Source of the DNA: Macrostomum lignano | Lineage: Eukaryota | DNA length: 64,000 nucleotides | Reading direction: 5' to 3' | NCBI GenBank assembly: GCA_002269645.1 | Contig: NIVC01000150.1 | Span: 62,001 to 126,000, forward strand | Shown here: piece after piece, positions 1 to 64,000 of the stretch | How the letters are laid out: each line of letters opens with the position of its first letter | How positions within the stretch are numbered: position 1 is the first letter of the stretch | Notes under the pieces: model-generated | Database searches by the model: none | What the model was told of the DNA's origin: nothing | Seen by the model: the letters and a program-made list of their open reading frames with translations, nothing else | Made by a program: the position numbers and the translations under genes

Positions 1-200
1 TAGCCCTAACCTAAACCTAGCCCTAACCTAAACCTAGCCCTAACCTAAACCTAGCCCTAACCAATATCTAGCCCTACCTAAATCTAGCCCTAACCTAAAC
101 CTAGCCCTAACCTTAACGTAAACATGTCCTAAACCTAAGCTAAGCCAAACCTTAACCCTATTTTAAACACTATCCTAAAACCTAGCCTTATACCCTAACT
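1..200. repeat. Degenerating ~17-bp tandem repeat (TAGCCCTAACCTAAACC)
   Basis: Unit visible several times from base 1, decaying after ~130; not canonical (TTAGGG)n. Confidence 0.85.
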
Positions 201-1633
201 CTAACCTATGAACAGTAACCTAAATCTAACATAAACTCTATTCTAAACCTTTGTTCCTAATTTTTAATCTTATAATTTTCTTTTCAGAGTTATTCGTTTG
301 AGATTGTAAAGCCAAATTGATTGTAGAACTTATGCCACCAAAGTTCAATGTCTAGGCAGTTTCAAGTGCTATCGGCTTCATAGTCCATGACTTCTGCAGT
401 GTCCATGACTTCAGGATCTACATGTAGATTATCAGGATCTAATTACAGTTCTAAGAATGCAAATGCAGCATATTTAGCATCACCTCAGCTGCCTGGATTC
501 ACCTATACAAAAACCATCAGAGCGAGCACTTTTAAAAAAACAAAAGCTTAAAACAGACAGATTCTAATGGGATGAAGCCGTAGCCTATAGCGCGGCGCCC
601 TGGTGTGCAAGCTGCACATGGCTCGATTCCAAGAGCAGTCACTCGCGCCATGGCTCTGCTCGTGCAATTAACGCCCTTTGAGGGCCAACCCCCCAAGGCA
701 CATGATTTCTCTATACGGTTCATGGAGTGCGATGTAGCAAGCGCAATAAAAAGTCGTGCGAACTGTTACAAATGCGGCCCGAAACCGCGTGACACAATGG
801 CTTGCAGGATTGACTGCACAAAACCGTATTGGGCTGGAATTTTTCACATGGAAACCTTGCAGCTTGTTATACCGTTGAATAGATTGAAGCTTCTATAGAT
901 ACTTGCTAGCAATTAGGTGTCTTGTAGAATAAAAGTTGTTTTTTTAGCGAGTTGTTTGGTTCGTTGAATTCTGTTGGAGTATATTAGTATTCACTCTACA
1001 CTGGGACAATGTATAAATAATCAGCGGTCCCAGTACGTGACAACGATTGTCTGGCGAGCGCCGGTAGGCGCGAACCATAGACAAATCGTTGTCACGTGCT
1101 GCGACCGCTGATTCTTTGCATTGTTTTTCTGTTTGACGATCCTACAGACAATGCATTGTTTGTAGTAATGGATTGTTCTGCATTAAAAATGTGAATAATG
1201 ATCGCAAAACAAAAGTAACTCAGAAACTCCTTGAGCGTCAGGAAAGGATTTTCATCGAGTTTCTCAACCAAGAATTCTCTCATTTCCTGATGCTGCCTTG
1301 CACAATCCTGTCTTTCCGATCACCGCGAGGAAGGAATTTCACTCTCTGCCATCGAGTCGAAGGTTGGCAGCGATTCGGAATGTTTTATTCGTTTTCTTCG
1401 TTGTTTTCTTGATTTTGCAAGATTCTTGCAGCTCCTGCGATGGATGACCCTTGTTCAATCGCATCGAATTGGTGGCGCCATTGAATGGGGGGTCGCTTTC
1501 AGGCCAAAAAGACGAGCACACAGGGGAAGGAGGGACAGAGAGCTCTAAAATCTCAGTCCGATTCCCGTTTTGAATGGCTTTTTACCATATTGAATGTCCA
1601 AAGTTATAGTCTATGGCCAAGCCTCCCTCAGTA

Positions 1634-1908
1634 GACTTTGCGACGGCGACTCCAGCTGGCAGGCCACGTCATCCGCGCCGAGGCCTACTGTCCGGAGCCG
1701 GTGCAGGAGGTGCTGCTACTTACGTTGCAGGCACCCTACCGGCGGGGACAAGCGAGGACACGGCGCTACGTCGACTGTCTGCTGGCTGACGCCGGCGCCC
1801 CGGACTCTGCCGGCGGTGCGGCCTTTGTTCGCGCCCAAGCTTCGAAGCGTGCCATCTGACGTTGCTTTTTACGACCCGGCAGCGTACTCTGTTGTTGTTG
1901 TTGTTGTT
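1634..1908 (+). mobile_element. 5'-truncated RTE-type non-LTR retrotransposon 3' end
   Basis: ORF 1638-1859 (RRLQLAGHVIR...RRGQARTRRYVDCL..D) resembles the RTE ORF C-terminus (RxRWAGHVxR...RGRPxxRWxD). It is followed by a (GTT)n tail at 1890-1908. Confidence 0.65.
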
Positions 1909-4837
1909 AAGTCCATGGACTAGGGTGTGATCTGTGGCCTAGGCTTGAGTGTCTATGGCGTCCAGTTTTTTTGTCCAAATTCCCATTTAGATCGTCGAAA
2001 GCGATACTAACATTTAATTGTTCTATAACTTATACAAAGCTTGCATACCTTTTCCATTCCAAGATTCCAATCTGCACGATCGTGTAGTTGTAGTAGGATC
2101 ATCACTACTGTATTTTAACAATGTTAGATTGTATAGTAAGATTAGTTGTGTAATCGCCAAAAAAACTATAGCCTGCCCATGCTACGCGCGTTCTTGTTTA
2201 ACAAACCCTATAAATACTAAAAAGTGCATTGTAACATTGTTAAGTGATTTGATGAACAATTTATATTTATTTGTGTTTTATTGTAAAGGTATAGACGAAT
2301 CACGAACTACAGAATAGGTCACAATATAATTTTTACAAGTATAGTGTAAAACGTATAATTAACAACTTCATTAATGTACGTGGCTTTCCCGACAGATATT
2401 AGACATTCAGATACATCCGGCAGCATCTGCAACAGCTGAGCGGTGCAGCTCAGCAGCAGGCTCTTATGGGACTGCAACAAACTTTAAGACGAGTATACGG
2501 TCTTTAGAGATGCCTGCACATAGAATTGAATTGTACTAGACTATTGTACCATACTTTAACTGTATTTATTCTACCGGCACCAAACATGCACCATTACATT
2601 CTATATTTTGCCACTTGTGGCATACGTCATTGCATGGTGACTATAATCTAATTCTTGCACACAATCCATGGCCAGTGGTCCCAATATTGTCACAATTAAA
2701 ATTAAGCATTGAGAATTAATTACTGAATGCAACTTCAATTTCTACTTTACCATTCTGCAGCGAATAATTGAGCCAATGTGTATCTCCTCACAATAGACAA
2801 AAAACTCAATTGATTGAATCCAAATGATACAATTGTACATGCTAGATTGCTCACTCAAATATACATACATGTATGTAGCTCATTTACTTTCTATATATTC
2901 GCTTTGTATTGAAGCGATCTTAATTTAAGCATGTTATGCCCAATGTTATTTTTTAGTCTAATGCGAACTTCAGAAGGTTTTTCTATCAGGAAAGTACAAC
3001 ACACATGCTTGTGCGGCAGTAAAGATCCCATTGCGTGAAGCGAACACCAATGAAATGTGTTATAGAAATCATATATATATTGTTGTGTCCCAAGACGGAC
3101 CAGCCAGCTTCGTCCGCGCTCTGTACGAGCAGGGAGACTCAGCCCAGTCCTGCTGCTTGCCAACCCACTGTCGCACAAACGCGCAGGCAGAGGGCCGGCA
3201 ACCAGGGTCGCAGCGAACGCACAGGCCCTGGTGACGATGACCTAATGGAGCTAGAGCCCAAATAACAAAAGCAGAACGATACTTACTGGGGCGTAGGTTG
3301 CTCACTCGGTGCTCAAAGCGTCTATGTTTGAATACGATTGCTAGCACAATTGTATATTGTTTTTATTGGTTATGATCGGAGCGGCGAAGGAGCCAGCAGA
3401 GGAGAAACGATCAAAAGGTCAGCGAGGGAGAGGGGACAGGAGTGCACACCAATAAATATGTCAGTACAACATGGGGTGGGGCAAAAGCTGCAGGGTAAGA
3501 GAAAAGGCGGGGTGGGCAGAGAGAGCGAGCGGGGATTAACTGCAGCCACACAGAACGCGACTGGGGGTAGAAAACAAGAATTGCAGATAACAGCGACAGC
3601 CAATGAGAGGGCACGGAGGGGGAGGGATAATAATAATCAGGGGTGAGAAAATCGCAGACAAAGGCTAAACAACTACAATAATAATTCATCAATTGATTAG
3701 GTCTAGTGCAGATGGCACCAAAATTAAGTAAGTATGAAAATAGCTCACAATAAGTTGCTAGCATGGAAGGGGCGGGGAGGGTTGGCAGAGGGAGAGAGAG
3801 AGCTACCGTATGGGCAAGTACATTGAGTTACAAATTCACAACAATATATACTAGCGTTCAGTGAGAATGAAGCCAGTCTCCGCCTCTCCGCCCTTGTCCG
3901 CTCTCGTCCCCTTGTCTCCTGGCCCTCGCTGCCCTCGGCTCTCCGCCTCTTCACCTACTCAACTGCTCCGCTAGCTTGCCCCAACAATCGAGCCTGAACT
4001 CTGATATCCTGGTCTAACAAAGAGATTAATCTGAACAAACGTCAATTCGTGCAACAGTATCGATAAGTATCCTGTGGCTCTATTTTCACTGAATTGCTTA
4101 ACAAATTTGCGTGATTAATATCTTGTCAGAAATTGCAACCAACATGAATTAGTAATAAACATCCTTGTTGAAGGTTAGAGATCGAGAGAAGCAAATCGAA
4201 CATTTGACATTTAATTCACCAGAAACATCGACGATTGTAGTCATCGTCAAAGAGAGGGGGAACACCCCCAAAACATTTGAGTATATTTACAAAGCTATAA
4301 TTTTACTCTATATTCCCTCTATTCATCGCTTTGCACATCAGTCGTGTGACTTGATAGCTTCATTTGATAGCGGGTTGTGAACTGAGCCTTTGAGTGGAAC
4401 TCAGTGCATTGTGCATGTACATATGACATACAAATGCATACAGCATCCTACTAGCTACTCTACACTTTCGCAGCAAAAACTGAAGAGTGTAAAAGACTCA
4501 ATATAAAATATAATTTAACTAGCATTTTTGATATATGTTTAGTCTGTTCAAAAATTGTTCTCGGTGTCTCAAAATTCGTTTTACTAAGCATGTGTGGCTT
4601 AGACTGGGAAAGAACATATTATATATATTACTCAGCAACATTGAAGAGTCGCTACCCTTTGCCTCAGTGAGCAAAATCTTCCGACCAGCGTCTATCACGT
4701 GCACCTGATGGCCAACCATTTTGATATTAAAAATGCTTTAAAAAGCAATGAAAACCGGGCGAAAGCTTCAATCTATCCAATCTTCGCCCTCCGCTGTTCC
4801 CAATCCCTCCTCACCCAGCAGCCGAGCCCAACTCTGC

Positions 4838-5082
4838 GTGCGACTCCAGCTGGCAGGCCACATCATCTGCGCCGAGTCGTACTGCCCAGAGCCGCGGTGC
4901 AGGAGGTGCTGCTGCTAACGCTGCAGGCACTCTACCGGCGGGGGCAGGCGCGCACTTGACTGCCTGCTGGCTTACGCCGGCGTTCCGGATTTGGCCGGCG
5001 GCGTGGCGTTCATTTGCGACCTGGCCTTGAAGCGCGCGCCCTGTGACGCTATAATTGGGTATTCTGTTGTTGTTTTTGTTGT
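4838..5082 (+). mobile_element. Second, more decayed copy of the same RTE-type 3' end
   Basis: Aligns by eye to 1650-1908 (cgactccagctggcaggcca...gaagcgcgcgcc) with indels, and ends in a degenerate (GTT)n tail. Confidence 0.65.
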
Positions 5083-7197
5083 CGCGTGGTGCAAGTTGCG
5101 TCACTCAAAAGTCAATACTGCTGAGCTAGAATTTTATACTGCGCACTCTTAAAGGTGGCGATTTTTTATGTTGTTGATAAAATATATCTATACATATAAA
5201 AATCAAAACTCTGTCTGTCTGTCTGTGTGTCTGTGGACATATATATATATAAAGTTTGCGAGTTAATGCAGGAATATGATAATATATTACTGCATAAATG
5301 TATATATGTCGCCGAACTGCTGTCGCCAAATACTGCCGCCGAGTCCAAGCTGTCGCCGAATTAACTGGTTCTCTAGCTAGGCTTCCCCTATGTATTGTCG
5401 CCGAAGTGACTGCATGGTAGCCCTACATGTAATTTAAGCCATTGATCTCTATATATCCATATCCATGCACCTAGCTTGATCCTAACCTCGAATTTATAAC
5501 CCCAAAATAAGTGTGGGGATAATTGCACCTGTGCTTTTCTGAAAAAAAAACAATGAATAGTAATTTTTACAGGAAAAAGTCACTTCGCTTCAACTCTTCC
5601 GCTCTGCAAAGCTTCAACTTGCTCTGGCACCGAAATGTCTAGCGTCTCACGCGGCTTCCCAATATTAGGGCTGCAGTGCATTATAAGAATATTTACTCTA
5701 GGTTCCTCTTAAAGCAGTAAAAACCCCGAATTTCAGACAAAATTGGTTTAAAAGTTATTAGATTTTTTATTTTATTAGCACCAGAACATTCTTAATCTTT
5801 GGTATTATTTTAATTTAGACGTTTGTGAAAAATTATCGTGCAGGGATCACTTGACGATAACAACTTAAGTCGAAGATTTAATATTTTATATTAGTACTTT
5901 AGGCATTCATTTAAAGTGTAGTCTTATTAAATAGGATAAAGTGGTAAAAATATAAGTTACTTAATATAACATTATTCACTCGCTAGCTTCTTAATTTATT
6001 ATTGCACTTCGGTGACTTGCTTTTGTCATGACAATGACAACGCATATTTTATCAACCTTTTCACAATTGTTGGTATGCCTAGCTACTCATTCTAGGGCCT
6101 AGCTAGTGTACTAAAGTGCTCTAGACCTAATGAGACAATGTTACAGTGTAGTGCTTAGCCTTGAGATTCTAGAAAAAAATTAACCTAGTAATTTTGCTTT
6201 TATTTTAATCTTGGAGCTCCTATTCTCACTGTTTTAATGCATTGATTTGATAATGAATTGTATCTTCCAATTATAAAAATCAAGATATCTATATAAATAA
6301 CCTATAAAGTATTAAAGTAATTAGAAGACAGGCAAATTATTATTTTATTTTAAAAGAAGATGCTTATAGAAGTCATTAGCAACAATTCTCTAAAGAGTTT
6401 ATAAATAAATATTATATCAAAGAGGGAACACCAAATTTGAATATTTTCTTTTAAAAGTAGCAAAGCTTAGTATCAGTGAGTATTTAATACTTGCATTAAA
6501 TTATACATATATTAAAAAACTACACTTTTCTTTTTAATATACAGCTTTTCAAGACATATATTATGATAACAAGTGTTAAAAAATTTATTTATTCTACAAA
6601 AAGCTTTTTTCTATAATTATAGTTAAAGATATATAGCATAACTTAATATTATATAAATGTTATACATATAAAATAAGCCTAGGATACATCAAATTGTACA
6701 AAATCAAGAAACTATATCTATCTACTGTTTTTCTGTTCAAATTGTACCAGCATGGCAATATACATAGAAAACATTAATTATTGTTAAACCTATTTCATAT
6801 CATCAACTCAATTTTTATCAAAATCACAAGCATTTTAACTTATACATTGCAGAAAAGTATACAATATATGGAATAAATAGGAATATATATTTCAAGTTGT
6901 TACTGCACCTCTAAACCAGAATATTTTGATATAAAAATTAATTTGCATATGCATTAGCTTATTTTAGATTGATAGACAGGTGCAGATTTTTAATTTCATA
7001 TAATTTGATGCATTTTCATATTGAAAACCTAGCCAATCTAGCTAGGTGACAAGGTAGTCAAGGTCAGGTTATGTTGCAACACTGATACAAAAAATAAATA
7101 AAGAGTTTTAAATAGTCAAGGCCAAAACTAAAGAGAGAGAAGATTTTAATTGAATGCAGAGCAAAGCTTTGTTGCAAAAAGGCTCACTGTGTACAAC

Positions 7198-7835
7198 ACT
7201 ACTATGGACTGGCAGATGGCGCGATTTTGCGAAGGTCCGTCGGGCTGATGTCGGCCTCTAGCACCGCGGCAAGGTGCTCCCTCGGGGTGTACACCCGGGG
7301 TGTACCTCCAGCGGGGTGGGTGTCCAGCGAGTGTACCTCCAGCGGGGTGGGCCTCCCGCGAGTGTACATCCGGCCGGCTGGGCGTCCAGCGAGTGTACCT
7401 TCAGCGCATGGGCCTCCCTCGGGTGTACATCCGGCGGGGGGATTCCCGCCCCTCCCACCAATGTCGTGTGCACGCGGTTAGTGTAGGAAGGAAACCCCCG
7501 ATGCTGACGCAGCCCTGTACACTGAGCAACCGGCCCCCCATGCGGGGGACAGAGAGCAGCCCCTGTAGCAGGAGGGGTAGTGCGTGGAGAGCCGCCATCC
7601 CCCTGTAGCAAGGGACAGATAACAGGCGGCCCCCTGTAGCAGTATGAGGTGGGGTACAAAGAGACACGGGGTGCTGGGACAGAGAGTGCGTGGAGGCACC
7701 CTGCGCTGCCCTGGCATGTCGCAGCACGCGGCGTGGACAGAGAGGGAGTGTGAGTCACACGGAGGGACAGAGAGCTTCCCCAGGCCGGGGTGGTAGAGGG
7801 ACAGACCGGCGGTGAGTGATAGAGAGCCCCCCAGG
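7198..7835 (+). repeat. Left terminal inverted repeat of the virus
   Basis: Reverse complement of 17058-17691 and 18453-19089; contains GTGTAC-core ~31-bp subrepeats and recurring GGGACAGA and CCCCTGTAGCA motifs. Confidence 0.95.
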
Positions 7836-7910
7836 CTGCAGAGGGACAGACAGGCCGCGAGCAACGTGTTAATGCAACCATAAATAGAAGCAGTGTACAA
7901 AACCCTCTGT

Positions 7911-8690
7911 ATGGAGAACATGGAAGAGGGTATAACTGATAACCCCTATTTCAGCAACGAGAGCGTGCGCGCCAGATTACCCCTCATTGAAAGATTGTTA
8001 TCAGACACTAGGAAAAGAATCGAGGGATTGACCGCAAAGGAGCGCTTAGAATTCACGTATCTAGCCCGGCTGGCATTCGTAACTGAAGTAAACATTGAGG
8101 AGAGAGAGGTGGCGTTGACTTGGGAGGAAGCAGAAGAAGCGATAAAAACCCGGTCCTGTATGGTCACAGCCAATCTATGGAGTGCGGCAATACACCTCAA
8201 TGACACGAGGGGGTTAATTGACACAGAGTTTGTTAGACAAGTTCACACACGCGTGTGCAGAGGACTGCTCCCGAATGCAGGATCGTATAGAATTAAGCAC
8301 GCCAAGCCAGCAGGCGCGAGTATGTATTACAGTGCCCCAGAAAATATTGAACGGCAGCTGGTAAAATTAACTAGAGACATAAAAGAGCCACAAATCTTGC
8401 GTGATGCAGTAGTGACAGGAGCATATTTCCTAGAAAAGTTTCTCACCATACACCCCTTTAGCGACGGCAATGGTAGAACTGCTAGGTTGTTATTATCAAA
8501 GTTGATCAACCGGATTCTGCCAGAACCCGTATCATTTGCATACGCAAATAGAGACACATATCTCAACTGTCTTTACGAAGCGCGCAGCAGCAACCGGGGG
8601 CTCCTAGCGGCGTATTTACTTTTATCAATTGAGAGAACCGTTCTACAGTGGAGGGAATGGTTGGAAATCTGTTCAGACGGCAGCCTATAA
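7911..8690 (+). CDS. Fic-domain (AMPylase-type) protein
   Basis: Canonical Fic motif HPFSDGNGRTARLL, upstream G.YR flap region (AGSYRIKHA) and a helix resembling the autoinhibitory segment (EVNIEE). First ATG is 7911; the ORF track starts at GTG 7893. Confidence 0.92.
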   Translation: MENMEEGITDNPYFSNESVRARLPLIERLLSDTRKRIEGLTAKERLEFTYLARLAFVTEVNIEEREVALTWEEAEEAIKTRSCMVTANLWSAAIHLNDTRGLIDTEFVRQVHTRVCRGLLPNAGSYRIKHAKPAGASMYYSAPENIERQLVKLTRDIKEPQILRDAVVTGAYFLEKFLTIHPFSDGNGRTARLLLSKLINRILPEPVSFAYANRDTYLNCLYEARSSNRGLLAAYLLLSIERTVLQWREWLEICSDGSL

Positions 8691-8724
8691 ATAAATAAAA
8701 TTGGTATTTCTCAACAATATCGAA

Positions 8725-9078
8725 ATGTACTGGCAATCGGAAATAGTGTACACCCACGTTGACAACGCAGTGCTGGAAGTGGGATATTGGGACCCAAACA
8801 AACCGCGTTTCCGCATCCACTGTCAAAACTGTAGCTGTCCAGGAGCCGTGTTTAGTCGAGCACAATGGCATCGAATGAAATTTCTGGGCACTAGCTGCAC
8901 AGATTACGATCTCGGAGGCGGCGCATCTATCAAAGTTATCGACGGGAAGCGCCTGTACGTAAAAGGAGACTGCGAATTTCACCTGTCAGACAAAATACTT
9001 TGTGCAGTTGAAAAGAATAGAGTCGACAATTTCTTCCACTATTTCTTTCTCGACGAATCTGACGAGTCAGAGGAATGA
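8725..9078 (+). CDS. Viral hypothetical protein (~117 aa, acidic tail; weak resemblance to PC4/whirly-like ssDNA-binding folds)
   Basis: ATG 40 nt after a TATAAATA motif; stop overlaps the next start (ATGA). The fold guess from LEVGY...FSRAQWHRM is inference only. Confidence 0.65.
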   Translation: MYWQSEIVYTHVDNAVLEVGYWDPNKPRFRIHCQNCSCPGAVFSRAQWHRMKFLGTSCTDYDLGGGASIKVIDGKRLYVKGDCEFHLSDKILCAVEKNRVDNFFHYFFLDESDESEE

Positions 9079-9590
9079 GCTGGATTTCTCGAGACTACCC
9101 GCTTTTATCGAGCAAAGAAAGGGCAGAGTACGAGACCCTGAAAAAGTCCACAGACTGGTTATGCATTTGTCACGGCAAACCAATTCCCGAACGATTAGTC
9201 ACCTTTAATGTCGAGGTAGACGAAATTGGGCAAGGGCCTTACAGCACCCAAGAATATACAGATGCCCGAATTGACTACTACTTTAGAGACAAGATGCATT
9301 TCAAAGCCAATCTTCAAAGAATGGAGCAGATAATTGCCCCAATATTACAAGAGGATCATCGTGAGAAAATACGGTACCGGAATCACCAGCCGATTGCTCC
9401 CTCGTGGACAGAACACCAAAGGATTTGGCGACCTAAACACAGTAGACCAGTGCTAGCGAAGTTGACTATCAACCCTCACTGCAGCTGCATTAACGACACG
9501 CCTCAAACCCCTCGACCAGAAGATCGAAACAAAAGGTTTATTTTTTCCGGATTTCCAACACCGGAAAGTGTCGTTAAAGAAGCACTATAA
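9075..9590 (+). CDS. Viral hypothetical protein (171 aa)
   Basis: Clean ATG-to-stop ORF coupled to the previous gene by an ATGA overlap; has CICH and HCSC motifs; no recognisable family. Confidence 0.65.
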   Translation: MSWISRDYPLLSSKERAEYETLKKSTDWLCICHGKPIPERLVTFNVEVDEIGQGPYSTQEYTDARIDYYFRDKMHFKANLQRMEQIIAPILQEDHREKIRYRNHQPIAPSWTEHQRIWRPKHSRPVLAKLTINPHCSCINDTPQTPRPEDRNKRFIFSGFPTPESVVKEAL

Positions 9591-9681
9591 CAAAAACGCC
9601 CAGCCACCCCACCCTCCGCCCAAGGGTATATAAGGAGGCGCTCAGGGTGTGAGACCCACTCTCAGCAACAGCAGCAGCAAC

Positions 9682-10362
9682 ATGGATACCGTTCAAGACT
9701 ACAATAGTGTTAGGATCGACCTATTCTCTCTCAAGTCGAGAGGTCCAAGCTACAACGGAACCGAGACGTACGACATTGAGTACGACGAACAGGGCCCTCT
9801 CTATCTTGCCAATGCGACGCCCGTACTGATTGTCAAGGGTGTGAGAACCGACAATGAAGGCCGCGAATTCATCATTCTTTCCCAAAAGCACTTGGAGAGC
9901 TGCATACCAGAAGCGTTCAATTCCGTGTGTCACCAGCTCTCTATCCAAGGAATGGCGCTATTGGGGTACAACCCCACTTTTGGCTGCGACAGCGCTGCAT
10001 TCGGATTGGCTCACGACTTTAAAATGTACGACAAGAGCGGCAAGTTGTGCACCGACTACAAGAACAAGACGGGCTACTATAGAGTACTGTTCGCCCTAGA
10101 CACGGCGGTGATTCACGACTCGGTTCTAACCGCGGTACCAAAAATTCAACAACTGCAATTCATAGAAGCTCCCAAGCAGGCGTTTGACCGCTGCTACTGG
10201 ATTCCACCGTTAAAAATCAAGGTAGGACGCAAGCGCGGAGCTGGTGGAGCTGAGCGGAAACAAAAGCAACCGAAAAAACCGCTTGCAGAACGTCGTGTGC
10301 GTAAACAGGGTGTTTTGCGCAAGGTGGAACCACCTACCGAACTTGGACTGGGCGCGCGCTAG
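9682..10362 (+). CDS. Viral hypothetical protein with beta-rich core (possible OB-fold SSB) and basic NLS-like C-terminus
   Basis: GC-box-like tract and TATATAA (9627) precede ATG 9682. The FKMYD..G...YRVLF...KIQQLQF pattern is reminiscent of viral SSBs (inference). The 3' end overlaps the TBP-like frame. Confidence 0.65.
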   Translation: MDTVQDYNSVRIDLFSLKSRGPSYNGTETYDIEYDEQGPLYLANATPVLIVKGVRTDNEGREFIILSQKHLESCIPEAFNSVCHQLSIQGMALLGYNPTFGCDSAAFGLAHDFKMYDKSGKLCTDYKNKTGYYRVLFALDTAVIHDSVLTAVPKIQQLQFIEAPKQAFDRCYWIPPLKIKVGRKRGAGGAERKQKQPKKPLAERRVRKQGVLRKVEPPTELGLGAR

Positions 10363-10762
10363 AACGTTTCATAGACCCCGGGCATTGTACAACCTGAGGA
10401 TCGGAAAGTGTACAATAAACTTTTTCAAACGTTCATTATCTGCCATTGTTTTTGGTTGCCAATCAACCAACGATGTGCTGCGTCTTTTTGCTCAATGTAA
10501 ACCAAACTCTGTTGTTATCACTACCGGTACTTATCGTGCAGAAGTTAATGTTAAGCCAAACTTTTTCCGCCTTGCCAACTCGAGCTCGCGCTGGGTTGAG
10601 TGGGAGAGTGAGGTATTCAATGGGCTTGTAATAAAGTCCCCATTCCGCAAGGCCAAGTGCCTGCTGTGCGGAAAGAATGGTCGGTTAGTGTTCCTAGGAA
10701 TACGAAACTATGACGAACTGTGTAAAATGTACGACCACGTGACTGCTATTCTGCAACTCTAA
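10244..10762 (+). CDS. TATA-binding-protein (TBP)-like two-repeat protein; no in-frame ATG start
   Basis: LQNVVCVN matches TBP LQNIVSTVN; IVFGCQSTND matches VCTGAKSEE; WESEVFNGLVIK...CLLCGKNGRLVFLGIRNYDELCKMYDHVTAIL matches YEPELFPGLIYR...[31 protein letters not shown]. The frame is open from 10226 with no early ATG. Confidence 0.72.
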   Translation: MELSGNKSNRKNRLQNVVCVNRVFCARWNHLPNLDWARARTFHRPRALYNLRIGKCTINFFKRSLSAIVFGCQSTNDVLRLFAQCKPNSVVITTGTYRAEVNVKPNFFRLANSSSRWVEWESEVFNGLVIKSPFRKAKCLLCGKNGRLVFLGIRNYDELCKMYDHVTAILQL

Positions 10763-10800
10763 TTATGCTTTGCTTATAAATAAACAAAATATGCACATGT

Positions 10801-11190
10801 ATGCACGCAATGCTTACCACCTTAATAATGACAAACGGAATTTCTCGTCTTTGTTCTTGCCGTCGCGAGCTAGAGGAGCTCGGTGACGCGCGACCACATC
10901 GAAGGAGGGCCATTATTAGGGGAGCCGATAATGAGTTGATGCAGTGTCTGTGCGAGTTAAGTCACAATGTACTCAAGGGCAATATCGATCTATCCCCTAG
11001 ACAGTTTGCAAGGTTGAAACGTTATAGAGAAGCCCTGCATGACATGGCCGACAAAAAACTGTCTATAAATAGGAAGAAGAATATGATACTATCGGACCCT
11101 CAAGTTGGAGGATTCCTACCAATTCTCGCCAAGATTGCTGCACCGTTAATCACTGGACTGTTTGGTGGTCTGCTAGGACAACGACGTTGA
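10801..11190 (+). CDS. Putative virion core protein, adenovirus pX(mu)-like C-terminus
   Basis: Basic body plus QVGG|FLPILAKIAAPLITGLFGGLL, similar to adenovirus pX (xRGG|ILPLLIPLIAAAIG) after a protease site; TATAAATA at 10775. Confidence 0.75.
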   Translation: MHAMLTTLIMTNGISRLCSCRRELEELGDARPHRRRAIIRGADNELMQCLCELSHNVLKGNIDLSPRQFARLKRYREALHDMADKKLSINRKKNMILSDPQVGGFLPILAKIAAPLITGLFGGLLGQRR

Positions 11191-11192
11191 AA

Positions 11193-11774
11193 ATGGACAA
11201 GTACGTTGTGGTCCCCGAGGAGGAATTCAATCAGCTTAGACAGGGTACTCCGCGAGAAATTGCCCCAAAATCGGAGTACGAAAAACTTGTAGAGTACAAT
11301 GCAAAGCTACAGACCCAATTGGCTAAAGTAAAACCCCAAAAGACGACAAAGCAGCTATTTTCTGATAGGCAACAACGTATATGGAATATACTAACAGAAA
11401 AGCACCCCAGCCTAAATTACAACCAATCGTGGGAAGTCGTTTTTGATGGTGAAACTTGGGGTGGCAGCAACGTTTTTGATCTTCTACAAGCCGTCACCAC
11501 CAACACTAATAATCACCCGAAATATTCGACCGCTTTCTGGGCTCTGCTAGACAAGGCCCGTATACCAATGTCTATGCTCGGTCGGAAACAGCTCCCTGTG
11601 GAGGAAAAGAAGGTTGACCATATGGTTGGTACCGATGATTACCGCGATGAATATGAGCACACAATTGCGACAGACACCCGCGATTTAACGACCACGCGCA
11701 ACAAAGGTGTAAATGCTATGCCCAACTTGTGGATCAAGGTGCCGGGATGGGTAAATATCACGATTACCAACTAA
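11193..11774 (+). CDS. Conserved Polinton/adintovirus hypothetical protein
   Basis: MDKYVVVP start and ...EVVFDGE...GSNVFDLL...P...F...L....IP pattern that I recognise from Polinton accessory ORFs; tightly coupled to the upstream stop. Confidence 0.6.
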   Translation: MDKYVVVPEEEFNQLRQGTPREIAPKSEYEKLVEYNAKLQTQLAKVKPQKTTKQLFSDRQQRIWNILTEKHPSLNYNQSWEVVFDGETWGGSNVFDLLQAVTTNTNNHPKYSTAFWALLDKARIPMSMLGRKQLPVEEKKVDHMVGTDDYRDEYEHTIATDTRDLTTTRNKGVNAMPNLWIKVPGWVNITITN

Positions 11775-11946
11775 GACCGCCCCGGAACCGAAAATACGAT
11801 ACTCTTTATAAATAGAACCCTAATCCATACATAACCGCGCCCGGCGGTCATGGGCGCAGCAGCCGCCGCATCAAAGCTTTGTGTAGACAACTCCCCAGCC
11901 GACATTACGTGCAACTATTCATGCTGTGCATCCACACTTGTTGTCA

Positions 11947-13026
11947 ATGAGGGCTCTAACCGCTCTTCGTCGAGTTTACGAACAAGGAGCCGCCGCTTTT
12001 TCAAATGCTGCCCGTGTCTATCAGGAGGCCAAACGTCTGGCGCCAAACCTGACAAGACGCCAAACCAGGGAATGGCTAGAAACCCAACCGAGTTACACCC
12101 GTCACCGGAGAGTCAACAGGACATTTAAAACGGGAAAAGTAATGTCGGGAGGATTCATGGAAACTCTACAAGCCGATTTGATGGACATGTCGCGATACAA
12201 ACGTTGGAATGACGGACATAAATATATACTAGTTGTTATTGATGTGCTTAGTAAGCAGGCTTTTTGTAGGGCAATTAAACTAAAGAGTGATACCCCCGCA
12301 GCGTTTGAGTCAATGTTGGCGAATGATTTCCCTGCCCGCCCCCTTTACCTGCACGTGGATCGGGGTACCGAGTTTTATAATCAGCGAATGCGCCGCATAC
12401 TAAAAGACAATAATGTTAAAATGTACAGCACCAACTCTGTGTACAAGGCAAACATGGCCGAGAGGCTGATTAGAACTCTTCGAAAGCGTCTGGCTCGCTA
12501 CTTTGAGCACAACAACACGTGGCGTTGGGTTGACTACTTACCCAATTTGGTAGGTAATTACAACAACACGACGCATTCTACTATTGAGATGAAACCGTCA
12601 AGTGTAGGGTTCCACAATCAGAAGCGTGTGTGGGAAAAGCTCTACCCGGATCAGCAAAAAGACGACCCCGTATATAAAAAGGGGGATTTTGTGAGAATTT
12701 CGAAATCTCGCCGGGCATTCGACAAGGAGGCGTACGACATGTATAGTGAGGAGGTGTACATTATATCCAAAGTTTGTCCTGGACCCCCACATTTTTATCG
12801 TATTTCTGATTTGTCTGGTGAAGTGATTGAGGGACGGTTTTACTACAATGAACTGTCCAAATCTACCCGACCCGAGCGTTTTGTAATCAATAAAGTTTTG
12901 CGTAGAAACGTGTTAATAAATGGTGTTGCGCACCATTACGTTAGCTGGCGCGGTTATCCCGACACTTTTAATTCATTTGTACCTGTAAATGAAGTTATAA
13001 ATATACGTCAACGTAATAATAACTAA
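11947..13026 (+). CDS. Retroviral-like DDE integrase with C-terminal chromodomain (Polinton c-INT)
   Basis: LQADLMDM...KYILVVIDVLSK (D), LHVDRGTEF (D), MAERLIRTL (E); C-terminal VSWRGYPDTFNSFV chromo-like motif; consistent with the 6-bp TSD. Confidence 0.95.
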   Translation: MRALTALRRVYEQGAAAFSNAARVYQEAKRLAPNLTRRQTREWLETQPSYTRHRRVNRTFKTGKVMSGGFMETLQADLMDMSRYKRWNDGHKYILVVIDVLSKQAFCRAIKLKSDTPAAFESMLANDFPARPLYLHVDRGTEFYNQRMRRILKDNNVKMYSTNSVYKANMAERLIRTLRKRLARYFEHNNTWRWVDYLPNLVGNYNNTTHSTIEMKPSSVGFHNQKRVWEKLYPDQQKDDPVYKKGDFVRISKSRRAFDKEAYDMYSEEVYIISKVCPGPPHFYRISDLSGEVIEGRFYYNELSKSTRPERFVINKVLRRNVLINGVAHHYVSWRGYPDTFNSFVPVNEVINIRQRNNN

Positions 13027-13029
13027 TGC

Positions 13030-14168
13030 ATGGCTACCATGCATCTCTTTCTGCCTAGCAATGCGTGCCCCGAGCACTATCCCGAAAATAATCCGGCTCA
13101 TTATTTTATTAATTTACCGGACACTCTCCACTTTCCGAATCATGAGGTTTGCCTCGAACGGATCTACTTTACCAAAGAATTTGAATCTTTCAAAAAATCT
13201 ATACCGATCACCATTCGCGAACAGGAGGGCCTCTTGACGGCTTCGTCGTTTGCAAACCTTTGTCTCGCAGCGGGTCTGAAAACCCCTGAAGAATGTATTT
13301 CCGGCTTTCTAAACGGTATCCGATACGTTGAAGGGGATAATAAGAAAATTGTCTTTTTAAGAACATCCCCAACCGCCTTTATGATTGTGAATACTTCAAA
13401 ATCCACTGTCGGCATCAAATTCCCGGATACCCTACCCAAGGTGTTTAAACTAGTCGCCGGCTTCGAGTCTAATGAGGATCTACCTACTGAACTCGTATTA
13501 CACGCGGGGTGTGCAGCCTCCATCACCGCAGTTGTTGAGGAACCGACTGTGCAGTCAATGGACCATGCTCCAATAATAAGACAAGTTACTAGCGCAGCGT
13601 CTGATCAAATCTATTTTATGCAGGGTGGATACTATAGTACACCTAAAAGAATGGTGGAGGAACTCAACAATTTAATTTGGAAACGGATCAAAGATCTCAT
13701 AGCGGCTCCAGCACCTAGAACGGACTTTTTCGGATACAGCGAAGTTACGAATAGGTGTTATTACATTGGCTCGATGGATTACATGTTTGGGCTGGGGCGC
13801 TTGACCGGCATGCTTGGTTTCCCAGAGCATGATTATACAACCCCATTTTTCGGTATATCGGACTTTGGGCAGCCACATCAATGGAATTAACCGGTGGAAT
13901 ACAAACAATGTACATCTATTCGAGCATAGTCGATTCTGTTATTGTAGGAGACGTTAAAGTTCCTCTGTTGGGAGCTATACCGATGGATCCCAAAGTTCAG
14001 GGCGGTCGCGAGTACTACGAGTTTGTCAATCCGGCATATCTACCGCTGGTTAAGCACCCATTCAAAACTATTGAAGTACAAATTAACGATGATATGGGCA
14101 GGGATATGACAAAAGTAATGAGGGGCAAGACCGTCTTGAGCGTTAACATCCGCGAAAAGAAGCTATAA
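13030..14168 (+). CDS. Penton / minor capsid protein, split by a 1-nt frameshift near 13846-13850
   Basis: N-terminus FLPSN...YPENN...F.INLP..L...EVCL and C-terminus MYIYSSIV...VGDVKVPLL...Y.PL...FKTIEVQI are the two halves of the Polinton penton. Adding one T to the T5 run at 13846-13850 joins ORFs 13030-13890 and 13881-14168. Confidence 0.85.
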
Positions 14169-14211
14169 ATAAACAGCACAGCCTCAGTAAACTATATCCT
14201 AGTGCTTAATC

Positions 14212-14556
14212 ATGCCTTCTATTCTGATTGGTGGAGCTTTGCCTGTTTTCGCGGGCGCCCAGAGGGGCAACGGTTTGTTTGGAAGCATTGCCCGCTTCGC
14301 GCTGCCAATTCTAAAGAGTTTTGGTAAAAACGTTCTCCGTCATGGTACTAGAGCCCTAGCAACTACTGTTAACGATAGCCTCGAGCAAGGAGGCAATTTG
14401 AAGGAGTCTGTCCTGCGCAATTCTGTTCAGGCTGCCAAGGACGCCTTTAAAGACACGGTTACCCAAAGGGGTAGCGGACGAAGAAGAAAAAAGGCTCCGA
14501 AGCGTCTCAATTCAGACATTTTCAGCACTATAAATAAAAAGCCCCGCTTCAATTAG
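14212..14556 (+). CDS. Small protease-processed virion protein (adenovirus pVI/pVII-like)
   Basis: LIGG|A, QRGNG and QRGSG motifs; amphipathic LFGSIARFALPILKSFGK helix; basic RRRKK tail; lies directly before the MCP. Confidence 0.72.
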   Translation: MPSILIGGALPVFAGAQRGNGLFGSIARFALPILKSFGKNVLRHGTRALATTVNDSLEQGGNLKESVLRNSVQAAKDAFKDTVTQRGSGRRRKKAPKRLNSDIFSTINKKPRFN

Positions 14557-14585
14557 ATTCGCCGAATCGAGTCTGTCTACTAAAC

Positions 14586-15869
14586 ATGTCCGAGTGTCTG
14601 TGTACAAAGTCCGAGTTTGAGCTCTTTGCCCCTCGAGCCCACCAGATTGCCGCTGTAGGTTCAACTACTGAAGAAATCCACCCGGTTGCCAGCGTCGAAA
14701 ATGCGAGTGTGGTTGAGTTTAGAATTGTGGGCGGCGAGACGTTTGTCGATCTTAATGACATTGATCTCGAGATTAAAGGTTGTATTAAAAGAGCTAATGG
14801 AGCCGATTTGGCGGCGGATTCAAACGTGGCGCCAATCAATTACCTCTTGGAGACCATGTTCAAAAACGTGTCTCTTTCCATAAATGGTACACATATCGAG
14901 TCTAGCAACAACAACCATGCCTACAAGGCGTACATTCGTACATGCTTGAGTTATGGGTCTGATTCAAAGTCTAACCAACTGCGGATGATGGGCTACGCTA
15001 AAGACGCTGGGGGTCAAATGGCTGCGGTTGGAAATCCTGGCTTTGTAACTCGCAAGGCGATGGCTGCCGGTTCTCGAACATTTCACCTGTATGGCCCTCT
15101 TAGTCTCGACTTTTTTGTCACCAACGATCGTATGCTGCTACCCTACACTGATATGGTGGTTACGCTCACTCTGCAAAATTCGGGATTCGTTGTAGAGAAT
15201 CACGCCGAAGGGGTTGATGCAAAGTTGGTTCTTCAAAGTGCAAAATTACACGTTCGTCGGGTAAAGGCTAACCCCCAACTGGCCTTGGAGATTGAAGAAC
15301 AGCTGGCAACTCAGAATGCAGTCTACCCCATCGAGCGCCTCGTTGTACACAACACCTCTGTCGCTGTAGGAGTTCGCGACGTGTCAATCAATAATATTTT
15401 CCCGGAGCAGAAGCCTAAACTTGTCATTATGGGGATGGTAAATAGTGCCGCATATAACGGGGTGGCTACCCATAATCCGTTCAATTTCGAGCCATTTGGG
15501 GCTGACAGTGTGGCCCTGTACAAGGACGGTGTCAGTCTGTGCGGTCAACCATTCACTCCAAGGTTCGCTGCCCAAAACTATGCTCGCGAATACGCCATGC
15601 TGTTTAAGAGCCTAGGGAAAATGAATCGCGATTTGGACATTGACCTGTCATATTCGGATTATCGCGCCGGTTACTGCTTATTTGCGTGGAATCTAATGCC
15701 CGATATGGAACTGGGTGGACATAGCATGCCTCGCGAGAGAGGGAATCTGACCCTACAGATAAAGTTTTCTGCAGCCCTACCTGCCGGGATTAACGTTTTG
15801 GTGTTTGGTTACTTTGACAACGCGGTGCAAATCACTAGAGGCCGCCAGCCCATTCTGGACTACGTATGA
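14586..15869 (+). CDS. Double jelly-roll major capsid protein (hexon/PY)
   Basis: 427 aa; EC..KSEFELF N-terminus, YPIER, NPFNF and GYCLFAWNL.PD motifs typical of Polinton MCPs; position between core protein and protease. Confidence 0.93.
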   Translation: MSECLCTKSEFELFAPRAHQIAAVGSTTEEIHPVASVENASVVEFRIVGGETFVDLNDIDLEIKGCIKRANGADLAADSNVAPINYLLETMFKNVSLSINGTHIESSNNNHAYKAYIRTCLSYGSDSKSNQLRMMGYAKDAGGQMAAVGNPGFVTRKAMAAGSRTFHLYGPLSLDFFVTNDRMLLPYTDMVVTLTLQNSGFVVENHAEGVDAKLVLQSAKLHVRRVKANPQLALEIEEQLATQNAVYPIERLVVHNTSVAVGVRDVSINNIFPEQKPKLVIMGMVNSAAYNGVATHNPFNFEPFGADSVALYKDGVSLCGQPFTPRFAAQNYAREYAMLFKSLGKMNRDLDIDLSYSDYRAGYCLFAWNLMPDMELGGHSMPRERGNLTLQIKFSAALPAGINVLVFGYFDNAVQITRGRQPILDYV

Positions 15870-16303
15870 ACACGTTGGAAATTTTGGAGTGTTTAAAACT
15901 ACCTGTGGAAGTGCACGTTTGCCCTCTCGACAGAATTCCTGCACCTGTTTACCCTGCTGCATATGTAATTAATTTTGACACGGGTAATCTGCCAGGCACC
16001 CACTGGGGACTGATTTGCCTACACGATGATAAGAGTGTGACATTTTTTGACCCTCTGTGTATTGAACCCGTGCCGGAATTGCTCTCGGCTTGGATCTCGA
16101 AGCATGTACATTCACCTGTTGCTATGAATCGCCACCCTGTTCAACACCCTCTAAGTGTAGCGTGTGGGCCGCATGTGATTTTTGTGGCCGAAAAGCACTT
16201 TTTAGAGGGGTTGTCGATTGAAAAGATTTTAAGGGAATGTTACTCTACCAATCTGCTTGAAAATGATTTGATGGTTCGAAAACATGTTCTACAAATAAAA
16301 TAG
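15866..16303 (+). CDS. Adenain/Ulp1-type maturation cysteine protease
   Basis: INFD...PGTHW (His), FFDP (Asp), QHPLSVACG (Gln/Cys) in catalytic order. Confidence 0.93.
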   Translation: MNTLEILECLKLPVEVHVCPLDRIPAPVYPAAYVINFDTGNLPGTHWGLICLHDDKSVTFFDPLCIEPVPELLSAWISKHVHSPVAMNRHPVQHPLSVACGPHVIFVAEKHFLEGLSIEKILRECYSTNLLENDLMVRKHVLQIK

Positions 16304-16337
16304 TTTTTAATATTTGGAGTGTCAACTCGCCCTGAAA

Positions 16338-16966
16338 ATGTACCAAACAATTGATCCTGACGCTCTAAAGTTTGCTCCAAATACTTCGGCGATTTTTGCT
16401 GGTGTTAACCAGAGCGGAAAAACAACTCTTGTTAAAGAATTGCTGCGAAACGAGTTTTTTCAGGACCCTAAGCCTGTTCGCGTTGATTGGTTTGGGCACT
16501 ATCCAGACCCGGAACTGTTTGAATTACCGTACCCTGTCAATTTTCGCTCGTCTACATTTAACCCTGAAACCTATGTTCCCGCTCCGAATATTCTATCGTT
16601 GTCGATGATCAAATGCAAGCCATGGAAAAAAACGCTGCTTTTACCGCATTTTTCACTCGCAAAGTCAGCCATGTGGGATTCCGGCTTTGGTACCTTGTAC
16701 AAAACCTGTTTGCCAAGGGCAAGGAGCACCGCACTCAATCCCTTAACGCAAACTACCTTGTATTGTTCCGCAATGTACGGGACGTTAGTACAGTCGCCCA
16801 TATTGCAAAGCAGCTTGTCCCCGCTAACCCAAAAAGTTTTGTTCAAATGTACGAAGACGCCACTAGGGAGCCCTACTCCTACTTGATTGTTAATTGCTTG
16901 CAGAACGCATCTGTTCGCTACTATGCTAATGTGTTGGGGCGCTACCCCGTAGTTTATGCTAAATAA
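16338..16966 (+). pseudogene. A32/FtsK-like packaging ATPase, copy 1, with a 1-bp deletion at ~16596
   Basis: Otherwise matches copy 2, but reads ATTCTATCGTT instead of ATTCTATTCGTT, splitting the ORF at Walker B; either a real lesion or a sequencing error. Confidence 0.85.
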
Positions 16967-17057
16967 AACACTGTTGGAGAGCTTTGCTCTGTTTGCCGGA
17001 TGGCCTGAACCTGAAACAACTAAAATACGTGTTTTTTCTTTTCAAGTCCTCTACTGC

Positions 17058-17691
17058 CCTGGGGGGAGCTCTCTATCACTCACCGCCGGTCTGTCCCTCT
17101 ACCACCCCGGCCTGGGGAAGCTCTCTGTCCCTCCGTGTGACTCACACTCCCTCTCTGTCCACGCCGCGTGCTGCGACATGCCAGGGCAGCGCAGGGTGCC
17201 TCCACGCACTCTCTGTCCCAGCACCCCGTGTCTCTTTGTACCCCACCTCATACTGCTACAGGGGGCCGCCTGTTATCTGTCCCTTGCTACAGGGGGATGG
17301 CGGCTCTCCACGCACTACCCCTCCTGCTACAGGGGCTGCTCTCTGTCCCCCGCATGGGGGGCCGGTTGCTCAGTGTACAGGGCTGCGTCAGCATCGGGGG
17401 TTTCCTTCCTACACTAACCGCGTGCACACGACATTGGTGGGAGGGGCGGGAATCCCCCCGCCGGATGTACACCCCGAGGGAGGCCCATGCGCTGAAGGTA
17501 CACTCGCTGGACGCCCAGCCGGCCGGATGTACACTCGCGGGAGGCCCACCCCGCTGGAGGTACACTCGCAGGACACCCACCCCGCTGGAGGTACACCCCG
17601 GGTGTACACCCCGAGGGAGCACCTTGCCGCGGTGCTAGAGGCCGACATCAGCCCGACGGACCTTCGCAAAATCGCGCCATCTGCCAGTCCA
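17058..17691 (-). repeat. Internal right TIR copy (terminus identical to the left TIR but missing the last 7 nt)
   Basis: Ends ...cgcaaaatcgcgccatctgccagtcca and joins directly to a copy of 16297 onward. Confidence 0.92.
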
Positions 17692-17731
17692 AAATAGTTT
17701 TTAATATTTGGAGTGTCAACTCGCCCTGAAA

Positions 17732-18361
17732 ATGTACCAAACAATTGATCCTGACGCTCTAAAGTTTGCTCCAAATACTTCGGCGATTTTTGCTGGTGTT
17801 AACCAGAGCGGAAAAACAACTCTTGTTAAAGAATTGCTGCGAAACGAGTTTTTTCAGGACCCTAAGCCTGTTCGCGTTGATTGGTTTGGGCACTATCCAG
17901 ACCCGGAACTGTTTGAATTACCGTACCCTGTCAATTTTCGCTCGTCTACATTTAACCCTGAAACCTATGTTCCCGCTCCGAATATTCTATTCGTTGTCGA
18001 TGATCAAATGCAAGCCATGGAAAAAAACGCTGCTTTTACCGCATTTTTCACTCGCAAAGTCAGCCATGTGGGATTCCGGCTTTGGTACCTTGTACAAAAC
18101 CTGTTTGCCAAGGGCAAGGAGCACCGCACTCAATCCCTTAACGCAAACTACCTTGTATTGTTCCGCAATGTACGGGACGTTAGTACAGTCGCCCATATTG
18201 CAAAGCAGCTTGTCCCCGCTAACCCAAAAAGTTTTGTTCAAATGTACGAAGACGCCACTAGGGAGCCCTACTCCTACTTGATTGTTAATTGCTTGCAGAA
18301 CGCATCTGTTCGCTACTATGCTAATGTGTTGGGGCGCTACCCCGTAGTTTATGCTAAATAA
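17732..18361 (+). CDS. A32/FtsK-like DNA packaging ATPase, intact copy 2
   Basis: Walker A GVNQSGKT, Walker B LFVVDD, and QNLF..GK..RT.SLNANYLVLFRN.RD A32 motif. Confidence 0.94.
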   Translation: MYQTIDPDALKFAPNTSAIFAGVNQSGKTTLVKELLRNEFFQDPKPVRVDWFGHYPDPELFELPYPVNFRSSTFNPETYVPAPNILFVVDDQMQAMEKNAAFTAFFTRKVSHVGFRLWYLVQNLFAKGKEHRTQSLNANYLVLFRNVRDVSTVAHIAKQLVPANPKSFVQMYEDATREPYSYLIVNCLQNASVRYYANVLGRYPVVYAK

Positions 18362-18452
18362 AACACTGTTGGAGAGCTTTGCTCTGTTTGCCGGATGGCC
18401 TGAACCTGAAACAACTAAAATACGTGTTTTTTCTTTTCAAGTCCTCTACTGC

Positions 18453-19089
18453 CCTGGGGGAGCTCTCTATCACTCACCGCCGGTCTGTCCCTCTACCACC
18501 CCGGCCTGGGGAAGCTCTCTGTCCCTCCGTGTGACTCACACTCCCTCTCTGTCCACGCCGCGTGCTGCGACATGCCAGGGCAGCGCAGGGTGCCTCCACG
18601 CACTCTCTGTCCCAGCACCCCGTGTCTCTTTGTACCCCACCTCATACTGCTACAGGGGGCCGCCTGTTATCTGTCCCTTGCTACAGGGGGATGGCGGCTC
18701 TCCACGCACTACCCCTCCTGCTACAGGGGCTGCTCTCTGTCCCCCGCATGGGGGCCGGTTGCTCAGTGTACAGGGCTGCGTCAGCATCGGGGGTTTCCTT
18801 CCTACACTAACCGCGTGCACACGACATTGGTGGGAGGGGCGGGAATCCCCCCGCCGGATGTACACCCCGAGGGAGGCCCATGCGCTGAAGGTACACTCGC
18901 TGGACGCCCAGCCGGCCGGATGTACACTCGCGGGAGGCCCACCCCGCTGGAGGTACACTCGCTGGACACCCACCCCGCTGGAGGTACACCCCGGGTGTAC
19001 ACCCCGAGGGAGCACCTTGCCGCGGTGCTAGAGGCCGACATCAGCCCACCTCACCTCCAAAATCAAGCCATCTGCCGTTGCTTAGTAGT
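18453..19089 (-). repeat. Outer right TIR with variant terminal ~45 bp, abutting the TSD
   Basis: Matches the left TIR up to GGGCTGATGTCGGC; spacers between conserved terminal blocks differ; ends TAGTAGT|TACAAC. Confidence 0.93.
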
Positions 19090-19210
19090 TACAACTATGT
19101 TGCACCAGCTAGGCAACTATGGCAGCTAATGAATATGACTATGGGAATATAGTGATTTACCCCAGTTTCAAGTGAAATACATCTGTACCCCTCGTTTCAG
19201 AAAGCAAGTA

Positions 19211-19651
19211 ATGTCGACCACTCCAGGCCAGTCCAACTCCGTTTCAATCGAGCAAACAGAGGAGGCCAAATTAAAACAAAAATATCCGAATTTGAATCGC
19301 AAAAGCATTGGCAGCTCCGTGCTGCACAAGCGGCTGAACAATAAAGGTCAGAAATATTTTGACAGCGGCGACTACAACATGGCCAAGGCTAAGGTAGTCG
19401 GCGCTCACCGGGCTCCCACCAGGGGCTCCGATCTGCTGGACACCGCCACAGGCGACACCATGGCAACGCCGGAAAGTGTGCCAGCTGTACGCAAGAAATC
19501 TCTAGTTGGCGGCCTTGACCCGCTGCTGCCGCCTCAGCAATTGCTGCAACCGCAGCAGCTGCAGCAGCAGCAGCACCGGAAGCCGTCCATCGCTTGCACA
19601 GAAGACGACCCCATGGCTATTGGCCGGCCAATTGTGCAATCAGATCAGTGA
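19211..19651 (+). CDS. ENSA: Endosulfine-alpha / ARPP-19 family PP2A-B55 inhibitor
   Basis: KQKYPNL...LHKRL...QKYFDSGDYNMAKAK Greatwall-site motif; splice acceptor TTTCAG at 19195-19200 just upstream. Confidence 0.92.
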   Translation: MSTTPGQSNSVSIEQTEEAKLKQKYPNLNRKSIGSSVLHKRLNNKGQKYFDSGDYNMAKAKVVGAHRAPTRGSDLLDTATGDTMATPESVPAVRKKSLVGGLDPLLPPQQLLQPQQLQQQQHRKPSIACTEDDPMAIGRPIVQSDQ

Positions 19652-19842
19652 AGAATTTTCTCTTCTTCATTGACTTGACAAGCAGCTGTGCGAACTGCCC
19701 GATTGCTGGGAGCCCTGTGTGTTGATGGAGCAAGCAAAAAAGCTATACATATCTTCTTTTTCTGTGGCAATTCGTAAAAAGACTGCATTTTTACAAGAGA
19801 TAATAAAATAAATAGCATATAGGCGCTAAATTGACTGCCAAA

Positions 19843-20512
19843 CCTGACCCTATCCCTGACCCTTATCAGTCCTGACCCTATCCCTGACCCTTGTCAGTCC
19901 TGACCCTATCCCTGACCCTATCCCTGACCCTTACCAGTCCTGACCCTATCCCTGACCCTATCCCTGACCCTTATCAGTCCTGACCCTTATCAGTCCTGAC
20001 CCTTATCAGTCCTGACCCTATCCCTGACCCTTATCAGTCCTGACCCTATCCCTGACCCTTATCAGTCCTGACCCTATCCCTGACCCTTATCAGTCCTGAC
20101 CCTATCCCTGACCCTTATCAGTCCTGACCCTATCCCTAACCCTTATCAGTCCTGACCCTATCCCTGACCCTATCCCTGACCCTTATCAGTCCTGACCCTA
20201 TCCCTGACCCTATCCCTGACCCTTATCAGTCCTGACCCTATCCCTAACCCTTATCAGTCCTGACCCTATCCCTGACCCTATCCCTGACCCTTATCAGTCC
20301 TGACCCTATCCCTGACCCTATCCCTGACCCTATCCCTGATCCTATCCCTGACCCTATCCCTGACCCTTTCCCTGATCTTATCCCTGACCCTATCCCTGAC
20401 CCTATCCTTGACCCTATTCCCTGACCCTATCCCTGACCTATCCCTGACCCTATCCCTGACCTATCCCTGACCCTATCCCCGACCCTATCCCCGACCCTAT
20501 CCTTGACCCTGA
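19843..20512. repeat. CCTGACCCTATC / CCTGACCCTTATCAGT tandem array
   Basis: Mixed 12- and 16-bp units visible directly. Confidence 0.9.
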
Positions 20513-21493
20513 ATCTTTGGCCTTCAAATGCCCCGGCAGTCAAAGCTCCTCACTGATCGTAGGGGGTGTGCAGCGGCCCCGGCTTTCTCATCATGCATTG
20601 TGCTGGGAGCCGCAGGTCAATCAACAAGAATTCCTGTAGTGCAGTTTCTTTCTACGAAATCAAACCTTCAACTACTCCTCCCGACTGTTTTTGAATTCGG
20701 TGTTTTAGGAGAGCTTAGTGTGTTGAATGTTTGTGCATGTCAATTTTAAATTTATTGTCACTATTTTAAATATCAAACTTCTTTGTCTGTTTTTCCAACT
20801 GTTTGTGTTTTCAATTCATTTTGTTTGTAGCATCTCCGGAATTTGCTTTTATTTGTCTGCTTTCATTCGGGCACGTTTCGAGTTTTACAGCACCATTTCA
20901 TTCCAATTTTATTGGCCTCTGTACTGTCCTAGAAGAAGTTCTGTCTGATTTGACGTTATTTTAATGTATTTTTGTTTTGTCAAAAAAGGCATCATTTACT
21001 GCACACTGATAGTGCCCGCCCGTGTGTTTCTTGGATATTAATTACCATGCATACGCTGTTACTGCAGTGTACTACTGCATGTTTAAAGTTTTAACGTACA
21101 TCAAGTTGTTGTTGTTTTACATTTAATCGGATTTTTTTAGTTTCTTCTTGTCGCTTTTGCGTGAGTCTGAGTTTCTTGCCACCATTGTTGTCTTAATTAT
21201 TTTCTGCTTTTTGTTATAACTCTGTGTGCAATATTAATAATCATAATTATTATTATTAGTCCTAGCAACTCTTCTCTCTGTTTTACAATCTTATTAGTCT
21301 TGCCTCTGCCTCTCCGCTACATCAGTCCCAGAGGAGGTTAAGTGACTGGAGTGTTGTGCAGCCCATCTTCACGCCCTGAATTGCCTTCTGTCTGCTCCTT
21401 TCTGCTCCTGTCACGCGCTCGCTTGCTTGCTCGTGTCGGGTTTGCTTCAATTTCCTAGAAAGCGTTGCTGCCTCTTCAGCTCCGCATCCTCTA

Positions 21494-21525
<32 letters not shown>

Positions 21526-21764
21526 CCGTCTCGATTCCCGCCACTTGGAAAAAAAGTGCAAGAGAACGCCTTTTATCTGTCAAAACAATTTTTCTGTGGA
21601 AAATTGCTGCTTTTTCAACACCCAGCCCGTCTGGAATTCTATTGTAGTTTTATTTGACAGCATCATTTTCACTGATTGATTTTGATTTATTGGAGTTTTT
21701 ATTCTTGCCTATCAGGGCTTTCATTCGAGAGGTAATTTAGGCAGTTTCTCTTCGGATGGATTCC

Positions 21765-22195
21765 TAGAGGGGAATTTAGAGCAGTTTCTACTGGGATAGA
21801 TTCCTATAGAGAGGAATTTAAAGCAGTCTCTACTGGGATAGATTCCCCTAGAGGAGAATTTAGGGCAGTCTCTACTGGGATAGATTCCCCTAGAGGAGAA
21901 TTTAGGGCAGTCTCTACTGGGATAGATTCCCCTAGAGGAGAATTTAGGGCAGTCTCTACTGGGATAGATTCCCCTAGAGGAGAATTTAGGGCAGTCTCTG
22001 CTGGGATAGATTCCCCTAGAGGAGAATTTAGGGCAGTCTCTACTGGGATAGATTCCCCTAGAGGGGAATTTAGGGCAGTCTCTACTGGGATAGATTCCCC
22101 TAGAGAAGAACTTAGGGCAGTCTCTACTGGGATAGATTCCCCTAGAGGAGAATTTAGGGCAGTCTCTACTGGGATAGATTTCTCCAGAGGGAATT
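21765..22195. repeat. 42-bp minisatellite
   Basis: GGGCAGTCTCTACTGGGATAGATTCCCCTAGAGGAGAATTTA repeated about 10 times. Confidence 0.9.
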
Positions 22196-22679
22196 TGTTT
22201 ATGTCAGTTTTCCAGGACTTCATTAAGATGGGATTCAGGAGTACTTCTCCTAGTCCTAAGGGGGAACTCGTAACTGTAAAACAAGTTTCTTCAATAAGAA
22301 CAGGTTTGCTGTGTCCACTCTGTACTTGGTGTCGTATGTCTGCTTTTATTTGTAGCACGTCTGTTCGAGATTTGTTTCAGTCAGTCACGCGTCTTTGTGA
22401 TTAGCCAATGCTTTAATAGTTACAGCACTACAGCTGCACAGTGAATTACATTCGTGTCTCTGTGATATCTATCTATAAGATAGCTAGCTATCAGCGTCCA
22501 AAATAAGTATTTTGTTGGCCGTTTTGTGACTGTCGCTAAATTGAAAAAAAGATATTTTCTTGTTTCAGCTCGCTTCTTTTCTTCTTTTTTAGAAACTCGC
22601 ACAAAATTACTAGCGGTTTTGTAGGAAACTCGTGATAGCATATCGTGCGAATATCGTTGGAGTCTGGTGACAGCATTGA

Positions 22680-23985
22680 AACTTCATAAGTTTGAGTCTT
22701 CATAATGCAATCTCAAAGCTTCATAATGCAATCTCGAGACTTCATAATGCAATCTCGAAGCTTCATAATGTAAGCTGGAAACTTCATAATGCAAGCTCGA
22801 ATCTTCACAATGTAAGCTCGAATCTTCATAATTTAAGCTCGAATCTTCACAATGTAAGCTCGAATCTTCATAATGTAAGCTCGAATCTTCACAATGTAAG
22901 CTCGAAACTTCATAATGCAATCTCGAATCTTCATAATGCATTCTCGAATCTTCACAATGTAAGCTCGAATCTCCATAATGTAAGCTCGAATCTTCACAAT
23001 GTAAGCTCGAATCTTCATAATGTAAGCTCGAATCTTCACAATGTAAGCTCGAATCTTCATAATGTAAGCTCGAATCTTCATAATGTAAGCTGGAAACTTC
23101 ATAATGCAAGCTCGAATCTTCATAATGTAAGCTCGAATCTTCATAATTTAAGCTCGAAACTTCATAATGCAATCTCGAATCTTCATAATGCAATCTCGAA
23201 TCTTCACAATGTAAGCTCGAATCTTCATAATGTAAGCTCGAATCTTCACAATGTAAGCTCGAATCTTCATAATGTAAGCTCGAATCTTCACAATGTAAGC
23301 TCGAATCTTCATAATGTAAGCTCGAAACTTCATAATGTAAGCTCGAAACTTCATAATGTAAGCTCGAATCTTCATAATGTAAGCTCGAAACTTGAAAAAA
23401 TGTGAGCTCGAAACTTCATAATGTAAGCTCGAAACTTCATAATGTAAGCTCGAATCTTCACAATGTAAGCTCGAAACTTCATAATGCAATCTCGAATCTT
23501 CATAATGCAATCTCGAATCTTCACAATGTAAGCTCGAATCTTCATAATGCAATCTCGAATCTTCACAATGTACATGTAAGCTCAAATTTTCACAATTTAA
23601 GCTCGAATCTTCACAATGTAAGCTCGAATCTTCATAATTTAAGAAAATTTCTTCAAATTGTAAGCTCTAATCTTCATAATGTAAGCTCGAATCTTCACAA
23701 TGTAAGCTTGAATCTTCACAATGTAAGCTCGAATCTTCATAATGTAAGCTCGAATCTTCACAATGTAAGCTCGAATCTTCATAATGTAAGCTCGAAACTT
23801 GAAAAAAATGTGAGCTCGAAACTTCATAATGTAAGCTGGAAACTTCATAATGTAAGCTCGAATCTTCATAATGTAAGCTCGCAACTTCATAATGTAAGCT
23901 GGAAACTTTATAATGTAAGCTGGAAACTTCATAATGTAAGCTCGAATCTTCATAATGTAAGCTCGAAACTTTGTATGTAAGTTCG
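22680..23985. repeat. 21-bp minisatellite
   Basis: AATGTAAGCTCGAATCTTCAT/C repeated dozens of times. Confidence 0.92.
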
Positions 23986-24589
23986 AAAGCAACCTTTACT
24001 TGCCATATTATGGCTCCTCCAGAGGAGACTTAACGTGAGAAGACTACTGCATGAGCACAGATTTTTCATACGTTTGTTTCCTTAGGTTCGAAGCAACAAA
24101 AATAGCAGAGCAGCAGCTGAAAGAGCCTGTTCGACTCTTCGAGGAGAAACACAGGGGAGCAGCTGACGCCTTGCTGCTTCCCTTCTCCCTGCTCTTCCCG
24201 CCTCTAATCGTGCAGTCTCTGCAATCATCCTCCCCTGCTGCTCTGCGATGCTGTTCCCCACTAGTAGAAATTTTGTTTTCGAGAGCTCAAGCGAAACGGA
24301 GCGACAAGTAAAGCATTTGGGGGCAGAAATTTGAGGCTGAGTCATGCATGCAGCAATTAGCAGTGCACAGGTGCAGCGGTTGGGATCTGTCTAGCAATTT
24401 TGCTTGGCAATAAAGGTATTTACTAATCTATGTTCTCGCCTCGGTCTATCATGTCCAAAATTGTGCCGATGATAGACTGTATAACAAATATTTTAACTGT
24501 TTTTTTACATTTTAACTGTCTAGAAATGTAGTCACATGCAATGTAATGTAATACATGTACATGTAGGTATAGTCACAGAATGCTCATCT

Positions 24590-25395
24590 GGGATTTCCCA
24601 GAGCTACTGAATGTATATCTTGGATTCCCCTATCTTCTACCTGAATGTAAATCTGGGATTTCACATAGCTACTGAATGTACATCTTGATTCACCATAGCT
24701 ACTGAATGTAAATCAGGGATTCTCCTATATTCTACCTGAATGAAAATCTGGATTTCACATAGCTACTGAAGGTACATCTGGATTTCCTAGAGCTACTGAA
24801 TGCATATCTGGGATTCCCCTATCTTCTACCTGAATGAAAATTTGGATTTCACATAGCTACTGAATGTACATCTGGATTTACCATAGCTACTGAATGTACA
24901 TCTGGATTTACCATAGCTACTGAAGCTGGGATTTCTGAAATCTGGAATTTGAAGCTGGGAATTTGAATTGGATTGAATTGGAATTTGAATTCTGAAATCT
25001 GGAAATCTGAAATACTGAAGCTGGGAGCTGAAATCTGGATTTACCATAGCTACTGAATGTACATCTGGATTTACCATAGCTACTGAATGTACATCTGGAT
25101 TTACCATAGCTACTGAATGTACATCTGGGATTACCATAGCTACTGAATGTACATCTGGGATTACCATAGCTACTGAATGTACATCTGGATTTACCATAGC
25201 TACTGAATGTACATCTGGATTTACCATAGCTACTGAATGTACATCTGAGAATTCCCGTAGCTACTGAATGTACATCTGGGATTACCATAGCTACTGAATG
25301 TACATCTGGATTTACCATAGCTACTGAATGTACATCTGGATTTACCATAGCTACTGAATGTACATCTGAGAATTCCCGTAGCTACTGAATGTACA
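24590..25395. repeat. 30-bp minisatellite
   Basis: TACATCTGGATTTACCATAGCTACTGAATG units. Confidence 0.9.
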
Positions 25396-26149
25396 AATTG
25401 ATGCGGGATTCCTATGGTTACAGTGCATAAAATAGGATTTTCCATGGCTAACGGATGTACATCGGTTGTACACATGAGATTCCCTTACTCCAGTGTCATT
25501 AATCAAAGGAAAAGCCAGGAGCAAATGGTACACAGTGTTTGCATCTAAACAGGGTAATTAATCTATTTGCAAAAATGATCCGAGCACAAATAATTAACTC
25601 CGTGTGAAAGATAGATTTAAATACAATTCATATTTCGAAACAGACTGCCCGCTAAAGTACATCTTAGCTAGCAAATTAAATTTGGCATTATGCAAAATTG
25701 CAAAAAATCAATCAGCGGCTTAAAAATAATAATACATAATGATTTTAGAGTGCTCCTAGGATTAAAAATATAATCATCAGTAAATAATAGGCAGAGGAGG
25801 GCAAGCGTTGTGTCTCGAGTATAAAAACCGGTTCGCTTGAATGAATATTGCAAGTTTTGAAGTTTATGGATACAATAAATACAATAATCTAGCATATACA
25901 CTGATATACCTGCTGCTAGCGCACACACCTGGCTTACACCTGGAAATCAAATATAATACATGGTTGGGTCTCGGTAGCAGGTGACACTGATATGATCGCG
26001 TATTGTACTGACCAGATTGCTTAAATATAAATCAATCAGGGCCAATTGGGGCTCTAGTAAGATTACTCGCAAGTTGATAGTAACTGAGAATACTGGTGCT
26101 TAGTCTCATCTTTGACGTTTAATTTTTTATCGTGTTCTGATTTGATAAC

Positions 26150-26545
26150 TAAATCTCACCCATGAGATCTAATTCCAAATCAATTCTTACCCATGAGATC
26201 TAATTCAATTTAAATCTCACCCATGAGAACTATAAATCAATCTAAATATCACCCATGAGATCTAATTCAAAATCAATTCTCACCCATGAGAACTGATTCA
26301 ATTTAAATCTCACCCATGAGAACTAATTCAATACAAATCTCACCCATGAGATCGAATTCAATTTAAATCTCACCCATGAGAACTAATTCAATACAAATCT
26401 CACCCATGAGATCGAATTCAATTTAAATCTCACCCATGAGAACTAATTCAAAACAAATCTCACCCATGAGATCAAATTCAATACAAATCTCACCTATGAG
26501 ATCAAATTCAATACAAATCTCACCTATGAGATCGATTTCAATATA
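26150..26545. repeat. ~30-bp minisatellite
   Basis: TCTCACCCATGAGAACTAATTCAATACAAA-like units. Confidence 0.88.
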
Positions 26546-27321
26546 AAACTCATTGGCAAGAACTAGTTTAACTCAAATCTTAAATACGTCCCAGATCTGT
26601 ATGAGATTAAGTCTAGGGAATCGACATAGCATCGACATACCATGAGGTGACATTATGTGTTCAGAGTGAAGCCTTATAAGACTATGAAAAGCCATTATGA
26701 ATATGAATGGCCTGATGAATTTAAAATAAAAAACTTTTAAATTGTAAATAACAGCTTGGAGCAAATTAAAAAAAGAAAGCAGCATCAATCTACTTGAGTA
26801 GCACAGAGCGCATGAAACATTATAATTATTGGCTAATCATACTGTATTGCAAGTGAGGGACAGTGATCTCTGACCCCAATTTAGAATTAATAATTAATCG
26901 AAGGCAAAGTTAAACAAAGCAAAAAAAACTCTGACGCAAAAAACCTGACACTATTGTGAAGCCTTTGAAATATTTTCTATCAACAAAAAACCAAGGAAGC
27001 ACTTATAGTAGTATACATTACGAGTAGATAAATGTTGAAATGAAAACGATTTAAATGTAAAAAAAAGATTCGCCATACTCTACTACTAGATGTTCAGCAA
27101 CTAAGTAATACAACAGATACATTTAGCAAAAATATGATCAACTTACTATTTAAGAAAAATATCTAAAACAAAATCATTGCCCACACTACGCTACTGAGTG
27201 GAGAATCGAGCAAGTAGTGCAGTTTGAGCATGATTTGTATAAAAAGGGACGAAAAATGTTGGTAAAATTTCACCCCCTGAATAATCAAAGAATTACTTAA
27301 ATGAATCATTTTAATTGCTGA

Positions 27322-29077
27322 TCAGTCACTGTCGCATTCCGATGTTGAAGAACCGTCGGTTGAAGCCGCCACCACTGCGGGAGCGGCGGCGGCTTCGACA
27401 GGGGCAGCGTCAGCCTCGGAGTCTCCAATGGAGCCGCCGCTAAGCAAGCTGGTGTAGCAACTCGAACAGATCCGCTGAGGCTTCTTACTCTGAGCAGGCA
27501 GCAGCCACTTCCTGTTGGAGCACGACTGGCACACCAGGTGGCCGCAGCGACGGCAGTGGTGCTGAGGATAGACAGGGCCAGGTGCCAGACTCCGGTGGGA
27601 TTTTGGGGGAGAGGATTATGGGTGGGTAGGGAGAGGATTCAGGGTGGGTAGGGAGAGGCTTCAGGGTGGGTAGGGAGAGGATTCAGGGTGGGTAGGGAGA
27701 GGCTTCAGGGTGGGTAGGGAGAGGATTCAGGGTGGGTAGGGAGAGGCTTCAGGGTGGGTAGGGAGAGGATTCAGGGTGGGTAGGGAGAGGATTTAGGGTG
27801 GGTAGGGAGAGGATTCAGGGTGGGTAGGGAGAGGATTTAGGGTGGGTAGGGAGAGGATTCAGGGTGGGTAGGGAGAGGATTCAGGGTGGGTAGGGAGAGG
27901 ATTCAGGGTGGGTAGGGAGAGGATTCAATGTGGGTAGGGAGAGGATTTAGGGTGGGTAGGGAGAGGATTCAGGGTGGGTAGGGAGAGGATTCAGGGTGGG
28001 TAGGGAGAGGATTCAGGGTGGGTAGGGAGAGGATTCAGGGTTAGTAGGGAGTGGATTCAAGGTGGGTAGGGAGAGGATTCAGGGTGGGTAGGGAGAGGAT
28101 TCAGGGTGGGTAGGGAGAGGATTCAGGGTGGGTAGGGAGAGGATTCATTGTGGGTAGGGAGAGCATTCAGGGTGGGTAGGGAGAGGATTCCGGGTTAGTA
28201 GGGAGTGGATTCAATGTGGGTAGGGAGAGGATTTAGGGTGGCTAAGAGGATTAACAATACAGCGAGCTTGTGCCGATAAGAAAGCGAATTAGTGTGGCAA
28301 GCAATCGGTTCCCCCATCCCCAGCTGACTCACCCGCCTGTTAATGACGGTAAAAGAAGCGGAGCAGAGCATGCATTTCTGCTGAGCCTTGTCCGGGATCC
28401 AGACTGGCGCTACTTCGGCAGCTGAGGCAGCTTGAGCCACGTCCCTGTGCTCTGTGCAGTCCTTGGCGTACTTGTTGATGTACTCTACCCACTTGGACGC
28501 CTCCAGCGAAGTGTTAGTGTACACTGTGAACGACTTCTTTGGCGAGATCACCTGCGGCATTGAGAAAGAGCGAGATAAGAGCTGGAAAAGATAAGCCGCC
28601 TGCAGAAGCATAACAGATTTGAAGCTTGAAATATGACTTGGGTCAAATGTTCTCACGGGTTGAAAAGCATTTACCCTAGCATACCGGAATGTGAAAATGC
28701 TATGCTAAACACAATCTAGAATTGTTGGCCATGTAGGTTTTGAGTGGAATGCAAAGGGAAGGAGAAAGTGGTAGGATTGATAGAGATAAACAGAAAGACA
28801 GAAAGAGACAGACAGACACTAAGACAGACAGACAGACACTTAGACAGAGAGACAGACAGACACTAAGATAGACAGACACTAAGACAGACAGACAGACAGG
28901 CAAACAGACAGACAGACAGAGAGACGGACAGACACTTAGACAGACAGACAGACACTAAGACAGACAGACAGACACTAAGACAGACAGACAGACACTAAGA
29001 CAGACAGACAGACAGGCAAACAGACAGACAGACAGACAGACAGAGAGACAGACAGACAGGCAAACAGACAGACAGAC

Positions 29078-29110
<33 letters not shown>

Positions 29111-29522
29111 GGCAAACAGACAGACACACGGACAGACCTGAAAACCTTTCTCCTCCTGCGTAAGCTGGGCCCGAACATCGTCCAGCTCGATGATCTGCTG
29201 CTTGGTGTACTTCTTCTTACTGATAACAATGTTGCCGTACACCAGCAGGTCGTTAAACAGAAAGAATTGTCGTTTTTTAGGCCGCTTGCGGCACACCTTG
29301 AGCAGGACGCCCTCAGCGATGAGCACTCGGCCAGTGCGCAGCAGCGGAATGCCGCTGTCGCCAAAGCACTGCTCGATGGTGCTGATGCGGGACACATTCA
29401 GGTCACTGGTTGCTAAGGTGAAAAGTTAACAAAAAATGCTTTCCACAGGAATCTATCCGAGATTAAAACGTATTTTCATAAGGATAAAACTTACAGAGTC
29501 TGAACAAATTGGCTGACGACAT
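27322..29522 (-). CDS. PLEKHF2: Phafin2-like PH + FYVE domain protein (4 coding exons)
   Basis: Exons 29522-29495, 29412-29138, 28551-28333 and 27561-27322 join in frame with GT/AG. Motifs: [10 protein letters not shown]...[16 protein letters not shown]...[11 protein letters not shown] (PH); WIPD...CMLC...[15 protein letters not shown] (FYVE). Confidence 0.93.
27615..28245. repeat. 22-bp G-rich intronic minisatellite
   Basis: GGGTGGGTAGGGAGAGGATTCA units inside PLEKHF2 intron 3. Confidence 0.92.
28790..29135. repeat. (AGAC)n microsatellite
   Basis: Begins immediately after the exon-2 donor of PLEKHF2. Confidence 0.9.
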
Positions 29523-30601
29523 TTCCAAGCACAGTCAGCCCAGCTGAAGTTAGCTGAATAGATAAAAATTCACTATGAATAAAATAAATACTAAGGCAAT
29601 TTTCCAACTAATGTAGAAAACAGTTAAACAGAAAACAGAAAACTATTAGATATCTAACTTGCTGTTGGCTAAGTATAGTCAACAGCAATGGGGTTATTAT
29701 AGTAAAAAATAAGAAAATAAAAGATCAAATAACCTATGGCCTTTTCTAGAAAATTTGCAGTTTTCCCTTAAAAGTTTTGATGCTGACTTTCAAGTAGTCT
29801 AGGAGGAGATATGCAACAAACTGACAAACAAACATTTGTGGAAGACCTTTATTTTACACAAAAAATCTAACTTTCTATGCAATTTCAAATCTGTGTGTTT
29901 CTAAGAAAAATGTTTTGTTTGAATGCTTCTAATTTCTAAAATATTTTTGTAACTATTATTTGTTTAAAACAATTCTAAAAATTAGTATAAATAGACTCAA
30001 TTTTGGGTGAGGAGAAGAAATTTCATTTTGAGCTTTCAATCCTATTTTAAACCCTACTAGCTAACTGAGCAAATTTGTATAGTGAGTTCCAAATAAATGT
30101 TTGAGAATTGATTCCAACTTAGTTAATTTTCTAACAGTGAAGTAGAAAGAGCATATACCAAGTGAAATGCTAAGTAGTTTTAGTTTTTCTAGTTTCTAGT
30201 TTTTTTAGTTTTAATTGTAGAAAAAGAATATACAAAAAGAATACACAATAAAAAGAGTACTGTATTACTAAAAAAGCACTACATTAATTCAAACTATATT
30301 GAAACTAAAATAATATTTATATATATATATCGAATTGAGCAACTTATATATATGTATATATATAAAGCTATATATATATTATAATAGCTATACCATAGTT
30401 TGGAAAGTGAAATGTATGCCCAAAAACCTAATTTTGCACCCCATAAACTAGATTTTTTTGCCTCTAAACACCTTTTTTATACTCTTAAGCTTGATTTTTT
30501 GCCCCTTATTTGCAATTTTTATGCCTCTTAGCTTAAAAATTGGTGCCCTTTATACTCGTGTTGGTGCCCCAAACTTGGATGGCTCTTCCTAAAATGAAAC
30601 T

Positions 30602-32405
30602 ATAGTGACCTTTGCGAAAGTTTAATGCATTATAAATTATATTTATTTCTAGAAATTTCCTTGTAGAGTACAAATTAAATTCCAGAAAGTTCTCTTATAC
30701 AATAACTAATCTCAATACTTACATTTATAAATATTCAATGTATAATTTATTATAGTAAGGCAGTACTACAATTAATACAAATCTAATAGGAATCAATAAT
30801 TAATATTTGTTTTATTATAATGCTTAGAATGTTCTAGAAGTTTCCAGCGATGCTCCTGATGGCTATAAATAAATGGTGCCAACTGCAAATAATCTTTGCT
30901 TTTCTTTACTTCTTATTCCACTGTCTTTTAACCAAATAAAATAAGAACCACCACCTAGCTCTTTTCCTTTCATTAATTTACATTAAATCTGTATAACTGG
31001 TCCAGTGAGATGCCATCAGAATCTTGGATTGGGTTGCACATACCCCACTAGCAACACAGCATCATGGAGCATCAACATTACTTTAAATAATTAGCCAGCA
31101 TCAACACCATTGCCTCCATTGTCATAGCCATCAACACAAGAAGCATCGTTATATCCAAGCACATCACCACCATTGTCATCAACAGGTCAAATAATCCAAC
31201 ACCAACTGAAGAAGTTATCACCATGCACCTATTGCCAAATTTCTTCCATAGTACAACAGGACTCTATCAATGACCGACTTCTAACATGCCAAGATGGGCT
31301 AACCAAGGCTGTTCTACAGAGTTCCATGTGCATCAGCAATCTAGTATCACCCTGTATTTTCCTCCAGTAGCTACCATCTGAAAGTCTGGCTAGCATCATC
31401 AGGAAGTCATCATTGCAGAGACCTTCCATGGGGTTAACAACAACTCAATGATGCGACATGGCTAGTCAACTCATTTCCATTGCATATTCTAGCCTGCACA
31501 TGCACCCCTCTGCACTGCCCCAGCCACAGAGTGATTACCTGCCTCACATTCTGTGGCGCTTTGTTTGGGAGTCATCTGTCTGTACTGTGGCATTCTCTGT
31601 AGGTTGCACTAGCCCAAGTGACTATCCGCCATTCTGGAACATTGCAGGAGGATGCATGAGTGGACCGGCCACCTATTTGTGTATCTAATAAAGCACAACC
31701 AATGTCAGCCATTCAGCCAATACTATAGCAGCATCCATCTTGTGCGCTTCCCTGGTTCTCTCTGCCATAGAGCGATAGCCCACTTATAGTAGTCTGATGC
31801 ACCTTGTCTAGGGTGTCACCTATTGGTATTGGCATCCTTACCGGGAGTCATGCTACCAGGAGTATTGGTCGAGGACGTGAGCAGATCAGGCATTGCAGCA
31901 TCCACCAGACTTTCATCATCCTATCAAACATTAGCTAACCATATCTCCATATGCCAGCTAATGCATATCCAATCCTATTGACTATTGCCAAAGTTTTCAT
32001 AGGAACTCTGTCTTCCATAGAACTGTTGTAGTGACCTTTGAGAAAGTTTGATGCATTATGAATTATATTTGTTTCTAGAAATTTCCCCATAGAGTACAAA
32101 TTAAATTCCAGAAAGTTCTTTTATACATTAACTTATTTCAATACTTGCATTATAAATATTCAATGTATAATTTATTATAATAATGCAGTACTAAAATTAA
32201 TACAAATCGAATAGGAATCAATAATTAATATTTGCTTTGTTATAATGCTTAGAATATTCTAGAAGTTTCTAGCAATGCTCCTAATGACTATAAATAAACG
32301 GTGCCAACCACAGATAATCTTTGCTTTGCCTTACTTCTTACTCCACTGTCTTAACCAAATAAAATAAGAACCAACACCTAGCTCTTTTCCTTCCCTTAAT
32401 TTACA
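30602..32405. repeat. Pair of ~390-bp direct repeats (30602-30990, 32008-32405) flanking ~1 kb of distinct sequence
   Basis: TAGTGACCTTTG...TACATTAAAT segments align with scattered substitutions. Confidence 0.75.
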
Positions 32406-33169
32406 TTAAATTCCTACAAAACTCTAGATTTGCCATTGTATATATATATAATTTATTAAATAGCTAAGAAGAAGCATCAAGATAATTTTCAAATCTCATT
32501 GTATTTAAAAAATATTAAATTTAAAATAATTTGCAAATTCAATAGGCCTATTGCTTAAACCAATAAAAAAGTCTGATTCATATATAGTTTTAATTATGGC
32601 CTATTTGTTTTATGGTATCTAAACTTTTGGACTTCTTGAACTTTAGGTAGATAAAATAGTTGCAGATTTGATAAGATCATAATTTTGTCTCTACAGGGTT
32701 TTTTTTATGGTGCTGATTTCAAATTTGAGCATAATTTTTTTGTAGCTTAAAGCAAACCACTGGGACATGGGGAATGGGGGGGTTTTAGAGTGGGGAGAAT
32801 CTTCATGGGAATTGATTTTATCTACTTAAACTTCAATAAAGGCATGGGGATCTATTGAAGATTAGGTAGGTAAATTCTGAACCCAGGGGGGGGGTCTGAT
32901 TAGGGGGGGTCTAACAAGGGGGGGGGGTGGGCTAATAACTACCAACCACTGGGACATGGGAAATGGGGGGTTTTAGGGTGGGGAAAACCTTCATGGGGAT
33001 TGATTTTACCTACCTAAACTTCAATAGAGGCATGGGGATCTATTGAAGATTAGGTAGGTAAATTCTAAACCTAAGGGAGGTCTAATGAGGGGGGTTGGGC
33101 CAATATAAATAAATAAATATAGCCTCTAAATACCACCAACCATTAGGACATAGGGAATGGGGGTTTAGA

Positions 33170-34808
33170 CAGTGCTGGGCGTTAACTAGTTAATTGTTTA
33201 ACTAGTTAATTAACTAGTTAATTTTTTTTAAAAATTGTTAAATTTTCGTTAAATTTTTTATGTATTTAATAGTTAACAAAAATCGATAATTTTTTTCTGA
33301 AGTTAAAGTTAAATGACAAAAGTTAATAATTCCGGGAAATGGAGTTCCCCGGGTTCAAAATCCGCGGGTTTCAACAGCTTGTATGCCATTAAAAAGTAAA
33401 ATTAATACATACATAAAATAACTTCGCCTTTCTAAGCATTATTTAACGCGTCAAAAACTACTATTACATGTATATATTTCAGTTACAAGTTATAATGTAT
33501 AGAATATTCCGGAAGATTCTGGAATCTTCAACTATTATCTATTGATATTCTATCCAAGGACTACTAGAAGTTATCGTTGTACATAGGGATGTCGATTCCC
33601 CGGGGAATTTTCTTATCGGGGACCTGAGGAATTTACTGTCATTCCCTGGGGACCCCAGGGAAAAAAATAAGTAAAAAACGGCGGATAACTTAGATCTTTA
33701 TAAGTCACTAAGTGGCATTTTTTAAACTTTGATTAAAGCTTTGGATGGACTACATGTTCAAGGCGCAAGGGTAAAAACTTTAAGCAATGTTTGTTTAAAA
33801 CTGTATTTGACAACATGGCATCACCAAATCGTGCGCGCACCTTTATCAGAAAGGGTCCAGACTCCGGAGGCGGAAAATGCATACTCAGCAGCTGCACTCG
33901 TGGGAGGATAATTAATGAATGAGACTGTTTTTATAATCGGAATTTTAATTTATTGCAGATGTACATGTAAATAACCATTTTGTCCTGTCTAATACGGAGT
34001 ATTTTGTTATTGTATGACACCCCCTATGCGTCAGTGACTGACACAGGATATGGCGCTGTGCCTGCGTCAAATGTGTCAAGCCGTCAACGCAGACCAACAC
34101 AATAGTCAGTAAGGCTTCTTTTTCCTGATGGGTTTCTACGCTCGTACGTTCAATTTGCTTGATTGAAAGACTCATAGTGAAAAAAAACATTCAAACGGGT
34201 CGCTAATTTCATAAGACCGAAATTTCACAACGCCGAAAATTCTGCATGCAATACAATCCTTATTGTAAAGTTTTATACGATGTGAAATTTTGGTCTTATG
34301 AAGTTTCGGTCTTGTGAAGTATGGTGTTTCGGCGTTGTGAAATTTCGGTCTTATGAACCCCCCCATTCAAACGTGTGTTGTGTTTGAAATAATACATTGA
34401 AATAAGCAGTTTTGCGGTAAAAAAGCATAGACAGAGTTTCAATCAGCTTTCTGTGAATAATTTTCTTATTTAAATGGCAAAAATTTAGTTAAAAATGCTT
34501 TTTTTCTCCCCGGGGTCCCCGGTCTAATTCCCAGGGGAGTATTCCCCAACAAGCTCCCCAGGGTGCCGCGACCTGGCCACAGCCGCGCCGCACCGACCTG
34601 AAATTTAAAAAAACACGCCGAACACATGTCCGGGAAAATGTCACTTTTTCTGTTAGGGAATTATTAACTTTAACTTTTAACTTTTCAGAAGTTAAATTTT
34701 GGGCAAAAGTTAAAAAATTAACTAGTTACAGTTAATTTTTTTGGAGCAATTAAATAAGCTTTTTAACTTTTAACGAGTTAAAAAAATTGATTAACTTGCC
34801 CAGCACTG
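33170..34808. mobile_element. Non-autonomous hAT DNA transposon
   Basis: TIR CAGTGCTGGGC / GCCCAGCACTG; 8-bp TSD GGTTTAGA (33162-33169, 34809-34816); many subterminal AGTTAA motifs; interrupts a ~190-bp tandem repeat. Confidence 0.88.
34197..34363. mobile_element. MULE-type MITE nested in the hAT element
   Basis: 9-bp TSD CATTCAAAC (34188-34196, 34364-34372); G/C termini; ~31-bp inverted arms TTCATAAGACCGAAATTTCACAACGCCGAAA. Confidence 0.75.
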
Positions 34809-36460
34809 GGTTTAGAATACGGAGAATCTTCATTGGGATTGACTTTACCTACCTAAACTTTAATAGAGGCATGGGGGTCTATTGTAGATTAGGTAGATAA
34901 ATTTGGAGACTGAGGGTTCCAGAGTGGAAATGTAATGAAGCTTAAAATAAATAAAAAATTCAGCAAGTTATCAAACATCTCCATCCAGAAAAATTATAAT
35001 CTTATCAAAGTAATTGATATCAGCAGCTATAATTACCTTTCAGAATAGAGAAGACAATGCAGATTAGTAGACATTAAGTATATGTAAACATTTAAAGAAT
35101 GTACAGCTAGTCACAACCATGAGAGAACAATAGCAAATCAAAAGCAGGAGGCAAGGGTGGCTGGCAAACCATGAGTCAGGATTTTTTCATAAAAACACTA
35201 ATATGACATAGCACTCTTGGTGCACTAGATAACAAACTGAGTAAAGATAAATTAGAATAGACACTGCTTTTATTAGAGTTAAAAAATCTAACCTCCTAAA
35301 TGTTTTTTACAATGAATTTATCAAAATTTTAGACAATATTTACCTTTGAGAGCCATGATTCTAAAAAAGTTAATTTTCAAACATACAATTCTCCAAAACT
35401 ACTTGCATCAAATTATCATTAATTACATAGGGGATTAACAAATTGAGCTCCTGTTAACTCTGACGGTAATTTCTTGCAGTTTTCTTTGCTTTATTATCAT
35501 TTTGGACAGCCTCTAAGAGTCTAAGACTCTGGCAAAGGTTTTAGAAAAATCAGAAAATTGGAAGTATTTTACATACTTAAAGTTCAAGAAGTCCAGACTT
35601 TTTAGCCATATAGATAAGTCTATATGTGTCATTTTATGCTTCTCTAGGCCTAGTCTGCTATATATCTGTTTTACATATAGTTTTTGCTGGCTATAGGGCC
35701 CCCAAGTCTAAAATAAAACTGTGTGAAGTTTAAAACAAAAAAGCAAGATAAATAACCCATACTTGTTTGATATAATTATACTATAGATATAATAGGCCTA
35801 ACTTTAGAGAAGAGCGTCTACTTTTGTAAACAAAACGTAGGAAATGAACAACTGTCTTTTTGGCATGGGTCAGGATCAGGATGACACTTGAACTTGAACC
35901 AAAGATAGGGTACAAGGGTACTAGATTAAAAAGGGTACCAGACATTTTACCCGAAAAAAATTATCTCCAGGACACTTCGGCCAGTCAAGTTAAGACGCTT
36001 CGCATAAAATCTTGGATATTTTATCCAAAGGCAAAAAGAGAAGAGGTGAGATTGGTGCGGAGTGCGGATGCGGAGATAGTAGGCTGCCTTTCTAATAAAG
36101 TAGCCGATTTAAAAGAATTAAATGTTTCTGGTTTTAACAACTTTGGAAATGCAAAAATTAATTCATTCAGTCAAAGGTTAATAAAAGACTTTACTAAAAT
36201 TATTTTAGTTACTTTGCTTACTAAATGGTGCTTTGAATTCAATAGATTCTAACAAACTGATATATTGTGCGTCGCGTGTTTTTTTCCATTATTAATCCCA
36301 CTTTCAAAGAAAGATCCTGTCCTGTGCCTGTACTCCAAACTCCTGTGTTATCGTTGTCCTAAATTCACGAGAAAATCAAGCAACACTTTTATCTGATTTG
36401 TAATTATCTACAAAATACAGCACATTATTTAAATTTTAGCTTTGAAATACAATATTTGCT

Positions 36461-39400
36461 ATGTCTGCGGACGAAGTCCTTCCTAAATTTGGACTATTGG
36501 AAGTGAATGACAATCCAAATGGTTGGGGACCATATACTTTGCCAGAGCGGTACCGTGATATGCCATACCAACCATTCTCAAAGGACCAACGAATTGGGAA
36601 GGTAAGTTTAGCTTTAGGGCCTATTTTTGTCTGTTTTTTTATTTTCCTTTCTTATGTTAAATTCTGTTTTCTATTTTCCATAGTCCTATTCCATTGGCTT
36701 GAAAATTTTAGCATGCATTAGCCCTTCATAGTTCATTTGGTGCGCTCAAATCTTAAAAAAATGCATTTGGCATACAAATTGGTATAATTAAAGCTATTTA
36801 AAAACACAAGTATACAGGGTTTTTTGTGCGCAGAGTGTGTGTATGCACCCTAAATTTTAAAATCGCACCCTGAAATTAAAAAAGTAGGTACAGTTTAGGT
36901 GCGGTCTTATAACCATTTTTCTTTAAAGGCTTAACCATGCTTAAGCTATTTTTCATGCATTGCTTTAAAATATGAAATAAAATAACTCTTTAAATCCTAT
37001 TAAGTCATATAGTCAATATAGCCTATGGCTATAGCCTTATGTAAGAGATTAAAATATACATTCCCAGTTGTCTGAAACAAGACTCAAGAGAAATTGCACT
37101 CTGAGCCTTAAAATTGCACCTCGAAATTTGGCACAAGGTGCAATTTTGCACCTTGTCTCTGGCAAAAAAAACCCAGCAAAGTATATCTTCAGTTTCTGTA
37201 ACAAAAGGTATCAACATTTCAAAGAAAAAGGTTGCAGTTAAAAGATGACAAGAGTGCAAATAGAAAAAATAATATTTGAATGTGGTAGTTTGCATTTATT
37301 ATATGCACTATATAAACAATGAATTATTTAAATTAATATATAAAATGAGTATATCAGGACTAAAATTCAGCAATAAGCAAAATTTGCAATGCTGCCAATA
37401 TAAATAATATATACACAAAAACTGTTTTGAGATCAGATGTCAATAACATTTGGTATATAATATATGCAAATGAACTTTTTCATAAAGAAAATAGTTTAAC
37501 AAAACTAAAAAACTATATTTGCTATGTTGAAACAAAAAAATATTAATTTTATCAAAAAATATAATTATATTGATAAGACCATCAATTCCATTTAATAGAT
37601 TTTTAATTTAATCTTAATAAGCTACATTATCAATTGTCTTGAATTGCTATAGGCAACACACCAACATCATATAGCAGTGTATAATTTGCTGTATACACTA
37701 AGCATGTGGCTATATGTCAGTAGAAATGGCTTAGTATTAGGCGTAGCGCAGCACATATTCAAAGGTCTATCTATGTGGGAATTTTTACCAAAGAAGCCTC
37801 TATAAGCTTTCTGGGTTTTTTAAGCTCATAAGAAAGCATTTAAACAAATCTTTGTATATATTTTGTCTACAAATAATATAGACAAAAAAGCAAAAAGAAT
37901 CAACTAAACTATTAGCCAAAAGGTTCTTTTATGCAATCCAAAAAAGGTCAAGGTCATTTATTTTTGCAACACCAGCACAGATTTGAGAGTGTAAGTGTGC
38001 ACTTAAAATTTTTATATTTTTAATTATTTAATTTTTGTTTAAGCATATATCAAGCATGATTTGGACTAGATTTGGATAGATTATATGTATCATAGATTAT
38101 ATATTATCTTGCTAATAACAAAACAAAACTCTAAACTTTTTTAAAGTAATACCCTCTAGCAGCAATGCATTTCTCCATTTGGCAAAACCACTGCTCAAAA
38201 GTTGTGTAAGTAAGGTTGAACTTGGCAGGGTATCCATTGCATATATATAAGCTTGTATGCTGCCTTTGGGATCTCAAATTACTAGTCCCAAATCTGCTAT
38301 TTGACTGTCAAAAATAGGAAAATGTTGTAGGAGACCAGATCTAGCAAGTAGGGTTGGTAAGAGTTAGAGACCAGTTTGACTATATTTTGCTCTAGGAAGG
38401 CAGAAGTCAACTATGCAGTGTAGGTGTTGATTTAGTACAGTGAGAGGCCTTGGGTTCTTGTATTTGGTTGCCTCTAGCATTAAGCACTGATGACTTATGG
38501 AAGGCAATGGCTAGTGTACCATGTCGCAATCACCATGCAATAATCTTCTAGGGGCACCAATACCAGATTGCCAGTTGCCAGAGGTGGTAATGAGGGAGGC
38601 AACCATCTTCTTTCCAATGCTCCAGGGCCTCTACACCTTGGTTGGATGATCATTGCCAAAGAAGTACTAGGCTGTCAACCATACATGCGCAACTTCTGAA
38701 ATTACGCTGGCCGTGCGACTTAGTTTTCGATAAAAAATGCGACTTACCTATAAAAGAGCCAAGCAAAAACTTTAGGTAAACGGCAGGAGTAACTATGACC
38801 ATATTTTTAAAGCTAAATGCCTCGCCAGCTAATCAGTGCTGCGTGCAGATTTCGCGTTCTTATAACAGCTAATCAGTGTCATCTAGTGGCGGCATGAAGC
38901 AATTAGTAAATTGTCAGTACAGTGTAGTGAGCATACTACAAAAGTCATGATTCATGAATGTCCAGAAGTAAGTGAAGTGAATACAGTGTGACCTATAGCT
39001 CAAGAACGATTTGCTAGACGATTTGGCATGGAAGATGAGAGCCCTGATTCAGATGGCTCATCAGATGCAGAATACGAATCCAGTAGAGATACAAGCTGTG
39101 AAAACCCACAGATTTTTAAACCACTGAATTCTAATTCCCGGAACTATTTTTGCATAGATTCTAAATTTGAAGTCATGCTCAAACAAAAACTTGTTAACAG
39201 TTAGGATAAAGGCAAAGATGGGAGTAATGCATGTTAAACTAAGATTTGAGGCCTTTGCAAATTCTCTCCATTCCTCAATCTTCTCATCCTCTTTTTCTTT
39301 TCTCTCTCATCCCTTATCCCTTCTCTCTTTCCTCTCCTCTCTCCTCTCTTTCCTCTCCTCTCCTATCTCTTCTGTCTCCTCTCTATATTCTTATCTCTCC

Positions 39401-42400
39401 TCTCGTCTCTCTCCATTCCACTCTACTCTCTCATCTTATCTTCCCTCTCGTCTCTCTCCACTCTACTCTCTCATCTTATCTCTCCTCTCTTTTCTACTCT
39501 CTCATCTCTCCTCTCTTCACTCTCCTCTCATCTCCTCTTTATCCTCTCTTCTCTCATCTACTCTCTCCTCTTTCCTCTTTCCTCTCTTCTGATCTCATCC
39601 ATCATCTTTTCTTTCCTCTTTCCTCTAATCTCCTCTTCTCTCTCATCTCTTTTCCTCCCTCAGCTTTTCTCTCCTCTTCTATCTTTTCTCCCATCGCATC
39701 GCTCGCCTCTCCTCTGTTTGCTTATCTCTAATCTTCTATTCCCTCTACTTTGAAGTAAGAAAATATGCACATATTTTTGCTGAAGATAAGAGGAGAGAAA
39801 AGGGCATTGAGGAGAAAGGGTAGAGAGAAAGGGGAGAAGAGAGGAGAGTAAAAATGAGAGGAGAGAAAAGAGGGAAAAGGGGGGAGAGAGAGAAGAGGGG
39901 AGGCAAGGTAGAGAAGAAGAGAGAGATTAGAGTTGAAGAGACACCAACCTTGCTGGTTAGGAAGTTTCAAAGAACCTGAGGGGCAAGGGCCAGATAGAGG
40001 GGCTTCGCGAGCCGGAGTTTGCCAACCCCTGCTCCAGAGTTTAAGAAATCAATGGGAAACTGTTGACGCGGGCTTCTGATTTCAAAGATCTTGTCTGTGG
40101 TTGAAGGCTTCTATTCTGTTTTTGCTCTCCTGCCACACTTGCACCTACTACCCCCTGATTGCCTCTGATTGTGACTTACTTCCCTCTTATTGCGACTTAG
40201 TTGCTTCTTTTTGCGACTTACCTAATCCTTTTTGCGACTTACCTAACCCTTTTGCGACTTACCTAATCCTTTTTGCAACTTACCTAATCCTTTTTGCGAC
40301 TTACCTAACCCTTTTGCGACTTACCTGATCCTTTTTGCGACTTAGTTTGCTTCTTTTGCGACTTACCTGATTATTTTTACAACTTAGTTTGCTTCTTTTG
40401 CGAATTGTTTTTCTTTTGCTTCACCATTTTCCCTGAACTGCTCTTTCTTTTGCTTTCCTCTTGCCTTTCTTGGTTCTTGTGTTTTTCTGTTTTTGGTTGA
40501 CTCAATTTTGCGACTTACCCCTGGTCAGCCATGATTTACGGTGGCTGGATCGGCCAGGTCGGCCAGCAGTTGCGCATGTATGCTGTCAACTGATGCTTTG
40601 TCTCTGGGTCATATTGGTACACCTAGGTCTCATCACTACTAGCAATGTCAAAAACCTTCCTTGATGCTCCTCGGGCAAATTCTCTTAGCATTTTTTGCAC
40701 TAGTCTACCTTGACCCATCTTTGCTCCTATGATAACAAATGAGGCACCCACTAAATGCACAGCTTTTACAGGCCTAGGTGTTTGTGTAGGATAAAGTGTA
40801 CCTATCCCAATCCAATGCCCAGTTGACTATAACTCGTCATAGGTTATGTGCCTATTCTTGTTTATTAGTCACTTAGCTTCATTGATGTTGTGCTAGGTTA
40901 CAGCTGTTGATGGCCAACTGTTGCAAACTTCATCATTCAGGCAGGTACACTGCAAATGAAACTTGCAATACCAGTTATACAAAGTCGCTTGAGATAGAGA
41001 CTTATTGGGGAAGGCAGTTGCCAGCCAGGAAAAACATTCTGCTGGTGTCCAGTTGCACTTGAAATCATAATAGATCATTGTGCACAAATCACAATTTTCA
41101 AGCTCCATGACTTTTAGCATAGGATGCCTACTTAATCAAACTTTAACTCAAAGTTAGCTGAGTTAATGGCAACAAGACTTAATATGCATTAATGGCAAAT
41201 AATGTAGTCTATGGGTGAAAGCTAGTGAACAAAAGTTTTACCCCTTTCCTTCCATTCTAAAGACTCCACATGATTTCTATAAAGTGCATGCATATATATA
41301 TTTCTTAAAAGTAATAGATGCCAATTGTGCAGGCCTAACTTTTGGCATACAAGGCCAATGCATACCCAAATTTTTGGGCATATATTACATGATCTGGAGT
41401 GTGGCTACCAGGTGACAGACCAAGGTGGCCATAGACCAATTTGGCCACAAGGCACACCCATTTCTTATTGCTTTAAAAAGAAGGCTAAGAAGAGGGTAAG
41501 ATATAGAAATAGAAGCTCTTTCTCATTAATTCCTCTTATCTCAACCTCTAAGTCCATATCTAAGTCCATTATTTGCCAAACTATCTAGTTTTGGATAGGC
41601 CTAGCTTTTGAATAACTAATAATCAATAATATATTTTTGACAATTAGGTCTATAATTGTTAATAAGTCCTATAGTCAAAGTTATAGTTAAGAACTAGCAA
41701 TCTAGTTGCATTCTATTTTTTAGTTTTGTTGCTTTTTTACTTTAATATACTTTTTAAATACTTTTTTATTAAAAAATTAGCTGTATCTGATACTAGGGAT
41801 CAACCAACCATGATTTTTTAATGCGTGATTGGAACTAGACTATGTATGAAACCATGTGTGACTGTAAATTTTTAATAACATACATTTTAATTTGAACATA
41901 GAACTATAATTACTATTAATACTACCAAGTCTAGTAATTTTTATTGATTTTTAAGCTTTGTTTTATCATGTTTATTGTTTGACTGTATTTTATTATGTGG
42001 ATTTGTTACATCTGTGCTGATTTGTTGCAATTTTGGTTTGCTTTTTACAATTGTATATTTCAGTATATTGTGCTATGACTCATGTGCTAATTCTCATATG
42101 CAACAAGGTCCTAGGAAATCTAGTAGGCCTACTGCTTGAATAGTGAACACAAGGATTGTGTAAAGTTTTTTTGGCATGTACCATTGTCAGATGTCAAAGC
42201 CACTGTGCCATACAGTTTCTTTCATTGAAACAACATGATATTTTAATAAATTTCATTGGATCTCTTTAATGTTCCTCTCCCCTAGTTTGTTGGTGAAGTT
42301 ATTAAAAACTTAGAAATGTCCTACTTGTTTTTTATATTTAAGTTGCTGTTAGATAAAACGGCTTAGTGGCGAGGTGCATTTAAACTAAGCACTAATAAAA

Positions 42401-45400
42401 GTTTTTCATTTCAATTTCTTAGGTTGCTGATTGGACAGGAAATATCTATCAAGACAAGCGCTACCAGAGTAAGTTAAAATTTTAATCATTTTACTAACTA
42501 AGATTATCCAAAGTATGGCTATGACATAATTGGATAATTACCTCAATCAACAGACCGCTACATGTCGCATCTGGCCAACTCTGGCGGCACCCAGTACACC
42601 TACTATCACGAGGAAGACGAGAGCAGCTTTGTACTAGTTGACACACAGAAGACTCAGCCTAGACTGAACCCTAGGCAGAGATTCCAGCGCATTAACAATG
42701 CCCAGCGGCAGAGGCGCGAACGGCAGCGCTTCAGCATGGCCGGCGCTACTGGCTTGGCCAATCAGCAGTTGTCCAAGGCGCAACTGCGAATGAAGCAGCA
42801 ATACCAGAAGAAATGGCTGAAGCAGACGCGCCAGAATCAGGAGTACCAGCGCCGGCCGCAGCGGGCCGTTAATCGCGAATCGTCCGTGCAAGTGCAAGAG
42901 TCCTGGAAAGTGCTAGAAGAGCTGGACTTTGTTCGCTTGTCTAAACTGTCCGTGCCGTTGAACATTGTCACCTCTGGCGAAGACTTGTACGCCTGCGGAG
43001 AGATGGAATACTATGATAAGACCTACGACAGGTGAGACTGTAGTGAGGCGTCTAATTAAGGTATAGATAAAGGCAGCTGAATCCAATGAGTGACTCATAG
43101 TGAGATAGTGGAATTCACCGAGTGACTGTCACTGATAGCTGAGTTCACAGAGGGACTGTCACTAATAGCTGAGTCCACTGAGTGACTGTCACTGATATCT
43201 GAGTTCACTGAGTGACTGTCACTGATAGCTGAGTTCACTGAGTGACTGTCACTGATAGCTGAGTCCACTGAGTGACTGTCACTGATAGCTGAGTCCACTG
43301 AGTGACTGTCACTGATAGCTAAGTCCACTGAGTGACTGTCACTGATAGCTGAGTCCACTGAGTGACTTGTCACTGATAGCTGAGTTCACAGAGGGACTGT
43401 CACTAATAGCTGAGTCCACTGAGTGACTGTCACTGCCCGTCGAACGTTTCACCCGGAATTTTTTCCGGAATTTTGTGATCCGGGCCCGATTTTTAATTGA
43501 TTTCCGGGTGAAGGCCCGGATCAGCTTTTTTGGCCCGGAACAGCCCCTTGTTCCGGAAAAAAATCCGGAAATATGATCCGGAAAATTTTCGGGAAAAGGA
43601 AAGCTGTTCCGGTCTGATTTTCTGGAATTTTTCACCTGGAACACTATGGAATTCTGGGTGTAGACCCGAATTTCAGTAGTGTTCCGGGTGAAAATGTTCC
43701 GGGTGAGATTTCGGGAATTGAGTCGGAATTCTCCAGTGATCCGGACCAACTGATCCGGAAAATTCACCTGGATCAGCTCCCTTGACCCGAATTTCAGCCA
43801 AGTTCCGGGCGAAGCTGATCCGGGAAAATTTCGGGACTTGAGTCGGAATTCCCTAGTGATCCGGACCAACTGATCCGGAAAATTCACCCGGATCAGCTCC
43901 CTTGACCCGAATTTCAGCCAAGTTCCGGGCGAAGCTGATCCGGGAAAATTTCGGGACTTGAGTCGGAATTCCCTAGTGATCCGGACCAAATAATCCGGAA
44001 AATTCACCTGGATCAGCTCCCTTGACCCGAATTTCAGCCAAGTTCCGGGCGAAGCTGATCCGGGAAAATTTCGGGACCGCTGAATACAGACCCCAGCAAA
44101 TGGCTATCCCATCAGGCAATCCCTGGCATCCATTTGGTCAACGGCGCTAATTCCTCTTGGAAAGCGAGGGGTAATAAAGCCTCGAAATTGCAGTGTGAAT
44201 TGATCTGCTTTTTGGCGGCTCTGTAGCGTCCGTAATGTGAGGGTGTGCCCATTCTCCGTACAGGTGACAATTGAAAAATTGTTGCGCCCTGTTTGTGTGC
44301 GAGAGGTTTGACTTCCACTGGCATGTAGTCTATCACAGCTGCTTAGTGTGTCAACGGGCTGAATGATTCTATCGTCATATTTGACGCTTAGAAGCATAAA
44401 ATCAGCCAACCATATTGTTTGGCACAGCTGGGTGTCTAGACGGAGACTGTGGCATGGTTCCAAATAGCTCTAACTGGCCCAGTATGCAAAGCAGCTTTCC
44501 TATTAAGATAGACGCTAATCCGATTTTTGTCGGTACATGCTTCCAGTGGTTTGTCTAAGGCGTTTGCAGTTGCACCAGCCGTGAGCAGATCACGTCTAGA
44601 GAGTCTATACGGACTACTATGGTCGGTAACCATATCGTGTGGCTCAAGGCAGCTGATAAGCTGACCTGCGATGGATAATCAATCCTCGCTTCTGTTGTGG
44701 CTCAAGGCAGCTGATAAGCTGACCTGCGATGGATAATCAATCCTCGCTTCTGTTGTGGCTTAAGGCAGCTGATAAGCTGACCTGCGAGGGGCAATAAAGC
44801 CTCGCTTTGATGAGACAACTTATCTGCTTTTCGGCGGCTCTGTAGCGTCTGTAATGTGAGGCTGAGCCCATCCTCCGTACAGGTGACAATTGAAAAATTG
44901 TTTCGCCCTGTTTGTGTGCGAGAGGTTTGACTTCCACTGGCATGTAGTCTATCACAGCTGCTTAGTGTGTCAACGGGCTGAATGATTCTATCGTCATATT
45001 TGACGCTTAGAAGCATAAAATCAGCCAACCATATTGTTTGGCACAGCTGGGTGTCTAGACGGAGACTGTGGCATAGTTCCAAATAGCTCTAACTGGCCCA
45101 GTATGCAAAGCAGCTTTCCTATTAAGATAGACGCTAATCCGATTTTTGTCGGTACATGCTTCATTGGTTTGTCTAAGGCGTTTGCAGTTGCACCAGCCGT
45201 GAGCAGATCACGTTGTCACGGCTGCTAACAAGAGTACCGGATCCCGGTATTCCGCCACTCTCTGGAAGGGGCCTTTGGATAGAAAGGCCCAAGCGATTGA
45301 AGCGACTGCTTTGGCGCGTGTGCCATCGCAGCAACCGCAGCCGTCACGATGCCCGTCATGCACCACAATGATGGATCAGATTCGGGCCCAAGGCGAAGCC

Positions 45401-48400
45401 GAGGACGAACTGTGTAAGTTTTTTATGCATATACTAGAAGACGTTAGCAGCCTCGTATATATATAAGTGTTGTTGATTCTTAAGTTTGAATCTGCTTCGC
45501 CACTCTCCTCATTTTTATGTACTTAATAGGCCATCAATTGAGCGGAGTTCGTGAAAAGCTGTCGGAGGCTCAAGCCGAAAATCGTCAGATGAAAGCTGAA
45601 GTTCTTCGATTGGAAGCTATCTCCGCTACGAGCTTGTCGGAATCCGACACGACCGTGGCGAGAAGCCAGGCAGTGCTCTTTCAATCTCGGCCAGCCGCAG
45701 AGCGGCAAAAGAAGGCGACCAGGTGAAGGCGCGACGAATCGCCAGTGCTGCCGAAAATGAGGGGCCGACTTCTGGAAACATATATTTCCAGACGGCGAGC
45801 TACTCGAGGAGTGAAATGCGGGCGATGTCCAAGATCGAGTGCATAACACCACCACCGCATTTATTTGCAATTAATTTCTAGCTTTTTGTTAAGGCCAAAT
45901 TTGCTGGATTCGATTTCATTAGAAACGCTCTTCGAGACATTGGCTGTCTACATTTATGAGCCCTGATAGGTCCTGGAAAATGAGACAAAATTCGTTCCTT
46001 AATTTTTGCGGAGATCTTTACAATTCTTAAGCAAGTGAATAGACAAGTCAGCTGACTTGAGTTAACTAGCTAATTAGCTGTATAGCGAGTGACCCACCTG
46101 ACAGATGCAATCAGAGGTAGGCGATGGGGATCCCTGAAGAGTAGCCAATGTCGCGATAAGGTATATAAAACCGTATACGGCTTCAAAAAAAGTTGATGGT
46201 AGCATCGAAGTCCAGCTGCCCATCCGAGTGACATTCAGAAGGTCAGCATTTTTTGTTTCTGAAAGTACGTAGAAGTGCATAGAAATATACGATTTACAGT
46301 TGTGCACAACTGAATTCAGTATTTCTGTTCGTGGACGGCTAAATCGAATTCGATTCAATTCGTAGTCGTGGAAAATGTATGGAACAATGACCCATTCTTT
46401 ATTTAATTTTCTGCTACTGTGATAAGCCCAAGATTTGGCTGCAAATCCGGTTCAATCATCCAGAATTCACCTGGATTCGTGTGCTAATCCGGTTCACTCT
46501 CCCGGAATTCGCCCGGATTTGTGTGCTGATCCGGTTCACTCGCTCGGAATTAGCCCGGATTTGTGTGCTGATCCGGTTCACTCGCCCGGAATTGTGTGCT
46601 GATCCGGTTCACTCGCCCAGAATTGTGTGCTGATCCGGTTCACTCGCCCGGAATTGTGTGCTGATCCGGTTCACTCGCCCGGAATTAGCCCGGATTTGTG
46701 TGCTGATCCGGTTTTCGTCGCCCGGAATTTAGCCCGGATTTGTGTGCTGATCCGTTCCACTCGCCCGGATCGCACCCGGAACAGTCACCGGATTTTTTTT
46801 AGCGATCCGGGTCTATTTTCCGGAATTTTTCTTTTTGATCCGGAAATTTCGCCCGGATTCTGTAAACTTTCGTTACAGATCCGGAATTTCCACCCGGATC
46901 AGATTGCATTACTGGAATAGGAAAAAATTCCGGGTGAACGCAAAAAATTCCGGGCGAAATTCCGGGTGAAAAGTTCGACGGGTGATATCTGAGTTCACTG
47001 AGTGACTGTCACTGATAGCTGAGTTCACAGAGTCGCTCCAACACTCCAACTGTTATCAGCCGCACAAAACCGCACAACTCTGCAGAGTGTCCACCAAGTC
47101 GGAGCGCAAGCTGCAGCGCGTCAATCGGGTGATCCACACGGTCACCACCACGCTGGATCCGGTTATCCGCAAGCTGGCCAAAGAGCGCAAAGGCAACGTG
47201 TTCGTCACTGACAGCATCCTGGCCACTCTGATGTGCTGCACTCGCAGCCACTACAGCTGGGACATTGTGGTGCAGAAACTCGGCGACACTCTGTTCTTTG
47301 ACAAACGCGAAGGCAGCGACTTCGATCTGTTGACTGTACACGAGACCGCTGCCGACCAGACCCTTGACGATTCGGCTAACGGACTGAATTCGGCTAAGAA
47401 CCTGGCTCTGGAGGCCACCTTCATCAACCACAACTTTAGCCAGCAGGTGTTGCGCAACGGTGACAAGAAATTCTCATTCGACAATAAGAATCCTTTCGTT
47501 GAGGACGAGGAAGAGGAGGCGGAAGTGGCCAGCGTTGGCTATCGCTACCGGTCCTGGAACCTCGGCGGAGACAAACTCAACCTTGTGGTCCGCTGCGAGC
47601 ACGACGCCGTTACTCAGGTTTGTTCAGCTTGCGTGTGTTTTTCCGATTGGATTGTTTTAACAAACCTTCGGGACCTTCATATCGTCTTGTATCAGAAGTT
47701 CTCAGTGTCGGCAGCATGAAGAAGTTTTCGCTGTCTTGATTCTGAAGTTTTAATTGTCTCGATCCTGAAGTTTTAATTGTCTTAATTCTGAAGTTTTAGT
47801 TGTCTCGGTCCTGAAGTTTTCGCTGTCTCTATCCTGAAGTTTTAGCTGTCTCAATCCTGAAGTTTTAGCTGTCTCTATCCTGAAGTTTTAGCTGTCTCTA
47901 TCCTGAAGTTTTAGCTGTCTCAATCCTGAAGTTTTAGCTGTCTCAATCCTTAAGTTTCAATTGTCTCAATCCTGAAGTTTTAGCTGTCTCAATCCTGAAG
48001 TTTTAGCTGTCTCAATCCTGAAGTTTTAGCTGTCTCAATCCTGAAGTTTTAGCTGTCTCTATCCTGAAGTTTTAGCTGTCTCAATCCTTAAGTTTTAGCT
48101 GTCTCTATCCTGAAGTTTTAGCTGTCTCAATCCTGAAGTTTCAAATGTCTCAATCCTGAAGTTTTAGCTGTCTCAATCCTGAAGTTTTAGCTGTCTCTAT
48201 CCTGAAGTTTTAGCTGTCTCAATCCTTAAGTTTTAGCTGTCTCTATCCTGAAGTTTTAGTCGATAAACGCATCCCCAAGGCACAGCGAGTGTACCTGCCT
48301 GATGATTAGAAAGTCAGGGCCGCTGTAAACCCTGTGTGAGCGTCTGTAGGAGTGCGTGCTGTGTACAGTAGTAACCAAACCCACTTTAGGGCCCCAACGA

Positions 48401-48902
48401 GGAGGTGCAGTTCATAAACATCAAAGCTCTGAACGAGTTCGACCCGCGCGTGCCGGGCGCCGTTGACTGGCGCAGCAAGATGGACTCGCAGCGGGGAGCC
48501 GTGCTGGCCGCCGAGCTTAAGAACAACGCCTTCAAGCTGGCCAAGTGGACGGTCTGTTCGCTGTTGGCCGGCTCAGACCAGCTCAAGCTGGGCTACGTGT
48601 CCCGCGTGAACCCCAAGGACTCCAGCAAGCACGTGATCCTGGGCACCCAGCAGTTCAAGCCGAACGAGTTCGCCTCCCAGATCAATCTGTCCATGGAGAA
48701 CTGCTGGGGCATTTTCAAGTGCTTGGTGAACACCCTGATGGACAGGCCCAACGGCAAGTACCTGGTGTTGAAGGATCCCAACAAGCAGATGATTCGGCTG
48801 TACGACATTCCTAACAACTCCTTCGAGTCGGACGACGAGGACGAAGAAGGCGACGACGGCCAAGACGAGGACGACGAGCGCGACGGCGACGGCAGCGATT
48901 GA
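36461..48902 (+). CDS. EIF3D: Eukaryotic translation initiation factor 3 subunit D (5 coding exons)
   Basis: Exons 36461-36601, 42423-42468, 42554-43031, 47086-47617 and 48390-48902 join in frame. Motifs: [61 protein letters not shown]. Confidence 0.96.
38775..38848 (+). pseudogene. Short decayed 28S rRNA fragment (helix 69-71 region)
   Basis: GGTAAACGGCAGGAGTAACTATGAC...AGCTAAATGCCTCGCCAGCTAATCAGTG versus eukaryotic 28S GGTAAACGGCGGGAGTAACTATGACTCTCTTAAGGTAGCCAAATGCCTCGTCATCTAATTAGTG. Confidence 0.8.
39290..39930. repeat. CT-rich then GA-rich low-complexity tract
   Basis: Polypyrimidine 39290-39730 followed by polypurine 39790-39930. Confidence 0.8.
40185..40400. repeat. ~21-bp TTTGCGACTTACCTAATCCT array
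   Basis: Visible tandem units; GCGACTTA also occurs at 38715-38750 and 40510. Confidence 0.8.
43085..43435. repeat. 30-bp minisatellite, resumed at 46983-47030 after a transposon
   Basis: ACTGAGTGACTGTCACTGATAGCTGAGTCC units on both sides of the insertion. Confidence 0.9.
43436..46982. mobile_element. Non-autonomous DNA transposon with CCC termini and 2-bp TSD (CMC/EnSpm-like)
   Basis: TIR CCCGTCGAAC(G/T)TTTCACCCGGAATTT at both ends; TG duplicated; dense CCGGA subterminal repeats (120-bp units left, ~30-bp units right); no transposase ORF. Superfamily assignment is inference. Confidence 0.8.
45368..45726 (+). CDS. Possible small two-exon coiled-coil ORF inside the transposon
   Basis: GT-AG intron 45414-45529 joins ...[31 protein letters not shown] in frame; function unknown. 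Confidence 0.35.
47720..48260. repeat. 23-bp minisatellite filling EIF3D intron 4
   Basis: TCCTGAAGTTTTAGCTGTCTCAA units. Confidence 0.9.
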
Positions 48903-49189
48903 AGAGCTTGATTGGACCCGGGACTTTTGAAGGTTGAACACTGGTTTCAGTTCTCAGAGTTGCTATTGTAGTTTGCGGATGTTCGTTCTGACAATGTTGG
49001 CCTGCTGGGGCCCCTCTGAGGTGTTGGAAGACAAATAAAATTTAGTCAATGCGATGAACGAATTCGAGTTTTATGATGCTGGTTTGTTTGGTTGATAGGC
49101 AAACTGATAATTGTATAGTTTCTTCTATTTTGCACCTTTGTCTTCTTTATTTGTTGTTTGTAATCAGTGAGGCTGTTACTGAACTCCTG

Positions 49190-50585
49190 AACAATCGGGG
49201 GGGGGGGGGGGGAGGCTGAGCTGCGGCACTCCTGAAGAATCGGGGGGGGATGGGCTGAGGTGCGGCACTCCTGAAGAATCGGGGGGGTGGGCTGAGGTGC
49301 GGCACTCCTGAAGAATCGGGGGGGGATGGGCTGAGGTGCGGCACTCCTGAAGAATCGGGGGGGGGATGGGCTGAGGTACGGCACTCCTGAAGAATCGGGG
49401 GGATGGGCTGAGGTGCGGCACTCCTGAAGAATCGGGGGGGGGTGGGCTGAGGTGCGGCACTCCTGAAGAATCGGGGGGGATGGGCTGAGGTGCGGCACTC
49501 CTGAAGAATCGGGGGGGGGGGGGGGATGGGCTGAGCTGCGGCACTCCTGAAGAATCGGGGGATGCTGAGCTGCGGCACCAACTGAAGAATCGGGGGAGGC
49601 TGAGCTGCGGCACTCCTGAAGAATCGGGGGGAGGCTGAGCTGCGGCACCAACTGAAGAATCGGGGGAGGCTGAGCTGCGGCACCAACTGAAGAATCGGGG
49701 AGGCTGAGCTGCGGCACCAACTGAAGAATCGGGGGAGGCTGAGCTGCGGCACTCCTGAAGAATCGGGGGAGGCTGAGCTGCGGCACCAACTGAAGAATCG
49801 GGGGGAGGCTGAGCTGCGGCACCAACTGAAAAATCGGGGGAGGCTGAGCTGCGGCACCAACTGAAGAATCGGGGGAGGCTGAGCTGCGGCACCAACTGAA
49901 GAATCGGGGGAGGCTGAGCTGCGGCACCAACTGAAGAATCGGGGGAGGCTGAGCTGCGGCACCAACTGAAGAATCGGGGGAGGCTGAGCTGCGGCACTCC
50001 TGAAGAATCGGGGGGAGGCTGAGCTGCGGCACTCCTGAAGAATCGGGGGAGGCTGAGCTGCGGCACTCCTGAAGAATCGGGGGGAGGCTGAGCTGCGGCA
50101 CCAACTGAAGAATCGGGGGGAGGCTGAGCTGCGGCACCAACTGAAGAATCGGGGGGAGGCTGAGCTGCGGCACCAACTGAAGAATCGGGGGGAGGCTGAG
50201 CTGCGGCACCAACTGAAGAATCGGGGGGAGGCTGAGCTGCGGCACCAACTGAAGAATCGGGGGGAGGCTGAGCTGCGGCACCAACTGAAGAATCGGGGGG
50301 AGGCTGAGCTGCGGCACTCCTGAAGAATCGGGGGGAGGCTGAGCTGCGGCACCAACTGAAGAATCGGGGGGAGGCTGAGCTGCGGCACCAACTGAAGAAT
50401 CGGGGGAGGCTGAGCTGCGGCACCAACTTAAGAATCGGGGGGAGGCTGAGCTGCGGCACCAACTGAAGAATCGGGGGGAGGCTGAGCTGCGGCACCAACT
50501 GAAGAATCGGGGGGAGGCTGAGCTGCGGCACCAACTGAAGAATCGGGGGGAGGCTGAGGTGCGGCACCAACTGAAGAATCTGGGG
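49190..50585. repeat. ~36-bp G-rich minisatellite
   Basis: CTGAAGAATCGGGGGGAGGCTGAGCTGCGGCACCAA units with variable G-runs. Confidence 0.92.
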
Positions 50586-50822
50586 GGCAGAGTGTCAATT
50601 GCGTCTCGCCAAAGCTTGAAATACAGTATATTTCTATACACAATCTACTCATGTGAGCTTACTTTTAGTAATGCAGTTTGGGCATAAGTCAATTAAGTTT
50701 ATTTTTAGCTGTCGCCCATATCTCCAGCCATAGACAACAGGTGCGATTGCAACAGTCTGCTATATAGTCATGGAGCCAATTTTAAATCACCACATGCAAG
50801 TCTCAGATTGCTCAATCACGAT

Positions 50823-53800
50823 ATGAGTCAGCAGCCAATACTGCAGGTTCGCAGTGTCGAACGTCTGCCTTACGCATCGGCAGAGCCCAGATGGCTGGCC
50901 CTGGAACCCCAGTCTGGCAGCATTCTTATCTACAACTCGCGACGAGCTGAGCTCTTCTCATTTGATGAGAACTCAAAGCTCAGCCTCAAGGCCGATCTCA
51001 GCGCAGCTTTGGCCGACAAGTACCGGCCGAGACAGGTGAAATTCTGCGGCAGAACCGGCTCGAAACTTTTGGTGACCGCCGGCACGGATCGGAAATGCCA
51101 CCTGGTGGATTCGAACTCGGGAGCCTCGCTGGCTAGTACTCTAGGCGAGCACGAGTTCTTTGCAGTTGAGCAGATGGACAAATTTGTTTATCTAATTGAC
51201 TATCAGCAGGAGCTGCTGGTCAGGTACAACTGGCCCTGTCTGCGGAATGCCTGCGCTCTGAGGTGTGCAGGGAATCTGGTTCGGAGATACTTGTCCTTAG
51301 CTCGTCTGTAGACAGTCTGTAAGACACGGGTGCCACAGTCTGTAAGACACGGGGACACAGTCTGTAAGACACGGGTGCCACAGTCTGTAAGACACGGGTG
51401 CCACAGTCCATTAGACACGGGTGCCACAGTCTGTAAGACACGGGTGTCAGTCTGTAAGACACGGGTACCACAGTCTGTAAGACACGGGTGCCACAGTCTG
51501 TAAGACACGGGTGTCAGTCTGTAAGACACGGGTACCACAGTCTGTAAGACACGGGGACACAGTCTGTAAGACACGGGTACCACAGTCTGTAAGACACGGG
51601 TGCCACAGTCTGTAAGACACGGGTGTCAGTCTGTAAGACACGGGTGCCACAGTCTGTAAGACACGGGTACCACAGTCTGTAAGACACGGGTACCACAGTC
51701 TGTAAGGCACGGGTGCCACAGTCTGTAAGACACGGATGTCAGTCTGTAAGACACGGGTGCCACAGTCTGTAAGACACGGATGTCAGTCTGTAAGACACGG
51801 GTGCCACAGTCTGTAAGACACGGGTGTCAGTCTGTAAGACACGGGTGCCACAGTCTGTAAGACACGGGTATCACAGTCTGTAAGACACAGGTACCACAGT
51901 CTGTAAGACACGTGTACCACAGTCCATTAGACACGGGGACCACAGTCTGTAAGACACGGGTGTCAGTCTGTAAGACACGGGTGCCACAGTCTGTAAGACA
52001 CGGGTATCACAGTCTGTAAGACACAGGTACCACAGTCTGTAAGACACGTGTACCACAGTCCATTAGACACGGGGACCACAGTCTGTAAGACACGGGTGTC
52101 AGTCTGTAAGACACGGGTGCCACAGTCTGTAAGACACGGGTGCCACAGTCTGTAAGACACAGGTACCACAGTCTGTAAGACACGTGTACCACAGTCCATT
52201 AGACACGGGTACCACAGTCTGTTAGACACGGGTGCCACAGTCTGTAGGACGCAGAGATCAGTCTGTAAATTGTATATAAAAGCCTTGTTCGTCTGATCCG
52301 CGCAGTTTAATTCGAAAGACGGACTCCGCCATGTGTACAGTTCTCGAAAATCTGCACCCCTGGGACGTGGCAATGGCCGCTGGCTACCCGTTGATAACAA
52401 AGTCCTATGGTAGTTCCACCTTCCCAGAAACCCACGCTGCTGTGTGTCTCAGCGCGCATCAGAAGCTGTGGATGGCAGCTCTGGAGAAGCCCGAGAAGCC
52501 AACGCATGCAACTCACAGACAGAGGTCCGATAAACGAAAAGCGGATGGAGACAAACAGGTAAAAAATTGTTCAGATGTGTCGACTGATTTTGGCTGCAAG
52601 TGTGTCTCGACATAGCATAGACTGTTGAAAGAGGGGTGAGTGGGGTGGGTGTCCCGATATCGGCATAGACTGTAGAAAGAGAGGGGTGAGTGATGTGGGT
52701 GTCCCGATATCGGCATAGACTAGTAAAAGAGAGAGGGGTGAATGGGGTGGGTGTCCCAATATCGTCATAAACTGTAGAAAGAGAGAGGGTGAGTGGGGTG
52801 GGTGTCCCGAAATCGGCATAGACTGTAGAAAAAGAGAGGGTGAGTGGGGTGGGTGTCCCGATATCGGCATAGACTAGTAAAAGAGAGATGGGTGAGTGGG
52901 GTGGGTGTCCCAATATCGTCATTGTAGAAAGAGAGAGGGTGAGTGGGGTGGATGTCCCGAAATCGGCATAGACTGTAGAAAGAGAGAGGGTGAGTGGGGT
53001 GGGTGTCCCGAAATCGGCATAGACTGTAGAAAAAGAGAGGGTGAGTGGGGTGGGTGTCCCGATATCGGCATAGACTAGTAAAAGAGAGATGGGTGAGTGG
53101 GGTGGGTGTCCCAATATCGTCATTGTAGAAAGAGAGAGGGTGAGTGGGGTGGGTGTCCCGAAATCGGCATAGACTGTAGAAAGAGAGAGGGTGAGTGGGG
53201 TGGGTGTCCTGAAATCGGCATAGACTGTAGAAAAAGAGAGGGTGAGTGGGGTGGGTGTCCTGAAATCGGCATAGACTGTAGAAAGAGAGAGGGTGAGTGG
53301 GGTGGGTGTCCCGAAATCGGCATAGACTGTAGAAAAAGAGAGGGTGAGTGGGGTGGGTGTCCCGATATCGGCATAGACTGTAGAAAGAGAGGGGTGAGTG
53401 GGGTGGGTGTCCCGATATCGGCATAGACTAGTAAAATAGAGAGGGGTGAGTGGGGTGGGTGTCCCAAATATCGTCATAAACTGTAGAAAGAGAGAGGGTG
53501 AGTGGAGTGGGTGTCCCGAAATCGGCATAGACTGTAGAAAAAGAGAGGGTGAGTGGGGTGGGTGTCCCGATTTCGGCATAGACTAGAAAGAGAGAGTAAT
53601 GAGTGGGTGGTAGTCCCGATATCAGCATAGACAGTGGGGACAGAAGGGTATAGATTTTCTACAGTTTACCAAGAGAGATTTCAAGAAGTTTGTCGTCTGT
53701 TGCTTAGCAAACAATCGCTAACGATTACTGGGAGTGTTTGCACTGGCCCTAAAAATAACTGACAGTTCCTAATTGCAGCGTCTAGTACGAGTATTCCCTG

Positions 53801-54250
53801 ACTAAAAGTGCACACATTTTTGGCTCTCTGTCAGTTACATTAAGATAACTTTTTCCCCATTGCTCGGCTCCGTCGATCTAGCCGTTCAACCGGTGCTACG
53901 GAAAATACTGGTTACCAGGCGACCGGTACCTGGCCTGCGACCAGGGCATCGGTGGCGTCATCGGTGGCGTGCTGTACTTGAGCAGCCCTGCCGAAGGCTC
54001 AATCTACGCGTACAGCCTGTCTGAGGCTCCGTCAGCTAGCGAGCCGGGCAACCCTCTGAAGCCGAGCTTTGCTAATCGGGCCGAGCTCTACCTGCCGGAG
54101 GCGTTGGCCAACTTCGACTTTACGGAAGGCGGCGGCTGTCTGCGACCGGCCAGTCTGGCGTTCGACTCGCGGGCTCGCCTCCTCAGAGCTCTGGTTGGCG
54201 ACTCGCATGCCGGCGTCAGCCACCTGCTGACCTGCGAGCTGCGCGCCTGA
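50823..54250 (+). CDS. Uncharacterised 353-aa beta-propeller/NHL-like protein (3 exons)
   Basis: Exons 50823-51262, 52306-52558 and 53882-54250 join in frame with GT/AG. Blade-like motifs: EPRWLAL, HPWDVAM, LRPASLAFD. The 5' start is uncertain. Confidence 0.68.
51311..52250. repeat. ~23-bp intronic minisatellite
   Basis: CAGTCTGTAAGACACGGGTGCCA units. Confidence 0.92.
52620..53640. repeat. ~51-bp intronic minisatellite
   Basis: GGGTGAGTGGGGTGGGTGTCCCGAAATCGGCATAGACTGTAGAAAGAGAGA units. Confidence 0.92.
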
Positions 54251-54269
54251 GGCTGCGGTGGAGCTCTCT

Positions 54270-54855
54270 GGGGGGACGCGGAACTTTTTGGGGGGCGTAC
54301 CTTTTTGGGGGTGGGCGTAACTTGTTGGGGGCGTAACTTGTTGGGGGGTGGGGCGGAACTTGTTGGGGGGTGGGGCGGAACTTGTTGAGGGCGGAACTTG
54401 TTGGGGGCGGAACTTGTTGGGGGGTTGGGGCGGAACTTGTTGAGGGGCGGAACTCGTTGGGGGGCGGAACTCGTTGAGGGGCCGGAACTCGTTGGGGGGC
54501 GGAACTCGTTGGGGGGGGGGAACTTGTTGGGGGCGGAACTCGTTGGGGCGGAACTTTTTGGGGGGGGGGCGGAACTTTTTGGGGGGCGAAATTCGTTGGG
54601 AGACGAAACGTGTTGGGGAACTTTGTTGGAGGCAGAACTTTTTGAGGGGGAACTTGTTGGGTGGGGGGCGGAACTCGTTGGGGGAGGGGCGGAACTCGTT
54701 GGGGGGAGGGGCGGAACTCGTTGGGGGGAGGGCGGAACTCGTTGGGGGGAGGGGCGGAACTCGTTGGGGGGAGGGGCGGAACTCGTTGGGGGGAGGGGCG
54801 GGACTCGTTGGGGGAGGGGCGGAACTCGTTGGGGGAGGGGCGGAACTCGTTGGGT
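54270..54855. repeat. ~20-bp G-rich array
   Basis: GGGGCGGAACTCGTTGGGGG units. Confidence 0.9.
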
Positions 54856-55287
54856 TACAAAACTCGCAATATGCGGAACGCTTGAGAAATGGTTTAATTC
54901 AAATTTCTAACTGTTCACTCTTACAATGTTTATAATTTTTAGTAAGCAAAGGAAGATAAAAGTGGTCAGTTTTCTGGACTGAGATTGTATCAATATTTGA
55001 AAGGAGCGGTATTATTCATAGGGTGCAGGGGGGCCATCGGCCATCATGCTGGAAATGAGAGAATGAGCTCTCGCGGTAGCTGCACTGCAATGTATGAGAT
55101 ATGCAAATCTCTCGCATTTAATCTACTTATTCAATCTAGATCTATCACGCGGTTTTGCAGAACCCACAGCTGCCAGTGAATTGCTTAAGGAGTCACGGCA
55201 TAAACGGCCGTCCGATTCGCCATTTTCCCTTCATTTCTTCCCCCTTCTTTTCTTCAGTTCCATTTCTGGCACTGTGCCAAAGCTTCC

Positions 55288-55288
55288 A

Positions 55289-55329
<41 letters not shown>

Positions 55330-55350
55330 GCCTGTCTGTCTGTCTGTCTT

Positions 55351-55387
<37 letters not shown>

Positions 55388-55408
55388 GTGTCTGTCTGTC
55401 TGTCTGTG

Positions 55409-55439
<31 letters not shown>

Positions 55440-55460
55440 GTGTCTGTCTGTCTGTCTGTG

Positions 55461-55499
<39 letters not shown>

Positions 55500-55520
55500 G
55501 TGTCTGTCTGTCTGTCTGTG

Positions 55521-55560
<40 letters not shown>

Positions 55561-55564
55561 GATG

Positions 55565-55595
<31 letters not shown>

Positions 55596-55596
55596 G

Positions 55597-55635
<39 letters not shown>

Positions 55636-55797
55636 GTGTCTGTCTGTCTGTCTGTCTGTCTATGTGTCTGTCTGTCTGTCTGTCTGTCTATGTGTCTGTC
55701 TGTCTGTCTGTCTGTCTATGTGTCTGTCTGTCTGTCTGTCTGTCTATGTGTCTGTCTGTCTGTCTGTCTGTCTATGTGTCTGTCTGTCTGTCTGTAT
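55288..55797. repeat. (TCTG)n microsatellite
   Basis: Directly visible. Confidence 0.95.
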
Positions 55798-56414
55798 TCT
55801 AACGTCACCTGAATATCAAACCGCAGAAATCAGCGGGTTTTATGCGAGTTACTGTATCAGATTTTCTCCTCAAACATCTTATGCATTCATATCGCATACA
55901 TCTAGATATTTAATATATAGGATGAAGGCTACTCGCCATCCGCCGCGATTCGCCTCTCCCCCCCAAGCCTCGCCGTTTCATTTGGTTCCAACCGGGCGAG
56001 GCCGCCCAGTCTCTCTGCAAGCGGGGACCCCCGCAACCCTCGGCCCCCATCAATCACCCGAGAGAGCGGCCGGTTGGCCAACTGGACTGAAGCTCGAGAG
56101 CTATTTATAGCACTTGCTCCTAGGAGAGGAGAGAAAACTCGCTGGCGGAATACGCCTTGCAGATCTGTGCGGCTCGAGCTGGAAAGAAGCTCGCCTTGCC
56201 GCTGCCTGCTGTGTGGTGTGTGTGGAAACTCCCGGAGAGGGATTTTCATACTCCAGGGAAATTGATGGGGCCCAGGCTTTTTCGTCGCGGCTCTCTCTGT
56301 AAGGCTTCTGAGATGCTATAGCATGAGACGGTTTTTACTGCTCTAACGGGTTTCGAGCTGATTGCATAATCTGCTTGAATAGCTAATTTTCTTGACTGAT
56401 TCACTGGCTAACTC

Positions 56415-57880
56415 ATGATGCTGGCTGGCTAGATTAGCAATCCATTCTATTCCTTCATCAGTGATGTTGGCTAGATTAGCAATCCATTCTATTCCTTCAT
56501 CAGTGATGTTGGCTAGATTAGCAATCCATTCTATTCCTTCATCAGTGATGTTGGCTAGATTAGCAATCCATTCTATTCCTTCATCAGTGATGCTGGCTAG
56601 ATTAGCAATCCATTCTATTCCTTCATCAGTGATGTTGGCTAGATTAGCAATCCATTCTATTCCTTCATCAGTGATGCTGGCTAGATTAGCAATCCATTCT
56701 ATTCCTTCATCAGTGATGTTGGCTAGATTAGCAATCCATTCTATTCCTTCATCAGTGATGCTGGCTAGATTAGCAATCCATTCTATTCCTTCATCAGTGA
56801 TGCTGGCTAGATTAGCAATCCATTCTATTCCTCCATCAGTGATGTTGGCTAGATTAGCAATCCATTCTATTCCTCTATCAGTGATGCTGGCTAGATTAGC
56901 AATCCATTCTATTCCTTCATCAGTGATGTTGGCTAGATTAGCAATCCATTCTATTCCTTCATCAGTGATGTTGGCTAGATTAGCAATCCATTCTATTCCT
57001 TCATCAGTGATGTTGGCTAGATTAGCAATCCATTCTATTCCTTCATCAGTGATGCTGGCTAGATTAGCAATCCATTCTATTCCTTCATCAGTGATGTTGG
57101 CTAGATTAGCAATCCATTCTATTCCTTCATCAGTGATGCTGGCTAGATTAGCAATCCATTCTATTCCTTCATCAGTGATGTTGGCTAGATTAGCAATCCA
57201 TTCTATTCCTTCATCAGTGATGCTGGCTAGATTAGCAATCCATTCTATTCCTTCATCAGTGATGCTGGCTAGATTAGCAATCCATTCTATTCCTCCATCA
57301 GTGATGTTGGCTAGATTAGCAATCCATTCTATTCCTCTATCAGTGATGCTGGCTAGATTAGCAATCCATTCTATTCCTCCATCAGTGATGTTGGCTAGAT
57401 TAGCAATCCATTCTATTCCTTCATCAGTGATGCTGGCTAGATTAGCAATCCATTCTATTCCTTCATCAGTGATGCTGGCTAGATTAGCAATCCATTCTAT
57501 TCCTTCATCAGTGATGTTGGCTAGATTAGCAATCCATTCTATTCCTTCATCAGTGATGTTGGCTAGATTAGCAATCCATTCTATTCCTTCATCAGTGATG
57601 TTGGCTAGATTAGCAATCCATTCTATTCCTTCATCAGTGATGTTGGCTAGATTAGCAATCCATTCTATTCCTCTATCAGTGATGCTGGCTAGATTAGCAA
57701 TCCATTCTATTCCTCTATCAGTGATGCTGGCTAGATTAGCAATCCATTCTATTCCTCTATCAGTGATGCTGGCTAGATTAGCAATCCATTCTATTCCTCT
57801 ATCAGTGATGCTGGCTAGATTAGCAATCCATTTTATTCCTCTATCAGTGATGCTGGCTAGATTAGCAATCCATTTTATAC
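56415..57880. repeat. Homogeneous 42-bp minisatellite
   Basis: ATG(C/T)TGGCTAGATTAGCAATCCATTCTATTCCTTCATCAGTG repeated about 35 times. Confidence 0.95.
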
Positions 57881-58451
57881 TGTTTCCGAGTTAAAAGACG
57901 AGATTTCCATCTAATCGAGTAGTTGATATTTATTAATAACTAACTGAATTTCGATATATTTTAATTATTTTCTATTTCTTTTATCATATTCGATAGTTAC
58001 TATATCAAAATTAGCACAGAACTCCCCCCTGAAGATACCAATAACTACAATGAAAGATAAAATGACGCACTTTCGATGCAATTTGCACTATGTATGAATA
58101 AAACATGGCTCAGTATTTCAAGGGGGAATGCCAACCGTTAATGCTAACGAGAGAGCTGAACAAATACAAAGTTTTATTATGGAGGAAATTGCTAGATTGA
58201 ATAAGTATAACTAATCGACAAACTAACAGAACTGACTGGATAAAGTCGAAGAAAATCTGTTTCGGATTAACACGGCTAGTACTTTTAGTTCGATAGTCTA
58301 GCGCCTGAGCTCTCATGTCCTTCTTTGCTCTCGGGATCACTGCTTTCAACTCTAGGCTTCGATCCCTCCACCTGCTCAGCTCCCAGGGCGGGCTCAACGG
58401 TCCAACTGCTACAGAGTGTTTGAGCAAGCCAAGTCTGTCAGTTTCCTGAAC

Positions 58452-60041
58452 CTACTCCCCGGGGAGCAGGACGGTGTCAACTGTGCCCGGAGTCAGCCCG
58501 TCGCCTCCATCAGTCCCAGCTGCCGTGTCAAAGTCTTCGTCAATCCACAGGTCTACGGAGTCCCTGTCGAATGCCAGCCGGCCCCAGTCAGTGCCGTGCA
58601 TCGCTGATCTTGCGGGGGTGCCGATCAGAGCCAGGCTGCTCGGGGCGTGGACACAGTGGCCTCCGCCGCCACTGCTGCCTCCGCCGTCGCCGCCACCGCC
58701 GCCGCTGCCAACGCAGAACCCGCTGCACAGGTAGCTGCTTAGGGCTTCACTCAGCCGCTGCTGCTGCTGGCTTGTGCTCGACCTGGCTGCACCGGGGTCT
58801 GATGCTTTTCTTGAAGGCAATCGCTGCTGCTTCTGCTGCTGCTGCTGATGATGATGCTGTGAAGGCGGCGGCAGGAAGTCCCGACAGCAGCAGATGTACA
58901 GGAGAATGGCCATCAGCAGCATGCCTAGAAGTGCCGTCAGGGTGGCTACCGAGGCAGCGGCGGCGGGTCCGAGATCCATGGAGGACGGCAGCAGGTCGAG
59001 CAGCTCGCAGTTGATGCCGCGGAACCCTGGCCGGCACCGGCAGTGCGGCTGGTCGAGCCGCTGCTCAACTCGCTGCTCCCGGGTCAACCAGCTGACAGTG
59101 ACGAGGCAGGTGCCGTCGTTGGCGCAGTAGTACTGATCACCGGTGAGGCTGCACGGCACCTGGCGAATCACGCGGGCCTCTGGTTGGACGAAGAACTCCG
59201 GCGGCGGCTCCTGCACCCGGGCCGGCTGGCGGCCGCAGGCTGCGGCGCCCGGTGGCTTGCGAAGGGCCGCCAGGACCAGCAGCAGCAGCCGGTGGCGTGC
59301 CTGGCGACAGCCGCGACGGCGCCTGGGAGGAGGACATTCCTTGAGAAGCTGGATTCTGTTCTGCTCAATCTGATTCTCAGGCTGATGTTGGTCATCCTGC
59401 TGCTGATTGAGTACTTGACATCGATGGTTGTCATGGTTACTAGTCTTGTCTGGAGGACGATTCTGACAGTGATGTTCGTCATGATTTTGGTCATGGTGTT
59501 GGTCATGATGTTGTTCATGATGTTGGTCATGAGGTTGGTCATGATGTTGGTCATGATGCTGGTCATGATGTTGGTCATGATGCTGGTCATGATGTTGGTC
59601 ATGATGTTGGTCATGATGCTGGTCATTGTTATGCTGATGGTGGCGCTGATCATGACGGTGGTCAGGATGATGGTCATGATATTGGTCATGATATTGGTCA
59701 TGATGTTGGTCATGATGCTGGTCATGATGTTGGTCATGATGTTGGTCATGATGCTGGTCATTGTTATGCTGATGGTGGCGCTGATCATGACGGTGGTCAG
59801 GATGTTGGTCATGATGTTGGTCATGATGTTGGTCATGATGCTGGTCATTGTTATGCTGATGGTGGCGCTGATCATGACGGTGGTCAGGATGTTGGTCATG
59901 ATGTTGGTCATGGTGATCCAAACCATCGCACTGTTTACAGCAGCGACAAGCACAATGTGGATCATCAATGCTGCGGTTAAGTTCATGATGAAGCTTCAAT
60001 TCGAGATGGCCTTGAAAGCGCAAATTTTTATTTTGCAACAT
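58452..60041 (-). CDS. EGF-like domain transmembrane protein (putative EGF-family ligand); 5' structure uncertain
   Basis: Six-Cys EGF C..C..GTC...C.C..GF.G..C (about 59155-59000) followed by a TM helix (VATLTALLGMLLMAILLYI) and a cytoplasmic tail; upstream 12-bp repeat region is ambiguous in frame. Confidence 0.72.
   Translation of the reverse strand: MLQNKNLRFQGHLELKLHHELNRSIDDPHCACRCCKQCDGLDHHDQHHDQHPDHRHDQRHHQHNNDQHHDQHHDQHHDQHPDHRHDQRHHQHNNDQHHDQHHDQHHDQHHDQHHDQYHDQYHDHHPDHRHDQRHHQHNNDQHHDQHHDQHHDQHHDQHHDQHHDQHHDQPHDQHHEQHHDQHHDQNHDEHHCQNRPPDKTSNHDNHRCQVLNQQQDDQHQPENQIEQNRIQLLKECPPPRRRRGCRQARHRLLLLVLAALRKPPGAAACGRQPARVQEPPPEFFVQPEARVIRQVPCSLTGDQYYCANDGTCLVTVSWLTREQRVEQRLDQPHCRCRPGFRGINCELLDLLPSSMDLGPAAAASVATLTALLGMLLMAILLYICCCRDFLPPPSQHHHQQQQQKQQRLPSRKASDPGAARSSTSQQQQRLSEALSSYLCSGFCVGSGGGGGDGGGSSGGGGHCVHAPSSLALIGTPARSAMHGTDWGRLAFDRDSVDLWIDEDFDTAAGTDGGDGLTPGTVDTVLLPGE
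59470..59915. repeat. 12-bp repeat (GGTCATGATGTT) inside the EGF gene region
   Basis: Translates as (HHDQ)n or (IMTN)n depending on frame. Confidence 0.88.
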
Positions 60042-60644
60042 TCTCAACGGCTATACTTTCTATTGATCTTCAAAGCAACTAACTCTCTGCCAGAAGCGAC
60101 CTTTATTGTTGCATGTGCGCCATGTGCTCCGTAGAAGTTAACTAAAAGCAATATAACTGACCGAATCGGTCGCTGAGTTAGTCCGAGGTTTCTGTGCCGG
60201 CATGTTCTGGCATGCAGAAAAGAAAAGATATTCAAGGAAAAACTCGGCTGCATTTAAGACCTTGCAGGATTGGCTCGACGCTCTCATTGGCCCCGGAGTA
60301 CGGATTGCGGTGCGTTTCTTTGCTTTCTTGGCTCTTCTGTGTCCCATTTTCTACTTCTGCCCGGCAGGCAATTTTACTATTTAAGTTTATGACCTCTTAG
60401 TTTCTGTGCGACTTTTTTTCTACCAAAGCATTAACAGTTCCTGGGAATTTTTTATAAATTAACTCTTTCTTATGTGCAATTAGTATGATTAATATGCATG
60501 GTATGAGGTTAGTATGTGTTCTGTACATAGTTCAAAAAATGTATTACTGAGGGTTTCAAAAGTCGGTGTTGAGTGCTTAAATGTCTAGACATTTAACTCC
60601 AGCCAATACGCGATCATGAGGCGTTTGGCGTTCCAAGGCCACTA

Positions 60645-61075
60645 ACTGGGATTCCCCTGACTGGGATTCCCCTGACTGGGATTCCTCTGACTAGGATTCT
60701 CCTGACTGGGATTCCTCTGACTGGGATTCCCTGACTGGGATACCCTTGACTGGGATTCCCCTGACTGGGATTCCTCTGACTAGGATTCTCCTGACTGGGA
60801 TTCCTCTGACTGGGATTCCCCGACTGGGATTCCCCGACTGGGATTCCTCTGGCTTGGATTCCCCTGACTGGGATTCCCCTGACTGGGATTCCCCTAACTG
60901 GGATACCCCTGACTGGGATTCCCCTGACTGGGATTCCTCTGACTAGGATTCTCCTGACTGGGATTTCTATGGCTTGGATTCCCCTGACTGGATTAATCTG
61001 GCTTGGATCCCCCCGAATAGGATTCCCCTGAATAGGATTCCCCTGATTTGATTTCCCTGACTGGGATTCTCCTGA
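60645..61075. repeat. 15-16-bp CTGACTGGGATTCCC array
   Basis: Directly visible. Confidence 0.88.
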
Positions 61076-61709
61076 ATTGGATTTTCGATTGGGATTTCCC
61101 TGTATGGGATTCCACTGACTGGAATTCTACTGAGTGCGATTCCACTGACTGTGAAGAAGCAAGTGAATACTTCCTATTTCGCCGCAGAAAACCGGGCACC
61201 CCGCAGCAAAATTTGCACGATTTGCGAGTCCAGAGGCCTTCTGCTTCAGCTGTCCATGAAACGACGGCACACGGCACAATCGTAGCAAATAAGCAGAAAG
61301 GCATTAGGAACAATATTCCCTAGGTGCTGGTCCCCTAAGCAGGTGAGGGGTACGAGACATAAAAGAGAAATAGGAGGCGACATCAGCAGCAGCATTGCAG
61401 CATAAGCAATTTCCTTCTAGAAGAAGATATGGCCAAAAGCGGAGCGTATCTTCGGGCAGCATGGTGTGGACTTCAATAGGAAGGCTGTTAACGTTTGGTG
61501 CCAGGAAATTTTCGTCAAAAAAGCTGCGAGCTCGTACGCCTAATTGATGCATACGACCTTCCTTCGTCTTGGCTTCCTAGCTAAGAATCCAGTTGGCTTG
61601 TCCCCAAATGCTCCCGGCGTCTTAAAAGTACGCACGTGTACTTTTTTGTTTACATTTAGTCACGTTTTATTGGAACTGTTTTTACTAGCTTGGGTGAAAC
61701 ATTAAACAT

Positions 61710-62915
61710 TCCCGACTGACATTCACCCTTAATATACTCCTACCCCAATGTACATTCACCCTTAATATATCCCTACCCCAATGTACATTCACCCTTAGTA
61801 TAATCCTACCCCAATGTACATTCACCTTTAATATATACCTACCCCAATGTACATTCACCCTTAGTATACTCCTAACCCTAATGTACATTCACCCTTAATA
61901 TATCCCTACCCCCAATGTAAATTCACCCTTAATATACTCCTACCCCAATGTACATTTACCCTTAATATATCCGTAACCCTAATGTACATTCACCCTTAAT
62001 ATACATCTACCCTCAATGTACATTCACTCTTAATATATCCCTACCTCTAATGTACATTCACCCTTAGTATACTTCTACCCCCAATGTACATTCATCCTTA
62101 ATAAATTGGGATTCTAAGATATTTTGAAACAGAAGTCAAAATTTTCAGTTGGATTTGATTCTTTTTTTCCGCAATTTTTTCTGTAATTAAAAAGTATCAA
62201 AGTTCGTCAACAGTATTTATTATTAGACTTGAAATCATGAGACAATAATATAATTCCAAGGCTACTGTGTATAAATTAAAGGTACAATCATAAAAACACA
62301 ATTGACAGGTTACAGGTAATACAGTGAAATGAAAGCTCTGACCATCTTTTGCGCCAATGACAGCGCAATGCGCTTGAGAAGATTAAAAATCAACACTTCA
62401 GTTTTGTTCTAGAATTTATGCAATTAATTATGAGATATTAATGACCAGTAATGACAGATTACATAAAAAAGGATAAAGAAGTTAATGAAAAATTTAATAC
62501 AGAGTTACAACCTCGTTTGTACATTCATCACTAATATACTCCTGTCCTCAATGTACATTCACCCTTAATATTCTACTGTCCCAATGTATAATCACCTTTA
62601 ATATTCTCCTGTCCCTAATGTACACTTACCCTTAATATTCTCCTGTCCCCAATGTACACTTACCCTTAATATTCTCCTGTCCCCAATGTACATTTACCCT
62701 TAATATTCTCCTGTCCCCAATGTACATTTACCCTTAATATTCTCCTGTCCCCAATGTACACTTACCCTTAATATTCTCCTGTCCCCAATGTACACTTACC
62801 CTTAATATTCTCCTGTCCCCAATGTACATTCACCCCTAATATACTCCTACCCGGATGTACATTCACCACCCCTAATGTAGGAGTAATATACTGTACTCCT
62901 ACCCTAATGTACAAT
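61710..62915. repeat. Two blocks of a ~31-bp minisatellite (61710-62095, 62515-62915)
   Basis: AATGTACATTCACCCTTAATATACTCCTACCCC-like units separated by ~420 bp. Confidence 0.88.
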
Positions 62916-63274
62916 TACCCCTAATAAATCTTAATTCTTCAAGTTGAGCTCAACTTTCATTTTAGTAAAACAAAGTGTACCAAATTGTTAGATAAAGTAA
63001 GGCATTTTAATAATCAGGCACTGAATTTAGACACGACACAGAAGAGTTAATAGGCTGGAATAACGCAGAAAAACAACAAAATCTATGCAGATTGCTATAG
63101 ATTGCCGGCCGTATGCTAGCCATAAATTTAGTGATCTAAACAGAAGTTCATTAGATGATCATAGAAATTATACATTTCGCGACAGAAACTTTAACTTTTA
63201 AAAAAATTACCAACTTTATAGACCAAAACAATTTCATGGATTTTATAGATTCATAGTGCTTTCATGAGGTTTTC

Positions 63275-63670
63275 ATAAAAACCATAGAATTTCATAGAAA
63301 TCATAGAATTTCATAGAAATCATAGAATTTCATAGAAATCATAGAATTTCATAGAAATCATAGAATTTCATAGAAACCATAGAATTTCATAGAAACCATA
63401 GAATTTCATAGAAACCATAGAATTTCATAGAAATCATAGAATTTCATAGAAACCATAGAATTTCATAGAAACCATAGAATTTCATAGAATTTCATAGAAA
63501 CCATAGAATTTCATAGAAATCATAGAATTTCATAGAAACCATAGAATTTTATAGAAATCATAGAATTTCATAGAAATCATAGAATTTCATAGAAACCATA
63601 GAATTTCATAGAAATCATAGAATTTCATAGAAATCATAGAATCTCATAGAAACCATAGAGTTTCATAGAA
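63275..63670. repeat. 19-bp CATAGAATTTCATAGAAA(T/C) array
   Basis: Directly visible. Confidence 0.9.
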
Positions 63671-63859
63671 ATGACCAACTTTCCAAGAAATCTCTGATTA
63701 GTATCGGCAGTGCTAGTAGTGCTAAGACAATAACGATTGATCGAGAAGAATAACGATAACGACGTAAGTCCTGACTAAGGCAAATTGAGAAATTTAGGGA
63801 AGCAATTGTATGACAAAATTATTAATAATTGATTATCAATTTGACCCCAAGCCGATGAG

Positions 63860-64000
63860 TCACAGTTTGGCAGGCCTGTCGCTGTGCAGCAGCATCAGGT
63901 CTCGAATATCCAGCAGGCTGTCCCTCAGGCTGGCCGCCAGCCGATCCGAGTCGGTTCCGCGCCGGTCGCTATAAGCGGTGAGCGACACCAGGAATTTGTC
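63860..64000 (-). CDS. 3' end of an unidentified gene running off the window
   Basis: GC-rich open frame DKFLVSLTAYSDRRGTDSDRLAASLRDSLLDIRDLMLLHSDRPAKL* ending at TGA 63860-63862. Confidence 0.5.
   Translation of the reverse strand, partial: DKFLVSLTAYSDRRGTDSDRLAASLRDSLLDIRDLMLLHSDRPAKL

What the first reader, a model, noticed from the sequence alone, without database searches (positions are those of the whole stretch)
7198..19089. Capsid-complete, integrase-positive but polymerase-less Polinton/adintovirus-like virus: candidate helper-dependent (satellite) element
Seen: both TIRs, a 6-bp TSD, the full morphogenesis set (MCP, penton, protease, ATPase, two core proteins) and integrase, all on one strand. 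Genes abut or overlap, with only ~75 bp after the left TIR and ~90 bp before the right TIR. No pPolB, terminal protein, helicase or primase ORF or remnant is visible on either strand. Established: Polintons/adintoviruses are defined by pPolB; short terminal repeats like ACTACT are the type used for slide-back protein priming in adenovirus and phi29. Inference: a streamlined ~10.5-kb lineage that borrows pPolB in trans or uses host replication, with the freed space filled by Fic, TBP-like and unknown genes.
Basis: partly seen in the sequence, partly recalled or inferred. Interest (0 to 1): 0.92.

Follow-up and report, generated by a model that had tools for sequence, protein, structure and literature searches.

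The report
Polinton virus split into complementary segments
This flatworm element carries the capsid and integrase genes of a Polinton virus but no polymerase, while a separate element in the same genome carries the polymerase but no capsid or integrase and has the same DNA ends, so the two look like halves of one segmented virus.

Summary
Confirmed and extended. It is a multi-copy family: 14 of 17 end-paired siblings are 10.35-10.74 kb, none holds a pPolB hit, and 9 of 9 copies with both ends readable have different exact 6-bp TSDs. A sister family (MCP 87-88%, dS near saturation, dN/dS 0.04-0.11 in most genes) also lacks pPolB, so this is no single-locus deletion. The partner was found: ~9.4-kb elements with the same end motif carry an intron-split pPolB but no capsid or integrase, yet the one read in full sits in a 6-bp TSD. 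Eight of 18 hypervariable end alleles are shared exactly between the two classes; this copy's distal end is 45 nt identical to a polymerase element's end; and the sister capsid family pairs with a second polymerase family with its own end type (predicted, then found). Best reading (0.7): a bipartite Polinton whose segments complement each other in trans. A third ~9 kb class with the same ends is unexplained. No virions, free DNA or expression shown. No such system found in ten literature searches.

The parts
7192..7197 (.). Left copy of the 6-bp target-site duplication
   Evidence: empty-site allele with one copy in runs X3 and X11
7198..7844 (+). Left TIR; begins (ACT)2, hypervariable block at positions 8-25, internal 31-bp repeats
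7911..8690 (+). Fic-domain protein, 259 aa (accessory; not seen in the sister-family arm L037)
   Evidence: Pfam Fic E 6.6e-14
8725..9078 (+). Unknown ORF, 117 aa (PC4-like look is recall only, no hit)
   Evidence: no hit
9075..9590 (+). Unknown ORF, 171 aa, conserved in the sister family
   Evidence: 68% aa over 98 codons, dN/dS 0.07
9601..9635 (+). 35-nt GC-rich plus TATA motif, the only internal sequence shared with the polymerase element
   Evidence: 31 of 35 nt, E 1e-6
9682..10362 (+). Unknown ORF, 226 aa (SSB-like look is recall only; no polymerase or helicase motif)
   Evidence: 4 homologs at 46-56%; fold pLDDT 42, no match
10226..10762 (+). TBP-like frame, no ATG at its start, overlaps the 226-aa ORF
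   Evidence: dN/dS 0.09
10801..11190 (+). 129-aa protein, putative core protein; conserved in complete Polinton-like relatives
   Evidence: dN/dS 0.06
11193..11774 (+). 193-aa protein upstream of integrase; weakly conserved in relatives
   Evidence: 4 of 24 long loci hit
11947..13026 (+). rve integrase, 359 aa
   Evidence: Pfam rve E 1.9e-9
13030..14168 (+). Putative penton/minor capsid protein, split into two frames near 13870 in this copy
14212..14556 (+). 114-aa basic protein, putative core protein
   Evidence: 87% aa to sister family
14586..15869 (+). [quoted passage not shown]
15866..16303 (+). Adenain/Ulp1-like cysteine protease, 145 aa
   Evidence: Pfam C48 E 0.06; position in relatives
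16338..16966 (+). Packaging ATPase, first copy, broken by a frameshift near 16595
17048..17694 (-). Right TIR, inner copy, lacking its last few bases at the duplication junction
17691..19089 (+). Tandem duplicate (1394 bp) of ATPase plus right TIR; specific to this copy among those read; not verified in reads
17732..18361 (+). Packaging ATPase, second copy, 209 aa, Walker A
18457..19089 (-). Right TIR, outer copy
19045..19089 (-). Hybrid end: 45 nt identical to the end of polymerase element L036
19090..19095 (.). Right copy of the target-site duplication

Best explanation
The element is the capsid/integrase segment of a segmented (at least bipartite) Polinton-like virus of the flatworm Macrostomum lignano. 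A second, ~9.4-kb linear segment encodes the protein-primed polymerase (with an N-terminal region where Polinton pPolBs carry the terminal protein) but no capsid or integrase. Both segments carry the same outer ~32-bp end. Shown: reciprocal gene content, shared and exchanged ends, independent integration of both with 6-bp TSDs, two matched capsid/polymerase pairs. Inferred: pPolB from segment 2 initiates on and copies both segments; integrase from segment 1 integrates both; capsid proteins and ATPase of segment 1 package both (all classes are 8-11 kb); ends are swapped when displaced strands of different segments pair at their shared termini during co-replication.
For: Capsid family: 17 end-paired copies, 14 of 10.35-10.74 kb, none overlapping a pPolB hit; 0 pPolB hits in 30 capsid-element sequences; 9 of 9 readable TSDs exact and different. 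Polymerase family: 13 of 36 end-paired elements among the first 100 of 155 listed ends hold a pPolB hit, 11 of the 13 are 9.38-9.71 kb; none of the 36 overlaps an MCP or integrase hit; L036, read in full, has TIRs, a 6-bp TSD, pPolB in five exons with catalytic motifs, about 3 kb left over with three small ORFs, and no match to any of the 14 capsid-segment proteins. Ends: 8 of 18 distinct 18-nt alleles (24 of 46 capsid ends) occur exactly among 99 listed polymerase-type ends (hand count) although the TIRs are unrelated further in (20 of 100 nt); this copy's distal end is 45 nt identical to L036. Second pair: sister capsid family (9 paired copies, 9.8-10.9 kb) has ACTACGTA-type ends; I predicted the same ends for the second polymerase family (61-67% aa) and found them. 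Capsid copies have discordant left/right alleles in 5 of 17 pairs against 0 of 36 polymerase-type pairs (p 0.002, copies not fully independent), as expected if they receive ends in trans. Purifying selection between the two pPolB-less families. Distant Polinton-like loci of the genome on contigs fully listed (6 MCP, 14 pPolB loci) do not have these ends nearby, apart from one nested inside a polymerase-type interval.
Against: All evidence is genomic: no virion, free linear DNA, transcript or biochemistry. Only one polymerase element was read in full, one end of a second-family one, and one left arm of the sister capsid family; the rest rests on hit coordinates from searches that scored only the best candidates (91 of 974, 98 of 451, 113 of 1545, 142 of 157). 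The hybrid end and the duplication junction were not seen in the listed read contigs. In the second pair 0 end alleles match exactly (4 pairs differ by 1 nt), many second-family loci have no listed end, and the sister capsid family shares its next 27 nt with the first polymerase family, so pairing is not clean. The nearest complete relatives of the capsid block carry a polymerase of another class than L036, so simple fission of one ancestor is not shown. 23 of 36 polymerase-type pairs have no pPolB hit, and one 21-kb element with such ends (C106) holds a distant integrase (36%) and was not read.
Confidence: 0.7

Rival explanations
1. One-way dependence: the capsid element multiplies without pPolB (integrase-driven cut-and-paste with host gap repair, or host replication), and the polymerase element is a linear-plasmid-like parasite that mimics its ends to use its integrase and capsid.
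For: Shared ends are needed for integrase recognition alone; polymerase-type ends outnumber capsid ends 155 to 46; the pPolB is of another class than that of the capsid block's relatives; no replication assay exists.
Against: Capsid genes stay under purifying selection, which implies amplified free genomes, and host polymerases cannot copy linear ends (established knowledge); end alleles appear to flow into capsid copies; repeated (ACT)2 tips are the slide-back type (recalled).
Confidence: 0.15
2. Both classes are independent non-autonomous satellites of a complete helper Polinton or exogenous virus with the same ends that is absent from, or unrecognised in, the assembly.
For: Complete Polintons exist in this genome (MCP 30-33% next to pPolB on C4619, C4948, C4976); the 21-kb C106 element is unread; searches scored only part of their candidates; about 12 ends of other subtypes were never listed.
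Against: No copy with this MCP carries pPolB; both halves keep intact, selected genes that a helper would make redundant; two matched pairs exist; C106 has a TIR of the third class; no loose ends or joints pointing to a longer version among those listed for four runs (presence-only data).
Confidence: 0.1
3. Decaying deletion derivatives of one Polinton, or assembly artefacts, with no present function.
For: Many copies have frameshifts; this copy has a local duplication; some siblings are allelic duplicates of one site.
Against: Different TSDs, uniform sizes, polymorphic insertion (empty allele in 2 of 4 runs), near-saturated dS with low dN between two pPolB-less families, unrelated inner TIRs with identical outer ends.
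Confidence: 0.05

Closest known systems
Polintons/Mavericks/adintoviruses (Polintoviricetes)
   Same: DJR MCP, putative penton, protease, ATPase, rve integrase, long TIRs, 6-bp TSD; gene block matches complete relatives at 28-41% MCP identity.
   Different: pPolB and integrase are on different elements; each is about 9.5-10.5 kb; pPolB has four GT-AG introns; tips read (ACT)2 where vertebrate Mavericks have 5'-(AGT)2 (PMC8097293, passage); ends are hypervariable and exchanged.
Bidnaviruses (Bombyx mori bidensovirus) and Drosophila Vesanto virus
   Same: Segmented linear genomes with TIRs, a Polinton-derived pPolB on only some segments, shared terminal sequence (PMC4061559, PMC8363768; passages).
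   Different: Those are ssDNA viruses with a parvovirus-type capsid and no integrase; here a DJR capsid module, integrase and integrated copies of every segment.
Tlr1 elements and PLVs without pPolB
   Same: Capsid genes, and for Tlr1 rve integrase, without canonical pPolB (PMC11161782, passages); some PLVs lack any detectable replicase or integrase.
   Different: Tlr1 and most PLVs carry another replicase in cis; none is reported with a dedicated polymerase partner sharing its ends.
Transpovirons and mobile replicase modules
   Same: Capsid-less replicons that depend on another virus; replicases proposed to move as separate elements (bioRxiv 10.64898/2026.10.13.758929, section 13 read).
   Different: That text pairs pPolB consistently with a DDE integrase in the same module; here the polymerase element has none, and its partner lacks a replicase.
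Complementing gag-only and pol-only LTR retrotransposon families of cereals (recalled, not searched)
   Same: Two semi-autonomous elements that each supply what the other lacks.
   Different: RNA-based retroelements; no protein-primed DNA replication.

Membership tests
Polinton/Maverick/adintovirus | pPolB encoded in the element | tested here: not met
   supplied by a separate element
Polinton/Maverick/adintovirus | rve integrase | tested here: met
Polinton/Maverick/adintovirus | Double-jelly-roll MCP | tested here: met
Polinton/Maverick/adintovirus | Penton, protease, packaging ATPase | tested here: inconclusive
   weak Pfam C48, Walker A, and matching position in relatives; no folds run
Polinton/Maverick/adintovirus | Long TIRs and 6-bp TSD | tested here: met
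PLV / Tlr1 | Alternative replicase (helicase, primase, PolA, pPolB-helicase fusion) in cis | tested here: not met
   unknown ORFs are 117-226 aa, no Walker A or polymerase motif, no Pfam or PHROG hit; three ORFs remain unidentified
Bidnaviridae / Vesanto-like | Segmented genome with common terminal sequence and pPolB on one segment | tested here: met
   at the level of integrated copies
Bidnaviridae / Vesanto-like | Parvovirus-type single-jelly-roll capsid and SF3 helicase | tested here: not met
   MCP is DJR; no helicase
Bidnaviridae / Vesanto-like | ssDNA packaged in virions | not testable with these tools
   no virion data
Satellite of an autonomous helper | An autonomous helper with matching ends exists | tested here: inconclusive
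   none among ends listed; 55 polymerase-type ends unlisted and C106 unread
Virophage | Dependence on a giant virus | not tested
   no search for a giant virus in this host

The most novel reading that the evidence does not exclude
A multipartite, integrating, double-jelly-roll dsDNA virus of an animal: capsid/integrase, polymerase and at least one further ~9-kb segment class, each packaged separately, each integrating on its own, held together by shared, rapidly diversifying terminal sequences that are exchanged between segments and sort them into compatibility groups.
Probability: 0.35. Interest if true: 0.97.

Novelty: categorically new. Interest (0 to 1): 0.92.

Why it matters
Polintons are defined by pPolB plus integrase in one element, and surveys select on that linkage (the nematode survey kept only pPolB genes linked to integrase), so split systems would be missed or filed as debris. 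A segmented genome in a double-jelly-roll virus was not found in my ten searches. It gives a concrete intermediate for polymerase exchange between Polintons and for the origin of segmented pPolB viruses such as bidnaviruses. The host is a laboratory animal with polymorphic insertions, so the open questions of whether animal Polintons make virions and what pPolB and integrase recognise at the ends become testable: matched and mismatched end types are a natural specificity series. The parts are known; the architecture is what is new, and a conservative reader may call it a new variant of Polintons.

Tried and rejected
Single-locus deletion: rejected. Extra DNA in three siblings is not pPolB: a P-element-type transposase in C4, no frame over 98 aa in C2210 and none over 60 aa in the C355 part. 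Hidden replicase among unknown ORFs: no hit in Pfam, PHROGs, PDB sequence, ESM Atlas or Foldseek; the 226-aa model was too poor to use (pLDDT 42), so SSB and PC4 resemblances stay recall. IMG/VR scan found no relative. None of 24 long metagenome loci shows a TIR pair, so the split layout is not shown outside this host; MCPs at 80-81% and 226-aa homologs at 46-56% exist in other data sets but their context could not be read. Expression: no RNA holder listed; runs guessed as RNA also cover the flank, so no verdict; summed contig depth (inside about 57-130 against 9 in the flank for X1) is not used as copy number. The duplication junction and hybrid end were not among the listed pieces: no verdict. 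Family-by-end-type Fisher tests are not used, because copies are kin. No tree was built: no adequate reference set, and the two polymerase classes barely align. Earlier findings: three look-ups returned nothing. A search for literature on adenovirus end conversion gave nothing usable, so that mechanism is recalled.
Full report
Observation. The element starts at 7198 and ends at 19089 between two copies of TACAAC. The TIR is about 640 bp. The right 1394 bp (ATPase plus TIR) are duplicated in tandem, so the unit is 10.5 kb; none of the siblings read shows this duplication. All genes lie on the plus strand: Fic, three unknown ORFs, a TBP-like frame, two small proteins, integrase, putative penton, a basic protein, MCP, protease, ATPase. 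The MCP folds as a double jelly roll. No frame has polymerase size or motifs, and the only Walker A is in the ATPase. Two of four sequencing runs hold the empty site with one TACAAC and one bridges the left junction, so the insertion is real and polymorphic. Polymerase proteins 97% identical to the partner element are labelled Macrostomum lignano in UniRef.

A lineage, not a deletion. The MCP search listed 15 full-length matches at 99-100%, 16 at 87-88% and 16 at 30-33%, the rest partial (101 matches; 98 of 451 candidates scored). Fourteen siblings were aligned to the window and are colinear over the parts fetched; some are allelic copies of one site. Nine of nine copies with both ends readable (of ten tested, the window included) have exact and different 6-bp TSDs. 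Of 17 end-paired siblings, 14 are 10.35-10.74 kb; two longer ones carry insertions unrelated to pPolB and one (C56) is unread. The 87-88% family has 9 end-paired copies of 9.8-10.9 kb; the one left arm read has the same genes without Fic and no pPolB. Between the families pS is 0.60-0.90; dN/dS is 0.04-0.11 in five segments, 0.28 in the variable penton part, and dS is saturated in three. The pPolB-less state is therefore old and under selection.

The partner. The ends read ACTACTA, 18 variable bases, then a fixed 7-mer. This pattern occurs 226 times (control 4): 46 of capsid type and 155 of a second type. Among the first 100 listed second-type ends, 36 form pairs; 13 enclose a pPolB hit, and 11 of these are 9.38-9.71 kb. 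None of the 36 overlaps a listed MCP or integrase hit. One was read in full (L036): TIRs of about 880 bp, a 6-bp TSD, a pPolB in five exons with GT-AG borders and catalytic motifs, three small ORFs in about 3 kb, and no similarity to any capsid-segment protein. An element with a Polinton-type TSD and no integrase needs one in trans, as the capsid element needs a polymerase.

Links between the two. Beyond about 32 nt the TIRs are unrelated (20 of 100 nt identical), yet 8 of 18 distinct end alleles of the capsid class, covering 24 of its 46 ends, occur letter for letter among 99 listed polymerase-type ends (hand count). The distal end of this very copy is identical to the L036 end for 45 nt, including 13 nt specific to the polymerase class, and then continues as capsid TIR. 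Left and right alleles differ by two or more bases in 5 of 17 capsid pairs and 0 of 36 polymerase-type pairs. The only internal shared sequence is a 35-nt TATA-containing motif in front of a gene on each element, which may coordinate transcription (inference). The pPolB search shows a second family at 61-67%. Since the sister capsid family has ACTACGTA ends, I predicted the same for this polymerase family, fetched one end and found it; 31 such ends exist and six pairs enclose its pPolB (one with a one-base variant tip). Against a clean picture: no allele is shared exactly in this second pair (four differ by one base), many of its loci have no listed end, and the sister capsid family carries 27 nt of the first polymerase family's sub-terminus.

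Mechanism. Shown: reciprocal gene content, independent integration, shared and exchanged ends, two pairs. From established knowledge: Polinton pPolBs carry the terminal protein at their N-terminus (PMC11161782, passages), and pPolB and DDE integrase are thought to act on the same end sequence (bioRxiv 10.64898/2026.10.13.758929, passage). Inferred: the polymerase segment primes and copies both molecules; the capsid segment integrates and packages both; strand displacement lets ends of different segments pair and convert one another (adenovirus-type end repair, recalled). The like size of all classes fits a capsid of fixed capacity (inference). Confidence 0.7; one-way dependence 0.15; unseen complete helper 0.1; decay or artefact 0.05.

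Origin. Of 80 metagenome loci with related MCPs, the 24 of at least 5.5 kb show the same block of ATPase, small proteins, integrase, penton, MCP and protease (ATPase 22 of 24, integrase 22 of 24). Ten of 13 examined have an adjacent 790-1350 aa frame with a DTDS motif, linked to one another by phmmer, one with a Pfam pPolB hit; none scores against the annotated protein matching L036. So the capsid block descends from ordinary Polintons, while the partner polymerase is of the other class. Either fission followed polymerase replacement, as seen in nematode Polintons (10.1101/2023.08.22.554363, passages), or a foreign replicon was recruited; I cannot tell which.

Unexplained. Sixteen of the 36 pairs are 8.1-9.9 kb with no pPolB, MCP or integrase hit. 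One shares the outer 165 nt of the polymerase TIR (93%) and then diverges; 501 and 351 bases from the middles of two of them match no class read. The 21-kb C106 element has this third TIR type and holds a distant integrase. These are further segments or cargo-filled derivatives. The block-mosaic variability of the ends is also unexplained.

Comparison and novelty. Each element alone fails the Polinton definition (PMC5499653, start of abstract in listings; PMC11296320, passages); together they meet it. The organisation works like that of bidnaviruses and Vesanto virus (passages) but capsid type and integrase exclude membership. Ten searches of the open library and passages of PMC8502044, PMC11131425, PMC8097293, 10.1101/2022.07.12.499685 and 10.64898/2026.06.19.733378 gave no segmented or mutually complementing Polinton and no account of Polintons in this host. 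I read no supplements; subscription journals and repeat databases were not searchable and may hold the separate families. Verdict: real, reader supported and extended; interest 0.92.

Noticed in passing
G000:C436:114944-124196, C625, C106 and 14 similar intervals (L119-L122): Third class of ~8-10 kb elements with the same ends, a related but distinct TIR and unknown interior; no pPolB, MCP or integrase hit.
   Followed up: partly
L036:3957-8248: The pPolB gene has four GT-AG introns, one filled with direct repeats; the capsid segment's genes appear intronless.
   Followed up: partly
window 10226-10762 and L037:3610-4200: The TBP-like frame has no ATG at its start in either family and overlaps the upstream ORF; splicing, frameshifting or a non-AUG start is likely. 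Several late genes are preceded by a TATAAATA motif (D10).
   Followed up: partly
G000:C201:682626-684005: A polymerase-type element shows two identical right ends 1348 bp apart, much like the 1394-bp terminal duplication in the window; terminal duplications may be a recurring replication product.
   Followed up: no
G000:C1485:44228-62496 and C271:276939-317558: Nested elements: one second-family polymerase element inside another, and a distant pPolB inside a first-family interval.
   Followed up: no
G000:C168, C670, C1597, C347, C900, C1242, C1300: Mini-elements of 0.5-4 kb with paired ends, probable non-autonomous derivatives.
   Followed up: no
L033:2755-5700: A P-element/THAP9-type transposase of 981 aa inserted in the right TIR of one sibling.
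   Followed up: yes
G000:C4619, C4948, C4976: Apparently complete Polintons (pPolB frames up to 1478 aa within 10 kb of a 30-31% MCP) coexist in the genome.
   Followed up: no
window 19211-19651: Host endosulfine/ARPP19-like ORF 115 bp past the element, single-exon in appearance (Pfam E 1e-7).
   Followed up: no
window 42538-48902 and 28195-29425: Exons resembling eIF3 subunit D and a PH-FYVE protein (recalled resemblance); the rest of the window is rich in tandem repeats.
   Followed up: no

Follow-up and report, generated by a model that had tools for sequence, protein, structure and literature searches.

The window, the whole 64,000-nucleotide stretch of Macrostomum lignano DNA that we analysed, holds a virus-like mobile element between positions 7198 and 19089. 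The first gene of this element encodes a Fic protein. The features are as follows.

7192 to 7197, no strand: left 6-bp target-site duplication, TACAAC (sequence; empty-site contig)
7198 to 7832, plus strand: left terminal inverted repeat (TIR), about 635 bp (repeat comparison)
7879 to 7886, plus strand: TATA-like box, 24 bp ahead of the Fic start codon, function putative (sequence)
7911 to 8690, plus strand: Fic gene, 259 aa, intronless, intact, no internal stop (ORF listing, Pfam match, AlphaFold model, fold match)
8034 to 8102, plus strand: predicted inhibitory helix, residues 42-62, then conserved Glu64 with its codon at 8100-8102 (model helix, alignment, ungapped register with canonical Fics)
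8451 to 8486, plus strand: catalytic Fic motif HPFSDGNGRTAR, residues 181-192 (sequence, alignment)
8686 to 8699, plus strand: TATAAATAAATAAA across the Fic stop, likely the Fic poly(A) signal plus the ORF2 TATA box (sequence)
8725 to 9078, plus strand: ORF2, a 117-aa orphan that adjoins Fic in the copies examined and is absent together with Fic from a sister family
11947 to 13026, plus strand: retroviral-type integrase (Pfam rve 38.1 bits, cut-off 32.6)
13030 to 14168, plus strand: putative minor-capsid-like gene, two ORFs in this assembly with a break near 13880-13890
14586 to 15869, plus strand: putative major-capsid-like gene, 427 aa, no Pfam match (similarity to 440-aa ORFs)
15866 to 16303, plus strand: putative protease-like ORF
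16297 to 19049, plus strand: right-end tandem duplication with a unit of ~1.4 kb, containing the ATPase-like gene twice and the right TIR twice
18457 to 19089, minus strand: outer right TIR
19090 to 19095, no strand: right target-site duplication, TACAAC (sequence; empty-site contig)

The insertion has an empty counterpart, as a contig from run X2 joins 7191 to 19090 with six letters that fit either side. We found the 635-bp TIRs, a 6-bp target-site duplication (within the range of 5-8 bp) and the rve integrase that define Polintons/Mavericks in passages of PMC10748475 and 10.64898/2026.10.13.758929. The capsid, ATPase and protease ORFs had no family matches, and we named them because they are 27-41% identical to ORFs that further Polinton-like elements of the genome carry; the 427-aa capsid-like ORF shares ~30% identity with 440-aa ORFs from other Polinton families of this genome. 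The ORF pair at 13030-14168 is presumably the minor capsid, given its position and the usual Polinton layout. We detected no protein-primed DNA polymerase on the element, which has no ORF longer than 427 aa between its TIRs, and no helicase in 7198-19089. We conclude that the element works like a Polinton yet does not carry the polymerase. Other copies are about 10.5 kb, and the copy in the window is longer because its right end is duplicated. This duplication (16297-19049), in which the first ATPase-like copy is frameshifted near 16600, may be real or an assembly artefact. The outermost ~35 bp of the outer right TIR resemble the ends of polymerase-only elements (see below).

ORF2 had no Pfam, NCBIfam, Atlas or sequence homologue, and its single-sequence fold was unusable (pLDDT 40); a resemblance to PC4 was unsupported. 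Between ORF2 and the integrase, at about 10330-10762, an open frame of ~140 codons contains a CxxC pair; it is missing from the ATG-only ORF list of the window, and it is conserved in the sister family, where it has an ATG start. The insertion lies ~120 bp ahead of an endosulfine (ENSA/Arpp19-type) ORF at window 19200-19651. The endosulfine transcript is spliced-leader trans-spliced at 19200, and an empty allele of the insertion is present in public data.

The left TIR ends at 7832, and therefore the Fic ORF starts 78 bp inside it; with the frames in the TIR itself set aside, this is the intact first gene that had been described beside the left TIR. The protein belongs to the Fic family by its Pfam score (PF02661, 53 bits against a cut-off of 24, E 6.6e-14). 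The AlphaFold model has a mean pLDDT of 85, falling below 50 at residues 66-69, and in a Foldseek search it resembled FICD structures best (prob 1.00, TM up to 0.71), with wsv406 of WSSV as the best viral match (TM 0.60). A 99% identical counterpart is recorded under Macrostomum lignano. The GC content of the gene is that of its element, and words of a kind similar to the TATA-like box, TATAAATA, also lie upstream of other element genes (repeat family D9). The catalytic motif reads H181-P-F-S-D-G-N-G-R-T-A-R192, a complete HxFx(D/E)GN(G/K)RxxR pattern, and the only change in it among 28 other loci compared was A191T in one decayed copy. We found no hydrophobic N-terminal segment (the highest Kyte-Doolittle mean over 19 residues was -0.04 within the first 30 windows), and a Pfam scan of the protein gave no TPR match. 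Thus, the transmembrane (TM) segment and TPR repeats that characterise FICD/HYPE are missing, and the element Fic is therefore likely not ER-luminal. The first-pass annotation had reported both the complete motif and the lack of TM and TPR regions, and our scans agree with it.

That annotation had also pointed to an N-terminal segment resembling the (S/T)xxxE(G/N) autoinhibitory helix, with a non-canonical residue after the Glu. The segment, EVNIEEREVALTWEE, corresponds to residues 59-73. In an alignment of 137 relatives, 133 have Glu at position 64, 126 have Glu or Asp at position 59 and 132 have Tyr or Phe at position 56; the residue just after Glu64, at position 65, varies throughout the subfamily. 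V60 occupies the S/T place and the stretch reads V60-N-I-E-E64-R65; the literal motif is not present in the element Fic. The YxxESNxIE sequence of canonical Fics aligns gap-free on F56-V-T-E59-V60-N61-I-E-E64, and a profile alignment to canonical Fics chose another register in low-confidence columns, with the FICD Glu off E64. We consider E64 the likely counterpart of FICD Glu234 because the Glu is conserved, the YxxESNxIE match is gap-free, and the model has a helix at residues 42-62. As far as the alignment goes, the odd neighbours of Glu64 are a trait of the subfamily. The earlier description therefore holds for the inhibitory-type segment and gains a subfamily-wide reading of the residue after the Glu.

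Class II Fics, those with an N-terminal inhibitory helix, such as metazoan FICD/HYPE and Bacteroides BT_2513, share with the element Fic the fold, the full motif and, by prediction, a pre-core helix ending at a conserved Glu. The element Fic differs from FICD in its lack of TM and TPR regions and in having V and R in place of S/T and G/N around the Glu, and it differs from class II Fics in belonging to a separate subfamily, split from canonical Fics with support of 100/99. Judged by its sequence, it appears to work like a class II Fic while departing from the literal motif. Passages of PMC8097203 describe the inhibitory Glu of FICD as restraining AMPylation and as required for de-AMPylation, and constitutive de-AMPylation is described for SoFic in part of 10.64898/2026.07.09.737422.

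A genome search with Fic returned 69 matches. Among the best 30 loci of these 69, the match to the window extended upstream into the left-TIR region in 28; of the other two, the first begins at a contig end and the second matches from 7858 onwards only. The full Fic ORF was intact in 16 of 29 loci, equal to 13 of 22 insertion sites, and broken or partial in the remaining 13 loci. We counted dN/dS per insertion site (29 loci at 22 sites), with duplicate assemblies of one insertion merged, and used a ratio of synonymous to non-synonymous sites of 1 to 3.4. Variants common to at least two sites comprised 34 synonymous and 33 non-synonymous changes (omega 0.28, p 5e-7). Variants found at a single site gave an omega of 0.65 (p 0.12), plus 3 stops. 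The conserved positions, of which 30 were listed, were struck by just 3 of 64 non-synonymous variants. With these results, we conclude that the Fic copies are under purifying selection. The first-pass annotation had counted a want of such selection against its interpretation, and the variants shared between insertion sites speak for function. The pattern is that expected if selection acts during element replication and copies decay after insertion.

The Fic ORF is covered by contigs from four runs that we presumed to be RNA data, and the cover is flat along the element; in two of the four, the endosulfine gene next to the element carries the spliced-leader sequence known from the literature. 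Read cover of the Fic ORF is not proof of transcription, because the DNA of some 25 copies could yield it. The genome also contains old decayed fragments of Fic plus ORF2 at about 75% DNA identity (L043:4700-6000 and L044:4400-5500), which stand without other element genes in the 10 kb examined.

The presence of Fic varies among sibling elements, which the first-pass annotation had singled out for checking. A sister family, with a capsid 88% identical to that of the Fic family and a dS of 1.6-2.6, lacked Fic in all 16 stretches examined. This family is also without a polymerase and lies on more than 30 contigs, a lower bound from 98 of 451 candidates scored. Three of the 16 stretches had no usable left end or ORF3 start and were set aside; in each of the 13 copies tested, a remnant of the Fic stop and the ORF2 start is present at the same place. 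The remnants align from window 8665 to 8775-8798, that is, over the last 8 Fic codons plus the start of ORF2. They score 54-74 against shuffle maxima of 32-41, above all 60 shuffles for every copy. The 13 copies trace to one loss and, as members of a single family, are not independent; the remnant is limited to those 8 codons plus ORF2 sequence. From the remnants it follows that the common ancestor likely had both Fic and ORF2, and that one branch lost both and still spread. Fic is thus likely, on this sequence evidence, to be old in the element lineage and not essential. Because Fic was lost without visible cost, its benefit would be small or conditional.

Of ten polymerase loci examined, five are 9-10 kb elements flanked by target-site duplications, with the same end type as the Fic element and no integrase or capsid matches. 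Three of these five share terminal variants of 20-33 bp with copies of the Fic family. The outer 33 bp of the TIR (7198-7230 and 19057-19089) are hypervariable, with 15 distinct versions among 22 left ends; a single copy may have different variants at its left and right ends, and several variants recur on the polymerase-only elements. The outer right end in the window is an apparent hybrid with the end of a polymerase-only element. The pattern of terminal variants would fit a two-segment Polinton that exchanges termini. Since the Fic element has no replicase and separate polymerase elements carry the same ends, it likely depends on a partner. Further elements, L361-L373 (G000 C56, C102, C135, C467, C544, C885, C2093, C3824, C4137 and C4144), have the same TIR start and none of the genes of the Fic element, and are possibly non-autonomous derivatives. 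One of them, on C135, has one weak integrase-like match, and one spans 18.4 kb with a perfect target-site duplication and no frame of at least 350 aa.

When 1.84 billion representatives were searched with a profile, 281 proteins had E <1e-30. Among 204 proteins compared, the nearest relatives of the element Fic were a gene of the host itself, host gene A (P0059), and the Logan protein P0093. Host gene A (PAA92674.1, PAA82702.1, PAA58089.1) is 40% identical near full length, over residues 17-255 of the element Fic, and has an identical catalytic motif and the same Glu; it differs in its intron, its longer C-terminal tail and its location outside mobile elements. The three proteins form a clade with support of 100/99 in a careful 44-row tree, 33 rows of which were picked from 143 subfamily proteins, and with an SH-aLRT of 99 in a quick 90-row tree. 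The branching order inside the trio has support of 98/77 and an AU p of 0.28. The 44-row tree also splits the subfamily from canonical bacterial Fics and FICD (100/99). AU tests rejected a grouping of the element Fic with FICD (p 3e-121, nematode FICD P0045) and with the giant-virus-like Fic L071 (p 0.002). The host's own FICD is a separate gene.

The subfamily also contains protist and giant-virus-like members, and the named relatives among 26 representatives looked up were Macrostomum genes and one EukProt protein, from Epipyxis. With a subfamily profile, no locus among the 80 prokaryotic-genome and 80 metagenome matches listed reached 130 bits (best scores 111-112), compared with 182-248 for 30 held-out members. 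At least 130 bits were reached in 2 of 89 viral loci among the matches listed, both with an identical protein. The other element genes had no match in these 249 listed loci, and the phage collection gave one weak match. L074, which neighbours a giant-virus capsid, was rejected as a subfamily member (score <110, basal). A Fic of the same subfamily lies at L071:7590-8513, on a giant-virus-like contig with Lon, FtsJ, dUTPase and LRR genes.

In host gene A, codon 73 of P0059 is followed by a GT-AG intron, with splice sites read in two of three genomic copies and exon 1 present in all three. The gene adjoins a second Fic paralogue and a MYRF gene, and no other element genes lie beside it in the stretches examined. 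Between the element gene and host gene A, synonymous sites are saturated (pS 0.81, dN 0.52). As the host gene has an intron and the element gene has none, and divergence is saturated, an old capture by way of mRNA is the simplest history. The direction from host to element is likely, from a comparison that covers this flatworm genome alone. The first-pass annotation had proposed horizontal acquisition and had counted grouping with host FICD paralogues, as a recent passive capture, against it. An acquired gene remains part of our account, and its source, judged from the trees and the matches listed, is neither bacterial nor FICD; the gene does group with a host paralogue, the intron-containing non-FICD gene, but the capture is old and selected rather than recent and passive. 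The host has three non-FICD Fic genes in all (L038:247-3597, L037:4460-4678, L041:4815-5540): A, with the intron; B, in tandem with A and beside MYRF; and C. An ORF near C (L041:7972-8703) has no Pfam match and looks, by eye, loosely like a motif-less Fic.

Taken together, we favour, with a probability of roughly 0.58, a model in which the gene is an old, selectively kept accessory Fic, likely captured through mRNA from a non-FICD host gene, and its product is a predicted self-inhibited AMP transferase or eraser that acts on a cytosolic or nuclear host protein, probably one shared with the host paralogue. The mRNA of a non-FICD host Fic gene would have been copied long ago into a Polinton without polymerase. 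In the enzyme, Glu64 would keep ATP from being positioned against Arg192, the role that Glu234 has in FICD; at rest, AMPylation would then be weak and de-AMPylation possible. By this prediction, the enzyme would attach AMP to a host protein or take it off to the advantage of the element, with a target that would overlap that of the host paralogue. The benefit to the element would be conditional, and not essential.

A history in the opposite direction, in which the virus lineage brought Fic and a domesticated copy became host gene A and gained its intron later, appears unlikely. It would account for the element branching outside host A plus P0093 in both trees, with weak support, for the giant-virus-like contig L071/L072 within the subfamily, and for the presence of Fics in invertebrate DNA viruses. 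Yet the host has three deeply diverged members of the subfamily, and host A, P0093 and the outgroup P0143 have in common a GTQT motif that is altered in the element. Other Polinton families of this genome also yielded no Fic match (37 matches from 40 candidates, and 49 from 58). As to function, we consider it decidedly unlikely that the non-FICD flatworm Fics form, as Sofic does in bacteria, an AMPylation-based antiviral or stress arm and that the Polinton captured one of these Fics as a de-AMPylase or decoy that disarms it. That Fic has no function for the element and is passive cargo is the least probable reading, since the selection signal (omega 0.28, p 5e-7) and a motif that stayed intact despite saturated synonymous divergence largely refute it, even though the sister family dispenses with Fic and 13 of 29 loci are broken or partial.

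We think it very unlikely that Fic is a toxin with ORF2 as its antidote, in an addiction or incompatibility module. ORF2 does follow Fic in the copies examined, old decayed ones included, and both are gone from the sister family, but one deletion removes adjacent genes together whatever their role. Parts of the literature offer precedents, in that bacterial Sofic has a small downstream antitoxin (PMC12249575) and a toxin-antidote element arose from the cargo of a nematode Maverick (10.1101/2022.07.12.499685). Here, Fic retains its own inhibitory-type Glu64, the (S/T)xxxE(G/N) motif was not seen by eye in ORF2, and a Fic-less family has spread to more than 30 contigs of the same genome. An unregulated toxin and an essential role both sit badly with the retained inhibitory Glu and with a sister family that thrives without Fic. 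Another possibility is that the proteins which Fic controls or puts out of action belong to the partner polymerase-only segment, or to rival Polintons, and not to the host. The element lacks a replicase, and 5 of 10 polymerase loci are separate with the same end type, 3 of them sharing terminal variants, so that a partner is likely needed. The enzyme, however, comes from a host-gene lineage, and the sister family, equally without polymerase, manages without Fic; we regard this, too, as highly improbable. Of what the first-pass annotation proposed, early expression, any given target, toxicity, addiction and helper interference stay conjectural.

The model of a captured, self-inhibited accessory Fic adds to what is described for related elements and viruses. 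Cargo of nematode Maverick/Polinton elements includes wasp proteases and krma kinases, according to part of 10.1101/2022.07.12.499685; the cargo here differs in being a Fic, intronless and matched in GC to its element, on a polymerase-less carrier. Passages of PMC5552708 report Fic genes with a conserved motif from bivalve herpesviruses, nimaviruses and nudiviruses. WSSV wsv406, the FIC-like protein of Oryctes rhinoceros nudivirus and the Fics of bivalve malacoherpesviruses resemble the element Fic in being viral Fics with the conserved motif, whereas they come from large autonomous viruses and are 22-24% identical to it. We found no report of a Fic in a Polinton/Maverick in the literature searched, which excluded supplements and subscription journals. 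Fic as Polinton cargo brings familiar parts together in a way that looks new, and the Fic subfamily it comes from is uncharacterised.

Part of PMC4454073 describes several eukaryotic Fic groups of independent origin, and most animals are described, in passages of PMC8097203, as having a single Fic gene, that of the ER enzyme FICD. Macrostomum lignano has three further Fic genes of another subfamily, predicted to be cytosolic or nuclear. If the flatworm Fics were a defence arm, the Polinton Fic would mimic, on the viral side, a defence enzyme not yet described from animals. The finding adds predicted AMP transferases to the proteases and kinases described as Maverick cargo, and the Fic-less sister family and the host paralogue provide natural controls in a laboratory flatworm. 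A virus-like element that keeps a Fic copy under selection points to an unexplored AMPylation target, inside an animal cell, with a part in the conflict between host and virus.

Follow-up and report, generated by a model that had tools for sequence, protein, structure and literature searches.

A divergent TBP-like gene in a Polinton-class element of Macrostomum lignano and the promoter box that it may serve

Why would a small Polinton-class element carry a gene resembling that of the TATA-binding protein (TBP), is this gene real, and what could it be for? The question arises in a stretch of 64,000 nucleotides of Macrostomum lignano (hereafter, the window), in which an open frame on the forward strand (10244–10762, 172 codons; 10226–10762 from stop to stop) contains all the motifs that an earlier, sequence-only reading had aligned by eye along both TBP repeats. 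This homology was borne out. The Pfam TBP profile (PF00352) matches residues 101–171, i.e., the C-terminal half, with an E-value of 8.2e-5 and 22.8 bits, marginally below the cut-off of 22.9 bits, while TBPs account for 14 of the 15 matches in a PDB sequence search (best E 0.003) and for the top-ranked clusters of the ESM Atlas (cosine 0.94–0.95). For the N-terminal half, missed by Pfam, the best of 48,161 chains is yeast TBP (7o4i_O, Z 6.9, rmsd 2.5, 72 aligned), a middling score (<8) obtained with a poor model (pLDDT 47, built from three sequences); the list holds four further TBP-containing chains. The two-repeat saddle of PF00352 is thus recovered, the C-repeat by Pfam and the N-repeat from that model. 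Moreover, HHalign gives 95% over 125 columns against the protein of a second Polinton TBP lineage. Altogether, the frame 10226–10762 almost certainly encodes a highly divergent TBP homologue.

Residues were mapped by alignment on the host TBP, so that their assignment is alignment-dependent, and are numbered as in yeast TBP. The protein is basic overall (pI 10.0) and only 20% identical to the host TBP (22% to the second Polinton lineage), and it retains N69, V71, F116, E186, E188 and F190. The DNA-intercalating phenylalanines and the TFIIB and TFIIA surfaces, which the sequence-only reading had singled out for inspection, are conserved in part. Two of the four phenylalanines are kept (F116 and F190), F99 being replaced by P and F207 by C, and the symmetric set of minor-groove Asn/Thr residues is broken (N69 kept; N159 to T, T124 to F, T215 to L). 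The acidic TFIIB stirrup (E186, E188) is present as E-S-E-V-F, its acids being retained in every element-borne row of the alignment, while basic helix 2, the face for TFIIA, TAF1 and Mot1, has lost positions 133, 137 and 138 in all six rows of the window lineage (lineage A). The protein thus shares with cellular TBP and TRF (PF00352) the two-repeat saddle, the strand-1 Asn, the E-x-E-x-F stirrup and its basic character, but differs from them by the replaced equivalents of F99, F207 and N159, a shortened helix 2 and the lack of its own start codon. As far as its sequence tells, it is a TBP-fold homologue without the complete set of four phenylalanines and the full helix 2 of a canonical TBP; the loss of two phenylalanines may weaken DNA binding. 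An N-terminal domain binding the Pol II CTD was not found in the 159-aa TBP region, and the exon possibly fused to it looks weakly SSB-like.

A search of the genome with the protein returned 91 matches, among which 15 are identical and full-length (window copy included) and 21 are near-full-length at 74–77% identity (subfamily 2). The frame is conserved in sibling elements: it is open in 19 of these 21 matches and, between the subfamily of the window copy (subfamily 1) and subfamily 2, dN is 0.14 and dS 1.8–2.0. Since dN/dS is about 0.08, the gene is, on this comparison, real and under purifying selection. That it would be a non-functional relic or a chance frame could be argued from the missing ATG, the Pfam score just short of the cut-off and the lack of any Pfam match for the subfamily-2 protein. 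This is barely credible, as the dN/dS value already largely refutes it, and both the open subfamily-2 frames and the relatives outside this genome speak against it. The latter are few (three at 61–65% identity and two at about 30%, metagenomic records among them), and no related loci were found for them in viral or metagenome contig sets.

The element around the gene was delimited as follows, the labels for penton, core protein and capsid following the adintovirus gene order.

7198..19089, no strand: whole element, with ends ACTACTA...TAGTAGT and target-site duplication (TSD) TACAAC at 7192–7197 and 19090–19095; no pPolB
7198..7844, no strand: left terminal inverted repeat (TIR), with partners at about 17048–17680 and 18456–19089
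7911..8690, forward: Fic-domain ORF with HPFSDGNGRTAR motif (Pfam PF02661, E 6.6e-14), unmatched in those subfamily-2 loci that were fetched
10289..10762, forward: TBP-like coding region (conserved exon, strand-1 Asn to stop), from Pfam, PDB, ESM Atlas, structure search and dN/dS
11947..13026, forward: retroviral-type integrase (Pfam rve, E 1.9e-9)
13030..14168, forward: putative penton, in two frames in the window copy, from gene order
14586..15869, forward: putative major capsid protein, a label taken from gene order; no Pfam match
15866..16303, forward: putative adenain-like protease (Pfam C48, E 0.06, weak)
17732..18361, forward: putative packaging ATPase, second copy (weak P-loop Pfam matches); the first copy, 16338–16966, is split

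Only the integrase and the Fic protein have a firm Pfam identity; the major capsid candidate shares about 30–33% identity with ORFs elsewhere in the genome, some lying in pPolB-integrase elements. The Polinton-class context proposed by the sequence-only reading nonetheless stands, with TIRs, a 6-bp TSD and a retroviral-type integrase. The copies read agree in where the element ends; both ends were recovered in eight of nine other subfamily-1 copies fetched, with a 6-bp TSD in seven of these eight, and a subfamily-2 copy of 9.8 kb also has its TSD. What that reading overlooked in this small element is the lack of a start codon for the TBP gene and of a DNA polymerase: no tblastn match to pPolB was obtained at E 0.01 in either subfamily. 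Nor was any RNA polymerase gene found among the ORFs of the window element. The element termini read AC...GT; those of Polintons are AG...CT. Two local features may be mentioned here. A 1.39-kb tandem duplication covers the ATPase and the right TIR (16297–17656 and 17691–19049), the two right ends differing in their terminal bases, and another copy (G000:C201) likewise has two right ends, 1.35 kb apart. A host endosulfine-like exon (19200–19651, Pfam E 1e-7) lies about 110 nt behind the right end of the element.

Compared with adintoviruses, MELD viruses and Polintons as described in the available text of PMC8502044, the window element has the same TIRs, 6-bp TSD and rve integrase and a putative capsid-protease-ATPase block, but no pPolB, whereas a complementary, polymerase-only family has the same termini. 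Polintons with pPolB and integrase together are reported in the available text of PMC6431247. Two elements of the polymerase-only family (about 9.4 kb), of 10.1 and 9.0 kb, were delimited.

G000:C491:285031-295129 (L156+L157): pPolB partner element, TIR-bounded
G000:C173:199634-208632 (L158+L159): pPolB partner element, TIR-bounded

Their termini, 6-bp TSDs and TATATAAG promoter context are those of the window family. Both code for pPolB (Pfam E 1.3e-16) together with a weakly supported PC4-like protein, the first also for a 338-aa ORF, and gave no tblastn match to any of 14 window proteins and no integrase or capsid match. Among 40 scored of 281 candidates, the partner TIR forms 15 inverted pairs, 14 of which span 8.6–10.8 kb, and nine of the 15 enclose a scored pPolB match when compared by hand. 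The shared terminal pattern matches the genome 295 times (control: 0) and, within the 100 of these matches that are listed, bounds both types of elements; over its outer right 45 nt, the window element is identical with either end of a pPolB element. With 74 of 735 pPolB candidates scored, a TBP match and a pPolB match share a contig in four cases, at least 43 kb apart. We therefore lean, with some confidence, towards regarding the capsid/integrase/TBP family and the pPolB family as two complementary segments of a bipartite Polinton, the rival view being that a complete master element, as yet unseen, exists instead of two segments and satellites. A pPolB subfamily at 64% identity was considered as the partner of subfamily 2, which is unproven: those of its contigs that fall in the listed range (e.g., C157, C220, C485 and C566) do not appear in the listed 100 of the 295 terminus matches, and no element end was found in C2285. 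Two further loci (L164, G000:C181:502450-511250; L165, G000:C56:88600-97080) have the same termini and 6-bp TSDs over 8.5–8.8 kb, with mirror-image ORFs that match none of 16 element proteins; they are apparently non-coding palindromic satellites.

A TBP-like gene is less exceptional in such elements of this host than the sequence-only reading, which did not count it as a standard gene, had supposed. When the genome was searched with the Pfam TBP profile, 150 matches were scored out of 330 candidates; most are multi-copy frames, several adjoining pPolB genes, and at least four Polinton lineages in the host genome have TBP-like genes. In particular, a second lineage (lineage B) resides in pPolB-bearing Polintons and has its own ATG. 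At least three Polinton lineages other than that of the window (L076, L078, L095, L144, L152) have TBP-like genes, several with a PC4-like gene (in one case Pfam PC4, E 8e-5); in L144, the first Met of the TBP frame is at codon 47, so that this frame may also be without a proper start. The ORF starting at 8725 in the window element was considered as a PC4 as well, which the comparison does not support. A tree of 20 rows separates 15 element-borne or similar rows from five rows treated as cellular (support 98/94), which suggests, although long branches meet at that split, a single capture of the element TBPs. A TBP is already known from a MELD virus, being listed in a figure legend of Starrett 2021 (PMC8502044), the available text of which gives no function, promoter or splicing for it. 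Mirusviruses encode a TBP too (available text of PMC10132985). These and the nucleocytovirus proteins are, like that of the window, viral TBP homologues, but no close link was found (nothing in BFVD at E <=0.001; best weak match E 2.6e-3), and their genomes measure hundreds of kb according to the source as available, unlike the window element. In the literature searched (excluding subscription journals and Repbase), we found no account of Polinton TBP function, of the promoter boxes or of a bipartite Polinton. Mirusviruses and nucleocytoviruses mostly encode their own RNA polymerase. Animal Polintons and adintoviruses are assumed to rely on host factors for the timing of their genes.

The sequence-only reading had started the gene at 10244, with a GTG. 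This start was rejected, since it is not conserved: subfamily 2 shows no homology in the part with the GTG, and one sequencing run has CTG there. Conservation of the coding sequence sets in at 10283–10289, and no ATG precedes the TBP domain in the window copy or in any of 12 subfamily-2 copies. Two features ahead of it bear on how the protein could be made.

9682..10362, forward: upstream ORF of 226 aa, with a 180-aa conserved domain and a basic tail that overlaps with the TBP frame; its part 9682–10221 is the candidate exon 1
10222..10288, forward: candidate phase-0 intron of 67 nt (donor AAG/GTAGGA, acceptor CTTGCAG/AAC); the acceptor may be a trans-splice acceptor instead

The candidate donor (10221/10222) falls in phase 0 at codon 180 of the upstream ORF, is kept in 12 of 12 subfamily-2 copies and ranks best of 13 shared GT sites, while the acceptor (10288/10289), also in phase 0, is the only nearby YTNCAG in both subfamilies; the spacer between them measures 67 nt in subfamily 1 and 196–206 nt in subfamily 2. 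By eye, the L-K-I-K ahead of the donor would fit TBP strand 1. The conserved domain of the upstream ORF appears weakly OB/SSB-like, judging from a poor model (pLDDT 33) whose top fold match, T7 gp2.5 (Z 3.3), is a lead only; nothing was found for this ORF in ESM Atlas, Pfam or PHROGs, and its two longer database relatives are host gene models without a TBP frame. We hold the chances evenly balanced that TBP is made by cis-splicing 10221/10222 to 10288/10289, which would give an SSB-TBP fusion. GT-AG introns interrupt the partner pPolB gene at conserved positions, and the Polinton system therefore does use the spliceosome; the candidate TBP intron is purine-rich, unlike these. (The pPolB genes of L156 and L154, from subfamilies 64% identical, have the same intron positions, one of them inside the DxxSLYP motif.) Runs of identity measure 15 nt at the donor and 14 nt at the acceptor, which is not exceptional relative to other runs in the same genes, and the TTG CAG of the acceptor doubles as L-Q codons of the TBP consensus. 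Contigs of four sequencing runs, presumed to be RNA, contain no splice joint over the acceptor and no loose end at 10289, and those of three runs span the candidate intron unspliced; since all four consist of contigs whose depth is flat and which may stem from DNA, they do not decide on splicing. Likewise, no processed copy appears in the genome: the exon start was present in 18 of 19 loci read, all 18 keeping the genomic acceptor region, and in none of the 91 genome matches does the start coincide with the exon boundary.

Trans-splicing to the host spliced leader, the terminal AUG of which would be in frame at the acceptor (10289), is a more tentative possibility. A flatworm spliced-leader AUG is able to start translation (PMC9851317), and YTNCAG is the top host trans-acceptor motif (PMC8629364), both according to the available text of these papers; the published spliced-leader end has 61 matches in the host genome, and ATG/GTAAG ends all three array loci read. 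Six non-array matches, when read, all continue into sequence other than the spliced-leader intron, one downstream sequence being common to three; they look like retrocopies of trans-spliced RNAs. Translation from a UUG at 10283 is improbable, and expression by another route scarcely less so. A programmed frameshift from the upstream ORF, finally, might be read into the overlap of the two frames, the CCGAAAAA kept ahead of the acceptor and one copy in which both lie in a single 375-aa frame. That copy is a lone case, and the frame offset, which is +1 for subfamily 1, amounts to +2 in eight of 12 subfamily-2 copies, the upstream frame ending first in the other four; with spacer lengths and frame offsets thus differing between subfamilies, a frameshift is very improbable.

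What the protein might bind is suggested by a set of boxes in the window element.

9624..9634, forward: GGGTATATAAG, the SSB/TBP unit's TATA box, conserved in subfamily 2 as well as ahead of the PC4-like gene of the polymerase elements
8686..8693, forward: TATAAATA box, 39 nt ahead of ORF 8725
10775..10782, forward: TATAAATA box, ahead of ORF 10801/10828
11064..11071, forward: TATAAATA box, 129 nt ahead of ORF 11193
11807..11814, forward: TATAAATA box, ahead of ORF 11850 and the integrase
12996..13003, forward: TATAAATA box, 34 nt ahead of the putative penton
14164..14171, forward: TATAAATA box, 48 nt ahead of the putative core protein
14529..14536, forward: TATAAATA box, 57 nt ahead of the putative major capsid protein

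All seven TATAAATA boxes lie on the coding strand, with none on the other (shuffle mean 0.27, maximum 1 in 100 shuffles), and the distance to the ATG is 26–57 nt in the six cases other than that at 129 nt. Subfamily 2 has six copies (shuffle mean 0.19) ahead of the same genes, so that 13 sites across the two subfamilies are one identical 8-mer. The SSB/TBP unit has no such box, the conserved GGGTATATAAG standing in its place; ORF 9075 and the protease also lack it, the Fic and ATPase genes have one-mismatch forms, and neither of the two polymerase partner elements tested contains any. Several of the boxes overlap AATAAA polyadenylation signals, and 13 of the 20 occurrences in the window fall in host DNA. 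As an observation apart, the 92-aa ORF at 11850–12128, directly behind a TATAAATA box, starts with MG, has Cys pairs, overlaps the start of the integrase and is kept in subfamily 2; its product is possibly lipid-modified.

In lineage B, it is another box, CTTAAGAA, that occurs three to five times on the TBP strand in nine of nine stretches (shuffle means 0.4–0.9, one maximum reaching 5), the motif having been selected on three of these nine stretches and the remainder being related copies. That strand is devoid of TATAAATA, and both lineage-A elements are devoid of CTTAAGAA. Where positions are listed, CTTAAGAA is mostly 41–109 nt ahead of an ORF, and the lineage-B TBP gene itself sits behind it, unlike the window TBP unit with respect to TATAAATA. 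By eye, two further lineages show CTATAAGAA and TTATAAGCAA; two stretches with TTATAAGCAA have no TBP within the fetched 20 kb, and one related stretch is without TTATAAGCAA.

We consider the viral TBP to be probably a promoter-recognition factor for the later genes of its own element. Host Pol II would first read the SSB/TBP unit from the ordinary TATATAAG box observed there; a minimal TBP of about 157 aa, without ATG, would then be made by splicing to the acceptor 10288/10289, bind TATAAATA ahead of the capsid, core, integrase and other genes, and recruit TFIIB and Pol II through its retained acidic stirrup. The loss of helix 2 might free it from control by TFIIA, TAF1 and Mot1, judging from TBP structure-function relationships. 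The outcome would be an early-to-late switch resembling that of the beta- and gamma-herpesvirus vTBP, with the DNA polymerase taken from the partner element. Steering of Pol II to viral promoters, one of two roles raised by the sequence-only reading, thus gains support from the seven boxes and from the other TBP lineage with its other box.

Alternatively, the boxes might be ordinary TATA or MEF2-type sites (the latter YTAWWWWTAR) read by host factors, with the TBP-fold protein serving some other DNA task, such as origin or terminus binding or replication coupling, perhaps as an SSB fusion. Indeed, TATAAATA is a canonical TATA box with 13 occurrences in host DNA, so that the host TBP could serve it; the overlaps with AATAAA and the weak tie of the TBP gene to an SSB-like ORF point the same way. 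Against this stand the change of box with TBP lineage, including the non-canonical CTTAAGAA, the single 8-mer at all 13 sites and the stirrup acids kept in every element-borne row, and we hold this alternative unlikely. The other role raised by the sequence-only reading, a dominant-negative decoy that titrates TFIIB or occupies host TATA boxes and damps host transcription, would suit a protein with its TFIIB face kept and its TFIIA/TAF face and half of its phenylalanines lost; nothing specific emerged in its support, and we regard it as quite improbable. The element needs host Pol II itself because no RNA polymerase gene is found among its ORFs, many intact copies persist in the genome, and a decoy offers no account of why the promoter box changes with the TBP lineage.

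The closest functional parallel to a promoter-recognition role is ORF24 of the herpesvirus KSHV, described in the available text of PMC7498053 and PMC12529657 as a multi-domain protein whose N-terminal domain binds the Pol II CTD and which acts in a six-protein complex on TATT. Like this type of vTBP, the window protein is a virus-encoded TBP mimic that would use host Pol II and a dedicated AT-rich element in the promoters of structural genes, the pairing being our own inference; unlike it, as far as these sources go, it is a bare saddle, the TFIIB stirrup is kept, and the enriched box is TATAAATA and not a TATT late element. By analogy, the window TBP would work like a herpesvirus vTBP without being a member of that type. 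If so, the herpesvirus-style switch of late transcription would be found here in very small form, on a 10-kb element equipped with a TBP and the box to match; as four lineages in one genome each have a different box, specificity is directly testable by cross-binding.

Taken jointly, these readings would describe a bipartite integrating Polinton-class flatworm virus, with a capsid/integrase/TBP segment, an intron-containing pPolB/PC4-like segment of about 9.4 kb, satellites of 8.5–8.8 kb on the same termini, and its own early-to-late switch by a minimal TBP that stems from regulated splicing and whose box co-evolved in each lineage; the whole is possible, if somewhat short of probable. Regulated splicing could act in two ways: either an SSB-TBP fusion would couple late transcription to strand-displacement replication, or the AUG of the host spliced leader would be borrowed for TBP. 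The ATG-less gene is in that respect a test of viral use of the flatworm spliced-leader AUG. Two families that complement each other between identical termini, one with the polymerase only and the other with capsid and integrase only, suggest a segmented Polinton, and possibly a parallel to the origin of bidnaviruses, in which Polinton-derived pPolB and capsid genes are on separate segments with common short terminal sequences. Bidnaviruses are ssDNA viruses, not known to have an integrase or to carry double jelly-roll capsid, protease and ATPase genes. Finally, copies differ in the 20–25 bases inside the terminal ACTAC, seen in the window element within 7198–7225 and 19060–19089. These bases are assembled from short blocks in the manner of a mosaic; a given copy usually has the same version at its two ends, and identical terminal variants are found in capsid-type and polymerase-type elements.

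Follow-up and report, generated by a model that had tools for sequence, protein, structure and literature searches.

An 11,892-bp Polinton/Maverick-type element without a DNA polymerase gene was identified at positions 7198-19089 of the window (the whole 64,000-nt stretch of Macrostomum lignano contig NIVC01000150.1 analysed here), where it is bounded by two copies of TACAAC. Its two tips, designated A (left) and B (right), are unequal, which is a real feature of the locus, and the element is probably a frozen recombinant. The best explanation, held at about even confidence, is that a polymerase-less Polinton integrated once and recently, having become an A-tip/B-tip recombinant before insertion, with its B tip most likely coming from a diverged sister or helper. 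The structural features of the locus are as follows.

7192-7197, + strand: target-site duplication, left copy (6 bp, same as 19090-19095)
7198-7241, + strand: left tip, type A, 44 nt, beginning with the trinucleotide repeat (ACT)2A (comparison of the ends)
7198-7832, + strand: left terminal inverted repeat, about 635 bp, containing a subterminal 31/62-bp repeat array at about 7296-7435
16297-16304, + strand: terminus look-alike site preceding the ATPase gene, on the donor side of the junction (6/8 in register with the terminus)
16297-17690, + strand: duplication unit 1, with an ATPase copy and an internal right-type repeat whose A tip lacks the last 7 nt (comparison of the units)
17691-17698, + strand: junction of the duplication units (1-nt common base, then internal-site sequence)
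18457-19089, - strand: outer right terminal inverted repeat (comparison of the repeats)
19048-19089, - strand: right tip, type B, 42 nt (comparison of the ends)
19090-19095, + strand: target-site duplication, right copy (same as 7192-7197)

The TACAAC 6-mer at 7192-7197 and 19090-19095 forms a single, perfect 6-bp target duplication around the whole structure (chance of a match at both flanks about 4e-4 by flank composition), and both outer ends adjoin it, as an earlier note on this DNA had recorded. The insertion is recent, with 1 substitution among its repeat and unit copies. Judging from the sequence, it likely lies upstream of an endosulfine (ENSA/ARPP19) gene at 19211-19651 (99% identity to a Macrostomum lignano protein, next best 55-59%), about 110 bp from the apparent splice acceptor and start of that gene, the expression of which could be affected. 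The element genes are all on one strand and were assigned as follows.

7911-8690, + strand: Fic-domain accessory ORF (Pfam PF02661, E 6.6e-14)
8725-10362, + strand: three ORFs of 117, 171 and 226 aa (no Pfam match above cut-off)
10226-10762, + strand: TBP-like open frame (no ATG near its start)
10801-11774, + strand: two conserved Polinton core-type ORFs of 129 and 193 aa (tblastn matches, same order in loci L001, L029 and L030)
11947-13026, + strand: retroviral-type integrase with C-terminal chromodomain (frame intact; Pfam rve E 1.9e-9)
13030-14168, + strand: probable minor capsid protein, split over two overlapping ORFs (identity suggested by position)
14212-14556, + strand: small basic core-type ORF, presumably PW-like by its position (position, tblastn)
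14586-15869, + strand: major capsid protein of Polinton type (11/11 matches full-length, one named F54H12.2-like)
15866-16303, + strand: probable maturation protease (position and His/Cys motif)
Within 16297-17690, + strand: ATPase copy 1, frame broken near 16,600 (in duplication unit 1)
17732-18361, + strand: packaging ATPase copy 2, A32-like, frame intact (12/24 matches carry Pfam PF04665)

PDB matches of the integrase are Ty3/foamy-type integrases, with HP1/CBX3 for the chromodomain, and 1,543 relatives were recovered at E<=1e-30. The candidate minor capsid gene lies between the integrase and major capsid genes and has tblastn matches at the same position in L029, L030 and L033; neither it nor the protease candidate gave a Pfam or PDB match. 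When the capsid relatives were compared with the Pfam double jelly-roll family, 1 of 10 aligned members matched (E 0.005). The TBP-like frame matched Pfam TBP at E 9.5e-5, just below the curated cut-off, with an Atlas score of 0.94 and 28 of 30 matches in TBP clusters; a TBP inside a Polinton may merit interest by itself. For the 226-aa ORF, considered as a candidate DNA-binding protein, the Atlas search gave no usable match. The Fic gene (AMPylase-type), with the motif HPFxDGNGR, sits directly inside the left repeat, and TATA/AATAAA-like words occur between several element genes. The broken frames of the element may partly reflect an imperfect consensus.

Scored against Polintons/Mavericks sensu stricto, the element has the rve integrase, the long terminal inverted repeats (with imperfect tips) and the 6-bp target duplication; capsid and ATPase are recognised by homology, and minor capsid and protease only by position and by tblastn to related loci. 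It departs from the strict definition in having no pPolB, which is definitional for Polintons in the available text of PMC5499653, and it would work like a non-autonomous Polinton. The longest of its 40 stop-to-stop frames of at least 90 aa has 443 aa, leaving no room for a polymerase gene, and Pfam profile scans of 13 element ORFs and 5 further frames gave no PolB family match; it is therefore a polymerase-less Polinton-type element. A PolB motif regex had no hit in the element but also none in 33 other loci, and hence came without a positive control. In the search of the window for a polymerase-bearing helper, the 16 selected frames outside the element and larger satellites matched host eIF3 subunits only.

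Both end strings were recovered as the earlier note had written them, the left from 7198 on the + strand and the right from 19089 downward on the - strand, and its statement that the inner ~590 bp match was likewise confirmed, with only 2 one-base homopolymer indels (7421, 7534) between left and right repeats. The outer 44 columns hold 12 differences (10 substitutions and 2 gaps; Fisher p 2e-13 for this concentration), leaving A and B 73% identical, or 27% apart. With 7 transversions, 3 transitions and 2 gaps, the tip differences are unlike the homopolymer errors elsewhere. Among all three repeats, one substitution is private to the internal copy (17570), and they otherwise differ outside the tips by homopolymer indels, which suggest an imperfect long-read consensus.

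Exact-match runs of 7, 10 and 7 are common to A and B, interleaved with 12 changes in 37 nt. The earlier note had read this as spacers replaced in blocks while motifs were kept. Similarity between the spacers does not exceed that of random sequences (p 0.51 and 0.23), which fits replacement, but for this one tip pair the matches do not cluster significantly into blocks (permutation p 0.08-0.38 over five statistics and two-state HMM p 0.071, overall 0.07-0.38). The block pattern is statistically indistinguishable from scattered differences, and the claim that it footprints recognition sites is unproven, though a recognition role of the common blocks for integrase and polymerase is plausible by analogy. 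The outer 7-nt trinucleotide repeat would fit both jump-back initiation and use as an integrase att site. The 10-nt block common to both tips (7211-7220, 19067-19076) presumably resembles a YY1-type/E-box host-factor motif core and lies where adenovirus ITRs carry protein-binding motifs.

Several other properties of the termini were recorded. The end motif (ACT)2A (7198-7204, 19083-19089) corresponds to the common Maverick motif (AGT)2 with the strands swapped. Subterminal 31/62-bp repeats at 7296-7435, 17460-17600 and 18853-18993 are rich in GTGTAC/GTACAC, a word found 8 times in 638 bp of repeat versus 10 times in 9,225 bp of body; it adjoins the left target duplication too, possibly by chance. 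Flip/flop hairpin termini of the parvovirus/poxvirus type were considered and rejected: neither tip folds above shuffles (z -0.58 to +1.27, six folds), so these are not flip/flop termini, and B is not the reverse complement of A. A compensatory stem between the spacers likewise gave no fold above shuffles. Local templating of the B-specific words was rejected, the longest matches in flank, element body and window being 6-8 nt, the same as for A words. No B-type donor and no other family copies or tip fragments were found elsewhere in the 64-kb window, and the block pattern or B-type tip had, as expected, no match in 185,579 prokaryotic genomes.

The internal repeat bears most directly on how the two tips came together. 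It belongs to a direct 1.39-kb duplication of ATPase gene and repeat (units 16297-17690 and 17691-19089). Apart from the tips, 1 substitution and 3 homopolymer indels separate the two units, so that only the tip is foreign; one of these indels disrupts the first ATPase frame. The internal copy (about 17063-17691) carries an A-type tip together with the inner flank of the right end, not that of the left. An A-tipped right end therefore existed, with A tips on both sides, which makes a fixed left/right asymmetry the weaker reading. The earlier note had called this copy left-type; the A tip is indeed present but not complete, since in place of its final 7 bases stand, in register, those of 16298-16304, which mismatch the A terminus at 2 positions. 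On the bottom strand, 16297-16304 and the 3' end of the A terminus can form an 8-nt duplex of 6 Watson-Crick pairs, 1 G-T pair and 1 mismatch, in which the final base is paired. Sites that pair as well as the junction number 61 of 16,946, with 29 of 8,493 at >=6/8 and 83 of 8,474 at >=5/7; the junction chance figure of 0.3-1% belongs to a statistic picked after the junction was seen.

Under the recombinant reading, the repeats of the family would be near-identical except at the tip, which would exist as two alleles, A and B. The termini, judging from family membership, would be protein-primed origins, and replication would proceed by protein-primed strand displacement driven in trans by the polymerase of a putative helper. 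As the simplest single event, a nascent strand may have started at a B-tipped right end and copied the repeat and the ATPase gene; at 16297-16304 its 3' end, a near copy of the first 8 bases, would have resembled a normal initiation product, and the strand could then have changed templates, taking the exposed 3' end of a genome with an A tip and copying that genome through to the left end. The element's own integrase would have inserted the resulting A...A+B molecule in a single step, needing little beyond the common outer 7 bp. Since this model needs B-tipped molecules otherwise about 99.9% identical to A, the tip would have been exchanged earlier with a diverged lineage, most likely by capture from a sister or helper through a crossover just inside the tip.

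Of the two options that the earlier note had offered, a recombinant integrated as one molecule is backed by the right-type internal repeat with an A tip, the in-register joint and the single target duplication. The other, alternative ends of the family, needs two tip alleles just as the recombinant does, and in its fixed A-left/B-right form it is argued against. Counting against the recombinant reading, the substitution at 17570 separates the internal from the left repeat instead of grouping both; the model puts these two on one molecule, and the change must therefore be a later mutation or an error. A further point against it is that it draws on a single locus.

The foremost rival is misassembly, which we consider unlikely: an assembly or polishing chimera would have created the duplication and/or imported the B tip from another locus of a multi-copy family. 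The host genome is recently duplicated and hard to assemble. All four one-base indels between the copies lie in homopolymer runs, typical of long-read consensus error, and near-identical repeats invite misjoins, as noted for virophage elements in the available text of PMC8547959. However, both tips adjoin window-unique flanks with the same 6-mer, whereas a foreign flank would be expected beside a misjoined end. Ten substitutions in 37 nt exceed consensus noise, overlap assemblers do not create 1-nt-homology junctions in register with a terminus, and even in a chimera the B tip would still be real sequence somewhere in the genome.

A constitutive asymmetry, with A on the left and B on the right like the U3/U5 att sites of retroviruses and with the internal A tip derived from panhandle conversion or from switching to the left repeat, seems somewhat less likely still. 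Retroviral integrases accept dissimilar ends, and U3 and U5 att sites share just a few terminal bases, so that an integrase accepting unlike ends is unsurprising; here the integrase used both tips in one insertion, and nothing else in the window shows a B left end or an A outer right end. An A tip on a right-flanked repeat nevertheless demands an extra conversion step, and panhandle replication is expected to homogenise the ends, as in adenovirus.

It is improbable that, after integration, a diverged integrated relative served as template for rewriting the outer right tip through ectopic gene conversion or repair, with the duplication as a separate replication-fork error. The sharp 44-nt foreign tract on an otherwise identical repeat does look like a short conversion tract, but merely 7 bp of homology are available on the outer side before unrelated flank, and two independent events would be needed in an insertion with 1 substitution among its copies. 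It is highly improbable that local error-prone synthesis at a damaged or protein-blocked end made the tip de novo, with no B allele involved: to leave runs of 7, 10 and 7 exact matches among 12 changes within 37 nt would take an unusual mutator, of a kind not described in the available text of the literature examined, even though the spacers are random-like and transversion-rich and local templates for B-specific words, as for A words, do not exceed 8 nt. Nesting of an A element within a B element was rejected, as it predicts B tips at both outer ends and an inner target duplication.

In protein sets, sister lineages at a fitting distance for a B-tip donor were found, with 80-81% identity for the capsid (3/11 matches), 80-83% for the ATPase (6/24) and 69-70% for the integrase (2 among the best 150); no relative above 83% was found. 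A capsid-profile scan of the prokaryotic genome collection gave 33 loci at 25-30% identity or below; none resembled the element at the DNA level, and the fetched stretches contained no pairs of long terminal repeats. L001, L002, L029, L030 and L033 hold animal-type Polinton gene blocks in symbiont or metagenome-assembled prokaryote records and are likely host contamination.

Another 27 of the 33 loci (L003-L028 and L032), all from one record set (CBDDTI01...), served as a loose control only. Left-end typing covered 17 distinct ends, 2 of them references; L013 was dropped (same DNA as L012) and 9 loci were untyped. In this unrelated multi-copy family, a pair of co-resident subfamilies whose capsid DNA is 84% identical shows 77% tip identity over 44 nt, close to the 73% between the A and B tips of the flatworm element. 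None of the 17 typed left ends was swapped relative to capsid type, and tip swapping is thus not routine in this control family. The record, labelled 'bacterium', contains integrase- and capsid-bearing elements of about 18 kb that form two main subfamilies, have short ends of the TG...CA type, carry endonuclease VII and zinc-finger genes and occur as tandem head-to-tail copies in L012; no long polymerase frame was seen in the two loci inspected. These loci are probably eukaryotic contamination and possibly an undescribed family.

With the animal Polintons/Mavericks (adintoviruses) the element shares long terminal inverted repeats (635 bp), a 6-bp target duplication, a short repeated end motif, an rve integrase with chromodomain, an F54H12.2-like capsid and an A32-like ATPase; it differs from them in lacking pPolB, in its one-strand genes and unequal tips, and in carrying Fic and TBP-like frames. 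According to the available text of PMC8097293, vertebrate Mavericks have repeats of 46-1,447 bp, intact lengths of 12.7-24.6 kb and three types of end motif, (AGT)2, (AG)3 and (AC)3A. The gene order integrase-minor capsid-PW-major capsid-protease equals the second module described there, whereas the element, at 11.9 kb including the 1.39-kb duplication, is shorter than intact vertebrate elements, and its end (ACT)2A falls outside the three types listed there, even though one type that begins with AC is known. For Pieris mannii and other insects, the available part of bioRxiv 10.1101/2025.02.07.637071 reports mobile polB-less polintons and leaves their route of mobilisation open. Like them, the flatworm element is repeat-flanked, apparently mobile and without polB; there, polB loss accompanies LINE/LTR cargo and close polB-bearing relatives are known, whereas no cargo was recognised here.

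Adenovirus offers a parallel to tip exchange. In HAdV-E4, recombination placed an acquired ITR motif on a near-identical genome (PMC6410123, available text), a case that shares with the flatworm element a linear protein-primed-type genome and exchange of the terminal tens of bases. The adenovirus origin has short conserved motifs within the first ~88 nt, and its terminal trinucleotide repeat serves jump-back initiation (PMC5175343, available text), to which the terminal trinucleotide repeat of the element correspondingly fits. In contrast to the flatworm element, whose unequal ends would have been frozen by integration, adenoviruses do not integrate, and the available texts of PMC6410123 and PMC5175343 do not describe a genome with unequal ends. 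Polisuvirus integrations of tandem and mosaic structure (bioRxiv 10.64898/2026.10.13.758929) and variant reads near the termini of a Mayetiola adintovirus (PMC8502044) were also found, each in partial text; the two reports share with the flatworm element tandem units, internal repeat copies and near-terminal variant reads, and the parts available mention neither two tip alleles on one insertion nor an in-register end-to-internal junction. Nematode Polintons exchange polymerases and keep their repeats (PMC10748475), and virophage elements regenerate repeats after truncation (PMC8547959), again in the texts as available. Repeat calling in PMC11131425 allowed, in its accessible part, at most 2% mismatch between repeats, so that unequal tips can pass such surveys unremarked.

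Each ingredient of the locus has precedent, adenovirus ITR recombination and polymerase-less Polintons being already known. No paper on unequal Polinton tips or on two discrete tip alleles per insertion was found in a search that mostly did not cover subscription papers and Repbase, and Macrostomum is not mentioned among the literature matches listed. Two tips 27% apart that both functioned in one integration amount to a natural mutagenesis of the end signal, and they are ready substrates for an integrase assay; as matters stand, this is a single locus in a single assembly. To our knowledge, Polinton replication and integration are known almost solely from sequence, and we know of no mapping of the minimal origin/att signal for either process. 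The in-register junction would be a rare trace of a replication intermediate, fitting a protein-primed, jump-back model. If the B tip proves to be that of a helper, it would explain the mobilisation of polymerase-less Polintons left open in the available text of bioRxiv 10.1101/2025.02.07.637071.

A broader reading is offered tentatively, and we consider it rather unlikely as a whole: a polymerase-less, capsid-encoding satellite of a diverged helper may take the ~44-nt origin tip of that helper as an exchangeable cassette. Origin alleles would then reassort on a common element body, the blocks common to A and B would be the minimal origin/att signal, and terminus-like nascent ends could prime at the origins of other genomes.

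No structured RNA was found in 6500-20000. Three exons encoding host eIF3 subunit D lie at 42538-48902 on the + strand (Pfam eIF-3_zeta), and the window is otherwise rich in minisatellites, with telomere-like arrays at 1-113 and 19843-20510.
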